A DNA stretch of 62,506 nucleotides, filler included, from 6 parts of 6 records of this genome joined end to end with filler, not necessarily neighbours in it; one strand, 5' to 3'. Positions 1-62,506 are shown, counted from the first letter of the whole stretch. The notes: generated by a model not told the origin, from the sequence alone. Program-made: numbers and translations.

Positions 1-4
1 AATT

Positions 5-28
5 GTAGGGGCTAACGGCAGTTCGCCC
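5..28 (+). repeat. GTAG-type REP-like palindrome
   Basis: GTAG followed by GGGCTAAC-ggca-GTTCGCCC (8-bp stem, one mismatch), intergenic. Confidence 0.55.
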
Positions 29-50
29 AAAACCCCTTCATAATAAAATC

Positions 51-85
51 AATCAAAACAGGGCAGAAACTATATTCTGCCCTGT
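51..85 (-). terminator. intrinsic terminator of MCP gene
   Basis: Perfect 11-bp inverted repeat ACAGGGCAGAA/TTCTGCCCTGT followed by a T-rich tract on the minus strand, about 35 nt after the MCP stop. Confidence 0.7.
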
Positions 86-118
86 AAACTTTTTATTTCG
101 CTAAATTCTAACAAAAAA

Positions 119-2536
119 CTAGATTTCACGTACTTTAAATTTATTTACTAATTCTTGTAACTCATCTGCACCAGCACTTAGTTGCTGAGTACTAGCTGAT
201 ATTTCTTGCATAGAGTAAGTCGTTTCCTGTATAGAGTTAGAAACTTCTTCACCTGCGTTTGCAGTTTTATCAGCGATTACTGCTACATCATCCATTGATT
301 CCATTAGATTATTCGAACTAAGCAGTTGATTATCTGTTTCTCGTTTAATCTGATCTATTTCAGAAGTAACCGAAGAAATTTTTTCGACTATAAATTCTAG
401 AGAACCCAGTGCTTTATTTACAATTTTACTACTTTCTTCTATTTCATCAGAACTTCTCTCTATTGAATCGACTGCATTTTCTGTAGTAGATGAAATTTCA
501 GCTATCAGGTTTTCTATCTCCTTTGTTGCCTTTTGTGACTCTTCAGCAAGCTTTCTTATTTCGTCAGCTACAACTGAGAAACCTCTTCCTGCTTCTCCCG
601 CTCTTGCAGCCTCGATTGCTGCATTTAATGCTAACAAATTTGTTTGCTCAGAGATTGAATTTATTACATCAACTATATTTGTTATTCTTTCACTTTTCTT
701 ACCTAAATCCCGCACAATTTCAGATGATGAATTAACTGAATCATTTATTACATCCATCTTCTCCTCAGCTTTTTTGGCAAGAACTCCACCACTTTGAGCT
801 AATTTATTTGCTTCATCAGCATTTACTGATGAGCTTTGAGCTGAAGACGCTATGAATTTAATAGACGAAACCAATTTCTCTGTCTCATCTTTGGTATCAA
901 TAGCAGAATCATGTAATCTATGTCCATCATTGGCCGTTTTAGTCATATTATCTGAAATAAGCTCGATAGATGCATTTACTTGTTGCGCTGCTGCTGAAAC
1001 TTCCAGAGAAGCTTCGGCTGTTTCCTTAACGTTATTCTTTATCTTGATTACCATTGCCTCTATACTATCTAACAATTTATTGAACCAAAAAGCCATCTTT
1101 CCCAGTTCATCCTTAGATGTTTTAAGTCTGGTAGTCAGATCTCCTTCACCTTCTGCTATGTTTTTCAATATATCAACTGTTTTTTCAATTGGAAGTAATA
1201 TTGAATTAGAAATTACAATAGATACAATTATAACTATTACTGTTGCAATAATAAAAATTAATAATAGACTATTACGTAATTTTATAACCGGTGAAAATGT
1301 CTCTTCCTCATCTATTTCTGATAATATAGCATATTCAAGACCATTAATATGAAGTTTCTTAAAAGAACTAAGAACCTTTACTCCTCGATAATCTTTGATT
1401 ATTTTAGTTCCTGTTACTTCGTTAAAGGCACTCTTTGCTGCCTCTGTTTCAATTTTCATCAGATTGATAGTTGTACCAATTCTATCCATCTGCTCAATTA
1501 GTGATGTATCATAGTCCAGTTTATTAAGCAGATCAAACATTCCCGTTTTGTCCTCTATGTAGAATCTAGAAATACTCTTCATAGTATAGTCATTACCTAC
1601 AAGATATGTCTCTCCACTTGTACCAAGACCGTCATCTACCCAATTTTCATGCCCGGTCATTATACTATTTATCCTATCAACAGGCATTTGAAAAAGTAAA
1701 ACCGATATGAAATTACCTTCATTATCAAATACAGGTGATGCAATAAATGAAGCCGGTGCAGCATAAGAAGGGGCATATGATTTAAAATCTTCTAAAATTA
1801 CCGCATTCTTATTTCCAGATCTTCCCTGTTCTACTGCTCCTCTGAAAGCATCAGCAAAATTAGTATCCTTGTAAGGCCCGGTTAATAGACTAGTTGCATA
1901 ATCCAGCTCCTTGTAAACCGAATAAAATATTCTACCTGTATCAGGATCAGCCAGAAAAATATCATAATAACCGAATTTTTCTAAGTAATCACTGATTATA
2001 GGGTGTTCGTGTTCATGATAGTCTGAGTATGCTGAACCATCATGTCCGTTATCTAACTTATGTTTCTCTCCAACAGGGTTATTATTGTTCGATATATAAT
2101 AGTATTGTAGTATTATTGTTTTCCTGTCATTTGGCAAAAATTCTGAACTCGACTGCTGAGTGGAAACATTAGCATTTAACCTTGGAAGAAATTCATCTTC
2201 ATAATAGGCTTTTACTGAACTTTCCATCTCACGATACTCTGAGTCTGTTACATTTTCACCGATATTTTCAATTGAAGATTTTAATCGCTTAGTAAAATCA
2301 ATTATCATTTGACTCTTTGAAAAAGTCACAACTTGATTATTGATTTGCTCAAAATATTCTTCAATTTGTCTAGCCTTCATCTCTCTAACAGATGTTAATT
2401 GACTAAACGCCTGCTTCTTCAACGATATAGAAGCACTTCTGTACCCCATTGTACTTAAAATCACCATAGGCACCAAAGCAAGTATTAAAAATAGTGATAT
2501 AAGTTTTGTCTTTAGTGAAATATCATTCCATTTCAT
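119..2536 (-). CDS. methyl-accepting chemotaxis protein (TM, large Cache-type sensor, TM, HAMP, MA domain)
   Basis: Two TM helices, HAMP (GDLT..DELG), signature [43 protein letters not shown]. Confidence 0.95.
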
Positions 2537-2907
2537 CTAAAATAACCTCCCGAAAACTAATTTTCAACTATCTTTACAACCACATATTCAACCTTTGTAC
2601 TATCCAACCTCAACCATTTCAGTATATAGTATCATATAGTCACTATTTTTTTAATAACTCTCCGGCTAAATAACATTAACTAGTTAGATTTTAACTCTAT
2701 ATAGCATATATTGTATTAATTTAAAACAAATAAAATTACATTTACTTTTTTTATTTTAATTTACATATTTTAAGATAAGCAAGAATTGATTAACAAATAT
2801 GCACTCTGTTTTGAAAAAAAATCAAAATGTTGTAGTAGTTTTGTAAAAAAATAAAGGAAAGTATGGTTTTTATAATAAAATATAACCATATTGACATTGA
2901 GTTTTAA

Positions 2908-2936
2908 TTGTAAATACACTGTTGCTGTGATATAAT
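2908..2936 (+). promoter_or_regulatory. sigma70-type promoter upstream of the kinase gene
   Basis: TTGTAA-17 nt-TATAAT with extended -10 TG; AT-rich context lowers specificity. Confidence 0.45.
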
Positions 2937-3221
2937 TTTAATAAGAAAATTTTTGATAAAAAAGGTAATGAATAGTTAAAAATTGTAATAGTTTTTAAGT
3001 ACACGTAATAAAAAAATACATAGATTCAACTCGTGTAAATATGGAATTTATCCCTACAATTTTTATAGTTTGCCATAATTAAGACATTCATTATAATTTT
3101 ATCAATTTGTAATAAACGAATAAATTTATGAAACATTATTGATTTTACTCAAGTGAAAATAGAAAGTTTTTTATACTGGTGTACATAGATTTATAACGTT
3201 AATAAAAGAATGGAGTAAAAA

Positions 3222-6200
3222 ATGATAGAAATAAAAGGATATCAAATTTTATCTAAAGACAGCGTTTCACAGAGTGCTCTCTATGAAAGTAATGATACAG
3301 TTATTTATAGAGGATTAAGAAAAGAAGATGGGAAACCTGTAATTATAAAAATGCTTAAGCATGAATATCCACTCCCGGAGCAAATAGCACGTTTTAAACG
3401 TGAATATGAAATGACTCATACATTGAATTCTACGAAAGTGATACAAGTATATAGTTTTGAAAAATATAAAAATGCTTACGCTATGATTATGGAGGATTTC
3501 GGGGGAGAATCCCTTGCGAAACAATCAATAGCAACTACTGAAGATGAACTTGTTAATTTGAATATATTTTTTAATATTGCTATTCAAGTATTGGAAGCTT
3601 TAGGAGAAATTCATCAAAAAAATATAATACATAAGGATATTAACCCATCAAATATTGTTTGGAATTCAGATAAAAAAGAGGCTAAAATTATTGATTTTGG
3701 AATCTCAACAATCTTATCTAGAGAAAAGGCTTCGATTTCCAATCCGGATGAGCTGGAAGGGACATTGGCATATATGTCGCCGGAGCAAACAGGAAGAATG
3801 AATCGTACTATGGATTATAGAACAGATTTTTACTCATTAGGAGTAACTTTCTATGAACTATTAACCGGTAAATTACCTTTTTCCACTAACGATTCTATGG
3901 AGATGGTTCATTGGCACATTGCCAAGACAGCACTTGCACCTCACAAAGTAAATAATAAGATTCCTGAAATGATCTCAAGAATTATCATGAAACTTATTGC
4001 TAAGACAGCGGAAGAACGTTATCAAAGTTCATTTGGGCTTATGATGGATCTAAAGTCATGTCAGAAGCAATTTGCATTAAATAATGAAATTGAAGAGTTC
4101 GAACTAGGTCAGCATGATATATCAGATCATTTTCAGATTCCCCAAAAATTATATGGTCGTGAAGATGAGATCGAAGTACTACTAAGTGCATTTAATAAGG
4201 TCAGCAAAGGAGCAGCTGAAATGATGCTTGTTGCAGGTTATTCAGGTGTTGGGAAATCATCTATAATTGAAGAGATACAGAAACCCATAGTAGAGAGAAG
4301 AGGGTACTTCATTTCAGGGAAATTTGATCAATATCAAAAGAATATTCCTTACGCCTCTGTTATCCAAGCATTCCATGAGTTAATTGAGTATTTGTTAACA
4401 GAAAGTGATGAAAAAATATTAGATTGGAAAAATAAACTTTTAACTGCTCTGGAAGATTTAGGGCAGATTATTATAGATGTAATTCCTGAAATTGAGTATA
4501 TTATAGGCCCTCAAATTAAACCTATTGAATTAAGCGGAAATGAGGCCGAAAATCGATTTAAAGCTGTTTTTGAAAAATTTTTAGGTGTATTCTGCTCAAA
4601 AGATCATCCACTTGTGCTTTTTCTGGATGATTTACAGTGGGCGGATTTAGCTTCTTTAAACCTGATTCAAACACTTCTAACTGGAGAGAAAAAACACCAT
4701 TTATTGATTATAGGGGCCTATAGAGATAATGAAGTATCTCAGTCACATCCGCTAACACTTATTATAGAAGAAATAGAAAAGAAAAAATCTATTCAACGAA
4801 TAAAACTACAAGCTTTGAACATGGAACATACAAATGAGCTAATTGCAGATACACTTTATAGTAGTACTGAAGAGACAAATGCACTAGCTGAATTAGTTTA
4901 TCATAAAACAGGCGGAAATCCTTTTTTCCTTAATAAGTTATTGCATACAATGTACGAAGAACAGTTATTAAATTTTAACTTAGAAGAGGGAAATTGGACA
5001 TGGGAACTAGAAAGTATTAAATCAATGGGTGTAAGTGAAAATGTAGTTGATTTAATGGTCTCAAAGATTAATAAACTAAAAAATGAAACCAGAGAGCTTT
5101 TGGTTTTAGCCAGTTGTTTAGGAAATCAGTTTAATATCGATATTCTTTCTAAGATAAGTAATATGGATTCACAAAAAGTTGCTGTAAATCTTTTTGATGC
5201 TATTCAGGAGGAGTTGATTATAGCCTTAGGTGAAAACTATCAATACTTTGCAAATTTTGATGAAGAAGAGAGTAAAGTTGAATCCAAGAAAATAGCTTAT
5301 AAATTTATTCATGATAGAATCCATGAAGCTGCATACTCTCTAATGTCTGAGAATGAGAGGAAGAAAATACACTTAAAAGTTGGAAAAAATCTTCTGGAAA
5401 GTACAGATGAAAATAATTTACATGATAAAATTTTTGATATAGTAAATAATTTGAATCTATCCGAGGAATTGATTACAGATCAAACACAGAGAGATGAATT
5501 AGCCGGATTAAATCTAATAGCTGCTAAAAAAGCAAAAGCTTCAACAGCTTATACTGCTGCTTTGTCCGATGTTATTCAAGGTATAGTATTATTAGGAGAA
5601 AATGGATGGGATAGATGTTATGATACCATGTTTTCATTGTATAGAGAGCGAATTGAATGTGAGTTCCTATGTGGAAAAATAGATAAATCAGAGAAATTAT
5701 TTGAGATCGCAATCCAAAATGCTAAAACAAAACATGAAACTGGTGAACTTTATCAATTAATGATGAGAATCTATCTTACAGATAATAACTATTTAGAGGG
5801 AGTAAAGTTAGGAAAAAAAGGTCTACTGTTATTTGGAATAAATATTCCTGATGACCCGACAGAATATCAGGCAGAAGTGGAGAAGGAGCTAAAAGCAATT
5901 AAAGATTACACTTCTGAGCTTGGAGTTTTAGATTTGGTAAATGCTCCTGAAATGACTGATAAAGATATGATTATCTGTACCGGTATTTTTCATGAGCTAA
6001 TCGTTTGTTTTGTAATGTTGTCTCATGAGCAACTTTTTCTAACAGTACTTATTTTGATAAATTTATCTTTTAAATACGGTCAATCTGCAATAACGGCTGT
6101 TGGTTATATATTTTATTCTATAACACTTTCATTCCAGCAGGATTATGATAATGCGTATTTTTATGGTGATCTGGCAATGAAATTAAAAGAGAAATACCTT

Positions 6201-8579
6201 AACCCGTTATATGCGCCTAAGGTTCATAATACATTTTGTAATTTTGTAAATCATTATAAAAATCATATAGAAACTAACGTTCCAATATACGAAGATTCGT
6301 ATAAATACTGCCTGCAATCAGGTGAAACTTGGTGGGGAGCATGGGCTGTTTCGTTTATTAGAACGGCAAAACTTGTAAAAGGTGATTCTCTTGAGGATGT
6401 CTATAAAACTGCCAAAAAATATTCGGATTATATTATTTCATCTAAGTTTGAGCCTTTAGTTCAAGTAATGCATGCACAAACATATAAAATTTCTAATTTG
6501 ATGGATATGACAGGAACGAAAACATCTCTTAGTTCCGGAGAGTTTGATGAGGATAAAATGATAACAAGCTTAGAGCAGATGCCATTTGATGTGGGATTGT
6601 TCTGGCATTATACATATAAGTCTATGTTACTCTATCTTTATGGAGAGAAAGAATTAGCTCTGGAAATTACTATGAAAAGTGATAAGATAAAGGATAATGT
6701 AGTTCCGGGATTAATGATGTATCCTGATCACTTTTTCTTTAACACACTGATAATTGCAGATAACTATGAAACATTTGCAGATCAGGATAAAGAGCAATAT
6801 CTTGAATTAATGAAAAAAAGTATAGCTCAAATGGAACTTTGGACTACTCATTCAGCAGAAAATTTTAAACACAGATATTTATTAATGAGTGCTGAACTGG
6901 CTAGGATTACAGGCGATGATTTAGAAGCAATGGATCTGTACGAACAGGCTATAGAGTATGCACAGAAAAACAAATTCTTAAATCATGAAGCTATTTCAAA
7001 TGAACTGGCTGCAAAATTTTATCTTAGAAAAAACAGAAAAAATGCAGCTAAAGGATATCTGCATGAAGCTCGTTATTGTTATCTGAAATGGGGAGCAAAA
7101 AGAAAATTAATCTATTTTGATAAAGAATATGGAGAGCTGTTAGCAGAGAATGCTTATACTGGTAATTCTGCGTCTTTTACGGATGATCTCTCTTTAACCA
7201 CTGTAAAAACAAGAACAGGAACTTCAGCTGTTTTTGATTTAGGATCAGTGATAAAGGCATCTCAAGCTATATCCGGAGAAATAGTTCTGGAAAGATTTTT
7301 AGAAAAATTAATAAAACTTATGATTGAAAATGCTGGTGCTCAAAAAGGATTTTTACTACTTAATCATAACGGTCAACTTAGAATTGAAGCAGAGGCGGAA
7401 ATTGAAAAGGATGAAGTTACTCTTATCCAAACTGAGTTAACGAATTCTGATGAAACGGAGATATCAAAATCAATAATTCATTTTGTAGAGAGAACAAAAG
7501 AAGCATTAGTGCTGGATGATGCAAGCAGTGATGAGCGTTTTAATGAAGATGTCTATATTTCGACATATAATATAAAATCAGTACTATGCGCGCCTATACT
7601 GCATCAAGGAAAATTAACGGGTATTATTTACTTAGAAAATAATCTAGTTACGGGTGCATTTACTCCGGAACGTTTGGAGATTCTGAATCTTTTATCTTCA
7701 CAAACTGCGATTTCATTAGAAAATGCGAGACTTTATTCTAATTTGGAGCTAAAAGTAGAGGAACGTACAGAGAAATTAAATCAAATGCTACAATATATGG
7801 AAAATGCTAATAAAAAAATAATGGATAGTATAAAATATGCACAGCTTATTCAATCAGCTATACTTCCAAAAAAAGATGAAATTCACAGTAATTTCCCTGA
7901 AAGTTTTATAATTTGGGAGCCGAGAGATCTTGTAGGAGGAGACTTTTATCAATTCTATCCTACTACTCAAGGAAAGCTGCTAATACTTGGTGATTGTACT
8001 GGTCATGGTGTTCCAGGTGGATTTATGACTATGCTTTCAGTATCTGCCCTAAGAAGAATTATTTTCGCCAATAATTGCTTTGATCCGGCTGAAATATTAT
8101 CTCAGTTAAATAAAATTATAAAAACCTCTCTAAATCAAACTTACAAAAGAACAGATGCTAATGTTGGTTTAGACGGTGGAATTTGCTTAATTAACGAAGA
8201 GACTAGTACTCTTACTTTTGCAGGAGCGCGTATTTCACTAGTTATAATAAAAGATGGAGAGTTAACTGAAATCAAAGGTGACAGAAAATCTATTGGATAT
8301 AGAATTTCCAAACGATCTTCATTTAATTCTACTTTTACAAATAATTCAATTTCTTTAGAAAAAGGTATGAGTTTCTATATATTCACTGATGGATTTATCG
8401 ATCAGTTCGGAGAAGAATCACAAAGGTCATTTGGAAAAACTAGACTTTTTGATTTACTGCTTCAAAATCATCACATGTCATTTAGTGAACAGAAAGAGAT
8501 AATACTTGAAGAGTTTAAAAATTATCAAGGTGCTAACGATCGATTGGATGATGTAACAATTATGGGATTTAGAGTATAA
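3222..8579 (+). CDS. multidomain Ser/Thr kinase - AAA/STAND-like NTPase - helical repeats - GAF - SpoIIE/PP2C phosphatase
   Basis: Kinase VIIK, HKDINPSN, DFG, GTLAYMSPE; Walker A GYSGVGKS, Walker B LFLDDLQW; GAF (SVLCAPI..GIIYLEN); PP2C VGGDFY, DCTGHGVPG, FTDG, DDVT. Confidence 0.93.
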   Translation: MIEIKGYQILSKDSVSQSALYESNDTVIYRGLRKEDGKPVIIKMLKHEYPLPEQIARFKREYEMTHTLNSTKVIQVYSFEKYKNAYAMIMEDFGGESLAKQSIATTEDELVNLNIFFNIAIQVLEALGEIHQKNIIHKDINPSNIVWNSDKKEAKIIDFGISTILSREKASISNPDELEGTLAYMSPEQTGRMNRTMDYRTDFYSLGVTFYELLTGKLPFSTNDSMEMVHWHIAKTALAPHKVNNKIPEMISRIIMKLIAKTAEERYQSSFGLMMDLKSCQKQFALNNEIEEFELGQHDISDHFQIPQKLYGREDEIEVLLSAFNKVSKGAAEMMLVAGYSGVGKSSIIEEIQKPIVERRGYFISGKFDQYQKNIPYASVIQAFHELIEYLLTESDEKILDWKNKLLTALEDLGQIIIDVIPEIEYIIGPQIKPIELSGNEAENRFKAVFEKFLGVFCSKDHPLVLFLDDLQWADLASLNLIQTLLTGEKKHHLLIIGAYRDNEVSQSHPLTLIIEEIEKKKSIQRIKLQALNMEHTNELIADTLYSSTEETNALAELVYHKTGGNPFFLNKLLHTMYEEQLLNFNLEEGNWTWELESIKSMGVSENVVDLMVSKINKLKNETRELLVLASCLGNQFNIDILSKISNMDSQKVAVNLFDAIQEELIIALGENYQYFANFDEEESKVESKKIAYKFIHDRIHEAAYSLMSENERKKIHLKVGKNLLESTDENNLHDKIFDIVNNLNLSEELITDQTQRDELAGLNLIAAKKAKASTAYTAALSDVIQGIVLLGENGWDRCYDTMFSLYRERIECEFLCGKIDKSEKLFEIAIQNAKTKHETGELYQLMMRIYLTDNNYLEGVKLGKKGLLLFGINIPDDPTEYQAEVEKELKAIKDYTSELGVLDLVNAPEMTDKDMIICTGIFHELIVCFVMLSHEQLFLTVLILINLSFKYGQSAITAVGYIFYSITLSFQQDYDNAYFYGDLAMKLKEKYLNPLYAPKVHNTFCNFVNHYKNHIETNVPIYEDSYKYCLQSGETWWGAWAVSFIRTAKLVKGDSLEDVYKTAKKYSDYIISSKFEPLVQVMHAQTYKISNLMDMTGTKTSLSSGEFDEDKMITSLEQMPFDVGLFWHYTYKSMLLYLYGEKELALEITMKSDKIKDNVVPGLMMYPDHFFFNTLIIADNYETFADQDKEQYLELMKKSIAQMELWTTHSAENFKHRYLLMSAELARITGDDLEAMDLYEQAIEYAQKNKFLNHEAISNELAAKFYLRKNRKNAAKGYLHEARYCYLKWGAKRKLIYFDKEYGELLAENAYTGNSASFTDDLSLTTVKTRTGTSAVFDLGSVIKASQAISGEIVLERFLEKLIKLMIENAGAQKGFLLLNHNGQLRIEAEAEIEKDEVTLIQTELTNSDETEISKSIIHFVERTKEALVLDDASSDERFNEDVYISTYNIKSVLCAPILHQGKLTGIIYLENNLVTGAFTPERLEILNLLSSQTAISLENARLYSNLELKVEERTEKLNQMLQYMENANKKIMDSIKYAQLIQSAILPKKDEIHSNFPESFIIWEPRDLVGGDFYQFYPTTQGKLLILGDCTGHGVPGGFMTMLSVSALRRIIFANNCFDPAEILSQLNKIIKTSLNQTYKRTDANVGLDGGICLINEETSTLTFAGARISLVIIKDGELTEIKGDRKSIGYRISKRSSFNSTFTNNSISLEKGMSFYIFTDGFIDQFGEESQRSFGKTRLFDLLLQNHHMSFSEQKEIILEEFKNYQGANDRLDDVTIMGFRV

Positions 8580-8605
8580 TAACTTTACAGCTTAAATTTA
8601 ACAAT

Positions 8606-8648
8606 AAAAACAATCTTTTGCTTATTTTAAGTAAGAGATTGTTTTTTT
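8606..8648 (+). terminator. intrinsic terminator
   Basis: AAAAACAATCT...AGATTGTTTTT stem with T tract just after the kinase stop. Confidence 0.65.
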
Positions 8649-8885
8649 ATTACTTATATTTTTAACTTGAATTGGCATCATTATCAGGTATAATATGATG
8701 AGGTAGCTCCATTTGAAATATTTGATTTTACCGGATATATATATGCTATGGCAGTTAGTATAGACGAGGAGGATGAAAGTTTGCCTTATCTGTAATGAAA
8801 ATGGAAGAGACCCTCTCTATAAAGAGATAGAAAAGGGCCTAGAAAAAGTTAAAAGAAAGGATTTGAACTTAACAGACAGTAAATT

Positions 8886-10010
8886 ATGCCAAAAGAAAGG
8901 ATATTAATTATGCAGAAAACAATGGGGGATATGGCTAAATTTTTGAAACAATTAATACCAATGAGTATTCCTGAAAAATACTCAATTAAGCCGATGTTTC
9001 GTGAGATATCAGTTGAAGAAGATATAAGAAACGGAGTTAGTGCTTTTAGAGATTTTATGTATAGGCTTTGCGACTGCTTAATTTCAGATGAAGAGCTGTC
9101 TAATATAGTTCGAAAAGGTAAGAAAAAGAATGCTGATGAAATATCCTTGTCAGTAGAATTTCCATTTCTAAATAATATTAGAAGTATATTTATAAACATA
9201 GGATATTACGGTATTCTATCAGAGCAAGGTGATTCTCTAACAATAGTAGACTGGGATAGATTTAGAAGGCAAAAGTCACTTAGTAAAAATTCAAGAACAA
9301 AAATATCCAATACGCAAATGTTTAAAGCTATGCGTTTTTTAAACAAACTGGGTATTGAGTTTGATGGAATTGATTTAAATGTGAAGAAACCAGATATATC
9401 GGAAATTAAAACAATTAAAATGAGCTATCCTGATTCTCCAAATATGCTAACAGCAATAAAAACTCTGGCTATTGCTGAGAATGAATTAGCAAATCGTAGC
9501 AATGACTATATATTAATGAGATGTGATTATAAGGTACTAAAAGATGAAGAAAATGAAGATGAGTTAGTTTTAGAAGAGTTTAATTTTCCACTATCACAAA
9601 GCTTGCAAAACTTTGTATGTAACTTTCATAAGCATGCTATAGACGCAGGGATGCAATGTAAAATAGAGTTAAGACAATTATGTATTAATTTTATCTATTC
9701 ATATAAACGTAAAGATATATTGAGGTTCTCTAGTTCTTTAATAAATGATTATCGTGTAGTTTTCAAAACAAAAAATACTGATAATTATCCTGACGTTATT
9801 GAGGGGTTTCCTGAGTTTCTGCAAGAAAGAATAGCAAAAGGTTATGGATGTGACAGAAAAGCTGGTAGTGGTCACGGTAGTTGCCTAAAAGGCTGTGAGG
9901 GTTTTAGTTTCTCATTGAATGAATCTATAATCGATATAGCTGAGGATTTAAAAATTTGGCTGGATAGTGAGTTGTCAAGTATGCAGAAAAAAAGAAAGAG
10001 TAGAATTTAG
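8886..10010 (+). CDS. hypothetical protein (likely start MQKT at codon 9)
   Basis: 374-aa ORF with normal composition and a C-terminal GYGC..C..GC motif; no recognised domain. Confidence 0.75.
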   Translation: MPKERILIMQKTMGDMAKFLKQLIPMSIPEKYSIKPMFREISVEEDIRNGVSAFRDFMYRLCDCLISDEELSNIVRKGKKKNADEISLSVEFPFLNNIRSIFINIGYYGILSEQGDSLTIVDWDRFRRQKSLSKNSRTKISNTQMFKAMRFLNKLGIEFDGIDLNVKKPDISEIKTIKMSYPDSPNMLTAIKTLAIAENELANRSNDYILMRCDYKVLKDEENEDELVLEEFNFPLSQSLQNFVCNFHKHAIDAGMQCKIELRQLCINFIYSYKRKDILRFSSSLINDYRVVFKTKNTDNYPDVIEGFPEFLQERIAKGYGCDRKAGSGHGSCLKGCEGFSFSLNESIIDIAEDLKIWLDSELSSMQKKRKSRI

Positions 10011-10022
10011 TTTTATTTACTT

Positions 10023-10070
10023 TATATATAGGGCAGACCTCCAACGGTCTAGCCCTATATATATTTTTTT
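10023..10070. terminator. bidirectional terminator-like hairpin between convergent genes
   Basis: TATATATAGGGC-AGACC-loop-GGTCT-a-GCCCTATATATA followed by a T run. Confidence 0.7.
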
Positions 10071-10460
10071 TTACGCTTGTTCGACATGCTTAAAACAATC
10101 AATACTGTGATTATTCATTATACCTATAGCTTCCAAGTATGAATAAGTTGTTACACTTCCCATGAATTTAAAGCCTCTCTTCTTCATATTCTTTGTTACT
10201 CTGTCAGAAAGCTCATTTTTAGTAACAGGGGTATTATTTCCTATATAGACAATTTTATTATCTGTAAATGACCAGATATAATCACGAAAAGTTCCGAACT
10301 CTTTCTGAATTTCCAGGAATCGTTTAGCATTATTTATATTTGCTCTAATCTTCTTTTCATTTCTCACTATTCCGGCATTCTGCATTAATTTCTGTATTTT
10401 ATCTTCATCATAGTGTTGAATTATCTCAGCTTCAAAATTATCAAAAGCTTTTCTGAATTC
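10071..10460 (-). CDS. tag: DNA-3-methyladenine glycosylase I, 5' end cut by contig edge
   Basis: Frame open to the contig edge (FRKAFDNF..); motifs GIVRN..KI, MKKRGFKFMGS, GIMNNH..C. Confidence 0.9.
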   Translation of the reverse strand, partial: EFRKAFDNFEAEIIQHYDEDKIQKLMQNAGIVRNEKKIRANINNAKRFLEIQKEFGTFRDYIWSFTDNKIVYIGNNTPVTKNELSDRVTKNMKKRGFKFMGSVTTYSYLEAIGIMNNHSIDCFKHVEQA

Positions 10461-10560
10461 NNNNNNNNNNNNNNNNNNNNNNNNNNNNNNNNNNNNNNNN
10501 NNNNTTAATTAATTAANNNNNNNNNNNNNNNNNNNNNNNNNNNNNNNNNNNNNNNNNNNN
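10461..10560. other. artificial contig-joining spacer
   Basis: N44-TTAATTAATTAA-N44, stop codons in all six frames. Confidence 0.98.
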
Positions 10561-11115
10561 AGATAATAAAATCCCGAAAATTCCTAGATGATAAAATTGA
10601 AGTGAAATTAAAGTGCAACATATTATTAAAATAGAATTGCATACACCATATATCATAAATTTCGTTGGATTGTTAAACGCTCTATAGACAGATAATAAAT
10701 TTAACTGAATTACTTTAAATACAGAAATAAAATAGCATATAATTAAGTAGGCGGTTTGAAATCCATCAAGAAACTTTTGAAATAGTTGTGTGATAATAAT
10801 TAAGAATACGGGAAATAATGTAATTGAAATAAATAATGATACTACTAAGCAAGATCCAATTAATAATCCTATTTCTCCAGATTTTTGAAATTCATCCTTG
10901 AATCTTACTAAAGCATCTCTCATACCAAGGTTAATAAAGTGAGTAGTAAGCTGAATTGTTACTAAATATATTGCTAACATTCCATATTCAGTATTGCTGA
11001 GAAATGCTAAATATATTGGTATCAATAAAAAAGAAGTCGCTCTTATCCCAATATTTCCAATCGAATATATTCCTGCATTTTTATATAGGTTCTTTATGCT
11101 TAGTGAATTTTTCAT
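10561..11115 (-). CDS. wzx: oligosaccharide flippase (Wzx family), 3' end cut by contig edge
   Basis: N-terminal KNAGIYSIGN..FLLIPIY..LS..EYG pattern, multiple TM helices. Confidence 0.8.
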
Positions 11116-11121
11116 ATCAAA

Positions 11122-12303
11122 TTAACTTAGCGCTCTAAATATCTCAGCCAATTTTAACCTTTCTTTTTCCCAACTTAATTTTTCAAATATAGAATACGTG
11201 GCATTTATTAATTCGTTCTTTTTAGCAATATTAAGGTGATAATAATGTAATAATGATTCAGAGAGTGAGTAATAGTTTCCTGGTTCAAAGTACAATATGT
11301 CAGTATCTTTAAAATAATCTCTTATCCCTTTTGTTCTCGGAACAACAACTGGTGTTTTCATAGCAGTATATTCGAAAATCCTCGTTGGGAAATTCATTTC
11401 TGTAAATTCGTCCAGTTTGTTTGGTATTATTCCAATGTCGGATTCCGTAATTGCTTTTCTAATTAACTTTTGATCAACAAATCCATGGTAAAAAACAACA
11501 TTATTAATATTAAGCTTATTAATCATTTTTAACATGATATTAACAAAATCACCGTCTCCATAAATATGATATTCCACATCACAATCAATAAATTTGATCA
11601 CATCTTTTATAGCATATAAAGAATCGATTATACCATGCCTCTCAAAAATTGAACCATGAAACATAATTACAAACTTTGATCTATTATGTATATTAGATTC
11701 AACTGATGAAAATGACCTTCTGGTAGGAGTATTCATTACTATTTTAACTTTATTATATAAACAGGACCTTCTAGCGAATAATTCCTTAAAAGCTATATTA
11801 GGAGTAATAACGATGTCAGATACTTTTATGGACAAACGTTCTATTAATAAAAGGATTGTATATATAATCAAACCATTCCTTTTTTTAAACTTTGAAAGAT
11901 AAACTTCCGGTGTTGGATCATGCATATCTAACACTATTTTTTTTCCTAGTATTTTTGGAATTATAGCTATAAATACTAAAAAGTCTGGCATATTATGGAC
12001 ATGAATTATGTCATAATTATTTTTGGCATTATAATAATTAAATATTATAAACAATTTTATTAAGAAAAGAAGATATTCTATGAAATAATCTATAATATTT
12101 CCACGTTTCTTTTTGCTATAGATACTATATATATTTACATTGTTCAAATTTTCTACTGGACTATCAATATTTCGTTTCCCAAGGCAAAAAACGTCAACAA
12201 CATAACCCAATGATGACAATTCTTCAGCTTCTCTTTTCGGTCGTGGATCTTGACGGTAATAAGAGTAAATTATTGTGGCAATTCTTTTATTTCTACATTT
12301 CAC
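11122..12303 (-). CDS. glycosyltransferase family 4
   Basis: D.R..REA start, HVHNMPD, FHGSIFERHG, PTRIFEY; GT-B pattern. Confidence 0.88.
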   Translation of the reverse strand: MKCRNKRIATIIYSYYRQDPRPKREAEELSSLGYVVDVFCLGKRNIDSPVENLNNVNIYSIYSKKKRGNIIDYFIEYLLFLIKLFIIFNYYNAKNNYDIIHVHNMPDFLVFIAIIPKILGKKIVLDMHDPTPEVYLSKFKKRNGLIIYTILLLIERLSIKVSDIVITPNIAFKELFARRSCLYNKVKIVMNTPTRRSFSSVESNIHNRSKFVIMFHGSIFERHGIIDSLYAIKDVIKFIDCDVEYHIYGDGDFVNIMLKMINKLNINNVVFYHGFVDQKLIRKAITESDIGIIPNKLDEFTEMNFPTRIFEYTAMKTPVVVPRTKGIRDYFKDTDILYFEPGNYYSLSESLLHYYHLNIAKKNELINATYSIFEKLSWEKERLKLAEIFRALS

Positions 12304-12352
12304 GCAACTATAAACCTCATATTAATAAATTTTATAACATACTTCAATATTT

Positions 12353-13057
12353 TTATTCAGTTAAAACTATTATTGAAAACCCTCCTAACAATCGAACTGC
12401 AATATCATTATTTAATTTATATAGTATTTTTCGCGGTATTTTCATTAATTTTGGCTTAAGTCCAGAGTATGTTAGCTCAAACATTCTTTTAGTATAAAAA
12501 AAATCAATTATATTATGACCTGAATCTTCTAACGTTTCTAAAGCAAGCTCTTTATTAAAATAGTGAATATGACCAAACTCTTTACGACATTTAATAATTG
12601 GTTTGATGCGAAATAGTGACTGCACAGATAAATCTAAAGGTATGTGGAATATTTTTAGATTTCCAATTAATTTAATTCTTCTTAAAAAATCATATATATT
12701 TTCTACATGTTCTATTACATCTATCGCCATTACAACATCATATTTTTCTTTAACTTTATCTTCAAATTTTCCTAAAACAAAATTAATACCACAACTATTT
12801 CTTTCTAAACATTTATTATATGCAAATGATGATATTTCATATCCCGTATATTCAATATTATTTGAGTAATTTCTATGTAATTGAAAAAGTATTTCTCCAG
12901 ATCCACATCCTATTTCACAGATACTAATTGGGTGTATCATATTTCTTTTCAAAATATAAACTATCTGTTTTGCTTTCCAGGCAGAATGCTCCATGTGCAT
13001 CGAGACATTTCGCTCGTAATATTTATTGCTTGTATATAGATTCTCCATTAGCGTCAC
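12353..13057 (-). CDS. class I SAM-dependent methyltransferase
   Basis: EIGCGSG motif I, DVIEHV, GHIHYF. Confidence 0.88.
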   Translation of the reverse strand: MTLMENLYTSNKYYERNVSMHMEHSAWKAKQIVYILKRNMIHPISICEIGCGSGEILFQLHRNYSNNIEYTGYEISSFAYNKCLERNSCGINFVLGKFEDKVKEKYDVVMAIDVIEHVENIYDFLRRIKLIGNLKIFHIPLDLSVQSLFRIKPIIKCRKEFGHIHYFNKELALETLEDSGHNIIDFFYTKRMFELTYSGLKPKLMKIPRKILYKLNNDIAVRLLGGFSIIVLTE

Positions 13058-13064
13058 TTTTTTA

Positions 13065-13949
13065 TTATTTTTTTTTAATTAAAGATTTCAATTTTATTAT
13101 TTGCCTGTTTCTAATATATTCTAAATATTTTTTATCTATCAATATCTTTTCCTTTTTATAATACAATCTAAAATAACCTAAAATCCTATAAATACTACTC
13201 AATAATACAGGTTTCTCTAGTATCCTTTTAATATTTTTAGCAATTTCATATATAGGATGATATCCTATAGAATAGTCTCTTTTACCTAATTTAAATCTTG
13301 CTGTTAATACATTCTGACCCGTAGATCCTGACATTCTATGGTGAAATGCGATCAGGTCCTTATTAGGACTTACTTCCCACCCATGATACTCAGCCATACA
13401 GTTGGCCATTGTATCTTGGCCGCCATATTTCAATATTCTTAATCCGCCAATTTCTTCGAAACATTTAACTCGAAATGTTTGCACAGCCCCTGCAACCCAA
13501 TCATCAGAATTATACTCTCTTGGAGCGAATACTCCTTTATTTTTTTCGAATATTATACCCCCAGTGACACCTATTTCGGGTTTTTTCTTTAAAATCATCA
13601 GCAATTCATAAAAGTAGTTAGAATTGATTGTTATGTCTGCATCTAGAAACCCTATAAAGTCATACATTGTGTAGTTAATGCTACTATATCCATAAATTTG
13701 AGACTTAACCATATCTTCCATACTACCGATGTTTTTTTCTGGTTTTATTATTGCTTTTATAAATGAATGCTTCTTTGAATATTTTAATATTATTTCTTTA
13801 GTATTATCACTAGATCCATCATCTACTATTACCCATACAGAAGGCAATATCGTTTGGTTTAAAACTGACAATATTGTTTGTTCTAAATATTTGTCTTCAT
13901 TAAAAGCTGTAGTTATTAGTACGTATGTAGGCTTATATATCTTTTCCAT
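13065..13949 (-). CDS. glycosyltransferase family 2
   Basis: VDDGSSD and LDAD (DxD) motifs. Confidence 0.9.
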   Translation of the reverse strand: MEKIYKPTYVLITTAFNEDKYLEQTILSVLNQTILPSVWVIVDDGSSDNTKEIILKYSKKHSFIKAIIKPEKNIGSMEDMVKSQIYGYSSINYTMYDFIGFLDADITINSNYFYELLMILKKKPEIGVTGGIIFEKNKGVFAPREYNSDDWVAGAVQTFRVKCFEEIGGLRILKYGGQDTMANCMAEYHGWEVSPNKDLIAFHHRMSGSTGQNVLTARFKLGKRDYSIGYHPIYEIAKNIKRILEKPVLLSSIYRILGYFRLYYKKEKILIDKKYLEYIRNRQIIKLKSLIKKK

Positions 13950-15250
13950 TATCTTAAATACACTTTTTTTGGATTAAAGATTAAAAAATAAAATATGAAT
14001 AATATTGAAAAGGAATTAAGTCTATTAGCTAGAAATGGCTCTGTTAACAAACAAGGGACAAGTATTATTGTTGTTATTTGCATATAATGAAGCGAAATTA
14101 AATTCATTTTATTATCGTTTAATTTTTTCATTTTAATAGTATTCTTAATCGTATTATAAATAATTAGGAATAGCACAATAAGGCCGACTAAACCACATGT
14201 TAGAGTAATTTCTAGAAAGGTATTATGACAATGAGCTGGAAAGAAATCCATGTAAACATTACTATTCAATATTAAACGGCTTACTCCGTAACCATAACCA
14301 AATATTAAAGTGAAGTCTAACAACAATATTTTATCTAATGCAATGCGCCAAATATCTGTTCGCCCTGTCATTGAAAGTATTGTATCTAACTCTTGGTTTC
14401 GATTAAATAAATTAATTATTTGTATAACCGTGTCATTATCATTTACTCCTAATATTATAGTTGCAATTAAAATACTACATATTAGGGGGATTAAAAATAA
14501 CATCACATTCTTATTTTTATAATACAAATAAAGAAAGAAAGATAAGCATAAACAAATAATCGATATACGGCTTCTTGATAGGCAAACTACAGTTACAAAT
14601 ATAAGCCTTAATGACATTATAACTATTTTATTAACAATAAACGACCAATTTTGAAAAGATAACCAGAATGCACAAATCGACAATAAACTAATTTCAGTTG
14701 CATGCGTCACGCCCATACCTAGCCTCGAAGGCTCAGAAGACAACATTGTGTCACTTATAAAATGATTGTAGAAAGAAATCGAAGAGTCTTTAAGTATTAA
14801 GATAACTATAGTAAAAAAAATCCATTTTTCAATGACTACTATATCATTTATAGAAACTACATTTTTTAATGAGAATATCAAAAATATGCAATAACCAAAT
14901 ATTAATATAAAATATCCTATTATTGCAAAGGAATATTCTGAAAAGATTGAAGACAATAAGATAGATAATAAATAACATATTATCAATTTATCATGTTTAT
15001 TTAATACAATATTATGCTTAAGTTTTGAAATGTAATACAATCCAACAACAATACCAATCCCACTAACGATTAATCTTAACATTATCAATAAGTCAAAACT
15101 TGGCACGTCAGTATTATCTCGTATTCTAAAATAAGTTCCAAAAAGAATGAGGAACAAACATATCATTGCTGAGATGAATCCTACTGATTTATTATGACTT
15201 GCATTGAACATATTTCTATCATTTAAAATTATCAGGTATTTATATATCAT
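13949..15250 (-). CDS. wzy: O-antigen polymerase/ligase (Wzy_C family)
   Basis: Many TM helices; SRSR, TGR..IW, GYGYG, HCHN motifs. Confidence 0.8.
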   Translation of the reverse strand: MIYKYLIILNDRNMFNASHNKSVGFISAMICLFLILFGTYFRIRDNTDVPSFDLLIMLRLIVSGIGIVVGLYYISKLKHNIVLNKHDKLIICYLLSILLSSIFSEYSFAIIGYFILIFGYCIFLIFSLKNVVSINDIVVIEKWIFFTIVILILKDSSISFYNHFISDTMLSSEPSRLGMGVTHATEISLLSICAFWLSFQNWSFIVNKIVIMSLRLIFVTVVCLSRSRISIICLCLSFFLYLYYKNKNVMLFLIPLICSILIATIILGVNDNDTVIQIINLFNRNQELDTILSMTGRTDIWRIALDKILLLDFTLIFGYGYGVSRLILNSNVYMDFFPAHCHNTFLEITLTCGLVGLIVLFLIIYNTIKNTIKMKKLNDNKMNLISLHYMQITTIILVPCLLTEPFLANRLNSFSILFIFYFLIFNPKKVYLR

Positions 15251-16404
15251 TCGTAATAAATTTTCAACATTTCACAAATCAATTCAAGATCACTGCCTTT
15301 CATTTCTGGAAACATTGGTAATGATATACTTGTTCTTGCATGTTCTTCTGAAATTGGATACAAACCACTGTTTAAGTTCAAAAATCTATAAGCATCTTGC
15401 AAATGAATTGGTGTAGGATAATGAATGCCACAACTTATTCCATTATTTTCTAAATATTTTATCAAATTATCCCTTTCTCTAAATTTTATGGAATATATAT
15501 GATAAACATGATAAGACTTATCAGATTCAATTGGCAATCCGATTCCATTTAATTCTTTCAGATTTTCATAGTATATTGACGCAACTCTTCTACGATTCTC
15601 ATTCCATTGATTAAGGTATTTCAATTTGACACTCAGCACTGCTCCTTGAAAACCATCCATTCTACTATTGCATCCAATATATTTATGTATATATTTTCTC
15701 TCCTGCCCATGGTTTCTAAGCATCTTGACCTTATTCGCTAAATTTTCGTTATTTGTTATAATTGCACCTGCTTCTCCATAAGCTCCCAAATTCTTGCCAG
15801 GATAAAATGAAAAAGTTGCCATCTCACCAAATTCGCCAGGTGATTTTCGATCATGTTTTGAACCATGGGCCTGGGCCGCGTCTTCAACAATACTTAAGTT
15901 ATAGGATTTCGCTATCTCGTCTATTTTATCCATTTCAGCCATTTGACCATAAAGATGGACCGGCACTATTGCCTTTATAGATCTTTTAGATTTTTTGTTA
16001 ATTACTGTTTTAGAAACTGTATCATATTCACATTCAGATTCCAGAAAGCGTTGCAAGTTGGCAGGATCCATATTGTAACTTATTGGATCTATGTCTACAA
16101 ATACTGGAGTTGCACCACAAAAACTTATAGCCTCTGCTGTAGCTATAAATGTATTTGGTACAGTTATGACTTCATCGCCAGGACCAACTTCAAGTGAAAG
16201 CAAGCTGAGCCATAACGCTTCCGTGCCACTCCCGACGCCTATTGCATACTTGCAGTTACAGAATTGAGAAAATTCATTCTCGAATTTTTCTACAAATTTA
16301 CCGCCGGCAAATGCACAACTGTTCAAGACCTGCTGTATAGCATCATCAATTTCTTCTTTTATTGATTCATATTGAGCTTTAAGATCAAGAAAAGGTACGT
16401 TCAT
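15247..16404 (-). CDS. DegT/DnrJ/EryC1 sugar aminotransferase (WbpE/WlbC-like)
   Basis: VPFLDL, EDAAQAHG, SFYPGKNLG (PLP lysine). Confidence 0.93.
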   Translation of the reverse strand: MNVPFLDLKAQYESIKEEIDDAIQQVLNSCAFAGGKFVEKFENEFSQFCNCKYAIGVGSGTEALWLSLLSLEVGPGDEVITVPNTFIATAEAISFCGATPVFVDIDPISYNMDPANLQRFLESECEYDTVSKTVINKKSKRSIKAIVPVHLYGQMAEMDKIDEIAKSYNLSIVEDAAQAHGSKHDRKSPGEFGEMATFSFYPGKNLGAYGEAGAIITNNENLANKVKMLRNHGQERKYIHKYIGCNSRMDGFQGAVLSVKLKYLNQWNENRRRVASIYYENLKELNGIGLPIESDKSYHVYHIYSIKFRERDNLIKYLENNGISCGIHYPTPIHLQDAYRFLNLNSGLYPISEEHARTSISLPMFPEMKGSDLELICEMLKIYYE

Positions 16405-16406
16405 TT

Positions 16407-16907
16407 CTACACCTGAATTCTATTTTTACTTGTAATTTTCGCTGGGTTGCCTACAACAATAGTATTGGCGGGTACATCGTTACATACTACTGAGCCTGCA
16501 CCGATTGTTGAGAACACTCCTATTGTAACTCCACATAGTATTGTTGCGCTAGATCCTATGGATGCTCCTTTTTTTACTATTGTTTCTATGCATTCCCAAT
16601 CATCTTCTGTTTGAAGGCCCCCATTTTCTGTTGTCGCCCGTGGGTAAAGATCATTTATGAAAGTTACATTGTGGCCAATAAATACTTCATCCTCAATTGT
16701 CACGCCTTCGCAAATGAAACTATGGCTTGATATTTTGCAGTTTCTTCCTATTTTTGCATTTTTTTGGATTTCTACAAAAGTTCCTATTTTTGAATTGTCC
16801 CCTATTGTACAACCATAAAGATTTACAAAATCATATATCCTGACATCCTTGCCGAGGATTACATCGTCTGAAATATTCTGATTCATCTGCCTAATCTCTT
16901 TTCTCAT
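16407..16907 (-). CDS. hexapeptide-repeat N-acetyltransferase (WbpD/WlbB-like)
   Basis: Left-handed beta-helix repeats, FIND..PR, VVGNPA. Confidence 0.9.
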   Translation of the reverse strand: MRKEIRQMNQNISDDVILGKDVRIYDFVNLYGCTIGDNSKIGTFVEIQKNAKIGRNCKISSHSFICEGVTIEDEVFIGHNVTFINDLYPRATTENGGLQTEDDWECIETIVKKGASIGSSATILCGVTIGVFSTIGAGSVVCNDVPANTIVVGNPAKITSKNRIQV

Positions 16908-16908
16908 T

Positions 16909-17943
16909 TTATATTCGTCCGTTAACTATCTCTACAGCGCCGCCATGGTTGCTTAATGATTTTGTTGAAGCCTCCAAAATTTTAACCACTTCCAAGCCGT
17001 CATACCCGCTTGTTAAAGGCTTCCTATCCTGGTTAATTGCGTCTATGAATTCCTGGGTCTCGAGTTTAAGCGGCTCTGTCTGCTTTATGTATGGGGAATA
17101 AATATCTCCATAATGATACGAATAGTGAAATTCCGCAAAGGTATCATAATGAGGCGGTGTTTCGACTCGCTTGTCATATATTTTGATTTTTTCGTTTTGT
17201 TCTATGTCATCATAAAGCAGCATTCTCTTGTCGCCGACAAAAGTCATATCCCTTATCTTATTCGGGTCCAGCCAACTGCTTTGAATTGTGGCAAATCCGC
17301 CATTTGAGAAATTGAGCGTCATATTTGTTATATCTTCCACATCTTTATGAACGTGTGATTTACCCTGGCAATTTACCGATATTGGCGATTCACCCATTAC
17401 ATATAGAATTATAGAAATGTCATGTGGAGCCAGATCCCAGGTGACGTTAATATCTTTTTGAAAGAGGCCAAGGTTTAATCTTCTGGAACTTATATAAAGT
17501 AAATCGCCGATATCCTTGCTTTTTACTATTTCCTTTATTTTTCGAACCGGCGCTGAATATATAAATGTATGCCCGACCATTAAAACTAACTTTTTCTTTT
17601 CCGATAACTCCAGCAGATCCAAGCATTGATCGGAAGACGCAGCCATGGGCTTTTCTATCAACACGTGTTTGCCCTTTTGCAGAACGCTTTTTGCAACCTC
17701 ATAATGTGTAGCAACAGGCGTGGCGATGGCAACTGCATCTATTTCTTTACTATCAATTACATCCTTAATTTCACTTGTTGTGGTAATGGAAGGATACAAG
17801 TTATTTATATGCTTTAATCTTGCTTCCGACAAGTCACATACTTTCGATACGTTACAGTTCTCAAGAGAATGGAAATTCCTTATTAAATTTGGCCCCCAAT
17901 AGCCGCAGCCAACAACTCCTATATTCAACATGATACTCTCCAA
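16909..17943 (-). CDS. Gfo/Idh/MocA oxidoreductase (WbpB/WlbA-like)
   Basis: GCGYWG, EKPM, DLAPHD. Confidence 0.92.
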   Translation of the reverse strand: MESIMLNIGVVGCGYWGPNLIRNFHSLENCNVSKVCDLSEARLKHINNLYPSITTTSEIKDVIDSKEIDAVAIATPVATHYEVAKSVLQKGKHVLIEKPMAASSDQCLDLLELSEKKKLVLMVGHTFIYSAPVRKIKEIVKSKDIGDLLYISSRRLNLGLFQKDINVTWDLAPHDISIILYVMGESPISVNCQGKSHVHKDVEDITNMTLNFSNGGFATIQSSWLDPNKIRDMTFVGDKRMLLYDDIEQNEKIKIYDKRVETPPHYDTFAEFHYSYHYGDIYSPYIKQTEPLKLETQEFIDAINQDRKPLTSGYDGLEVVKILEASTKSLSNHGGAVEIVNGRI

Positions 17944-17947
17944 ACTA

Positions 17948-18706
17948 TTATTTATTTAATATCATTTTGATTATTTCAAACGGCGTCTTAAATATTATAT
18001 ATAGATCCAAAATAAGAGACTGATCTTCCGAGTAATTGACATCCAGCCTGATCATTTCATTAAACGTTAGTTTGTTTTTTCCGCTAACCTGCCAAAGCCC
18101 TGTCATTCCCGGCAATACATTAAACCTGTTTTTGTACCACTGATAATAACTTTCGTATTCATACCTGATTGGCGGCCTGGGCCCTACAAGGCTCATTTCC
18201 CCCTTTAATACATTTATTAGCTGCGGCAATTCATCCAGGCAACTCGATCTGAGTATCTTGGCATGAGGTATCAAATTTGGATCTTCTTCATCCAATTTTT
18301 CCATTGGTTTTGAATCGCTTCCGTTGTCGCAGCTTTTGATTAGGTTTTTTAAATAATTTTCATGCTGTTTTGTTTCGCACTTGTGATGCATTGTTCTGAA
18401 TTTCCAGAATGTAAACGGTTTTTCACCATATCCAATTCTTTCCTGCTTAAAGAATATAGGGCCTGGTGACACTATCTTTATATAAATGCCAATCATTAAA
18501 ATCAGTGGGGCAAACAACACCAGTGCTGTTATGGCGCCGAAAATATCCATGAGTCTTTTCCAAACCGGATACTGCTTAACCAGAATATCTTCCATGGGCA
18601 ACACTTCCAATTGCGATACGGAAATGCTGTTTTCATTTATACCGGCATTTTCTCCTTGATCTAATACTGTAGGCCCGTTTATATATAGTATAGTTCCGCT
18701 ATCCAT
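17948..18706 (-). CDS. priming sugar (phosphoglycosyl) transferase
   Basis: KRLMDI, KFRTM, LDELPQL.NVLKGEMSLVGPRP, PGMTGLWQVSG; GAGGA RBS. Confidence 0.93.
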   Translation of the reverse strand: MDSGTILYINGPTVLDQGENAGINENSISVSQLEVLPMEDILVKQYPVWKRLMDIFGAITALVLFAPLILMIGIYIKIVSPGPIFFKQERIGYGEKPFTFWKFRTMHHKCETKQHENYLKNLIKSCDNGSDSKPMEKLDEEDPNLIPHAKILRSSCLDELPQLINVLKGEMSLVGPRPPIRYEYESYYQWYKNRFNVLPGMTGLWQVSGKNKLTFNEMIRLDVNYSEDQSLILDLYIIFKTPFEIIKMILNK

Positions 18707-18729
18707 GGTTCTTGTCCTCTTAAATCTAC

Positions 18730-19152
18730 CTAAATCGCCTTTGCCTTTTTGCCGTTTTCTTCATATGGATAGGTATATATGGTACAAAGATCTTTTACAT
18801 TTGCTGTTCTTAATTCTTGGCAGATATGGTTTAACAAGCCGCATGCTCCTTCCAAATCCGTCTCCGGCAATACTATCCCCAGGCTTGTACTGTTGTACCA
18901 GCCCGTTTCGTCTGTTTTTCTCAGCCTGTTATTTATTATGCTATAAACGCTATAGGCTATATCAGATGAAAGTCCATATTGCTTAAGATCGATGACTAAT
19001 AGCGAGAATGGATTGTTTGTTCTATCCGACCTGGCTCTTTCCTTTTCCAGTATTTTCTGTAAATCATTCTGGTCATGGACGCCGAGTAAAAAGGAAGACC
19101 CGCTTCCATTTGATTTTTTGAATAGGTTGAAGATGTTTAACATGTGTAACAC
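18730..19152 (-). CDS. degenerate GGDEF-like domain protein
   Basis: E..R..R...FSLLVID, RLRKTD..GW, GIVLPET..EGA follow the GGDEF fold, but the GGDEF motif is replaced by NSTSL. Confidence 0.6.
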   Translation of the reverse strand: MLHMLNIFNLFKKSNGSGSSFLLGVHDQNDLQKILEKERARSDRTNNPFSLLVIDLKQYGLSSDIAYSVYSIINNRLRKTDETGWYNSTSLGIVLPETDLEGACGLLNHICQELRTANVKDLCTIYTYPYEENGKKAKAI

Positions 19153-19264
19153 CTCTTGGTTCGCCTTTTTCTTTTGCCATTAATTGAGTAATGTTGTGTG
19201 TTTTAGTCTCTGATAACTGATGCAATCCCTTTTGAATAAATCCTTTGATGTTTGCATTTTCAAT

Positions 19265-19294
19265 GAGATTGCCGCAGTCGCTTCGCTCCTTCGC
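19265..19294. repeat. partial interspersed palindromic repeat at contig end
   Basis: GAGATTGCCGCAGTCGCTTCGCTCCTTCGC resembles the widespread GAGATTGCC..CGCTTCGCTCCTCGCAATGAC repeat; the contig ends inside it. Confidence 0.5.
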
Positions 19295-19394
19295 NNNNNN
19301 NNNNNNNNNNNNNNNNNNNNNNNNNNNNNNNNNNNNNNTTAATTAATTAANNNNNNNNNNNNNNNNNNNNNNNNNNNNNNNNNNNNNNNNNNNN
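19295..19394. other. artificial contig-joining spacer
   Basis: N44-TTAATTAATTAA-N44. Confidence 0.98.
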
Positions 19395-19425
19395 TTTCAA
19401 CGTTTTTTATGCCTGAGTAGTTACA
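19395..19425. mobile_element. putative IS terminus (terminal inverted repeat) at left end of contig C
   Basis: ATGCCTGAGTAGTTACAA (19409-19426) is the exact reverse complement of 38376-38393 at the other end of the contig. Confidence 0.7.
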
Positions 19426-19433
19426 ATAATTTT

Positions 19434-20840
19434 TTAAGAAAAAACGTTTTTCATTAATTTTTTGATTATTTCATTATTTTCTTTCCACACATATAAAGAT
19501 ATTACAATTAAAATTAAATATCTTATTACAAAAAGTTCATACATCGATTGCAATAAGATACCTATTACAAAAAGTAAACAAAAGTACATACTTATTTTTT
19601 TTATATCAAATACTCTCTTTTCAAAAGATATTTTTGAACCCCAATAATGAAATATCATTAACCCTAAATATCCAATAAAAGTAGTATAACCAGCTGCCAC
19701 AAAACCATATTTAGGTATAAAAATCATATTTAAAACAAAATTCAATAAAGCACTCATAATCGAGCCAATCGCCATTAATTTTGTATTATCAGTATACACC
19801 TCAACACAAGCAAATGTTTGATACTGAAATTGACAGTAACATCCTAACACAATTGGCAATACAATCCACCTAGCTTCATAGAAGCTAGGTGGACCTAATA
19901 TTTTCAAAGCTTCAGGTGCTACACCAATAAGGGCAAGTGATATGAAGGTAACAAATAAAGAAACACCACTCGTAATTTTTTTAATTGAAGCGAAATTTTG
20001 AGATTTTAAATTATAAAAAATTTCTGGTTGAATTGCTTCATTAATCGAATTTGTTAGTAGAGACATCAATAAACCATATGTAACACCAAAGCTATAAATC
20101 CCATTTTTTGAATTTCCAATATATCTTGTTATCATTAATCTATCAATTTGAGCTAAAGCAATCATGGATAGAGAATGTGGAATCATTGGCAATGATAACT
20201 TTAACGCCTTTTTCCAATACTTTTTTTTATAAAAACATTTTCCTGCAAGTAATATTTTAAGATAATAGTACACTCCTAAAATCAACATCGGTAAAGCTAA
20301 CCCTAAAATTCTTCCTATATATTTGCTATTATTAAATTTGTATATAAAAAAAAACGAGAAACTTATTGACATAACAATATTAAGTACAGAAATTCCCATA
20401 TTAGACTTATATTTATACTCGAATCTATATTTTGCCTGAATAAATGAAACTGATTGAAAAAAAACTAAATAAACTCCCATAAGAATAATTAATTTTCTAT
20501 CTAAGTTCATTATTCTTTCGAAAAATTTTAAATTAAATATAAGTAAAGTAACTACTAACCCTGCAGAGATAGTTCCTAAGCTTTGTATGGAAGATAAAAA
20601 ACTTTCAAAATCATTTGAATAATCAACTTTTCCTTTTACTACCGACACCCCTAGACCCATCCCGGAAATGCACGAAATTATTCCTACCCATGCAAAGAAG
20701 TTGCTCGTAATCCCGTAATCAGAAGAAGTCAATATTCTTGTAAAAATCGGTGTAGTTATAATACTGATTCCTCTAATGAGATAATTTGACACTGTATATA
20801 CAGCTGCAGCTTTTACTACTTTATTTTTCATTATAATCAA
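19434..20840 (-). CDS. wzx: polysaccharide flippase
   Basis: ITTPIFTRILT..DYG, PMIPH.LS, DRLMI, GIYS, PKYGFVAA; many TM helices. Confidence 0.9.
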   Translation of the reverse strand: MIIMKNKVVKAAAVYTVSNYLIRGISIITTPIFTRILTSSDYGITSNFFAWVGIISCISGMGLGVSVVKGKVDYSNDFESFLSSIQSLGTISAGLVVTLLIFNLKFFERIMNLDRKLIILMGVYLVFFQSVSFIQAKYRFEYKYKSNMGISVLNIVMSISFSFFFIYKFNNSKYIGRILGLALPMLILGVYYYLKILLAGKCFYKKKYWKKALKLSLPMIPHSLSMIALAQIDRLMITRYIGNSKNGIYSFGVTYGLLMSLLTNSINEAIQPEIFYNLKSQNFASIKKITSGVSLFVTFISLALIGVAPEALKILGPPSFYEARWIVLPIVLGCYCQFQYQTFACVEVYTDNTKLMAIGSIMSALLNFVLNMIFIPKYGFVAAGYTTFIGYLGLMIFHYWGSKISFEKRVFDIKKISMYFCLLFVIGILLQSMYELFVIRYLILIVISLYVWKENNEIIKKLMKNVFS

Positions 20841-21805
20841 TCTACCATTCTTCTAATTAATTTGTAGATACTTAATATTCTATGTCTTATAAAAAAAGAT
20901 TTAAACTTATCATTAAAACTAATATATTTACTATCTTTTATTTCTTTATAATTATTAATTATTTCCTCCGTATAATAATCAATATGTTTTTTTACATTCG
21001 GATTAGAGCAAAAAATTAAGTTAGTAAATTCATTAATAATCAATTTATAGTGAAATCCAAAAGCATTGTCATGAAGTTCAGGATATTTTTTATTTATTAA
21101 ATCTAACCACCTTTTTGAAGCTATCAATCTATCTAATTTTTTCAATGTATAGTTCGATCTAACCAAACTAACACCTTCCTGATTATAATAATAATAAACA
21201 TTTTTATCTAGACCTATAGCAACATTCTGGCTAAAAATTTCTTCAAAGTAAAACATATCTTCTGCAAAAAGTCTCTCTTCATCAAATTTAATACCACTAA
21301 ATAGCGTTGTTTTAAATAGTTTTCCCCATGCAGTTGTTATTCTATCTTCTTCATTAAACAGTAATTTGAACATATCAAAAGAAGATAGTTTGCTAAAACA
21401 ATTTTTTGAAAATTCTTCATCTATTAATTTTTCTCCATAATATTCTTTAAACCAACCTACAACTACATCAAGTTTATACTTTTCCATCAAATATATCCAA
21501 TTTTCTATTGATTCTAACTTTATAAAGTCATCACTATCAATAAATGTAAAGTAAGTCCCTTTCATTACATTCATTCCAGCATTTCTAGCAGAAGATAGTC
21601 CTCCATTTTTTTTATGAATTACACTTATTCTATTATCATTTTTTTTATATTTTTCACAAATATCGCCTGATTTATCAGTCGAACCATCATTAACAATTAT
21701 TATTTCAAGGTTTGTATAAGTTTGATTTATTAAACTATCTAAACATCTCGCTAAATACTCTTGCACATTGTATACTGGAACAATAACTGAAACTAATTCT
21801 TTCAT
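20837..21805 (-). CDS. glycosyltransferase family 2
   Basis: VSVIVPVYN, NDGSTD, NGGLSSARN, FIDSDD. Confidence 0.95.
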   Translation of the reverse strand: MKELVSVIVPVYNVQEYLARCLDSLINQTYTNLEIIIVNDGSTDKSGDICEKYKKNDNRISVIHKKNGGLSSARNAGMNVMKGTYFTFIDSDDFIKLESIENWIYLMEKYKLDVVVGWFKEYYGEKLIDEEFSKNCFSKLSSFDMFKLLFNEEDRITTAWGKLFKTTLFSGIKFDEERLFAEDMFYFEEIFSQNVAIGLDKNVYYYYNQEGVSLVRSNYTLKKLDRLIASKRWLDLINKKYPELHDNAFGFHYKLIINEFTNLIFCSNPNVKKHIDYYTEEIINNYKEIKDSKYISFNDKFKSFFIRHRILSIYKLIRRMVD

Positions 21806-21811
21806 TTTTCT

Positions 21812-22909
21812 TTAAACCTCTTTCTCGACAGCTTTTTTTATAGCTTCTAAATAATCATGACTATATACTTCATCCGGTTCTAAATAAGCTCCTTCTCCCC
21901 ACTCATTCCAAGCGTTAACATATACAAAATCTAATTTATTTTTTTTATCCAAATTTTGTTTTATATCTATTAAATTTTCATAAAATAATTTTGGACTAGA
22001 ATTCTGATATTCAAACCCTTTATGTTTTCTTCTTGGGGTATTATCCCACATTGGTAATGTTCCAGGAAAAACAGGTTTATTTATATTTTTCTGTTTTTTC
22101 CAATTTACTTTGTATATTTCCCTTATATCAAGGGTTCTTTCCAAAAATTCTTTTTTAAAAAATTTATTAAAATTTTGTTTTAATGCAGTTCTTAAATAAT
22201 AAGATAAACTTGAAAGACCTCCTAATTTATGTTTCAAAGAAAATCCAGGTTCAAAATTATAATACGCGTCTATTAAATTTACTCTTGCTTCTAGCTTACT
22301 ATGTGTATTTCCCGAAACAATATATATTCCATCAAATCCATTTTCAACTGCCATTTTATTCCAAAATTTAATCATTTCTTCAAAATTTTCTATATCAAAT
22401 GTTCGATAAATATTAAGTATAGGTTTGTTCTTTATTTTTATATAACGCTTATCTTTAAAAAAAGTTAGCATATAATTAAAATGTTTTTTCCAATCTTCTT
22501 CACTTCCGTATTCTTGCTTCATCAACACTTCTGTTTCTAAACCATACCAAGTTTTAGTCCAAGTCTCATTTGCCCAACAAATACTATAATTAATGTCAAT
22601 ATCTGGATTATCTCGCAATATTTCCATTGGTTTATTTAGTAGTTGTTTTCCTAAAAACCAATAATGATAAATGCAAAAACCATATATTTTGTATTTTCTT
22701 GCTAACTCTGCTTGCCATCTCCAAACATTAACACCATCATTTAATAAATCATAATAATTATTGTTCAATGGTTTTCTTGGCTGATCATGGCCATCATATA
22801 AAGGTTTAGACGTCTTTACAGCTGACCATTCTGTATATCCTTTTCCCCACCATCTATTATTTTCTTCTATTTCATGATATTGGGGTAAATATAAACATAA
22901 AATTTTCAT
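21812..22909 (-). CDS. WbsX / GH99-like domain protein
   Basis: YLPQYH..EN..WWG.GYTEW, YHYWF, CWANE.W, WDNTPR, NAWNEWGEG. Confidence 0.9.
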   Translation of the reverse strand: MKILCLYLPQYHEIEENNRWWGKGYTEWSAVKTSKPLYDGHDQPRKPLNNNYYDLLNDGVNVWRWQAELARKYKIYGFCIYHYWFLGKQLLNKPMEILRDNPDIDINYSICWANETWTKTWYGLETEVLMKQEYGSEEDWKKHFNYMLTFFKDKRYIKIKNKPILNIYRTFDIENFEEMIKFWNKMAVENGFDGIYIVSGNTHSKLEARVNLIDAYYNFEPGFSLKHKLGGLSSLSYYLRTALKQNFNKFFKKEFLERTLDIREIYKVNWKKQKNINKPVFPGTLPMWDNTPRRKHKGFEYQNSSPKLFYENLIDIKQNLDKKNKLDFVYVNAWNEWGEGAYLEPDEVYSHDYLEAIKKAVEKEV

Positions 22910-24084
22910 AATTTTTTTCTCCTTTTTTTAGTACATTGACCTATAGAATACCAAAATATGGGCGCCAATACTTGAAATGAAAAAACGTTTGATCCAATAG
23001 CTTGTATTAGAAATACTAGAATAATTCCAAATTCAATATAACAACTATTTATATTTTTTATTCCATTGATTACAGCTCTACTTATTATAGCCAAAAATAA
23101 AAATACTCCTATTAAACCCGTCTCGCAATACAATTTAATATATGAACTATCATAAACTCCTATATTTCCATATGCAGCAGAAGCATGGCTCATCGATCCT
23201 AACCCTCTACCTGTAAAAATATTATTAACACTTTGAATTCCAGAAATCCAATTTCCCGATCTTTCTAAAATAGCTAGCCCCATCATGGCTATTCTATCTA
23301 TAAATTTATAAAACTGATTTTTTAATAAAAAATACATCCCAATTATTATTAAAAATAAAATGCACACTTCAATAATAAAGTGAACAAATTTTAATTTTCT
23401 CCATTTTATATAAAGTAAATAATGAAAGAAAAACAAAACAATTACAAAAGCCAACCACGCTGAACGTCTAGCACTCAAGAATAATGAAATAGAAATAATT
23501 ATAAAATAAAACTTATATTTTATTTTGTTTTCTTTAATCATTTTAATAAACATATATAATAAAGCTATTGCTGAAAAAGTTCCTACTGCTGTTACTCCAT
23601 AAAATGATTGTGGCGCTTGTCTTATCCAACCCAACCCAGAATTAGAAGTATAACTATGGTATTTTAAATAATTCCCATAAAACCCTGGTGCCCAAGCATA
23701 TAAAAATAATCCCACAAATAAACTGTAATATATAGCTTTCATTGATTTTTCCAAAAATATTTCTTTTTTTATATTCGTGTTTTTTATAAAATAGAAACAT
23801 ATTGGAAAAATTGAAGATACCATTTCTGTCAAATAAACTGATATTGGGAGTTTTTTTAATGGAAACCATAATAAGCTTATCATATTAAATATAATATAAT
23901 ATATAATCATTAAATCGGATTTAAACAACTTTCTTTTTCTTAATATTTTTATAGATATAAACATCATTCCCAATGTTGCAATTACACCTATTCTTATTAT
24001 ATTAGAAAATAGAGAAAGAATATAAAAGAAAAAAAGGAAAGAATAATACATTGTTCCAATTTCTTTTGTTCTTTTTATTTTCAT
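22906..24084 (-). CDS. wzy: O-antigen polymerase-like membrane protein
   Basis: Many TM helices; RRSA, GRGLG, ETGLIG; cluster position. Confidence 0.7.
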   Translation of the reverse strand: MKIKRTKEIGTMYYSFLFFFYILSLFSNIIRIGVIATLGMMFISIKILRKRKLFKSDLMIIYYIIFNMISLLWFPLKKLPISVYLTEMVSSIFPICFYFIKNTNIKKEIFLEKSMKAIYYSLFVGLFLYAWAPGFYGNYLKYHSYTSNSGLGWIRQAPQSFYGVTAVGTFSAIALLYMFIKMIKENKIKYKFYFIIISISLFLSARRSAWLAFVIVLFFFHYLLYIKWRKLKFVHFIIEVCILFLIIIGMYFLLKNQFYKFIDRIAMMGLAILERSGNWISGIQSVNNIFTGRGLGSMSHASAAYGNIGVYDSSYIKLYCETGLIGVFLFLAIISRAVINGIKNINSCYIEFGIILVFLIQAIGSNVFSFQVLAPIFWYSIGQCTKKRRKKL

Positions 24085-24227
24085 TTTCCCTCCTAAATTA
24101 TTTTTATGAATTTTTTCTAGTTCTCATCTAAGACATAACTTATTTATCAGTTCATTTTTCCGCTATAACTTTTCTTTAGCAGATTACAATTTTATTGTTA
24201 AATTTTTTCAATACAATATAGTCTAAG

Positions 24228-24920
24228 TTAGTAATTTTCCAATATCAATTCAGCTAACCTAAAATCTATAATATTGTCTATGTCTATTGCTCTATCAGCA
24301 TCTATTATTTGTGCATAACTATTCTCTCCATACCAATCTCTTGTTTCTATCAATTTATCAACTTTTGATAAAAATATCATTCCATTAAGCTCATAATATT
24401 TATCTAATTCTTGTCTATTTTTTCCTTTTACTTCATTTTTTATAAATTTATTCATTTTCATGTCATCATTTAAAGTATTTGTCCATAAAGGATGATGTTT
24501 ACATTCAGAAACGCTTATAACAGAATCACCTTTCTTTTCTTCTATTATTTTAAAAGCTTCAATAATATCCTCTGCAGTTCTTAGTGGAGACGTTGGTTGA
24601 AGCTTCATAATATATTCAAACTCTTCTCCATTTTTTTTATAAAAATTCATCGCATGAATTAATGCATCCATACTATCAGACTTATCAGTAGCTAGTTCTG
24701 CAGGTCTTATGAATGGAATTTCAGCACCAAATTCTTTACTTACTTTTGCTATTTCTTCTGAATCTGTAGATACAATTACCTTATCAAACATACCGCTATT
24801 TAAAGCAGATTCAATTGAATAGGTAATTAAAGGTTTTCCATTTAGTTTTTTTATATTTTTACCAGGAAGTCCTTTCGAACCTCCTCTTGCTGTTATAATA
24901 GCAATGTTTTTCACAATCAT
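24228..24920 (-). CDS. neuA: acylneuraminate (nonulosonate) cytidylyltransferase
   Basis: ARGGSKGLPGKN, VSTDS, RP.ELATD, LQPTSPLR, DID. Confidence 0.95.
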   Translation of the reverse strand: MIVKNIAIITARGGSKGLPGKNIKKLNGKPLITYSIESALNSGMFDKVIVSTDSEEIAKVSKEFGAEIPFIRPAELATDKSDSMDALIHAMNFYKKNGEEFEYIMKLQPTSPLRTAEDIIEAFKIIEEKKGDSVISVSECKHHPLWTNTLNDDMKMNKFIKNEVKGKNRQELDKYYELNGMIFLSKVDKLIETRDWYGENSYAQIIDADRAIDIDNIIDFRLAELILENY

Positions 24921-24929
24921 CTTTTACCT

Positions 24930-26201
24930 CTAATCAATATTTTTTATAATCATCTTTTCTTCTAACAATTTTGCTTCTTTTTTTAAATCTTTACCTTTTT
25001 TATTTAATTTATTAGCTATTTCTATTAAATCAGTTTTTCCATCTGAAAAAGACCAAATGTATAATATGTTATCAATAGACTCTTTTCTTTCCTTTGCATT
25101 GTTAGTAGTAGGATATAGGCCATATTTGTCTAATTTTGGCTCACATTTAGTTATTTTGGAAATATAAGTTTCATTTGCCTCAATTGTTTCAATTATATCT
25201 AGATACATTTCAATACTTTCTTTTAAGCCTTTTTCTGAAATAAAGTCTTTATTATCAAGTGAAGTATGATATTCCTTATATGCTCCATACATACTCTTCA
25301 TCAAGCTACCTACAGGAAGATTAAAATAAGGGCTACAGTATTGCCTTTCATCACTCCCCCATGGGAAAAAATCCAAAACTTTATATTTTTTCCCTGAATT
25401 TCTAAGTACGTTTTCTACTGCTCTGTCGACTAAGGAATTTCCTCTTCTACTTTTTTTGTAAGTAAATTCTCCTTCGTCTCCAACACAAGTTATCACAAAC
25501 CCAGCACAAATTTTTTCTTTTAATTTCTCTCCAAATTCATTTAAATATACTATTGGACCAATTGTTTCTGGTACATATAGAAATCTATAACTATATTTTA
25601 ATTTTTTCTTATTTTCTAAAAGATATTTATAAATAGCAGTTTGTACTAATGGGCCTGATAATTCATTATTAGCCATTGAAGGATGACAAACATATGTCGA
25701 TAGTAATATTTCTTCGTCACATTTTCCCTTTATATATCCTTCTCCGATTGTTAAATAACCTTGTTTTAATTCTGAATCTATAAAAACTTCATATTCCTCA
25801 TCATTTAACTCTTTTAATCTTTTATCCTCTAAACAAAAACCCCAATTTTCCTTATAGTAACTGGTTCTATAAGGAATTGCACCTGGCATATCAGGAAGAG
25901 AATATAAATGCTTTAATAACTCTTCTCTTTTTAAAACGCCTTTAAAAGGAACACTATAATTTAATATGTGGAGATTATTTTTCTTAAAATCAATTATTTT
26001 TTCACCATTCATATTTTTAATCCAAGCATCCTTAATATTCCACTCTTTTGGTATTTCCCAATCAAAGCACTTTTTCCCTGTTGGAAATTCTAGTTGTTTT
26101 ACAGGAACAATCTCGTTTATAATATTTAATGTTTCTCTAACTCCATTTCCAGTTATACTTCTAGTTATTGGCCAGAGCTTATCAAATAAATCCATCATCA
26201 T
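24930..26201 (-). CDS. DUF4910 family M28-peptidase-like protein
   Basis: RSITGNGVR.TL, FDW..P.EW, STYVCHPSMANNELSGP, PETIG, GSDERQY, YHTS.D. Confidence 0.9.
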   Translation of the reverse strand: MMMDLFDKLWPITRSITGNGVRETLNIINEIVPVKQLEFPTGKKCFDWEIPKEWNIKDAWIKNMNGEKIIDFKKNNLHILNYSVPFKGVLKREELLKHLYSLPDMPGAIPYRTSYYKENWGFCLEDKRLKELNDEEYEVFIDSELKQGYLTIGEGYIKGKCDEEILLSTYVCHPSMANNELSGPLVQTAIYKYLLENKKKLKYSYRFLYVPETIGPIVYLNEFGEKLKEKICAGFVITCVGDEGEFTYKKSRRGNSLVDRAVENVLRNSGKKYKVLDFFPWGSDERQYCSPYFNLPVGSLMKSMYGAYKEYHTSLDNKDFISEKGLKESIEMYLDIIETIEANETYISKITKCEPKLDKYGLYPTTNNAKERKESIDNILYIWSFSDGKTDLIEIANKLNKKGKDLKKEAKLLEEKMIIKNID

Positions 26202-27292
26202 TTTTCACCCCAATACTTATCAATAAAATTCTTTAATTTATTTATACCTTTCTTTAAGATAATATTATCCACAGCTATTGATATTCTTATCCAACTTGAA
26301 AATTCGTCTCCATATGCTTGACCTGGTATTACTGCAACACCTTTCTTTTCCAATAATTTTTGAGAAAACATTGAAGCATTAACAATTCCGAACTTTTCTA
26401 AATTAATAAAATAATACAAACCTCCATCTGGTTTGTATTCTTTTAGAGCTTCAAAACAATCAGTAACTATTTCAACATTTTTTTTATAATAAGATTTATA
26501 ATTATTTTTACTTTCCAAAGCAATTAAAGCAGCTTCTTGTGAAACAGAATTAGTACAAGTCGCTATATGTTGATTCAGTACTTTCATTCTCATCATAACT
26601 GCTCTATTTTTTGTTAAAACATAACCAATTCTCCAGCCTGTCATTGCATAAGATTTTGAAAATCCATCAAATACTATTATTTTATCAGAAGAATATTCAG
26701 AAAACGAATTAAACTTTCCAGTATAATCATATGTGCTGTAAACCTCATCTGATAATAAGTATATTTTCTTTTTCAAAACTATATTATTAATATAATTCAT
26801 TTCTTTAACTGTTAAAATTTTACCACTAGGGTTATTTGGATTATTTACAATTAAAATATCATAATCAATTCTTGATAATTTTTCTAACCAAGTTTTATCA
26901 AACATATTTACTGATATATATTCTTTTCCAAGCAATTCTACAAGGTGCTTATACCCCAACCAAGCTGGCTCCAAAACACATACTTTCTTTCCTTCCAAAC
27001 TAGCTAATGCATAAAATATGGCTTGTTTTACACCTGGTGTAATTAGTATTTTCTCTTTATTATACAAATTATTATATTTTTGTTTTATTATTTTTTCTCT
27101 TAATTCTGCTATTCCATCAGCATTTACATAGTGTGTTTTTCCCTCTTTTACACTCTCTAAGGTTTGGTCTATTATTTTTTCCTCTGTAGAGAAATGAGGA
27201 TCTCCAATACTTAAAATAATTGAATTAGGAATCTTTGAGGCTTTTTGAGTTATTTTAATTGATTCTGATTGATTAATATTATTAAAATTCAT
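26198..27292 (-). CDS. PLP-dependent aminotransferase class I/II
   Basis: NNPNNPSG, SDEVY, GFSKSYAMTGWRIG. Confidence 0.92.
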   Translation of the reverse strand: MNFNNINQSESIKITQKASKIPNSIILSIGDPHFSTEEKIIDQTLESVKEGKTHYVNADGIAELREKIIKQKYNNLYNKEKILITPGVKQAIFYALASLEGKKVCVLEPAWLGYKHLVELLGKEYISVNMFDKTWLEKLSRIDYDILIVNNPNNPSGKILTVKEMNYINNIVLKKKIYLLSDEVYSTYDYTGKFNSFSEYSSDKIIVFDGFSKSYAMTGWRIGYVLTKNRAVMMRMKVLNQHIATCTNSVSQEAALIALESKNNYKSYYKKNVEIVTDCFEALKEYKPDGGLYYFINLEKFGIVNASMFSQKLLEKKGVAVIPGQAYGDEFSSWIRISIAVDNIILKKGINKLKNFIDKYWGEK

Positions 27293-27312
27293 TTACTATA
27301 CCTCATTTCTTT

Positions 27313-28083
27313 TTATTGACCTTTTATCAAAAAGTTTTTATTAATTTGATAATTTTCTTTAATTAAATCAAACATATCATTCGATTTGATTAAAGAAATT
27401 TTTCCTTTTCCTAAATCAGATTGAGAAACAATACCTGTTTCTTGACATTTTATATGAAATTCATCAAAAGATGTCATATGCTCTTTCTTTTCAAGATCAT
27501 ATACATAGTGATAAAACGTTTTTTTATATGATTTGTCTCTATCTATTATTTCACCTGAAAAACCTTTATCATATCTATAAAACACACCTATCTTTCGTTC
27601 TATATAGTGAATCATTGTTGAGCCACTATCAAAATTTAAATTACAAAATACTCCTTTTTCATCTAAAAATCTCTTCCAAAAAGAATTTTCTCCGAATGAA
27701 TAACTATCAGCATTTTCAGTAAAAAACTTTGCATTTTTACCTATTGCTGTAACTGAAAAATTTGCGTCTATCGATCTTATAGAGTTAGGTAAATCTAAAA
27801 TATACTGAGAAAAGCTTCCACATGTTGACAGCGTATTCTTCACATCAAAACTACTTCCGTTACAAAAACTATATGAAAATGTAGGAACAATTAATGTTCC
27901 TTCATCTCCTATAACATCAAAAAAAGCACTAAAAAACATCTTACAGTATTCATCCATTGTCTTAGCATTTTTTAACCGACCAAAAAAACCCAGATTACTG
28001 TGAATAAAAACTTGATCTCCTTTTTTCAATCCTACTTTCCTAAGTGAAGAAACTATATCATTAAATTCATAATTATATTTCAT
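27313..28083 (-). CDS. AAC(3)-family N-acyltransferase
   Basis: L..VGLKKGD.VFIHS, GTLIVPTFSY, SFG..SFW, TMIHYIE. Confidence 0.88.
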   Translation of the reverse strand: MKYNYEFNDIVSSLRKVGLKKGDQVFIHSNLGFFGRLKNAKTMDEYCKMFFSAFFDVIGDEGTLIVPTFSYSFCNGSSFDVKNTLSTCGSFSQYILDLPNSIRSIDANFSVTAIGKNAKFFTENADSYSFGENSFWKRFLDEKGVFCNLNFDSGSTMIHYIERKIGVFYRYDKGFSGEIIDRDKSYKKTFYHYVYDLEKKEHMTSFDEFHIKCQETGIVSQSDLGKGKISLIKSNDMFDLIKENYQINKNFLIKGQ

Positions 28084-28335
28084 TTATTTCTCCTGTATCT
28101 TTTTATTAATTACCCCAGATAAACCATTTATTGTAGAGAATTCCCTATTTTGAAATTCAGAGTTTGAAAATTCTATCTTAAACTCCTCTTCTATCTCTGA
28201 AATAAATTCAATAAACGAGAAAGAATCAATCCAACCAGCTTCAAAGTAATTTTTCGCAAGTAATTTTTGATCTTCTTCAAAATTAATTCCAACATTAACA
28301 TTAAACCATTCTTCAAGCCATTTTTTACTATTCAT
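28084..28335 (-). CDS. acyl carrier protein
   Basis: 83 aa, acidic, GWIDSF phosphopantetheine serine motif, IEEEF.IEF. Confidence 0.85.
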   Translation of the reverse strand: MNSKKWLEEWFNVNVGINFEEDQKLLAKNYFEAGWIDSFSFIEFISEIEEEFKIEFSNSEFQNREFSTINGLSGVINKKIQEK

Positions 28336-28337
28336 TT

Positions 28338-28997
28338 TTATTTTTTAACCTCCTTTAAACAAACTCTTGAGGGTGCTCCATCACCATTTTTAATTTTAAG
28401 TGGTAACGCTATTAATTCCCAACTTAAATTTAAATCAACCTTATCTAAATTTGCTAAGTATTCTACAATCACTATTTCATTCTCCAACAATTTTTTATGA
28501 ATTATTGAATCTTCCTTACTTAGTAATTTTGTTTTTGAATTGTCAGGCGAAGGCGTATCTAAGCCAATAACATTTAACCCTTTTTTTATTAAATATTCAG
28601 TAGCTTCTAAAGTGAAATAAGGATAATCTTTATAAAATCCATCTCTTCCCCAATATTTTCCCCAGCCAAATTTAAATATCATTCTTTCTGTTATATTTAA
28701 TTTTTTCACCATTTCTAATGTTACTGCTTGATTTAATTCTAGATTTTCAAAATCAACAATAGTTACATCCCCAATCAACCTATCTAATTTGATATCTGGT
28801 ATTGTCTTTCCATTTTCGATAAAATGAAGTGGTGCATCCATATGAGTTCCTGCATGTGTTCCTAAAGTCAATTTTTTAGTTTCTCTACCTACTTTTTCTA
28901 TTATTCCCATTTGCTCTATATCATAGTCACAATGCCAAGGAGCATTAAATCTAAGCATATCTAGTTCTAAGTCATAAGTTAAGTCAATTATTTTCAT
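28338..28997 (-). CDS. cyclase-family metal hydrolase (kynurenine formamidase-like)
   Basis: HAGTHMDAPLH, GLDTPSPD, IVEYL, PLKI..GDGAP.R. Confidence 0.9.
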   Translation of the reverse strand: MKIIDLTYDLELDMLRFNAPWHCDYDIEQMGIIEKVGRETKKLTLGTHAGTHMDAPLHFIENGKTIPDIKLDRLIGDVTIVDFENLELNQAVTLEMVKKLNITERMIFKFGWGKYWGRDGFYKDYPYFTLEATEYLIKKGLNVIGLDTPSPDNSKTKLLSKEDSIIHKKLLENEIVIVEYLANLDKVDLNLSWELIALPLKIKNGDGAPSRVCLKEVKK

Positions 28998-28998
28998 T

Positions 28999-29628
28999 TT
29001 AGTCAGCCTTTCTTTTCATTCCAATTATCTCCACTATTTGATTTGATGGAGTTTTAATAAAAAATATATCCAAATGTCTTGAATTTACATTTAAGCTCTC
29101 TATTTCCGTAACCAAATAACCTTTATCTATAAAAGCCAATCTATCTTTCATAGGATTGGTACTCACAAAAGTTAAACAATTAAAACCTTTTAAATCTAGA
29201 TAATTTGGTATAATTTTTTCTATTTTAATAAAATTAATATGAATTATTTCGGAATTAAAAGAGCTAAAAAATTTCATTGAAGTATTGCTCATTTCTTCAA
29301 ACCCTAAATTTTTCCAAAACATCATTGAGTCCTCTATTGAAGAAGTTTTAATATAGATAATATTCTCTTCTCCAAATTTCTTATAGTCTAACGAGTTTTT
29401 TTCTGTTAAACAATCCGCATATTCAATTACTTCAATATTTATTTGTTCTGCTGATTCAAACATTAATAAGTTATGTTTCTCTTGTTGATAATACATAAAT
29501 TCTTTTTTATTTAACAAATTTGGTAAATTCTTTTCTTCAAAAGAGATCTTATACCCTTTAGAAAGCAATTCATTTCGATTAAAATTCAAATCAGTTATAT
29601 AGGTAATATGATCAAGCTTTACTATCAT
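28999..29628 (-). CDS. VOC/glyoxalase-like protein
   Basis: KLDHI start, S..FW..LGF, C-terminal F...P....VEII. Confidence 0.55.
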   Translation of the reverse strand: MIVKLDHITYITDLNFNRNELLSKGYKISFEEKNLPNLLNKKEFMYYQQEKHNLLMFESAEQINIEVIEYADCLTEKNSLDYKKFGEENIIYIKTSSIEDSMMFWKNLGFEEMSNTSMKFFSSFNSEIIHINFIKIEKIIPNYLDLKGFNCLTFVSTNPMKDRLAFIDKGYLVTEIESLNVNSRHLDIFFIKTPSNQIVEIIGMKRKAD

Positions 29629-31087
29629 TTTTTTCCTCTACTTCCAATTTTAAAGTTTTTCTATCTATTTTCCCGTTAATATTTAATGGGAATTCTTTAT
29701 ATCCTTTAAACAAATCTATTTTATACTCTTTTCCAAGTTCATAAAATATTTCATTATTTATTCTAAACTCCATTTCTTTTGTTAAATTCTTTTCTGAAAT
29801 TAAATAGGAGCATACAATTTTTTCTCCCATAACTAAATCCTCAGTTCCTAGTACTACAGAATGTTCAATAAGGTTTTTACTTTCCAAAAAGTCCTCTAAT
29901 TTTTTAGGACTTATGTTTATCCCGCCTCTTATAATCAGATCTTTTTTTCTTCCCGTTATTGTTAATGTATCATCAGTTAATTGCCCTATATCACCTGTTC
30001 TATAAAATTCTTCATAATAATATTCACTTGTTTTAACATTCAAATATTTTTTCATTTTCCAAGGAAGTTTTACTCCTATTTCACCATCTTCAAGTATCTT
30101 TATCTCAACATTTTCTAATATTTCTCCAACACCATTAGATGACATAGCATAAATATTTGTTGAAATAAATAACAACTCAGATAAACCATAACTTTCATTT
30201 AGTTTCAGTTGATATTTTTTTTCAAATTGTAACTGCGTGTTTTTTCTTAGTGGAGCAGTTCCAACACAAGCTATTATTTTCCCATTTAAATGATATTTTT
30301 TCCCAATATCACCTCTATCCATTTTATTTAGCAAAGCTATCATTGTTGGATTAAACCAAAAGACATTTACTTGATATTTTTGAGGAGTTTCCCAAAAACT
30401 CATTGCTGATGAGAAATCAAATCGCTTTCCTAAAACAAGTTTAGATTCATGTAAAAAAGGTAAAAATATTGTATTTAAGATTCCTGCCATATACGTCATT
30501 GGAAAGTTATGATAAAATACATTTGATGAATTAAACCCAAACTTTTTTCCAAAGGCAATACTACTCATGTATAAGTTCTTAAAACTATGAATAACACCTT
30601 TCGGCATTCCAGTTGTTCCAGATGTAAAAGTAATTAAATAATCTCTACTAAAGTCAGCTTTTTCAATAATTTCAAACTTTTGTTCATATTCTGGCAATTT
30701 ATTTGATTTAATGATATCAATAAATCCAATTTTATTAATTTCAATAGTTCCTAAATCTAATTCTTTTTTTTCATTAATTATTAAATCCGGTTTAACTATT
30801 TCTATCAAATCAATAATCTCTTCATTTCCTTTTTGTGGATCAATGGGTATTAATATATTTCCACTTAATAATGCTACAAAGTATATCAACAATAGTTCAA
30901 AAGAATTTTCAGAGATAACAACTATTTTTCCTTCTTTTTCACTACATATTTGTTTTAAATTATTGCAAGTTGATAATATTTTTTTATAAAAATCTTCATA
31001 GCTATACTCTAATTCGTTAATACTATCATAAAGAAAAATTGCTTTTTCCTTTTTAAATAATTCTATTATGCGATCATTTATTTTCAT
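29612..31087 (-). CDS. AMP-binding acyl-CoA/acyl-ACP ligase
   Basis: TFTSGTTGMPKG, YGLSE, RTGDIG, GRKKDLIIRGG.NI.P, GKIDR; start moved to MKIND (GGAG RBS). Confidence 0.92.
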   Translation of the reverse strand: MKINDRIIELFKKEKAIFLYDSINELEYSYEDFYKKILSTCNNLKQICSEKEGKIVVISENSFELLLIYFVALLSGNILIPIDPQKGNEEIIDLIEIVKPDLIINEKKELDLGTIEINKIGFIDIIKSNKLPEYEQKFEIIEKADFSRDYLITFTSGTTGMPKGVIHSFKNLYMSSIAFGKKFGFNSSNVFYHNFPMTYMAGILNTIFLPFLHESKLVLGKRFDFSSAMSFWETPQKYQVNVFWFNPTMIALLNKMDRGDIGKKYHLNGKIIACVGTAPLRKNTQLQFEKKYQLKLNESYGLSELLFISTNIYAMSSNGVGEILENVEIKILEDGEIGVKLPWKMKKYLNVKTSEYYYEEFYRTGDIGQLTDDTLTITGRKKDLIIRGGINISPKKLEDFLESKNLIEHSVVLGTEDLVMGEKIVCSYLISEKNLTKEMEFRINNEIFYELGKEYKIDLFKGYKEFPLNINGKIDRKTLKLEVEEKNDSKA

Positions 31088-32135
31088 TCTGTTCTCCACC
31101 CAAATAACTTTCAAATTCAAATTTGCTCATATTAAAAGCTTCCTCATCTAATTTCATTATAGCTTGTTTCATAATTTCATCGTCAACTGATATTTTATTA
31201 ACTTTTGTAACTTCTTCAATAAGTTTTAAAGGATCAAGTTTATACTTTGCCGAATATTTATGAATATATTCCATGTAACTCGAATGAAAGTCATAATATC
31301 CTGATACTATATCTAATTCTCGTAACCCTTTGCTGTGAATTAATGGTTTTATTAACTCATTTCCTGTTTTTATTATCTTATCAAGGTTTATATCTAGATC
31401 AAACCCACTTTTTAACAAAACTGCTAAGAGTAATTCTGTTTGGGCATTTCCTGCACTTCTTCCTAACCCTTGTAGTGAAGAGTCTAATAAATCCATCCCT
31501 AATTCCGCACAATAAAAACTATTTGCAACAGCCATTCCTAAATTATTGTGTCCATGGAAACCTACCTTAATATCTGAAATTTCCTTTATTGAATCAAAAT
31601 ATCGCCTTATCTGCTCTGGGAGCATTCCACCTGCTGAATCAACTATATAAACTGTATCCGCTCCATACTCTTCTGTTTTTTTTACATTTTTAGCAAAAGA
31701 TTTTGGGTCAAGTGCATATGATTTCATATAATTAGCCATTACTTCCATCCCCAAATCTTTTGCCTTCCTAATAAACTCTTTTGAATCTTCTATTTGGTTT
31801 ACATTTGTTCCTATTCTTATAAAATCCATTTTGTATTTTGCAGCAAGCTCAATATCTTCAAGCGTTGCAATTCCTGGAATACAAAACATTCCAAATTTTG
31901 AATTTCTTATTGTATTACTTGCTGCTTCAAGATATTCCTCATCAGTTTGAAGAGCCTTTCCATTAAATTTACTTCCACCTAATCCCATACCATGTCCAAT
32001 TTCGATATATTCTATTCCTGAGCTTTCTAACTCTTTAACTAAATTTACTACATCTAATACTGAGAATTTGAAATTTATTGCATAGCTTCCATCTCTTAAT
32101 GTTGTGTCGAGTATTTTCAGTTTATTTTTCATCAT
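31074..32135 (-). CDS. DRE-TIM/HMGL-like aldolase (4-hydroxy-2-oxovalerate aldolase-like)
   Basis: DTTLRDGS, IEIGHG.G, VDSAG, GFHGHNNLG.AVAN, GLGRSAGN; start moved to just after the neuB stop. Confidence 0.88.
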   Translation of the reverse strand: MMKNKLKILDTTLRDGSYAINFKFSVLDVVNLVKELESSGIEYIEIGHGMGLGGSKFNGKALQTDEEYLEAASNTIRNSKFGMFCIPGIATLEDIELAAKYKMDFIRIGTNVNQIEDSKEFIRKAKDLGMEVMANYMKSYALDPKSFAKNVKKTEEYGADTVYIVDSAGGMLPEQIRRYFDSIKEISDIKVGFHGHNNLGMAVANSFYCAELGMDLLDSSLQGLGRSAGNAQTELLLAVLLKSGFDLDINLDKIIKTGNELIKPLIHSKGLRELDIVSGYYDFHSSYMEYIHKYSAKYKLDPLKLIEEVTKVNKISVDDEIMKQAIMKLDEEAFNMSKFEFESYLGGEQNENK

Positions 32136-32136
32136 T

Positions 32137-33186
32137 TTACTCCATATCTTCCCATTTAAGTAACTCATCATTCAATTTATTTATTTTTAATCTTCTTCCT
32201 ACTACATATTTTACTTCGTCAGGACGGATACCAGTTCCAGGTCTTTTAAAATCTAGATTCTCTAATTTAATTACCTCTCCCGCCTTCATATTTCTATTTA
32301 TAATAATACTTCTTCTAAACTTACTTAACTTAAGTTTTTCATCTTCTGAAACAATTCTTTCAAATGATCCTAATGAATTTACAATATTATCTGATTCTTC
32401 ACAGATAGCTTTTAATTCCATAGGGTCTGCTGATATCAAATGATCCCATCCCGGTAAATCTTTATCTAATGTAAAATGTTTTTCTATTATACAACTTCCT
32501 AAAGCTACTGAAGCAAGTGGAATTGATGTCCCTATTGTATGATCTGAAAATCCAACTGGGTATTTAAAAGCTTTTTGTAACATAGTTATATTATTTAAAT
32601 TAATATCTTCATATTTAGGTGGGTATATTGATATACAATGTAAAATTACGATTTGTTCATTCCCTTCCTTTTCTATTGTTTCAACAGCTTTTTCTATTTC
32701 ACCAATCGTTGACATTCCAGTTGATAAAATCATAGGCTTTCCTTGCTTTGCCATATATTTTAGCAATTCTAAATTGTTAACATCCATTGAAGCAACTTTT
32801 ATAAAAGGAACTTCTAATTTCATTAATAAATCTACTTCTTCTTTAGAAAAAGGCGTTGAACAAAAATCTACTCCAATACTATCACAATATTTTTTTAATT
32901 CAAAATGGTCTTCTTCTGTTAAATAATATTTTTCAACCATTTCTTTTAAAGAACCAAAGTGTTTTTTTGGTGAATCATCATATTTTTGATTTCTATCATA
33001 TTCTTCTTTCGCTATTAAAGACTTTGGTGTCCAAGACTGAAATTTAACTGCATCGGCTCCACAGTCAACTGCACTTTTAATCATTTCTTTTGCTAATTCT
33101 ATATCGCCATTGTGGTTTGCACCTACTTCTGCAATTATATAAGGCTTTCCATAATTTTTTATTTCTTTATTTCCAAATTTAATCAT
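32137..33186 (-). CDS. neuB: N-acylneuraminate/nonulosonate synthase with SAF domain
   Basis: IIAEVGANHNGD, AVKFQ, STPF, STGM, GFSDH, EKHFTLD, KRPGTG; AGGAGG RBS before MIKFG. Confidence 0.95.
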   Translation of the reverse strand: MIKFGNKEIKNYGKPYIIAEVGANHNGDIELAKEMIKSAVDCGADAVKFQSWTPKSLIAKEEYDRNQKYDDSPKKHFGSLKEMVEKYYLTEEDHFELKKYCDSIGVDFCSTPFSKEEVDLLMKLEVPFIKVASMDVNNLELLKYMAKQGKPMILSTGMSTIGEIEKAVETIEKEGNEQIVILHCISIYPPKYEDINLNNITMLQKAFKYPVGFSDHTIGTSIPLASVALGSCIIEKHFTLDKDLPGWDHLISADPMELKAICEESDNIVNSLGSFERIVSEDEKLKLSKFRRSIIINRNMKAGEVIKLENLDFKRPGTGIRPDEVKYVVGRRLKINKLNDELLKWEDME

Positions 33187-34055
33187 TTTAAAAATCCTCC
33201 TACTTCGTCTAAAGTTTTTATATTTTCCCACCAAAATACATTTTCATGAAAATTTTCATTAATTAATTTTATATAATCTTCTTTAAATTCTGTATCTTTT
33301 AATTTTATCTCTAATTCCTCTATTTTTTTATATAAAACTTCAAAATCACTACTAATATCTGACATTATTTTATAATGTGCTTTCTTAACTTTGATTCCAA
33401 TATCTATTTTTTTTTCATTTAGTATATTTGTATTACCAGCAATATTATTTTCATAAATCCTATAATAGGTTATAGTATCTACTTTTTTTCCTTTAAACCC
33501 GTTATTTAATATATAGCTATGCATATACCAATCAAAAGCTATAATATCATCATTTATTTTAAAATCTTTCCATATTTCTTTTGTTAATTTTAAATTGATA
33601 GTAGTATGAGACATCCCTAAAAAATTACATTTTTCTAATTCTGAAATATTACTGACTTCATTTGGTAAATTTCCCTTATAAAAATCTTCTTTTTCTTTCA
33701 AAGTATATAAGTTATTATAATAAAATCCATATTTCCCATTTGTTTTTTCATATTCTTCAATTATTTTCTCTATTCTATTTTCTTTCATTACATCGTCTGC
33801 ATCACAAAATATAAGCAGATCGTAGTTATTTTCGATTGCTTTCTCAATTGTAAATTTTCTTAAAGATGATATACTTAAATTATTTTTATTTTCTTTAATT
33901 TGACCATTATAATTATAATTTCTAATATCTTCTTTAAATTTATCTAGATATACTAAAAAATCACATTTCATACTTTGTTTGTTCAATGAATAAAAAAAAT
34001 CACTTAAATATTTTTTTATTAAGGGATAAACATAGCTAACTATCAAAATTTTCAT
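33183..34055 (-). CDS. GT-A fold (GT2-like) protein of unknown role
   Basis: IFCDADD, DW, YYRIY..NIAG; located between neuD-like and neuB. Confidence 0.65.
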   Translation of the reverse strand: MKILIVSYVYPLIKKYLSDFFYSLNKQSMKCDFLVYLDKFKEDIRNYNYNGQIKENKNNLSISSLRKFTIEKAIENNYDLLIFCDADDVMKENRIEKIIEEYEKTNGKYGFYYNNLYTLKEKEDFYKGNLPNEVSNISELEKCNFLGMSHTTINLKLTKEIWKDFKINDDIIAFDWYMHSYILNNGFKGKKVDTITYYRIYENNIAGNTNILNEKKIDIGIKVKKAHYKIMSDISSDFEVLYKKIEELEIKLKDTEFKEDYIKLINENFHENVFWWENIKTLDEVGGFLK

Positions 34056-34684
34056 ATTTTATCTATCTCCCTACATGGGTTTCCATAAGCTTTTATATTA
34101 TGCGAAATATTTTTTACAACAACGCTCCCAGCACCAATTACACTATGCTCTCCTATTCTTATCCCCTGAATTATAATACTGCCTATTCCAATCCAAGTGC
34201 TTTTTCCTATTCTTACATTTCCACCAAAAGTAGCCTTTGGAGATATATGTACATAATCACTAATTTCATTGTCATGTTCTATAGTTGAAGAGCTATTTAT
34301 TATACAATGTTTTCCTATTATAGTATAACTATTAATAACAACACCTGGCATAACAACTGTTCCTTCTCCTATTTTTACTTCATTTCCTATTATTGCACTT
34401 GGAGAAATTAAAGTTATATATTGGCAATCATAAGAGCTCGATATCCTCTCTCTTATTTGATTATTACCAATAGCAATTATAAAGTAGTTATTTTTATTTT
34501 TTTTTAGCTTGTTTATCATTTCTGTTTTACCTATTATCGGAAATTCAAAAATACTTTCTTTTGAACTATCATCTAAAAAGCCTACTAAATTAATATTATC
34601 ATTCAATAATTTTTTTCTATTTAAAATTATATCAGCTACTACTTTTGCATGCCCTCCAGCACCAATAATATAAATATTTTTCAT
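34052..34684 (-). CDS. NeuD/PglD-type sugar acetyltransferase
   Basis: IIGAGGHAKV, AIGNN..R, EHD, hexapeptide repeats, GNPCR. Confidence 0.93.
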   Translation of the reverse strand: MKNIYIIGAGGHAKVVADIILNRKKLLNDNINLVGFLDDSSKESIFEFPIIGKTEMINKLKKNKNNYFIIAIGNNQIRERISSSYDCQYITLISPSAIIGNEVKIGEGTVVMPGVVINSYTIIGKHCIINSSSTIEHDNEISDYVHISPKATFGGNVRIGKSTWIGIGSIIIQGIRIGEHSVIGAGSVVVKNISHNIKAYGNPCREIDKI

Positions 34685-34691
34685 ATAAAAC

Positions 34692-36191
34692 CTACTTTTT
34701 AAATTGATTTAATTTCTCAATTACTTGTCTTATTTGCTCTTTTGTCAAATTAGTACTACAAGGGATATTAATTAAATTATCAACATAGTATTTAGCTTTT
34801 TCTATTTTATAAGTTTCATATTCTTTTAATGGTTTTTGATCACTCATCAGTCCCCAAAGCGGTCTACTTTGAATTCCACACTCATTTAATTTTATTAACA
34901 ATTCATCTCTATCTATTCCGTATTCACCCTTATTCACCATCAGAGAATAAAACCAATAATTAGACCTAATTCCTTTATTAAACTTAATTAATTCTAATCC
35001 ATTTATTTTTTCAATTTCATTTTTATATAATTCATAATTACCTTTTTTTATTTTTACAAATTCTTCTAATTTATCCATTTGGCTTACACCAAAAGCGGCG
35101 GCTATATTAGTAAGTCTATAATTATACCCTATTTCATCATGTTTAAAATATAATGGATCTGTTTTTGCTTGTACTGAAAGAAATCTTGCTTCTTTCAATA
35201 ATTCTTCATTATTTGAAACAATCATTCCACCACCACCAGTGGTTAAAATCTTATTTGCATTAAATGAAAATATCCCTATATCTCCTATTGTTCCAGTATA
35301 TTTACCTTTATATTTTCCTTGTGTATAAAAACTTCCAAGAGATTCTGCTGCATCTTCCAATACTTTTAAATTATATTTATCTGCAATTTTCATTACCTTT
35401 TCCATATTAATCGGATTCCCAAATATATGGACTACAGCAATTGCTTTGATAATTTTTCCACTATTTTTATTTTTTAAACCTTTCTCAGTTTTTTCTGTAT
35501 TATTAGCTAAAAACTCTTCAAGTTTATCAAGATCCATATTCAAAGTGTCATCGCAATCTATAAATATTGGATTTGCACCTATATACATCGCAGGATTTAC
35601 TGTGGCGATAAAAGTAACTGTAGGCATTATTACTTCATCATCTCTTTCTACACCAAGAAGTCTATAAGCAACATGAAGTCCCGCACTTCCACTTTGTACT
35701 CCTACCGCTTCTTTTACTCCAACATATTTTGCTACTTTTTCTTCAAATTCTGTTATAAACCTTCCTCCAGTAGATACCCAACCTGTTTCTATACATTCCT
35801 CTATCATAGGCAGTATATCCTTTGAAAGATTTGGTACTGATAATGGTATATTAAGTTCTCTTGTTTGACTCATGAAATTTCTATTAAGTTTTATTTCTTC
35901 ATCTTCTGGTAAAAAATCTACCTCAATTCCAAAACTTGAAGCATCACTTCTTATCTTTTCTTTTTCATTATATCCCATTTGTGTTGTAGCAACTATAATT
36001 AGATCTACTTCATTATTCTTTAAAAAGCTTTTTAATTTATTATGACTTCCAAAAACAATTTTACCTTCTATTCTTAAACCAAATTTTTTTTCATCATTAT
36101 CTAAAAAACCTATTACTTCATTTGATATTTTATTTTCGCGCAACACTTTAATTCCAGCCGAACCAGCTCCAATTATAAGTATTTTTTTCAT
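34692..36191 (-). CDS. legC: LegC-type aminotransferase with an extra N-terminal Rossmann-like (CoA-binding) domain
   Basis: From about residue 115: IPLSVPN, GWVS, EDAAESLG, SFNANKILTTGGGG, GYNYR; N-terminus ILIIGAG.AG..IGFLD.D..K.G..IEG..V.G. Confidence 0.85.
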   Translation of the reverse strand: MKKILIIGAGSAGIKVLRENKISNEVIGFLDNDEKKFGLRIEGKIVFGSHNKLKSFLKNNEVDLIIVATTQMGYNEKEKIRSDASSFGIEVDFLPEDEEIKLNRNFMSQTRELNIPLSVPNLSKDILPMIEECIETGWVSTGGRFITEFEEKVAKYVGVKEAVGVQSGSAGLHVAYRLLGVERDDEVIMPTVTFIATVNPAMYIGANPIFIDCDDTLNMDLDKLEEFLANNTEKTEKGLKNKNSGKIIKAIAVVHIFGNPINMEKVMKIADKYNLKVLEDAAESLGSFYTQGKYKGKYTGTIGDIGIFSFNANKILTTGGGGMIVSNNEELLKEARFLSVQAKTDPLYFKHDEIGYNYRLTNIAAAFGVSQMDKLEEFVKIKKGNYELYKNEIEKINGLELIKFNKGIRSNYWFYSLMVNKGEYGIDRDELLIKLNECGIQSRPLWGLMSDQKPLKEYETYKIEKAKYYVDNLINIPCSTNLTKEQIRQVIEKLNQFKK

Positions 36192-36471
36192 AAATATCCC
36201 CCCCTATGTTTAGGATTTATTTTGCACTTCTAATTTATAGAATGCTTTAAATCTAATGTATCTTTAATATTGTGTTCCTTCTCTTTTTGAACTTTGATTT
36301 TATTGGGATAAATAAACACCACATTCAAAGCGAAAGGCAATGAGACAGTGTGTATTTTAAAGTTTTTCTTCTATTTTTTTCGAACAATTAAAACTACAAA
36401 ATATTCTTACATTTGTGACAAGTGATTTCAGTGCCTGAACGTTAGTAATTGAAAATGCTTATTATGATTTA

Positions 36472-37143
36472 TTAATATAATTTTGATGATTCTATTAACT
36501 CTTTATGCTTTTCTAATAATTCACTTTCTTTAACTATATCTTCATTTTTAACTTTATTTATTATTTTCAACAAAGTTGCTATCATTATCCAAATGTCTCC
36601 AAAAAAACTTTGATTCTTAATATAGTATCTATTTAATTCGATTTTATATGGCATAATTTGTTCTATATAATACCTTTCTGGATTTTCAACTTGGTTCATT
36701 AAATATTCTTCATCGGAAAAAACTATACTTGCCGGTGAAGATATTCCACTTCTTACCTGAAATATTTCTTTTTGATCATTTGTATAATATTGTAATCTTC
36801 TTGGTAGCTCCGGTCTAGGACCAACAAAAGACATCTGACCCATTATTATGTTAAAAAATTGAGGTATTTCATCTAATTTAGTTTTTCTAATAAATTTACC
36901 AATAGAAGTTACAGCAGAACTGTTGCCTTTTGTTTGTATTCCTTTTTTATCTTTATCATAATCCATTCTCATACTTCGAAATTTATATATTTCAAACTCT
37001 CTCATTCCTATTGTTAATCTTTTTTGTTTAAATAACACAGGTCCTTTCGAAGTACATTTTATTAAAACTGCTACTAACAACATTATTGGCCAAGTTAAAA
37101 TTATTCCTATTAATGCAATAATAAAATCAAATACTCTTTTCAT
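36472..37143 (-). CDS. priming sugar (phosphoglycosyl) transferase
   Basis: MKRVFD, KFRSM, KLDEIPQ, MSFVGPRPE; AAGGAG RBS. Confidence 0.93.
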   Translation of the reverse strand: MKRVFDFIIALIGIILTWPIMLLVAVLIKCTSKGPVLFKQKRLTIGMREFEIYKFRSMRMDYDKDKKGIQTKGNSSAVTSIGKFIRKTKLDEIPQFFNIIMGQMSFVGPRPELPRRLQYYTNDQKEIFQVRSGISSPASIVFSDEEYLMNQVENPERYYIEQIMPYKIELNRYYIKNQSFFGDIWIMIATLLKIINKVKNEDIVKESELLEKHKELIESSKLY

Positions 37144-37429
37144 TTTACTCCTTTAATATATTCTTTTTTCATAATTAATCATTTAGAATATTAATATAAT
37201 TAATTCTCTTCCCAACGATTTCCTTCTCATATTTAACATCCCATAAATAAACTATTTCATTAGAAATTTCATGAAAATACAATAATTTATTTATGCATTT
37301 ATATTTTATTTTTTTAGACTTCAATATTTTTTTTATTATTTCATCATTTTCACCAAATAATACTATTTCATGATTTTTTTCTATATGCTTACCTATTATT
37401 TTTTCAAATTTACAATTAATTTCTTTAAT

Positions 37430-38245
37430 TATAATGAACTGCAGAAATAATCACTCGATCTATTGTTATTAATTGAAAAACAGGTCATAATATTAGTGGG
37501 TGCTTCTTATGAAAATTTTATATCCAGATTTATTGAAAAAATGTATTGTTGAAGAAAAAAATCCAAAGATAAAAATTAAACTCTTATGTTTAAACGCTGT
37601 TTCTAATGGCATCAAAGTTAGAGAAGTTGCTTCAACATTTGATGTCCCTAAACGTACTATTTCTGATTGGAAAAAATATTGGAATGATAACCAATATGAA
37701 GGTTTAGTTCCTACTAAACAACCAGGTAGACCATCAAGACTAAAACCTGAACAATTTAAAGAGTTAAAAAAGTTATTAATAACTCTAAACAAATATTCAC
37801 TACAAAAGATGTTAGAATGTTAATCCAAGAGAAATATGGTGTTCTTTTTTCAATGAATTACGTTGAAAGAATATTAAGGGAAAAATTTAACTTCACTCAT
37901 AAAAAACCATATATTATTCCTTCTAACCCCCCTGAAAATGCAGAAGAAATTCTTGAAGAAAGATTAAAAGCAACAATAAATCATTTAAAACAAAATTCTA
38001 ACTTTGATGTAAGAAAATTAGCAATAGGTTTTATTGATGAAAGTAGTTGTCAGAACACTTCAAATAGTGTTAAGTTATGGAGTTCGATAAAGAATCCAAA
38101 GTTAGTTAAAAATCCAGAAAAACTAAAAGCAAATACAATCGGTTATTATAGCATTATTGGTAATAGTACCGGAGAAATCATAGAAGATTCTACTAAAGAA
38201 ACATTAAGTAAATTTTTAACTAAAATTAGAGATAAAAATACCGAG
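37430..38245 (+). mobile_element. truncated IS630-family element (ORFs 37500-37823 and 37817-38317 joined by a -1 frameshift); boundaries approximate
   Basis: HTH with W...W...Y.GL...PGRP.RL; winged-helix-like FTTKDV..LI.EKYGV; first catalytic Asp in GFIDES; A_AAA_AAG at 37766-37772; second D and E motifs absent. Confidence 0.85.
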
Positions 38246-38332
38246 TTTGATAATAAGTCAATAATTTCTATTTCTGTAACTCTACTACTCATAATTTTCA
38301 CTCACCATCTTGTTTAATAATTGAACGATAAT

Positions 38333-38361
38333 ATTCTAATTCGTTTTATAAATTAAGTCAA
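38333..38361 (-). promoter_or_regulatory. sigma70-type promoter pointing into the cluster
   Basis: TTGACT-17 nt-TAGAAT on the minus strand, followed by an RBS-like TGGTGAG and ATG at 38292. Confidence 0.6.
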
Positions 38362-38376
38362 GATTTTTATAATTTT

Positions 38377-38404
38377 TGTAACTACTCAGGCATCTATATA
38401 GTGT
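38377..38404. mobile_element. putative IS terminus (terminal inverted repeat) at right end of contig C
   Basis: TGTAACTACTCAGGCAT, reverse complement of 19409-19425; contig ends 11 nt later. Confidence 0.7.
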
Positions 38405-38504
38405 NNNNNNNNNNNNNNNNNNNNNNNNNNNNNNNNNNNNNNNNNNNNTTAATTAATTAANNNNNNNNNNNNNNNNNNNNNNNNNNNNNNNNNNNNNNNN
38501 NNNN
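38405..38504. other. artificial contig-joining spacer
   Basis: N44-TTAATTAATTAA-N44. Confidence 0.98.
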
Positions 38505-40130
38505 CATGGCGTTTTGCATCTCAATGGCGCAGGCGATGGCCCGACTGGCCCTGTCCGGCATCTGCTGGGGGGCGCCAAAGATCACCAAAAGCGCGTCGCC
38601 AATGATTTCATTGATGGTGGCATTGTATTTGAGAAGCACATCGACCATTATCTCGAAGTAGGTGTTAAGGATCTGAACAACCTGTTCAGGTTCCAGTCGT
38701 TCGGCAAGAGACGTGAACCCACGAAGATCGGATATCATGATGGTGACGCTCCGTTTTTCACCTCCAAGGTTCACCATGTCAGGGTTTTCCAAAAGCGTGT
38801 TGGTCACCTCTTCAGAGAGGTAACGGCCAAACATTTCCTTGAGGAATCCGGCTCGCATCCGCTCTGAGAGGTCGTGAACAGAAATAAGTACCTTGGCGCA
38901 GGTTTTCTCATATCCCGGCGGTATGGAGGCCTTCATCAGAACCGTGATTTCCTTCCCCGATAACGTCCTGTTGACACACTGGATTTCAAAGGCCTTTCCT
39001 TCCGCAATGGCCAATACCTGCTCTTTCAGGATGTCATGGGATTTGTTCGTCAGGATTTTGTCAAGGTTTTGTGTCATGGCCTCCTTACTGTCGGCCTCAT
39101 AGAGCCTCAAAGTCGATTCGTTCACGTCTAAGATCTTGATCATATCGGTGCAATTCTTGAGTTCCTCAGGATGATCGTTGAAATGCGCTCTGAAATCCTG
39201 AATCCCTTTGTCTTGCAGCCCATCAATATAGATCTTGACCGCTGAAAAATCCTCCTCCCACAGGGACGTGGGAGAATACTCAAACAGGGCGCGATATCGG
39301 TTGCTGTACTCCTCCAGATCTTTACTCATTTCAACAAAACTGGCCCCAAGTACGCCGATTTCGTCTCTGGAACGGATTTCAATGTCAGATGAGATGGAAA
39401 AATCCCCTTTTGAGAGTTTCCTGGCTGATTCGGTGAGGCGGATAAGCGGTTTCGAGAACCTTGATGACAGGATAAAGACGAGCACAAGACATGCCCCGAG
39501 AAAAAGGAGGGACGTCAGGATGGATCGGTAAACCATCCCTTTTATCTCTTGCCGGATCTGTTTGCGGGAGATCTCTATTTCATTTTCAAGGAGCTTCAAG
39601 GTGTAAACGAGCCTAAGCACGCCCCAGGGTTCCGTGCTGATCTGCAGGGGATTCACGATTTCAATGATTGATTCATCTCCCTCCTTGTATGTCATCACCT
39701 CCACCCTGCTCTGATTCAAGGCCCTCTTGTCGCGCACCCCGGTCAGTTGGGTCTGAATGAGATCAGGCCTATGGGTGTCCATGAACACCGCACCGGAGGA
39801 TTCCATCAGAATAGCGTACTTGATTTCCTCGTTGATCTCCGCGCTTTCTTTGAGGGCCTGCATCACCCCGGACAAGTTGAAGGCGGCCAGGTCGTTTTCG
39901 ATCTGCTTGGAAAGATTGATGATAAAGCTCTTTCCGCGCTCTATGAGGTTTGCGCGCATGAGCGCAATCCTCTCGTTCAGTTCCATCTCCAGGATCTTTC
40001 TTTGGCTCGAGATCTGGGCGTAGGACAATATGGTTACCAGAGCGAACACCAGGAGCGTAATAATCCCCATGAGCTTCCACCGGATGCTCCACCTGACGGC
40101 CTTTTGATCCTTTGTCCCTTTTCCCATCAC
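38505..40130 (-). CDS. membrane sensor class III adenylate/guanylate cyclase (TM, periplasmic sensor, TM, HAMP, PAS, cyclase), 3' end cut by contig edge
   Basis: HAMP (KPL..L...A..LSKGDF..DEIG.L), PAS (RYRALFEYSP.SLWEEDFS), cyclase FGRYLS, SDLRGFT..E, IGDA. Confidence 0.93.
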
Positions 40131-40174
40131 TCTGCAATGTCCCTTTTTTTCCGCCTCTATCGCTTATTCATTGG

Positions 40175-40201
40175 AATCGGTGCAATCTGCGAAATCTGCG
40201 G
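40175..40201. repeat. three imperfect tandem 9-mers (AATCGGTGC AATCTGCGA AATCTGCGG)
   Basis: Visible periodicity in the intergenic gap next to the receptor stop codon. Confidence 0.5.
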
Positions 40202-40202
40202 A

Positions 40203-42356
40203 TCAGAAAGCGTACCGCAATTCAACAAAGAAATTGATCCCCGGCATGGGCAGGTCATCAGGGAGCATCCCCGCGCCGCCTGTATAGGTATACTGTTTGT
40301 TGAAGAGATTAAGGACCGATCCCCGGACCTCAAGACCCTTCAGCTCCTTGAGGAAGTTTTTGGCGATCATTGTGGCGTTCATCAGCACATAGTCTCCAGG
40401 GTCATCCCGAGGGTCATCCTCTGCCCGGGTCCAGCCTCCCCGGTAAAGCAGGTAGGCATTCAGATTGAGATACCGGTTCAGTCGAACATTTGCCTTGAGT
40501 GTCCCTAATCGCTCGGGTTGCAACCAGAAGTGAGTTGTTTCCTGGCCTAGGGACGGAGTCCGCGCTTTCAGGCTCAAATGAGTGTAGTTCATGCCGAGGT
40601 AGGTCCCTCTGCCAAGGTCATATTTCATTTGTAGGGTAACACCTTGACTGGTTTGTTCACCAACGTTCATATGCTTAAAGCTTGGGGGACTGCCTGTCAA
40701 TTCAGGAAAGATGTAATCCTTTGCATTCTTGTAAAAAGCCGTTACCTGTCCCGTAAAAGGAAAGAAGCCGGCCCCAAGACTCAATTCATAGGAGTCCTCG
40801 GTCTCAGGCTTAAGGTTTGGGTTTCCCGTGGCTCGATTATAAAGTTCCATAAAGGTCGGAGCGCGGAAGGCCTTGCCATAGAGAAATTTTGTATTAAAGT
40901 TCCGGGCGAACTCCCAGTTGATCCCCACACGCGGGCTGATCTCGCCGCCGAAGTCGCTGTAATGGTCATACCGGCCCCCTATGGTGAGACGGAGGTCTTC
41001 CATGATATCCCAGATATCTTCCACATAAACGGCCCACACGTTTCTTTTCTTGGTGGGGAAAACATATTCATTCGGATAATCCTGTACAGAGGGAAGAGGG
41101 ATGCACACACCTGGGGTGGATGTTGGTTTGTAATTCGCTTTTGTAGTGATATCGTAAACTTTCTGTTCCTCGAAGGTGATCCCGCCCACAATGGTGTTGG
41201 CGTTCACGATCTCGTATGTGGCCTGGGCCTCTGCGCCCGTACGGCTTTGCTTCATTTCATATTCAACAAATCTGTTTTCCGACGTGATAATCGGCCCTGC
41301 CGGGGTACGAAACCAAGACCCCTTGGGCCAAATCTGCTGGAGTGTCTTATCTGATTCCTGGTTTCGATAGACCTTGGCCATGAGGTCCAACCCTTCGGTT
41401 ATTGTTGCATCATAGCTGAGATTGAGATAATATTGTTGAGTATCCCAGTTGCTCATTTCGTCCAATCTTGGCCAATAGCCAAAGGGCAGATCCTTGTTCC
41501 TGTCAATATATTTTCCGTCAAATTTGAACCCCTTGTACTTCAGGGTCAATTGTGCATCCCATCGATACAAGTCACCCCTCATATTCCCCGGCGCAAGGGA
41601 TGCGTGGGTCCCATATTGCTCATCCAATAAGCTTTGTTGGTCTCGATCCACGTGACCGCGAAAACCGTCCGAAATGCGGTAGTCTAAATAAGCTGCCACC
41701 TCGAGGCCATGAAAGGTTTTGCCAAAGAGCACATTTCCCTCCCAGGTGTTGAAGCTCCCACCGCGCCCCGTGAGCTGCAGCCCGTCCACGTCTTCTGCCT
41801 CTTTTGTGATGATATTGATAATCCCGGCCATGGCCCCTGATCCATAGAGGGCGGACGCGGGACCGCTAACAAACTCGATCCGCTTGACATTGTCCAGATC
41901 GAGGGTGGAATAAGATACAATTCCATTTCCATTATAAACGTCATTCACAAGATGGCTGTTGACCATGAAAGAAACCCTATTACCAGCGCCGCCTGAGTCC
42001 CCTCTCACATAGAAGTAGGTTAAACCCTTATACCCTTTCCGGACAAACCATCCCGGGACGGTTTGGACCACATCTGAAAGATATCTTGCCCCCATCTGAC
42101 GGATCTGTTTGTCCGTTACCACATGAATGGTACCGGGCGCCTTCTCTATCCTTTGGGGAATTTTCGAGGGGGTGATGACATAGGTCTCTTCCTTGAGGTA
42201 TTTCAGCTCCTCCTCCAACTCCGCATCCGGTTTGAGGGCGTCTTCCAGGGTTTCTTCAGGAAAAGCGCTGCATGGATGAAGCAGAAAAAGGATCGGTAGG
42301 CATAGGATAACTGCCCAGCGAATCATCTTTGATCTTGAATGGAAGAGTGTCGTCAT
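40203..42356 (-). CDS. TonB-dependent outer-membrane receptor
   Basis: Signal peptide, plug (VIT.SK..Q....AP, RIE..GP.SALYG.GA.AG.INIITK), LTIGGRYD, AFRAPT..ELY, NP.LKPE, C-terminal Phe; AAGGAGGT RBS. Confidence 0.95.
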   Translation of the reverse strand: MTTLFHSRSKMIRWAVILCLPILFLLHPCSAFPEETLEDALKPDAELEEELKYLKEETYVITPSKIPQRIEKAPGTIHVVTDKQIRQMGARYLSDVVQTVPGWFVRKGYKGLTYFYVRGDSGGAGNRVSFMVNSHLVNDVYNGNGIVSYSTLDLDNVKRIEFVSGPASALYGSGAMAGIINIITKEAEDVDGLQLTGRGGSFNTWEGNVLFGKTFHGLEVAAYLDYRISDGFRGHVDRDQQSLLDEQYGTHASLAPGNMRGDLYRWDAQLTLKYKGFKFDGKYIDRNKDLPFGYWPRLDEMSNWDTQQYYLNLSYDATITEGLDLMAKVYRNQESDKTLQQIWPKGSWFRTPAGPIITSENRFVEYEMKQSRTGAEAQATYEIVNANTIVGGITFEEQKVYDITTKANYKPTSTPGVCIPLPSVQDYPNEYVFPTKKRNVWAVYVEDIWDIMEDLRLTIGGRYDHYSDFGGEISPRVGINWEFARNFNTKFLYGKAFRAPTFMELYNRATGNPNLKPETEDSYELSLGAGFFPFTGQVTAFYKNAKDYIFPELTGSPPSFKHMNVGEQTSQGVTLQMKYDLGRGTYLGMNYTHLSLKARTPSLGQETTHFWLQPERLGTLKANVRLNRYLNLNAYLLYRGGWTRAEDDPRDDPGDYVLMNATMIAKNFLKELKGLEVRGSVLNLFNKQYTYTGGAGMLPDDLPMPGINFFVELRYAF

Positions 42357-42391
42357 AGTGCACCTCCTTTCGTATATATGCCAGAGGGAAC

Positions 42392-43306
42392 CTATTCAAT
42401 GATCCGGTTGACCACGCTCAGGGCCATCTCCCCATATTTCAGGCCGTACTCATTGGCTTTCTTCAGGTTCAGGATAATGTGAGAACCCGCGGGAAGCTGC
42501 ACCTTCTTTTTCACCACGTCACCGGATAGTACCTCACGGGATATGGCGGCCGCCTGCCGGCCCGTGGTCGGGTTGTCAACGGAGACGATTAACACGGCCC
42601 CATATTCAGCAAAAGCATCGTGGTAGGATAAGATGGGTTTCTTATGGACATCACACTGTTTAAAGAGTTCTATCAGGCTATCTTTATCTGACATGACCAC
42701 GGGGTCTGATATGAGCCAGAGTGCGTCGATTTCACCCAGCAAATCCTTGAGCGCCGGAAGGGTATCCCTCCTTTTGGACAGAGACCTTCCCGTGATCTCG
42801 ACCCCCATCTCCTTGGCCGCTTCCCGGGCCGTGTTGAACCAGTGTTTGTTATATTTTTCGCTGTAGAGCACTCCGATTCTCTTTACCTCCGGAAACATAT
42901 AGCGATAGAGGGTGATCTCCATTTCCGGGTTGAGTTCGTTGGATACGCCATAGGTCTTTTTGGCCGCGGGCAGGCGCCGCCAGTTGATAATGGAGGAAAA
43001 GACGATGTTCCTTTCGCTGATATATTTGTTGGCAAGGAGATACGCCTTTGTCCCGATGCAATAGACCAGGTCCGGATATTCATCGTAGAGCAGGTCTTCG
43101 ATCTCCGTGAGCTTCCATTTCTTTGCTCCTAAGTCAATTTCCACAATCGGGCTTGAAATAGACTCCCTGAATTCCTCCTGGGCCACTCTGTATTTATCCA
43201 CCGAGGCATTGGAGTTGATGAGCATAATCTTTGGCCCTTCATCGGCAAATAAAATGCCGAGGAGGAGAATCAGAATCAGAAAGCATATGAGTTTAAAGGT
43301 CTTCAT
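42392..43306 (-). CDS. ABC_sub_bind-like periplasmic binding protein
   Basis: Signal peptide; P.VKRIGVLYS, DALWLISDP.V, GA.L....D....GRQAA, NLK.A..YGL. Confidence 0.8.
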   Translation of the reverse strand: MKTFKLICFLILILLLGILFADEGPKIMLINSNASVDKYRVAQEEFRESISSPIVEIDLGAKKWKLTEIEDLLYDEYPDLVYCIGTKAYLLANKYISERNIVFSSIINWRRLPAAKKTYGVSNELNPEMEITLYRYMFPEVKRIGVLYSEKYNKHWFNTAREAAKEMGVEITGRSLSKRRDTLPALKDLLGEIDALWLISDPVVMSDKDSLIELFKQCDVHKKPILSYHDAFAEYGAVLIVSVDNPTTGRQAAAISREVLSGDVVKKKVQLPAGSHIILNLKKANEYGLKYGEMALSVVNRIIE

Positions 43307-44179
43307 TCAGCCCTCCAGTTTGGATCGGTCCGATGCATCCAGCTCCTGCCAGCCGTCCAGCCCCAACATCCTGATTTTTTTTCTGCCATCGGAATCCATG
43401 GACATGTTCTTGATCATACCCACCATTTTCTTCCGGTTTGCCGTAAAACCTTGAGGCAACGCCACGATCAGTAGAAGGGTCTCCTCACCCTCTGCCAGGA
43501 CTTTCATCTTCCTGTAAAGCCCTGGATTTATCCCTCTTAATTCATCGAAGGCGTTCCTGGAGGCAAAGGCCAGTTTGGCCATGCCAAAACCCACGGACAT
43601 GAGGGCGTCGATATCTTTTGGCACGGTCAGTACCCTGAAAGGATGTTCGACATATTTTTTAAGCATCCGTTTGAGGACGCTGACGGTATACTGAAGACTG
43701 CTGGCCGATGCGATGAGTCCGGGCTTGGCGGCAGCAATATCCGGGGCCTTTTCATCCGCCACCAGTATTTTCCTCTGGTATTTCTTTCCGTTCCGCACAC
43801 CGGTCAGGGCCGGCATGAGGGAATATTCCTTGTGGATGTGGCGATAATGCCAACTGGAAAGAAGCAAAAGGCAGTTTTCCTTGCCTTTCACATGTTTTTC
43901 GAAGACATCCCTGGCACTGAAGGGCTGGAATTCGTAGGGGCCGAATCTGGAGAGGTATCGGTCAAATTCCATCTTGAGGGATTTGAAGTTGTTGATGTTG
44001 GTTTCGGAGCTGTAGAAATAGATCTTGATCTTGCCTTCACCCGAAGAAATCACACAGAAAATCGCCAGGCCTATAAGGAGAATGGCTGTCGCTGAAAGGA
44101 AAATTAAGTATCGTCTATTTTGATGGCCGCCGTTTGTCATATCATCAAATACATTTGGATGGAGGGTGGTTCCATACAA
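43307..44179 (-). CDS. PhnD/SsuA-like periplasmic binding protein (alternative start 44140)
   Basis: N-terminal hydrophobic helix; VPKDIDALMSV.FG..A motif, C-terminal G...I.MLG.DGW. Confidence 0.6.
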   Translation of the reverse strand: MYGTTLHPNVFDDMTNGGHQNRRYLIFLSATAILLIGLAIFCVISSGEGKIKIYFYSSETNINNFKSLKMEFDRYLSRFGPYEFQPFSARDVFEKHVKGKENCLLLLSSWHYRHIHKEYSLMPALTGVRNGKKYQRKILVADEKAPDIAAAKPGLIASASSLQYTVSVLKRMLKKYVEHPFRVLTVPKDIDALMSVGFGMAKLAFASRNAFDELRGINPGLYRKMKVLAEGEETLLLIVALPQGFTANRKKMVGMIKNMSMDSDGRKKIRMLGLDGWQELDASDRSKLEG

Positions 44180-44284
44180 ATTACCGCAGGATTCTATGTC
44201 CGCATTTTGGACATTTTACTTAGACTCCTTACCTCATGGTTGGGTATCAGAGCTCGCCTATGTGCCATTCATCCTACAAATCCT

Positions 44285-44337
44285 AAACAAGAAAAGCCGA
44301 ACTGCATTGACGTGACCTTGACGTTGTCACACTCGGC
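44285..44337 (-). terminator. riboswitch expression platform (terminator overlapping the aptamer 3' end)
   Basis: GCCGAG-UGU-GAC...GUC-aau-GCA-g-UUCGGC followed by UUUUCUUGUUU. Confidence 0.6.
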
Positions 44338-44445
44338 AGCCCGGCTATCTTTTGGAAACAAGATACCTTGAATGGGGTCGACAGGATATATTAAGACCCG
44401 TGGCTTTCCGTCCTCATCTCACGATGGGTTTGGCCCTATATAGAA
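44328..44445 (-). ncRNA. c-di-GMP-I (GEMM-I) riboswitch aptamer
   Basis: Minus strand reads GGGCCAAACCCAUC-GUGA-GAUGAGGACGGAAAGCCACGGGUCUU...AAGAUAGCCGGGCUGCCGAG: AAACC, GNRA-capped P2, GACG(C/G)AAAGCC junction and AGCCGGGCUGCCGA 3' end match the GEMM-I consensus; lies in the operon leader. Confidence 0.88.
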
Positions 44446-45000
44446 AAAGATTTGAGCTCCCAACAGGCAAACTATGCCCCATTGGGAGTAGGCATATGCA
44501 TTTTGAGGCGTTCTTTCATAAGGTAACCTCCTGAGTAGAGGTTGGATGGTTGGTTGGAATCCTACAATTAAATGATGAAACGGTAAAAGACGGCTTCTGT
44601 CAAGAAAAATCGACTGCCGCAACTTCCCTGGAACCAGTTGAGTCGACGATCAAGGCCCTTTTGGCTTGGGCGGAAGTTGAAAAGTGCATCGGCGGAAATA
44701 ACTGAAAATTTTCGAGGTCCGTATCCCCGAATCACATGCCCCATCTTAATGCGGCGGTATGCACGGGGTTTTCCCCCTTCCAGCCGCGGTTTTGAAGACG
44801 CTTTTTCCACCGAATAAAAGGGACTGAAGAAAGTGCCTTGAACGTACCGGAAAACCCCTTCTTTTCCACTTAAAGACAGGGGCTTTCCATACTTTAAGCG
44901 TCAGTCGGCATCCCACCCATTGCGGATCAAAGTAAAGCCTTCTTTCCAGACTTCGTCCAGGGTAGGGGATAAATCCCTCCAGATCCGGGTGGCAGCGGCC

Positions 45001-45100
45001 NNNNNNNNNNNNNNNNNNNNNNNNNNNNNNNNNNNNNNNNNNNNTTAATTAATTAANNNNNNNNNNNNNNNNNNNNNNNNNNNNNNNNNNNNNNNNNNNN
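45001..45100. other. artificial contig-joining spacer
   Basis: N44-TTAATTAATTAA-N44. Confidence 0.98.
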
Positions 45101-45121
45101 GTATAAGAAACTAATTAAAAT

Positions 45122-46891
45122 TTATATAAAGTAATTTAAATCATCATTTAATTTTTCAACTAATTGATTCAAGTCAAATATTGTATCTTGATTTGATAAA
45201 AGTGCCGTTTTAATATTATTAGAAACTTCTGTTGTTTCCGTACTTAAACCTTCTATTTCAGTGGAATTATCAGTGATACCACTAATTGCAATAGTTATTT
45301 CATCCGAAGCCAGTAATTGCTCATTTAGCGAGATCGAAATCTCCTCTATCTCTTCACTATCTTTTGTTGTATACTCTGTGATTGTTACTATATCACTTTC
45401 TACAACAGCAGATAACTCTATTCCTTTTTCAACTTTTTCTTGAACTATACTACTATTTTCATTTACTTTATTTACTTTTATCTGAATATCATTTATCAGT
45501 TCCGATATTTTTTCAGTTTCGGCATTAGTTTTCTCGGCTAATTTTCTGATCTCATCTGCTACCACAGAAAAACCTCTTCCGGCTTCTCCTGCACGGGCTG
45601 CTTCAATAGCAGCATTCAAAGCCAGTAAATTCGTTTGTTCAGATATGCTGTTTATTGTAGTAATTATATCTCCTATATTATCTGAAATATTTTTAAGTTT
45701 TTCTATCTCCTGATCTGTAATATTGACACTCTCTTTTATATTCCACATGCTTTCTTTCATAGTGTTAATATTTCTCGTACTGCTCTCACTAACCTTCAGT
45801 GTTTTATCAAAAGAATCTTTTGTTCTGAATACACCTTCACTGATTAATTTAATAGTTGCCGCAATCTCCTCTAACGCTGCTAAACTCTGTTGTGAAGAAG
45901 CTGTTTGATCACTGACATTATCCAATATATTTTCTATCGAAAAATTCAAATGAACAACACCCTTTTCTACCATTAAATCCATAGCTGAATAATGTTCACT
46001 TTTTTCTCCGTTAATTAATATATCAATGGATTTATTTAATAAGTCATTTGACGAAACCACTTCAACAGATAAATCTTTAATGTTATTTAGTACATTACGG
46101 ATTTTTGATTGAAATAACCTAAAATCATTAGCCAACTCTCCTATTTCATCTTTAGAATTAATTGAAAGCTCATGGCTAAGATCTCCATTTGAAAACATCT
46201 TAATATTCTCTTGAAGTAAATTAAGAGATTTTGTAATTAATTTTCTAAATCCGAAATCAAACATAACTATTGCAATAATTAGTATTATTAATGCAAATAC
46301 AAGCATGAAACTTAGCGTACTTCTTAAAATTCTATTTCCGGTTTCCATAGCCAAACTCTTATCAATTCCTATAAAATAGATTCCTATTACTTCACCAGCT
46401 TCATTATTAATAGGTGTGTAATTTGTAAAATATGGAAAACCCAATATACGCGCCTCTCCGTTATATACTTTATTATTCATTATAGGTTTATACGCAGCTG
46501 AATATTTCCCTAAATTAGTTCCCACTGCTCTTTCACCATCTGCTGTTTTTATGTTTGTCGCAACTCTATAAAAATCATCTTTTTCTTTTTTAAATATAGT
46601 TACCACTGTTCCCAATTCTTCCGCTACCTTGTCAACTAAATAATAGTTATCTTTAACAGCTCTGTTTTTAGAGCCCAATAATTCGCCGTCTACCAGATCT
46701 AATTCTCCATAATAATCATTAATATACATTCTAAAAGAATTCAAATCCCCGTTAATTTTCTCCTGATATAAGTCTTTCGAAAGTGTAGTTACCAATTTAA
46801 GCGACCTGTTCGTTACAATTAACATCATCGATACTAAAAAAATCATAAATAAAACTGTTATAAATAGCGTCATTTTTGTTTTTATCTTCAT
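45122..46891 (-). CDS. methyl-accepting chemotaxis protein with Cache-type sensor
   Basis: TIF....DFYRVATNI...GERAVGT.L sensor motif, HAMP, MA signature. Confidence 0.95.
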
Positions 46892-46919
46892 AATTCAACC
46901 CCTTTTTTTAAATAAAATA

Positions 46920-47249
46920 TTACTCTTTTAAACTTTTGTTTCTATTATCAATTAACAACTTGTACTTTGAAATAAAATTATTCACTTTAATATTACTAAT
47001 TAGTTTTATTTTGTCTAACTTAATCTGGAGATCATTAATTATAGTTCCTCTTTCATTCTCAATATAGCCAATCTTTATTGAGAAGAGTGAATGGCATTTA
47101 GGACAAAAATCATTTGTTGATAACAAATGTTTTATTCCATTTTTATTATTCTCCATTTTAATAATTGATGTTATATGAACAAAATCATAAAGCCTCATCT
47201 CTTTTTCACACTTTAAACAACTTATAATAATACCGTTATAATTACTCAT
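46920..47249 (-). CDS. small hypothetical protein, possible zinc ribbon
   Basis: CLKC and CPKC pairs; AAGGAG RBS. Confidence 0.6.
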   Translation of the reverse strand: MSNYNGIIISCLKCEKEMRLYDFVHITSIIKMENNKNGIKHLLSTNDFCPKCHSLFSIKIGYIENERGTIINDLQIKLDKIKLISNIKVNNFISKYKLLIDNRNKSLKE

Positions 47250-48018
47250 TTTATTCTCCTTATATTATCTTAACAGTAATCAATTCACTCCAATTTCCCT
47301 CGCCAATGTCATCGCCCTCTAAAAGCTAATAAGGTTATACTTGTAAAATATTAGTAAAGCAAGTGTAAATTTATTAACATTAACCACATATATAATTACT
47401 ATATTTTCTGTATATCTATATTTTTAGTCATATCTGTTTAAGATATTGAAAATATTAGAAAAGAATATTTTTATTAAATTTTATATAAAAATTAAAAATT
47501 ATGATTTTTTTTAAAAGTTTATGATTTTTATAGAAATGTTAAAAAAAGTGGGAATTCTCCTGATTTCATTACATCATTTTTTTTACATTAATTTACTATT
47601 CCAGTAATTATTAGTGTTGCAAACGTAAAAATCAAATACTATAAAGCAGAAAAAATTAAAAATCATATAAATTTCAATATTAATTATCAAAAGATAACAC
47701 TTGGTGTTTTTCAGTTTTTTTAATTTCTCCTGAAATAATAGCAAAACTTATTACATTTTTCTTACAAAATATACATCTGTCATTAACATATTTATAGTAT
47801 TATAATTGCAAGGGAAATTTTGGGAATAACTTATCTTATTATCATAAATAAAAAGGGAGATGGGAAATGTCTAGTTTTATAAAAGTTCTTTTAAGTTTGA
47901 AGTTTATACTGTATGTCTATGCTATATTTATTAGTAATCACTTGGCATATAATAAGTTTAAAAAATACGACCTACACGCTTTAGATGAATTTTTGAGCTC
48001 ATCTAATTAATAAAAAAT

Positions 48019-48061
48019 AAAAAAGATCAGAATGGAATTAATTTTCCGTTCTGATCTTTTT
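48019..48061 (-). terminator. intrinsic terminator
   Basis: AAAAAGATCAGAATGGAA/TTCCGTTCTGATCTTTTT stem with A/T tails, downstream of the SBP gene. Confidence 0.75.
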
Positions 48062-48114
48062 AGTGATTAAAGGTATTTCTGCAATACTTTTAGTTCGTGC
48101 CCACTGTAGCAGAT

Positions 48115-48885
48115 TTAATTATCATAATATCCATTGTCAAATTTAGCTTTGATCTTACTATATGTTCCATTATTATAAATCATATCCAGACCCTCATTAA
48201 ATTTATCTCTGATTCTTTCATTATCAGAATCTACTTTATTCAAAATCAAATAATACTTCAGAGTAGCTAGTGGTTTAGAATGTGACATTATTTTCTCTCT
48301 TTGAGCTTCTGTTAAATTTTTTCTCATATAATATTTAGCAACATTTACTTCGTAAGGTAGTGCATCGATTCTTTTTCCTAATAATCTTTTGAATAACAAA
48401 TCATATCCGCCAACTCTTTCTAAATTTAGCATGTTTTCATAACCAATAAATGCAGGATATTTTGCATGAAGTGTCAAGCCAATCCTTGCCCATTTTAAGT
48501 CCTCCATTTTATTCCAAGTTACAGGTTTTGATTTTAATGAGAAAAGAAGCTGATCATCTTCCACAACTGGTTTTGAGTAGTAAAAGTTTTTTTCTCTATC
48601 TTCAGTTTTGACCCACAAAATAGTACCGTTAATTTTATTCCCTGACATATCTTTTCCTGTTTCCGCATATACAAATGTTCTTTTCCAAGGTAAATACCGA
48701 TATTCAACATCAAAATCAACAGCATTAAACGCAGCACTAACTATCGCAGTTCCAAATCCTCCGGAATTTAATTTTTTCGAAAGATACGGTGGCCATTCAC
48801 CTGTCGTTAATCGTATTGTTTCGCCGAAACTAGTTATTCCAATTACAAGTAATAAGATTGCTAACATTTTTTTCATAACTGTCAC
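48115..48885 (-). CDS. family 3 (amino-acid type) solute-binding protein
   Basis: Signal peptide, TGEWPPY, LPWKR, L..KRIDA, FNEGL..I..NGTY..I. Confidence 0.88.
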   Translation of the reverse strand: MTVMKKMLAILLLVIGITSFGETIRLTTGEWPPYLSKKLNSGGFGTAIVSAAFNAVDFDVEYRYLPWKRTFVYAETGKDMSGNKINGTILWVKTEDREKNFYYSKPVVEDDQLLFSLKSKPVTWNKMEDLKWARIGLTLHAKYPAFIGYENMLNLERVGGYDLLFKRLLGKRIDALPYEVNVAKYYMRKNLTEAQREKIMSHSKPLATLKYYLILNKVDSDNERIRDKFNEGLDMIYNNGTYSKIKAKFDNGYYDN

Positions 48886-48930
48886 TCCTTTACTTAATCC
48901 TCATTATTCATAATAGATTTATAATATTTT

Positions 48931-50424
48931 TTATCTTGAGTAAAGAGTCGTTAGACTTTTCAATTTTTTAGCTATTCTATTATTTATATTTTCTTTTTGA
49001 TATCTCCATTGCCAGTTCCCGTCAGATTTTCCAGGTATATTCATTCTTCCTTCTGATGTAGTTCCCAATATATCTTGTAAAGGAATAATAGCTAATTTTG
49101 AATTAGAGTTAAATGTAGCCTGAATGAAATCCCAAGATACATTATCTGACTTTGTGTTAATTTTCAAATAATCTCTTACCTGCGTCTTCTCTTCGTCGCT
49201 TATAGAACTGAACCAGCCATTTGCTGTATCATTATCATGAGTACCAGTATATACTACTGAATTTGTTACGCATTTATGCAGTGCATGATCACTGTCACCA
49301 GTCCCATCAAAAGCAAATTGCAGTATTTTCATACCAGGGAAATCAAAATGATCTCTAAGCTCTACAACATCAGGAGTAATTATCCCTAAATCCTCAGCTA
49401 TAATTGGTAATTTACCTAATTCATTCTCTATTGCTTTAAATAGTTCTTTACCGGGACTTTTGAACCATTCACCATTAATTGCGGTAGTCTCATCTGCTGG
49501 AACTCCCCAATAAGCAGCAAAACCTCTAAAGTGATCTACTCTGATAATATCAGCTACTTTTAAATTAGCTTTGATTCTATCAATCCACCACTTAAAGCCG
49601 TTTGCCTGCATTTTGTCCCAATCATATAAAGGATTCCCCCATAATTGACCAGTTTCACTGAAGTAATCAGGTGGAACTCCTGCAACTTTATACGGTCTTC
49701 TCTCTTCATCAAATAGGAATAGTTCAGAGTTTGCCCATGCATCAGAACTATCAAGAGAAACGAATATAGGAATATCTCCAACAATTTTTATACCATTTTC
49801 ATTTGCATAATTTTTAATTTTTCCCCACTGCATGAAGAAAATAAATTGAACAAATTTTCTGAAAGCAATATCATCCGAAAGCATTTCACTATACTTCTCA
49901 ATCGCTTGATTTTCTCTAAATCTGATCTCTCTATCATCCCAATCAACCCAACACTTTTCATCAAAATGTGTTTTTATAGCTCTGTATAAAGCATAATCTT
50001 CCAACCAGTTTTTATTTTCATTACAAAATCTCTCAAATTTATTATTTAAAAGTAAATCGTTTTTTAGTTTATAATTATTAAATGCCTTTTTTAATAACGG
50101 AGTTTTTACATTTAATACTTTTCCATAATCTACATTTGACGAATCAAATTCTTCATTCAAGTTTAAATCATCATTTGATAATAGACCCATTTTTTTTAGT
50201 TCCTCTAAACTAATAAGTAATAGGTTTCCAGCAAAAGCTGAGAAACATTGATAAGGAGAATCTCCATATCCTGTAGGCCCTAAAGGGAATATTTGCCAAA
50301 GTTTCTGACCTGAATTGATTAAAAAATCAATAAATTTATATGCTTCATTTCCTAAATCTCCAATACCATAATTACCTGGTAATGAACTTGGGTGTAATAA
50401 AATCCCACTACTTCTTTCAAACAT
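48931..50424 (-). CDS. malQ: 4-alpha-glucanotransferase (amylomaltase, GH77)
   Basis: RSSGILLHPSSLP, SPY, GVPPDYFS.TGQLWGNPLY, RVDHFRG, AEDLG, YTGTHDN. Confidence 0.97.
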   Translation of the reverse strand: MFERSSGILLHPSSLPGNYGIGDLGNEAYKFIDFLINSGQKLWQIFPLGPTGYGDSPYQCFSAFAGNLLLISLEELKKMGLLSNDDLNLNEEFDSSNVDYGKVLNVKTPLLKKAFNNYKLKNDLLLNNKFERFCNENKNWLEDYALYRAIKTHFDEKCWVDWDDREIRFRENQAIEKYSEMLSDDIAFRKFVQFIFFMQWGKIKNYANENGIKIVGDIPIFVSLDSSDAWANSELFLFDEERRPYKVAGVPPDYFSETGQLWGNPLYDWDKMQANGFKWWIDRIKANLKVADIIRVDHFRGFAAYWGVPADETTAINGEWFKSPGKELFKAIENELGKLPIIAEDLGIITPDVVELRDHFDFPGMKILQFAFDGTGDSDHALHKCVTNSVVYTGTHDNDTANGWFSSISDEEKTQVRDYLKINTKSDNVSWDFIQATFNSNSKLAIIPLQDILGTTSEGRMNIPGKSDGNWQWRYQKENINNRIAKKLKSLTTLYSR

Positions 50425-50440
50425 AAAACTCCTCCATATC

Positions 50441-50545
50441 TATATAAGTTTTAATTAGTTTTTCATACAGCATCGAGTTAAACACCCAACGTTTCTGAGG
50501 GTTTTTAGCGAAGAGGTGTATTAATTAAAAACTAAAACTTATATA
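50441..50545. repeat. 105-bp imperfect palindrome (MITE-like or structured leader)
   Basis: Perfect 13-bp terminal inverted repeat TATATAAGTTTTA/TAAAACTTATATA plus inner ATACA/TGTAT and ACCC/GGGT pairs. Confidence 0.55.
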
Positions 50546-50556
50546 TTTTTCTTTGC

Positions 50557-51240
50557 TTATTTTTTATAATCAATCAACACTGCATCACTAAAACAGTTTC
50601 TTTCTAATAATATCTCTTTTTCTCCAAAGCTCACATGTATCATAGCTTCATTCAAGCCCTCTACTAAATAACTATTTTCATTTTCAGGTATTCCTATAAT
50701 AAAATTATCAGGAGTAATTATGTTGTTTCTTTTTAATAAATCTTTTGCTTTATTCAAGCTCTCTTCTGTTAAATAAAAATCATCAAAAAAACGCATTTTA
50801 TTAACTTCATACTCTTTCATTATTACTACTAACTCTTCTAAAATCTCATGAAAAAGGTGTATGTGATGATGACCATCTACATGAGATATTTTCAAATTAT
50901 TACTTCTGAACACCTCAAACTGTTCTTTAATATCATTTAAAATTAATTTTTTGTTATTTAATATAATCTCTTTGTAATCAGAAACTATATGCTTCTCATC
51001 TCTCCCCCATAAAGCAAGTTCATCAAATTTGAAGTAATCACTTAGGTCGAGATGAAGACCAAAACTAGCTCTATTTTGATTGAGTTTTGCAAATGAAAGT
51101 GCATCTGCAAAGGCTTCTTTATCTCTTTTGGTTAAAATAGAAGTACTCGTTATTTTCCCTGCTAGAACCAACTCTTTAATAGCATGATTTGTTTCAAGAG
51201 AAAAACCAAAATCATCAGCATTTATTATTAAGTTTTTCAT
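50557..51240 (-). CDS. ChbG/YdjC-family carbohydrate deacetylase
   Basis: LIINADDFG, TSTSI, GLHL, SHVDGHHHIH. Confidence 0.88.
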   Translation of the reverse strand: MKNLIINADDFGFSLETNHAIKELVLAGKITSTSILTKRDKEAFADALSFAKLNQNRASFGLHLDLSDYFKFDELALWGRDEKHIVSDYKEIILNNKKLILNDIKEQFEVFRSNNLKISHVDGHHHIHLFHEILEELVVIMKEYEVNKMRFFDDFYLTEESLNKAKDLLKRNNIITPDNFIIGIPENENSYLVEGLNEAMIHVSFGEKEILLERNCFSDAVLIDYKK

Positions 51241-51241
51241 C

Positions 51242-52000
51242 TTAATCCCTCACAAAGTCATTATACGTAATTAGTTCAGCATCATTAAAGCAGTTTTCAT
51301 TAATTAGTTTTATATATTCTCTAGTACCATCAGCTGCAAATGTAAATGTATGTGTCATAACTTCATTTACTCCGTCAACTAACTCTTGATTTCCATTTAA
51401 TGGAATTCCACAAACGAAATTATCAGGGTAAATAATTCTGTTCTCTTCCAATATTTTTTTTAACTCTATTTCTTGCTCAATATTCTCAGGATACAGATCT
51501 TTGGGAAATCTCATCTTCTTAACGCCATATTTATTCATAATTGGAATTAACTCCTTAAACAAATCCGGAAGCATATGAATATGATTATGACCATCTAAAT
51601 GAGATATTCTCAAATTATAGTTTTCAAATATTTCAAATTGTTCTACAATATCATTTAGAATAGTTTCTTTCTTTTCATTGAAAATCTGAGTCCAAGCATC
51701 CTGCTGCTCCTGTCTTCCACTCCATAAACCATATTCTTCAAATCTAAAATATTTATTTAAGTTAATATGAATACCGAAACTAATTTCATTTTCATGCTCT
51801 TTCGCAAATTTTAATGCATCATCAATTGTAGCTTCATCTAGCTCTTCAGCAGAACCAGTTTTGTCATCAATTTTAACAAGAATTGTTGAACTAGATATTC
51901 TTTTATTCAAAATCAAATCTTTAATTTCTTGATTTATAGTTTTATTCATACCGAAATCATCAGTATTAATTATTACTTTTTTCATTTCAGATCCTTTCAC
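51242..52000 (-). CDS. ChbG/YdjC-family carbohydrate deacetylase (paralog)
   Basis: IINTDDFG, GIHINL, SHLDGHNHIH. Confidence 0.88.
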   Translation of the reverse strand: MKGSEMKKVIINTDDFGMNKTINQEIKDLILNKRISSSTILVKIDDKTGSAEELDEATIDDALKFAKEHENEISFGIHINLNKYFRFEEYGLWSGRQEQQDAWTQIFNEKKETILNDIVEQFEIFENYNLRISHLDGHNHIHMLPDLFKELIPIMNKYGVKKMRFPKDLYPENIEQEIELKKILEENRIIYPDNFVCGIPLNGNQELVDGVNEVMTHTFTFAADGTREYIKLINENCFNDAELITYNDFVRD

Positions 52001-52018
52001 CTCTATAAATAATAAGCT

Positions 52019-52747
52019 TTACAAGCACTTTAATAACCAATCTCTTGCCTCATCCCAACTCAACTTATGTTCCTCAGCACTCATAAAATGATTTGCATCA
52101 GGAAATTCAATACACTTTATCTTATCTTCATGATTTGCATATATTTTTTTCAACTGCTCAACTGATGGTTTTGATTGATCAAATGGAAAAATTTGATCTT
52201 TACCAGCTATTGTCATAAATATAGGTCTTGGAAAAAATTTCTCCAGAGATTTGTGTGGACTATGCTCAAAATCTATAGGATATTTTGGTGTTGAGGCTAT
52301 GACAGCCAGTGCTGACACTCTGCTATCCAGTTGTGCAGCACGAAAGGCTATCATCCCTCCCATTGATTCACCTAATATCCCAATTTTATGATTTGAGAAC
52401 TCTTTTCGACTAATTAAATAATCGATTAAACTGCTAATCTCCTTGGCTGTTTTCTCAACAGAGAATAAGAATTGTTTACTAAAATTATAACTCTCACTTA
52501 AATATAAGTTGGGGCAATCATTTTGATATATCTCATTATAGTTTTCTGGCATTCTAGCTCCGTGATCATAACTATCAGGACAAACTACCAGAAAACCCTC
52601 TTTTGCTAAAAATTCTAATCTATCCATATAGTCTTCTTTTTTTGATCTATATCCATGATAAACTATAACAATTGCTTTATAAGATTGAATACCCTCATTC
52701 GCAATTAAAACAGGGATATTATTAATCATTGTTTTAGTTAATAGCAA
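52019..52747 (-). CDS. alpha/beta hydrolase (esterase)
   Basis: HGY, PD...HG.R, GESMGG nucleophile elbow, G.D, H. Confidence 0.88.
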   Translation of the reverse strand: MLLTKTMINNIPVLIANEGIQSYKAIVIVYHGYRSKKEDYMDRLEFLAKEGFLVVCPDSYDHGARMPENYNEIYQNDCPNLYLSESYNFSKQFLFSVEKTAKEISSLIDYLISRKEFSNHKIGILGESMGGMIAFRAAQLDSRVSALAVIASTPKYPIDFEHSPHKSLEKFFPRPIFMTIAGKDQIFPFDQSKPSVEQLKKIYANHEDKIKCIEFPDANHFMSAEEHKLSWDEARDWLLKCL

Positions 52748-52837
52748 CGTATCTCCACCCTTTTCATAGATTTAGTCAACAAAGAGTCTATTCTATAAGC
52801 AAACGAATCGTCTCTGTTGCAGAATTGTTTATTAAGT

Positions 52838-53641
52838 TTATTTATTAATATTTCCAAATAGTCTTATAGTGTTATTTCGATAAAAATTCTCTAGTTCTTC
52901 AGTTTCTAACTCTTTTTCCAGTAGATCAAACATATTTTTATAAAAATTATATGTATCTTTTTTTTCATCAATTGGAGCATCAGTTCCAAACATTATTTTA
53001 TCACTACCACATAGTCTTATAGCCTTCAATACTTTTTCAGCTTTTACCCATGTAGAGTCACCGTATAAGTTTGGTAATTTCTGAATTAATTCAATTGATT
53101 CTTCATTATCTGTTCCTAATCCAAGATGAACCAAAATAAAATTAACATCAGGGTATTTTAATGCTGCTTCATATACGTGCTTTGGAGAAGATTCATCATC
53201 TTTTGCAGTATGAATTGCAATAGGAAGTTTATTTTCTCTTGCAAACTCTATATATGGAATGCATTTTTCATCTGTTATTTTAATTTGTGAATGATATGGG
53301 TGTAGCTTTAAGGCTCTAAAATATTTTCTGTTTTCTTTAAAAAAATCTACTATTTCACTAGTGAAACCCTCTGTTTTAGGTTTTATCCAAAATTTCCCCA
53401 TAAGTTTATCCGGATTTCTTTTTATTATTTCTCCTAGCTTTTCATTTACTTCAATTTGACTTGGAGCATCCTCTAAAAGCTTTAACTGACTATCATACTC
53501 CATTCCCTCTATATTTGAAAGAATAGCAAAATCAATATCATGTCTATCCACTGTATCTATTATCGCTTTTTCTGTCATATTAAAGTTTTTAATAATTCCA
53601 TAGTGCATATGTGAATCTATTTTTTTCATTTTTCTCCTCAT
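52838..53641 (-). CDS. amidohydrolase family protein
   Basis: IDSHMH, LKLHP, IHT, ILVHLG, MFGTDAP. Confidence 0.9.
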   Translation of the reverse strand: MRRKMKKIDSHMHYGIIKNFNMTEKAIIDTVDRHDIDFAILSNIEGMEYDSQLKLLEDAPSQIEVNEKLGEIIKRNPDKLMGKFWIKPKTEGFTSEIVDFFKENRKYFRALKLHPYHSQIKITDEKCIPYIEFARENKLPIAIHTAKDDESSPKHVYEAALKYPDVNFILVHLGLGTDNEESIELIQKLPNLYGDSTWVKAEKVLKAIRLCGSDKIMFGTDAPIDEKKDTYNFYKNMFDLLEKELETEELENFYRNNTIRLFGNINK

Positions 53642-53699
53642 TTCTCAATTACTTTTCATAATTATAATGGTGTGCGTAAATATTCGCATAATTTTTTTT

Positions 53700-53733
53700 G
53701 CCACAGATGCACACAAATAAACACGGATAAATC
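53700..53733. repeat. short imperfect tandem repeat near contig end (CCACAGATG CACACAAAT AAACACGGAT)
   Basis: Visible CAC(A/G)(G/A)AT periodicity; resembles the reverse complement of the 40175-40201 repeat. Confidence 0.4.
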
Positions 53734-53746
53734 TGATTTTAAATCC

Positions 53747-53846
53747 NNNNNNNNNNNNNNNNNNNNNNNNNNNNNNNNNNNNNNNNNNNNTTAATTAATT
53801 AANNNNNNNNNNNNNNNNNNNNNNNNNNNNNNNNNNNNNNNNNNNN
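53747..53846. other. artificial contig-joining spacer
   Basis: N44-TTAATTAATTAA-N44. Confidence 0.98.
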
Positions 53847-54009
53847 ACCCTCACTGATGATGATCTGGCCGGGGCCTGCAGCAGATTCGAGGCGAGAGGC
53901 TGTATTTACCACATCGCCAATCACGGTATAATCAAGGCGCTTGAGGCTGGCTGAACTGATATTTCCGGAAACCAGCCCGCCGCTGTTGATGACTATGAAG
54001 AGGTTGGAC
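53847..54009 (-). pseudogene. 5'-truncated class III adenylate cyclase fragment
   Basis: [34 protein letters not shown] begins directly after the stop of the upstream gene; the N-terminal half of the domain is absent. Confidence 0.8.
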
Positions 54010-55416
54010 TTATATTGTATTGGAAATTTCAGCAAGTGCTACGAAAATAAAAGAATACAGTGAGCACAGTGAAATTACTGCAATGAGTATATTGAAAATC
54101 CCGCTTCTGCTGAATCTGTCAGATTTGACAAGCCAAAACCCAAAAACCCCTAATATCGAAAAAAGATACCGTCCCTGGGCCTGAAAATCATTTATCCATG
54201 ATGTTAAGGTTGAAATAAAAATAAACCCTCCTGTAAATACCAAAACTGCAAGTAATAGTAATTTCATCTCAACAGTTTGCCTGTACACTCCCTGCAGGAT
54301 CAGATATCCAAATAACAACAGGTAGAGAAAAAACATCAGGGCATAATAAACATCCGGGGAAAAAACATGCATATATCCATACAGGCCAACAAATGAATAA
54401 AACGACTTCACATGCCAGTTCCATTCTTTGCTAAACAAATCGGAATATTTAACGCCCTTGTCCTTAAGTTTGTAACCATAGTATGAAAAATCTTCATCAA
54501 CATTGGATGATTTAAATTCCCTTTGGGCCATCATTTCTTTTTGCTGTTTTATCATTTTCTCTTTTTCCCAGCCATACAGCATTACATCATAAGCAAACCA
54601 GGGCGAAAGCAACAGCAAAACAATTCCGGTGAGGATGAAATACTTTTTGAGCAATTTCACCCTCAATTGCTTTGCAAGGATGAGTTCCCACAGTAAGATA
54701 AAAACAACAAAAACAAGAAAAAGCCAGTAATTCTTCTTTGAATAAAACTGCAAAACAATAAGCAAGGCCATGAAGATTCCCCCCAATATAAAACCAACCC
54801 CCTTTTTGGTGATGAGGAATTTTCGATACCAACTGTTATCGTTTACCAACTGACACACAATAAGCACAGAAACAAACAGTGCCAGGGCATCAGAGTTAAC
54901 ATAGGTAAATACATACCAAATTTGTGGGGAAATCAGCAAGAGCAAGAAAATTGGTTTTACCTTTTTTCCTGATGTAAAAAACAGAACTGCCAGCAGCAAA
55001 AACAGGAAAACATTAAACAATCGTAAGGCCACAACTTCATCCTTGATAAAATTGCCGGTGAGCCGTGCAAATTTTCCAGTGAAAAAATATGACACCTCCA
55101 TCTTTGTGATTCTTGAAATCCCATAAGCAGAAAACGTTCCGGCAATTTCTGGATCGCTAACATGAGGTGGTAAGGAATGTGTTCTATAATATGCTGCAGC
55201 TTTCAGGCTAACACCTTCATCTGGGTGAAAATTTGTATTGCTGCCAGTGGCCATGATTAGCACCATGGCAAAAACAATCAGAAACATGGCGCTAAAAAAC
55301 AAGTTTGAATATTTATCAAACTTCTGAGAATTTATGCTTTTATACGCTGCTTCCATTGTTAACTTATTCATCATAATCAAAAGTAGTATTAATAAATAAA
55401 TTGATTCTGTTGCCAT
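54010..55416 (-). CDS. polytopic membrane protein, GT-C/DUF2142-like glycosyltransferase
   Basis: HPDE after TM1, [24 protein letters not shown]; many TM helices. Confidence 0.6.
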
Positions 55417-55498
55417 CCTTGAGGGCTAAATCTTTTTATTACTTTTGACTGATCGTTGATTATGCAAAAAGTAAGATTTTTAATACAATCATTCACAA

Positions 55499-56389
55499 AT
55501 GGATACCTCCCATACCAGAAAAATTGATTTTATCGGTTTGGGACCCAACAAATGTGGCAGCACCTGGCTTGCCGACAAACTTCGCTTACATCCTAAAATT
55601 TTTATACCAGCCGAAAAATCAATTCTCTACTTCAACAAATTCTCTCCTTTTAGTGGAAAGCCCAATAAAAATTACAACTTAAGCTATGATTGGTACCATA
55701 ACCAATTTCGCAGAGCAAAAAGAAAGCAGCTAATTGGGGAGATCGGGATGGTATATTTTTACATGGAAAATTGTGCTGAGGATATTTCAAAGTACAATCA
55801 GGACATGAAGTTCTTTCTTGTTTTACGTGATCCTGTTGAACGGTTACTTTCTCAATATACTTTCAGGCAGCAAGTTGGTTTGTCAAAAAAGTCAACGCTG
55901 AAAACTGCCTTGAAGGAAAATCCCAGATTTTTGGAAACAGGGCTATACCACAAACATTTAAGCCGGTTTTACAATTATTTCCCAACTGATCAAATTCAGG
56001 TTTTGTTTTTTCATGATCTGAAAAAAAATGCAGAACTGTTCTATAATGAGGTACTGGACTTTTTGGGTGCAGACACCTTTATCCCGGATTCGTTAAACGA
56101 AAAAAGCAATGTTACTTCAGAATTTCATTCACCGAAGTTAATTTCGCTCATTACAAAGGTTGATGTAATGCTAAGAGAACAACCAAAGCTAAAACCTGTA
56201 AATAACTTTTTGAGATCACCATTTATCCACAAACAGATTAAGAAAATCACAAAATACAATAGAAAATCGTTAAAGAAAAAACCTGAAATTGACCAGGATG
56301 AAATCAAAAAACTAAAAGAATATTACGCAGACGATATAAGCAAACTCGAGAAATTGCTATCAGTGAATTTAACCAACTGGAAAAGCTGA
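55499..56389 (+). CDS. PAPS-dependent sulfotransferase
   Basis: 5'-PSB G..KCGSTWL...L..HP, 3'-PB LRDPVERLLS.Y. Confidence 0.9.
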   Translation: MDTSHTRKIDFIGLGPNKCGSTWLADKLRLHPKIFIPAEKSILYFNKFSPFSGKPNKNYNLSYDWYHNQFRRAKRKQLIGEIGMVYFYMENCAEDISKYNQDMKFFLVLRDPVERLLSQYTFRQQVGLSKKSTLKTALKENPRFLETGLYHKHLSRFYNYFPTDQIQVLFFHDLKKNAELFYNEVLDFLGADTFIPDSLNEKSNVTSEFHSPKLISLITKVDVMLREQPKLKPVNNFLRSPFIHKQIKKITKYNRKSLKKKPEIDQDEIKKLKEYYADDISKLEKLLSVNLTNWKS

Positions 56390-56403
56390 ACTCCAAAACT
56401 ATA

Positions 56404-57501
56404 GTGATAAAAAAAATGAAAATCTGCTTGATCTGCGTGGAAATTTTTGCCTGGAACAAATACGGTGGTTTTGGCAGGGCAACCCGAACCATTGGCCGTG
56501 AACTGGCAAAAAAGGGAATCGATACTTATGCAGTAGTTCCCCGACAAAAAGGCCAAAAACCCTATGAAGTACTGGATGGTATCAAAGTATATAGCTACCC
56601 TAAATCAAATCCATTAGCATCCATTCAATTATTCAAAAAAATCGATCCGGATATTTGCCATTCGGAGGAACCCTCGCTGGCAAGCTATTTTGCACAAACA
56701 GCGCTCCCCCTCAAAAAACATATTATTACTTTCAGGGATACCAGGGACTTTACGGATTGGAAATTCGAATACCGCGACCCATCTCTCAGCAAAATGCAGG
56801 TAATTTCAAACTACCTGTTTGAGAACAATTTTTTGGTGAAAAGTGCCATTAAAAAATCAGACAAACTATTTTGTGCAAGCCATTTTGTGGGAGAGAAAGC
56901 AAAAAAGGAATATGATTTAAGAGTCTTGCCACAACATTTGCCAACACCGGTAAAAATACCTGAGGACGCTCCGAAATCGGAAAAACCAATGGTTTGCTAC
57001 CTGGCGCGTTGGGACAGAAGGAAACGTCCGGAGATTTTTTTTCAGCTTGCCGGTAAGTTTCCTGAAGTGAAATTTGTGGCAATAGGAAAATCGAGGTATA
57101 AAAACTACAATGATTATTTAATTGAGAAATATTCCAAAACCCCTAATTTGCAGATCGAAGGTTTCGTAAACCAGTTTGAATCTGACAAAACCACAGAAAT
57201 CCTCGGAAAAAGCTGGATATTGATAAACACCGCAAGCAGGGAAGGCCTCCCAAATGCATTTATAGAGGCGGCATCGTGCAAATGTGCTGTTCTCAGCCAC
57301 GTAAACCCGGATGGCTTTGCATCGAATTTTGGATACTATGCCGAAGTGGAAGATTTTGAAAAAGGCCTGGCTTACCTTTTAAAAAATAACAACTGGAAAA
57401 ACCATGGTGAAAAAGGTTTTGAATATGTGAATCAAAAATATGAAATGAGTACCGCCATGAATCAACATCTTAAAATTTATGAAGAAATTCTCAGCCGATA
57501 A
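56404..57501 (+). CDS. glycosyltransferase family 4
   Basis: YGGFG, R...RKRPE, EGLPNAFIEA. Confidence 0.9.
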   Translation: MIKKMKICLICVEIFAWNKYGGFGRATRTIGRELAKKGIDTYAVVPRQKGQKPYEVLDGIKVYSYPKSNPLASIQLFKKIDPDICHSEEPSLASYFAQTALPLKKHIITFRDTRDFTDWKFEYRDPSLSKMQVISNYLFENNFLVKSAIKKSDKLFCASHFVGEKAKKEYDLRVLPQHLPTPVKIPEDAPKSEKPMVCYLARWDRRKRPEIFFQLAGKFPEVKFVAIGKSRYKNYNDYLIEKYSKTPNLQIEGFVNQFESDKTTEILGKSWILINTASREGLPNAFIEAASCKCAVLSHVNPDGFASNFGYYAEVEDFEKGLAYLLKNNNWKNHGEKGFEYVNQKYEMSTAMNQHLKIYEEILSR

Positions 57502-58635
57502 ATGAAAATACTGGTTTTAAACTATGAATACCCGCCATTGGGAGGAGGAGGAGGCCCGGTTGCAAAATCCCTGGGCGAAGGATTTGCCGCACTTGGCCAT
57601 GAGGTGCATTATATTACAATGCATTTTGCCGGCTTTCCCCTAAAGGAAGTTATTGGCAACGTAACCATTCACAGGATAAAAGGCATACGCCGCAGAAAGG
57701 AAATTTGCACAACTCCCGAGATGGCATATTTTGTTTTAAAAGCCATTCCCGTTGCCCTTAAACTCACCAGAGAAATAAAATTTGATGTTGTCCATTCGCA
57801 CTTTATCATTCCCACAAGTATCATTGCCCTTTTCCTGAAGTGGTTCAGAAAACTGGATTATATCATAAGTGTGCATGGTTCAGACGTTCCCGGTTATAAC
57901 CCTGACCGCTTTCAGCTTGAGCACAGGTTTACCAAACCATTGTTGAAGATCATTATGAAAAATGCCCTGCACATCGTTGCCTTATCGGGATATTTAAAGC
58001 AATTGATACAGGAAAATATTATCAGGGACTATCCCATAAAAATTATCCCAAACAGCATCGACGTAAAAAAAAATTGGCATTACCCCAAAAAGCAGAATCG
58101 GATACTAATGGCTGGCAGGCTTTTGAAGCGAAAAGGTTTTCAGGATGTTTTGGAAGTGGCAAAAGAGTTGGACTTGAAAGACTGGGCCATAGATATTGCC
58201 GGCGATGGACCTTGCCTGGACACTATGAAGGAACAGGTAAAAATCCTGGGCAACAAAGTAGTATTCCACGGCTGGGTAAAAAATAACTCAACTGAATTAC
58301 AAAATTTGTTTTTACAATCAAAAATTTTCTGTTTGCCTTCATCACACGAAAATGCAAGCATAGCCCTTTTAGAAGCAATGATTACGAAAAATGCCATTAT
58401 CACGGGTTATAATACCGGATGCAAAGAAACGGTTGAAGATTCGGGAATACTGGTTAAACCTCATGATAATAATCAGATAAAGGAGGCTTTATCAAGGCTA
58501 ATCAACCATCCTGAATTAATTGATGAATACGGAAATAAAGCCTATAAGCGGGTTATCGAAAACTTTGACTGGAATGTGAGCATACAAAAATATATCGATT
58601 TGCTTTCAAATAAAAAATCAGAAATAAACAGCTAA
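57502..58635 (+). CDS. glycosyltransferase family 4
   Basis: YEYPPLGGGG, HGSDVPG, GRL..RKG, EN....LLEAM. Confidence 0.92.
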   Translation: MKILVLNYEYPPLGGGGGPVAKSLGEGFAALGHEVHYITMHFAGFPLKEVIGNVTIHRIKGIRRRKEICTTPEMAYFVLKAIPVALKLTREIKFDVVHSHFIIPTSIIALFLKWFRKLDYIISVHGSDVPGYNPDRFQLEHRFTKPLLKIIMKNALHIVALSGYLKQLIQENIIRDYPIKIIPNSIDVKKNWHYPKKQNRILMAGRLLKRKGFQDVLEVAKELDLKDWAIDIAGDGPCLDTMKEQVKILGNKVVFHGWVKNNSTELQNLFLQSKIFCLPSSHENASIALLEAMITKNAIITGYNTGCKETVEDSGILVKPHDNNQIKEALSRLINHPELIDEYGNKAYKRVIENFDWNVSIQKYIDLLSNKKSEINS

Positions 58636-58660
58636 TTGATTTATTGATATTGCATAAACC

Positions 58661-59545
58661 ATGGCAGAAGAAAAAATAGATTTTATTGGCATTGGAGCTG
58701 CAAAAAGTGGAACTACCTGGCTAACCACGGTTTTGAGACAGCACCCCGAAATTTTTCTTTCGAAGGTAAAGGAAATACATTATTTCAATCAATATCGTGG
58801 AATGGATCATTATGAACCAAATAAGAATTATAAAAAGCCTGTCGAATGGTACCATGATTTTTTTAAGGATGCAAAAAGCAATCAGGTAAAAGGAGAATTC
58901 ACGCCCTCCTATTTGAGAAATGAAAACTGCCCGGCGGATATCTACAATTACAACCCCAACGTGAAGCTGATCGCTCTTTTCAGAAACCCCATTGAGCGGA
59001 CAAAATCGCAGTATCTGTTTGGTATCCAGTGGGGGATAATTCCAGCAAAATTTGGTTTTGAGGATGCCATTAAAAAATATCCGGTGCTTTTAACCCACAG
59101 CCTTTATTACCGGCAGATGCACCCTTATTTTAGCTATTTCCCAAAACAAAATGTTAAAGTCCTGATTTATGAAAATATGATAACAAATAAAGACCAACAC
59201 TTAAAAGAAATTTGTCGCTTTCTTGAAATAGATGAAGATTTTAAATTTAACACGGATTATCAAATCAATGAAACCAAAAGCGTGAAATTCTCGAAATTCA
59301 ACTATTTGATCAGAAAAACACATCCATTTTTTAATAGCAGCACAAAATTATACCATCTAAAGCAATTATTGCAAAAAGCAGGTGTTTCGCACCTGGTTGC
59401 CGGTTTAAATGCCGGAAAAAAAATCTCAGTAAAGGATTTTCAGATTAAACCTGAAACAGAAAAATACTTAAGAGATTACTTTGCTGAGGATGTGAACAAA
59501 TTGGAGAAATTATTAATCACCGATCTCTCTATCTGGAAAAAATGA
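58661..59545 (+). CDS. PAPS-dependent sulfotransferase
   Basis: GAAKSGTTWL...L.QHP, KEIHYF, GE.TP.Y, RNPIER..S.Y. Confidence 0.92.
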   Translation: MAEEKIDFIGIGAAKSGTTWLTTVLRQHPEIFLSKVKEIHYFNQYRGMDHYEPNKNYKKPVEWYHDFFKDAKSNQVKGEFTPSYLRNENCPADIYNYNPNVKLIALFRNPIERTKSQYLFGIQWGIIPAKFGFEDAIKKYPVLLTHSLYYRQMHPYFSYFPKQNVKVLIYENMITNKDQHLKEICRFLEIDEDFKFNTDYQINETKSVKFSKFNYLIRKTHPFFNSSTKLYHLKQLLQKAGVSHLVAGLNAGKKISVKDFQIKPETEKYLRDYFAEDVNKLEKLLITDLSIWKK

Positions 59546-59559
59546 GCACAAAGGACATA

Positions 59560-60786
59560 TTAAACCTTCATAATCATTTCCTTTAATGATTTTTTCCCAT
59601 ACCATCGCGTAAAAATTTTCGGGATAAGCCCAAGGCGATGCAGTATAAGCCCCCATTCCATAATGCTGTTTTTGGCTTCCTTCGCCTCCTTTCTCCTTTT
59701 CAATTTATGCAGTTTTTCTTCTGTCATTTCGATGGCTACATCCCGCGGAGAACAATTTGTTTCCTTTGAAATATTATGAATATGCCGCAATCTGGCAAAT
59801 ACCTGTGTTTGAATCAAAGACCGCAAGTGCTTAGTTTCCAACCCAAAATATTGAACCGAATTACCCAACACGCCCCCGCAATTCGTAATAAAATCAGGGA
59901 AATATAGAATATTGTGTTTGAATAAATATGTATCGGCCAATGAAGTAACCGGATCATTTGCACCTGCACACACAATTTTTGCTTTTACCTTTTGTACATT
60001 TTTTGAATGAATAGTTGAATCTGTAGCGCAGGGACAAAGGATATCAACCGGTAGTTCCACAATTTCTTCCCGTTTAATTTTCGTTGCATGTTTATAATTC
60101 AATATCCACTTTTCACCGGAACTTTTCCTGTTCAAATCAATTATTTCCGAAACGTCCAAACCATTCTCATTATAAACTGCACCGTGCATATTTGATATTG
60201 CAACAATTCTGCATCCATCTTCGTGAAACTGCCTCGCCAGCGGAATACCTACCTTCCCGAAGCCCTCAATGGCAATTGGCGAATTTGAGTAGTCAATACC
60301 AGTCAATTCCGCACAAAGTTTCGCACAATGATAAACTGAAACACTCGTGAAAAAACCTGAGTTCTTACTCAGACTTGAAGTCTTCGAAACGCTTTCACCA
60401 ATATGCTTATAAAGATTTCTGACCATTCCGCTGGAAGAACCTACATCCGGCGCAAGTAAATGCTTTTTATCCTTTAAATGTTCTCGGGTTATTTCGCCAA
60501 ACCTGTTTAGCAACAATTGCTTTTTTGCGGCAGGTAGATTATAATCAGCAACAATTCCTGCACGGCCACCACCCCTTGGCAGCCCTACGAAAGCCTGTTT
60601 CAACGACATGGTTTTAGCCAGGTTTTGAAGCTCCTGCTTTGTTAGGTCCGGTTTAATCCTGATGCCACCGCACGACAAACCTTTAATTGACGTATCAATA
60701 ACGAGATAAGCCTTCAGTCCAATTTCTTCGTCAATTACATCCAATATCAGCTCGCTGTTTAAGGTATTGTATATTGCTTCTGTCAT
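59560..60786 (-). CDS. Glu/Leu/Phe/Val dehydrogenase-like protein
   Basis: GGIR, LA..M.LK, APDVG, GFGKVG, DIL.PCA, GAN, PDF..N.GGV. Confidence 0.88.
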   Translation of the reverse strand: MTEAIYNTLNSELILDVIDEEIGLKAYLVIDTSIKGLSCGGIRIKPDLTKQELQNLAKTMSLKQAFVGLPRGGGRAGIVADYNLPAAKKQLLLNRFGEITREHLKDKKHLLAPDVGSSSGMVRNLYKHIGESVSKTSSLSKNSGFFTSVSVYHCAKLCAELTGIDYSNSPIAIEGFGKVGIPLARQFHEDGCRIVAISNMHGAVYNENGLDVSEIIDLNRKSSGEKWILNYKHATKIKREEIVELPVDILCPCATDSTIHSKNVQKVKAKIVCAGANDPVTSLADTYLFKHNILYFPDFITNCGGVLGNSVQYFGLETKHLRSLIQTQVFARLRHIHNISKETNCSPRDVAIEMTEEKLHKLKRRKEAKEAKNSIMEWGLILHRLGLIPKIFTRWYGKKSLKEMIMKV

Positions 60787-60797
60787 CCCAGGATTTA

Positions 60798-62114
60798 TTA
60801 AATATCAGATTCATAGAAACCACTCAGCAATTTTTTAAAAAGACTATTGCTCTGTTCGTGAAGGTTTTTATAATCTTCAGTCAATTTGTTACTGATATAT
60901 TCGTGATTATCCACAATAAAATCAATTTTTTTTCTGGTTTCATCTAAATTTTCAGCAAACTCCTTCTTCAGTTCATTTACCGGATAATCTATCATTCTCA
61001 ACAAGCCTTCAATTTTGTGAGTTTTAGCATTTACGGGCAAAAACGGAGTACCCGCCATAACTGAAAATACCGCTGCATGATACCTGTCGGTAATCACAAA
61101 CTTCATTTTTTTCATCAAAGCAATCGTTTTGATATAATCAAGATTTTCGCTTACCTCGGAAATTCCACACGCAGCATTCAATTTTTTATACACAATTTTA
61201 TCACAGGCTTTGCAGGTATAAAAAAAATAAAGATCAAGGTTGTATTTTTCTCTAATATATTTAATAACGCCTAGCCAAAACTCAGTATTTATTTCCTTAT
61301 CTCCCCTCAGATTTACACCAACACTTCCCTGGTATTTACCGGGAATTGCTACTTTACTCAAATCATAATTTCCACTATTAATATCTATCCCGAAAGCCGA
61401 ATCGGGCATCAGGCCGATTTTTTGTCCGCTGATCCCAATATCCAGTAAAATTTGCTGAGTAACAGGCTCTCTCACAAAATTGTAGTCAACAATACTTAAA
61501 ACAGAATTTGCAATTTTTTTGAGCAGGGGGTCATTTAAATACAAGGTATAATTTGCAGCAATCACCTTTTTGCCCATCATTTTGGCAAGATACATTTCAA
61601 AAAGATAGCCCGGCACCCAGGGCTTGTTATGATCCCTAAGATTTCCTCCACCACTAAAAATGATCAGATCAGCATCTTTAATTTTAGAAAAAAAATCAGC
61701 CGCTGCAAGCGATTTCAAAAGCCAGGCTCTGATTTTATCAGGATAACTGAAATTATATTTTTTTAGCGTTCTTAATTCCCAACCTTTTACAAATTTGTTT
61801 TTAATCAATATCGAATCAGTAAGCAAATATTTCAGGAATTTCGAATCCCCTTTTTGCGCCAACAAATTAACTTTACCAAACCACTTTTTAAGGACGATTT
61901 CAATATCTCCCGTTTTTTTATGGTCCCGCTTCAGTTGTGTGTAATTTAAATAAGGGAAATTTTTCCAGCCGCCTGAAATCAATTCAAATGATCCTTGTCT
62001 TTGGATTAAATCGTACAGTCCGATGGATAATGCTGTGTCGCCGAGGTTAATCCCATGTTCAAGCACTTTCTTTTTATCCAGTAAAATCAGGATTTTCGTC
62101 GGTTGTTTTCCCAT
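60798..62114 (-). CDS. polysaccharide pyruvyl transferase family protein
   Basis: NLGD, SGGG, VRE..T, PD.AF, RYHA; start moved to MGKQ. Confidence 0.88.
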   Translation of the reverse strand: MGKQPTKILILLDKKKVLEHGINLGDTALSIGLYDLIQRQGSFELISGGWKNFPYLNYTQLKRDHKKTGDIEIVLKKWFGKVNLLAQKGDSKFLKYLLTDSILIKNKFVKGWELRTLKKYNFSYPDKIRAWLLKSLAAADFFSKIKDADLIIFSGGGNLRDHNKPWVPGYLFEMYLAKMMGKKVIAANYTLYLNDPLLKKIANSVLSIVDYNFVREPVTQQILLDIGISGQKIGLMPDSAFGIDINSGNYDLSKVAIPGKYQGSVGVNLRGDKEINTEFWLGVIKYIREKYNLDLYFFYTCKACDKIVYKKLNAACGISEVSENLDYIKTIALMKKMKFVITDRYHAAVFSVMAGTPFLPVNAKTHKIEGLLRMIDYPVNELKKEFAENLDETRKKIDFIVDNHEYISNKLTEDYKNLHEQSNSLFKKLLSGFYESDI

Positions 62115-62388
62115 TAAAAAAATCCTGTTATAAAAGATGATACATTTTGGCCCATTATCAAAGTCTTGATGATTACCTTTAGAGGCAATGAATGCAAATG
62201 TATTTAAAAACATCGATGCGTCCTGGATCAATTAAAAAATTCAGCAGATTAAGAAAGGATAAGGTTTATCTGGTTAGCCGGAAATTGTATGCGAATAAAG
62301 AATTGCACTTTGAACTTCACCGGCTAAATAATTTCTTGAAGTCGGTAGCAAATAGCTCCAATCAATCTTCAGAATCCTGAAGGCTTTC

Positions 62389-62506
62389 TTACTCCACCAC
62401 CTCGTAAATCATCATGGGCCTGGCTTTGTTTTTTAGGCTTACTTCGCCTACCTTTTTGCATTTGAAGGACTCTTTCACTTTTTCGTAAGAACCCTCACTG
62501 ATGATG
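62389..62506 (-). CDS. C-terminal end of a class III adenylate cyclase (not in the ORF track)
   Basis: My translation: IISEGSYEKVKESFKCKKVGEVSLKNKARPMMIYEVVE*. Confidence 0.85.
   Translation of the reverse strand, partial: IISEGSYEKVKESFKCKKVGEVSLKNKARPMMIYEVVE

Follow-up and report, generated by a model that had tools for sequence, protein, structure and literature searches.

A c-di-GMP-I riboswitch and the four genes that follow it form, in the reading that we favor with moderate confidence, a putative operon, induced by c-di-GMP, that encodes a transmembrane guanylate cyclase together with the binding proteins on which it depends. According to this model, a high c-di-GMP concentration would fold the aptamer, blocking an intrinsic terminator and allowing the operon to be transcribed (an ON switch). 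A TonB-dependent receptor would import a ligand into the periplasm, where a membrane-tethered binding protein (SBP1), a second binding protein (SBP2), or both would bind it and dock on the Cache-like domain of a membrane sensor. The sensor's HAMP and PAS domains would then relay the signal to its cyclase domain, which would synthesize cGMP.

The window is the whole 62,506-nt stretch of DNA that we analyzed, consisting of six contigs joined by N44-TTAATTAATTAA-N44 spacers; the locus fills one 6496-bp contig (38505–45000). ORF and domain calls reproduce the layout given in the preliminary description, with four co-oriented genes on the minus strand, 3′ of the aptamer, and 0, 35 and 72 nt between successive genes. 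The permease and ATPase genes that would stand beside the binding protein in an ABC importer were found neither among these four genes, as that description had stated, nor elsewhere in the contig (Pfam; tblastn with an ABC ATPase); the locus places a binding protein beside a membrane sensor without cognate ABC genes. The contig edge anticipated there is also real: the last gene, encoding the sensor cyclase, is truncated at position 38505, at residue 542 of about 776, and an ORF call places its end at 38457 only because the reading frame runs on into the spacer. An IS630 fragment (37817–38317), a chemoreceptor gene (45122–46891) and flanking sugar-transferase genes were rejected as context because they lie on other contigs. 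Upstream, the contig begins within a gene whose 3′ end of 32 codons and a stop codon (44903–45000, minus strand, by frame translation) is truncated by the contig end and has no similarity to the fetched loci; blastn and tblastx matches start only at about 44615. A terminator-like hairpin with a T run (44711–44731, minus strand), a pattern match from a consensus scan, probably terminates this upstream gene.

The first gene encodes SBP1, a periplasmic binding protein of 277 aa with a PhnD fold (43307–44140, minus strand; Pfam, AF2 and Foldseek). The ORF call begins at a TTG codon at 44179 (43307–44179), and the ATG codon at 44140 is the better start; homologues are 277 aa long, and neither candidate has a good Shine–Dalgarno sequence. 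Its Pfam Phosphonate-bd score (19.5 bits) is under the cut-off of 27, but the earlier assignment as PhnD-like is upheld by its predicted structure (AF2 pLDDT 90.5), whose top Foldseek matches are ArrX, AioX, PtxB, BstB, XAC2383 and PhnD; among PDB folds, ArrX (6x8w, E = 3.5e-16) ranks first, followed by AioX (6esk). SBP1 lies outside the AioX/ArrX/ArxX subfamily, with a profile E-value of 0.005 to AioX over 88 residues and structural alignments at 12–18% identity. Its invariant or near-invariant residues are E46, K56, S95-S96-W97-H98 and D178. The model begins with a long hydrophobic helix at residues 5–33, which is probably a membrane anchor. The family comprises 184 representative clusters at E ≤ 1e-30, labelled ‘hypothetical’ in every source.

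SBP2 (42392–43306, minus strand) is a periplasmic binding protein with a signal peptide, and its PF04392 score of 83.4 bits agrees with its earlier designation as ABC_sub_bind-like. It matches NCBIfam TrpX weakly (65.7 bits, cut-off 390), and its profile matches in the PDB are 3lkv and 3lft. Judging from the Pfam names, both binding-protein families are mostly transport proteins. A single 564-aa ORF containing SBP1 and SBP2 (P0286) was rejected as evidence of partnership, since the SBP2 signal peptide persists in mid-protein and the ORF is probably a read-through artefact; a Plug domain joined to SBP1 (P0335) is doubtful evidence of fusion for its part, and an SBP1-alignment search among longer proteins found no fusions, a result of little weight.

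The third gene encodes a TonB-dependent outer-membrane receptor of 717 aa (40203–42356, minus strand), as originally proposed, with an intact Plug (residues 71–179) and TonB_dep_Rec barrel (residues 257–684) detected by Pfam. No specific NCBIfam family reached its cut-off, the best being TonB-hemin at 177 bits versus 317. In TonB-dependent transducers of the FecA type, the receptor is linked to ECF sigma and anti-sigma factors. The window locus resembles these transducers in the genetic linkage of an outer-membrane TonB receptor to a signaling protein of the cytoplasmic membrane. It differs in that Pfam found no N-terminal signaling extension on the receptor, only the Plug and barrel, that sigma and anti-sigma genes are absent from the contig, and that soluble or tethered binding proteins would make the connection.

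The fourth gene encodes the membrane sensor cyclase (38505–40130, minus strand; Pfam, AF2 with Foldseek, and homologues). Its order is a transmembrane segment, an sCache-like periplasmic domain, a second transmembrane segment, HAMP, PAS, an FGRY transducer element and the first half of a class III cyclase domain; full-length relatives have 776 aa and 90% identity. Pfam detected the HAMP domain, a weak PAS match and a partial Guanylate_cyc domain, in keeping with the HAMP-PAS class III cyclase named at the outset. The periplasmic domain (AF2 pLDDT 81.7) matches WalK, CitA and other Cache/PAS-like sensor domains in Foldseek.

To place this arrangement, we compared 41 loci related to the window. 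SBP2 follows SBP1 in 36 of them, and in four of the other five the contig end truncates the locus. TonB receptors accompany 27 loci; five of these matches are weak (23–29% identity), perhaps to members of unrelated receptor families. Sensors that share the N-terminal periplasmic domain occur in 21 of the 41 loci, across several phyla, with outputs that comprise four cyclases, five histidine kinases, four chemoreceptors, five PP2C proteins and three sensors cut before the output domain. On the sensor-domain tree the output type changes at least six times, and the cyclases form one clade (support 100/98). The identities of SBP1 and of the sensor domain to those of the window are correlated across 19 loci (Spearman 0.69); we rejected this as evidence of interaction, as it reflects shared descent. 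In at least 11 loci (L009, L013, L014, L018, L020, L022, L023, L027, L029, L032 and L036) no homologous sensor adjoins the two binding proteins, whether or not a receptor is present; a neighboring sensor is therefore not a requirement for the pair.

Across the same 41 loci, tblastn over about 10 kb around each found no ABC ATPase in 40, the single match being in L002, from which the query itself was taken. Pfam likewise found ABC_tran or BPD_transp_1 only in L002 among 250 flanking ORFs, drawn from 298 unassigned ORFs of at least 90 aa between −5 and +10.5 kb of SBP1; the remaining 48, on the farthest flanks of L023–L041, are covered by tblastn for ABC ATPases only. The ABC genes of L002 were rejected as the missing transporter: they are of a polar-amino-acid (GlnPQ-like) type, sit 5′ of the promoter and the riboswitch, and are found in just one of the 41 loci. 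L002 aside, the homologous loci thus did not show the ABC genes by which the preliminary description would have been refuted.

These neighborhoods bear on the strongest competing explanation, which we consider unlikely: nutrient uptake in which SBP1, SBP2 and the receptor supply the outer-membrane and periplasmic steps and the inner-membrane transporter is encoded elsewhere, accompanied by a bystander sensor that binds its own ligand and is merely co-regulated. A small ligand usually binds a Cache-like domain without an intermediary, in which case the sensor might do without a binding protein, and directly ligand-binding domains (CitA-citrate, DctB and Tlp3) dominate the fold matches of its periplasmic domain. 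The naming of both binding-protein families for ABC transport and the loci with a pair and no neighboring sensor point the same way. Against this explanation, nearly all loci are without a nearby ABC ATPase, the nearest folds of SBP1 are signaling-only proteins, and the same sensor domain recurs beside the pair across several phyla while its output is repeatedly exchanged, which would be unexpected of an unrelated bystander. The original proposal that the binding proteins serve a sensor and not a transporter thus gains from the sensor domain that travels with the pair while outputs are swapped, and loses where the adjacent sensor is missing.

Signaling through a periplasmic binding protein is already known from AioX-AioS and NspS-MbaA, according to a review (PMC8050422), and the earlier statement that no characterized system has this layout consequently holds for the full layout only. 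The arsenic oxyanion sensing systems AioX-AioS-AioR and ArrX/ArxX, as portrayed in that review, share with the window a binding protein of PhnD fold (PF12974), which is signaling-only in those systems and would be so in the window, beside an sCache-like membrane sensor, the ligand-binding domain of AioS being sCache-like (PMC8050422). ArrX and AioX are also the best structural matches of SBP1, but the window adds a second binding protein of another family, a TonB receptor and an RNA switch, and its output is a class III cyclase whereas theirs is a histidine kinase. XAC2383, another PF12974 protein and structural match of SBP1 (5ub7, E = 8.3e-14), reportedly pairs with a diguanylate cyclase (XAC2382), an output that differs from the class III cyclase of the window. 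NspS-MbaA of Vibrio cholerae and ScrB-ScrC resemble the window in pairing an orphan binding protein with an adjacently encoded transmembrane enzyme of second-messenger metabolism, which the binding protein controls there and would control in the window, and nspS expression rises with c-di-GMP (PMC8050422). They differ in their binding proteins (SBP_bac_8 and SBP_bac_3), their dCache-like sensors and their GGDEF-EAL output; they have no TonB receptor, and the review's passages on them mention no riboswitch (PMC8050422).

We now turn to the RNA switch. The GEMM-I (c-di-GMP-I) aptamer (44332–44444, minus strand) matches the full RF01051 model (positions 1–87 of 87) at 59.7 bits, E = 3.5e-9, against a gathering score of 35, and is the single Rfam match in the window (cmscan); the covariance model thus bears out the aptamer reported in the preliminary description. 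Homologous aptamers occupy the same position upstream of SBP1 in L001 (two copies; 53.6 and 45.9 bits), L002 (59 bits) and L041 (57.4 bits), and all five are called by the c-di-GMP-I model. These three loci, all close relatives, are the only ones of the 41 with a riboswitch, and it is absent from L003 and L004 (82% and 79% SBP1 identity), which are as close as the riboswitch-bearing loci. Among the loci compared, the switching by c-di-GMP that the preliminary description proposed is a narrow addition, specific to this lineage.

The expression platform competes with the aptamer. An intrinsic terminator (44285–44346, minus strand; folding, leader fold and conservation) consists of an 11-bp outer stem, in which 44346–44336 pairs with 44305–44295, an inner hairpin and a U-rich run that extends to 44285. 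The terminator's 5′ arm overlaps the 3′ strand of aptamer P2, with 44346–44340 and neighboring bases common to both; because the terminator reuses this strand, the riboswitch is probably an ON switch. Folded alone, the terminator has a free energy of −27.4 kcal/mol (z = −4.25; 0 of 200 shuffles equally stable), and it is also predicted when the whole leader is folded to minimum energy. Its sequence is conserved in four of four copies, and all 11 stem pairs are retained in the three aligned relatives, where the changes are two one-sided substitutions and no compensatory pair. Further upstream, a TTGACA −35-like hexamer (44598–44603, minus strand) is kept in the window, L002 and L001 copy 2 (alignment) and in L041; a promoter scan did not report it because a good −10 is missing downstream, the −10 there being weak. 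Between hexamer and aptamer, reading the sequence reveals a 15-codon ORF (44472–44519, minus strand) with a strong GGAGG ribosome-binding site, which ends 27 nt before the aptamer. L002, L001 copy 2 and L041 have 12-codon versions in the corresponding position that share the core L-K-M/L-H/Y-M, and L001 copy 1 has none. Relative to other GEMM-I RNAs, the window thus combines a full-model match and terminator-type platform with this conserved short ORF and with regulated genes that are new for the riboswitch class.

At the output end, the cyclase domain matches PF00211 (Guanylate_cyc) with 45.4 bits over profile positions 6–90 of 183, the remainder lying beyond the contig; the full domain scores 92–99 bits in homologues. 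This match and two metal-binding residues within the window, Asp 468 (SDLRGFT) and Asp 512 (IIGDA), identify a class III cyclase, and the transition-state Asn and Arg, beyond the contig end, are seen in full-length homologues only (‘GVNMTSR’). The closest solved catalytic domain is that of Cya2 from Synechocystis PCC 6803 (2w01; E = 1.6e-64, phmmer versus PDB), the next natural family following at 2.5e-31. The specificity residue Glu 508 (‘INEIIGD’; codon 38609–38607) aligns with Cya2's Glu, where 6fht, an engineered adenylate-cyclase E488K construct, has Lys; the second base-specifying position, beyond the contig end in the window, is Gly in homologues, as in Cya2. An article on the enzyme describes Cya2 as a guanylate cyclase that the E488K substitution turns into an adenylate cyclase (PMC5995499). 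Because the domain is so close to Cya2 and carries its specificity Glu, cGMP is the likely product, which narrows the original ‘cAMP or cGMP’ while retaining the cyclase class. The likeness to Cya2 extends to the FGRY transducer element before the catalytic domain and a C-terminal extension after it. The inputs differ: a CHASE2 extracellular domain in Cya2 (PMC5995499, in its account of that enzyme), and an sCache-like-HAMP-PAS arrangement with companion binding proteins in the window.

The C-terminal part of the full-length homologues gave one further lead. Two of four scanned cyclase-type homologues (P0005 and P0011) match PilZ (PF07238) in their C-terminal ~120 residues at 22.1–26 bits (cut-off 22.5; PilZ lead in Atlas, 0.82), and the other two (P0029 and P0046) do not. 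PilZ domains bind c-di-GMP through RxxxR and D/NxSxxG motifs; inspected by eye, the homologue region is missing RxxxR and has a degenerate second motif. Because these motifs are missing, we dropped the reading that c-di-GMP also binds the enzyme; the region lies outside the window.

The same layout could carry other messengers, with a cyclase that makes cAMP or a mixture, an aptamer that senses 3′3′-cGAMP besides c-di-GMP, or both. We regard this as improbable, although full-length relatives are annotated ‘class 3 adenylate cyclase’ or ‘adenylate/guanylate cyclase’ and the specificity prediction rests on two residues; both of these, the Glu of the Lys/Glu switch and the Gly of the second position, agree with Cya2, which a single Glu-to-Lys change converts to an adenylate cyclase. 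For the aptamer, a G and not an A lies directly 5′ of the P1 pair, and a C follows the 3′ strand of P2, both in the window and in three aligned relatives; we tentatively equate these columns with G20 and C92 of the Vc2 numbering. G20 and C92 are pocket bases of GEMM-I with A at position 20 in cGAMP-type variants, and one-base-changed variants bind both dinucleotides, according to a study of these RNAs (PMC6140456); the G in all four aligned aptamers and the model's call on all five argue for c-di-GMP.

SBP1 and SBP2 could instead be ligand-independent periplasmic regulators in the manner of YfiR acting on YfiN, locking the sensor off or on in response to the state of the envelope, with a structural or anchoring receptor. 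This is the least probable reading: the apparent N-terminal tether of SBP1 would suit a fixed sensor partner and neither binding protein has a nameable ligand, but the conserved residues of SBP1 fit a ligand site, the receptor's plug and barrel are intact, and the review of binding-protein signaling reports cases that depend on a ligand (PMC8050422).

Returning to the binding-protein-dependent guanylate cyclase, we found no report, by title or abstract start, of a c-di-GMP riboswitch paired with a guanylate cyclase. Literature searches also found none on ABC_sub_bind with a TonB-dependent receptor, none on a periplasmic binding protein with a Cache domain, a diguanylate cyclase and TonB-dependent, and none joining PhnD, a TonB-dependent receptor, Cache and a sensor. 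The layout is widespread in uncultured bacteria and is not known to have been studied; its riboswitch part occurs, beyond the window, in only the three of the 41 loci named above. From these comparisons we infer that SBP1, SBP2, the receptor and the Cache/HAMP unit make up a portable input module, here joined to a guanylate cyclase and placed under c-di-GMP control. More tentatively, it may represent a widely distributed ‘import-to-sense’ module, in which receptor uptake serves sensing and not nutrition, an orphan binding-protein pair reports to interchangeable outputs (guanylate cyclase, kinase, chemoreceptor or PP2C partner-switch) and, in a Desulfacyla-like clade, licensing by the riboswitch gives a c-di-GMP to cGMP cascade.

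The receptor types for periplasmic binding proteins set out in a 2021 review are chemoreceptors, kinases, GGDEF/EAL enzymes and Ser/Thr kinases only (PMC8050422); if our model is true, class III (guanylate) cyclases would join them. The ‘hypothetical’ SBP1 family would gain a function, and a TonB receptor would feed a sensor instead of a transporter. With one input module driving four output types, identifying a single ligand would account for many systems at once. To our knowledge, cGMP signaling is almost unstudied in sulfate-reducer-like bacteria, and in these the locus would provide a direct wire from c-di-GMP to cGMP synthesis.

Four same-strand genes, separated by gaps of 0, 35 and 72 nt, lie downstream of a GEMM-I (c-di-GMP-I) aptamer, and their ORF coordinates confirm the layout and spacing that a preliminary description had proposed. 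All are encoded on the minus strand. The first encodes SBP1, a PhnD-fold periplasmic binding protein (43307-44140), with a sub-threshold match to Phosphonate-bd and an ATG start chosen to fit 277-residue homologues; the second, SBP2 (42392-43306), matches the ABC_sub_bind family with 83 bits. The third gene encodes a 717-residue TonB-dependent receptor with a plug and a barrel, and the fourth a membrane sensor cyclase in which HAMP, a weakly matched PAS and the N-terminal half of a class III cyclase domain can be recognised. The contig end truncates the sensor cyclase at residue 542, whereas relatives with 90% identity have 776 residues, so that 0.7 kb or more is missing; the suspicion that the operon is cut at the contig edge was thus correct. 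No ABC permease or ATPase was found by Pfam domain search and tblastn anywhere in the contig, the operon genes included, as had also been claimed.

The operon locus takes up the whole of this 6496-bp contig (38505-45000). The 62.5-kb window is a composite of six contigs with N44-TTAATTAATTAA-N44 spacers between them (10461-10560, 19295-19394, 38405-38504, 45001-45100 and 53747-53846). The focal contig has a G+C content of 49.7%, compared with 26.6-37.5% for the other five, and it may therefore come from a different organism than its file neighbours, being mis-binned or foreign in the assembly. The closest relatives of its proteins belong to MAGs named Candidatus Desulfacyla euxinica, Desulfatiglandales and Desulfobacteraceae. 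An IS630 fragment to the left and a chemoreceptor to the right were ruled out as operon context because they are located on separate contigs. The IS630-family transposase (37500-38317, plus strand), in the last part of the adjacent AT-rich contig, is probably frameshifted, since it is split into two overlapping ORFs (37500-37823 and 37817-38317).

The Rfam c-di-GMP-I model matches 44332-44444 on the minus strand over its full length (59.7 bits, E 3.5e-9; gathering score 35), the sole Rfam match within the window, and the proposed GEMM-I aptamer is thereby confirmed. Upstream on the same strand are the tail of an unassigned gene (to 44903), a terminator-like hairpin (44731-44711), a conserved TTGACA with a poor -10 element (44603-44598) and, 27 nt before the aptamer, a 15-codon ORF (44519-44472) behind a strong GGAGG (~44527-44531). 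Counterparts of this ORF with 12 codons and the same core occur in L002, in the second copy of L001 and in L041, three related loci; the window ORF has lost the usual TAA stop and reads three codons further. It may be either a translated leader peptide or a conserved RNA.

A terminator hairpin with an 11-bp outer stem (44346-44336 paired with 44305-44295, minus strand) is followed by a U-rich run. On its own, the hairpin folds with -27.4 kcal/mol (z -4.25, equalled by 0 of 200 shuffles), and folding the complete leader gives it again in the structure of lowest energy. The Rfam alignment draws the P2 helix of the aptamer with a 3′ strand that is identical to the hairpin's 5′ arm. Consequently, aptamer and terminator are mutually exclusive, and ligand binding should favour read-through. 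All four copies that were aligned keep the terminator sequence, and a structural alignment, in which the L002 range was too short, keeps the 11 pairs in three of three sequences with two one-sided changes and no compensatory pairs. A G immediately precedes the P1 pair and a C comes after the 3′ strand of P2; we take these to be G20 and C92 of the usual numbering. If so, the pocket would belong to the c-di-GMP type and not to the cGAMP type, according to the roles given to these bases in one study (PMC6140456).

We now turn to the proteins. The AlphaFold2 model of SBP1 (pLDDT 90.5, from a 37-sequence alignment) shows a long helix at the N terminus (residues 5-33) and the two lobes of a binding-protein fold; in a Foldseek search of the PDB, the best matches of this model are ArrX and AioX, followed by PtxB, BstB, XAC2383 and PhnD. 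AioX and its orthologues are binding proteins that form the first component of a signalling system (PMC5908839, in part), and AioS, the kinase partner of AioX, has an sCache-like sensor domain (PMC8050422, in part). The SBP1 profile reaches AioX only at E 0.005, and by sequence SBP1 is a family of its own. An exhaustive profile search of 1.84 billion entries yields 184 representative clusters at E <= 1e-30 and 1117 at E <= 0.001, and every name given by a source is 'hypothetical protein'. The SBP2 profile matches two uncharacterised PDB entries, 3lkv and 3lft; its only named relative, the tryptophan-binding TrpX, is far below the cut-off.

The sensor's N-terminal 290 residues are modeled as a helix, an alpha/beta PAS-like domain, a second helix and HAMP (pLDDT 81.7), the periplasmic domain covering residues ~41-200, and structure comparison finds matches among extracellular sensor domains of the Cache type, those of WalK and CitA included. 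The window cyclase is short by exactly seven residues, one heptad, in the HAMP-PAS helix (residue 271, ~39320, minus strand), a stretch present in 17 of 17 aligned homologues that cover it, whatever their output domain; this gap could be a natural variant that alters signalling, or an assembly slip between short repeats. Full-length relatives carry an extra C-terminal domain of ~120 residues beyond the contig end (residues ~655-776 in the homologues P0005 and P0011), scoring at the PilZ threshold; what we take to be the c-di-GMP-binding motifs of PilZ seem to be missing from it.

The catalytic domain of the L002 orthologue matches the guanylate cyclase Cya2 (2w01) at E 1.6e-64 and a Cya2-based construct (6fht) at E 4.2e-72, and the next natural family in the PDB follows at E 2.5e-31. 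The window protein carries the two metal-binding Asp residues as well as FGRY (residue 434). Its Glu 508 ('INEIIGD') aligns on the Cya2 Glu, where 6fht has Lys, and the Cya2 Gly position is Gly in the homologues. In the portion of the Cya2 study available, E488K turns this guanylate cyclase into an adenylate cyclase, FGRY is a conserved transducer-element motif and Cya2 bears an uncharacterised C-terminal extension (PMC5995499). From these two residues and close homology, we predict that the product is cGMP. The class III assignment made earlier stands, and its 'cAMP or cGMP' narrows to predicted cGMP.

To describe the wider family, 41 loci (L001-L041) were taken from one SBP1 scan of genome contigs and surveyed by tblastn with the window proteins, by Pfam on 250 flanking ORFs and by NCBIfam on the ABC genes of L002. 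Of these loci, L004, L005 and L009 come from complete genomes. In 36 loci SBP1 is followed by SBP2; of the five exceptions, four are truncated immediately behind SBP1, and in L040 the sensor comes directly after SBP1. A TonB receptor is downstream, upstream or divergent in 27 of 41, five of these matches being weak. In 21 loci, a membrane sensor sharing the N-terminal domain of the window sensor is found downstream, with a cyclase (L002, L004, L005, L006), histidine kinase (L007, L012, L033, L034, L040), chemoreceptor (L010, L015, L019, L037) or PP2C phosphatase output (L021, L024, L025, L026, L030); the remaining three sensors are cut before the output domain. The PP2C output is followed by DUF6272 in L021 (13876-16532) and L030 (12127-14513), with a SiaC-family gene also in L021, so that, by gene content, this input module is coupled there to a partner-switch cassette of the Sia-like type. 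In the sensor-domain tree, the window groups with the other cyclase rows in a single clade (100/98) and the chemoreceptor rows form another, and at least six changes of output type are required overall. Two side observations concern L004, where a second SBP2 paralogue (14099-15013), 66% identical to window SBP2, lies between TonB receptor and cyclase, and L037, where a HEARO RNA (158.8 bits) adjoins an RRXRR/HNH ORF; together they span 4547-6095 as an IscB-like mobile element upstream of the module.

The chief alternative is an uptake system with an unlinked transporter, in which the sensor is a bystander. What still speaks for it are the loci with the binding-protein pair but no sensor: at least 11 contain the pair, with or without a receptor, and no adjacent sensor, including Kuenenia, Holophagae and two cultured strains, Acanthopleuribacter pedis and Desulfonema magnum. 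However, tblastn finds an ABC ATPase in only one of the 41 loci, L002, where a polar-amino-acid-type transporter is located upstream of the riboswitch, so that the expected lack of ABC ATPases extends to 40 of the 41 loci. A further argument against uptake is that one sensor domain stays with the pair while its outputs are exchanged, and we consider this alternative unlikely. Four Desulfobacterales-type loci without an adjacent sensor (L014, L016, L020, L023) have a response-regulator/NMT1_2 fusion upstream of SBP1 on the opposite strand, with a CHASE3/HBM-type chemoreceptor nearby in L014 and L020 and a CheA-like kinase in L016; this gene content hints at a different downstream partner.

An Rfam scan of all 41 loci finds GEMM-I in three (L001, L002, L041), immediately ahead of SBP1 in every case. 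The SBP1-SBP2-receptor unit of L001 is present as two tandem copies, each preceded by its own aptamer. GEMM-I was not found by Rfam in L003 and L004, though their proteins are equally similar; their upstream intergenic space is only ~110 and ~75 nt. This distribution indicates that c-di-GMP control is a recent, clade-specific layer on an older module. The tandem units of L001, from Candidatus Desulfacyla euxinica, span 4187-8680 and 9834-13889, with a BrnT-like toxin gene between them and a frameshift-split first receptor copy.

The operon is neither an ABC importer nor a FecA-type transducer. AioX-AioS, NspS-MbaA and, judged by paper title only, XAC2383-XAC2382 are closest in proposed working. 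By sequence, SBP1 falls outside the AioX group. The part of a binding-protein signalling review available to us makes no mention of TonB and has no class III cyclase among binding-protein-stimulated receptors (PMC8050422). Our searches, with subscription journals and bioRxiv supplements outside their scope, found no literature on this layout and, by title, none on a c-di-GMP riboswitch paired with a guanylate cyclase. The statement that no characterised system shares the layout thus holds for the literature searched, while AioX-AioS and NspS-MbaA are alike in proposed working.

We regard as firm the aptamer and terminator, the assignment of folds and families, the residues shared with Cya2 and the statistics on gene neighbourhood. 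The best reading, which we hold to be moderately probable, is that c-di-GMP switches on the synthesis of a transmembrane guanylate cyclase that depends on binding proteins. Binding of c-di-GMP would favour read-through and turn the operon on, the TonB receptor would supply a ligand, SBP1 and/or SBP2 would dock on the Cache-like domain, and the cyclase would make cGMP. It is in this proposed mechanism that most of the operon's interest lies.
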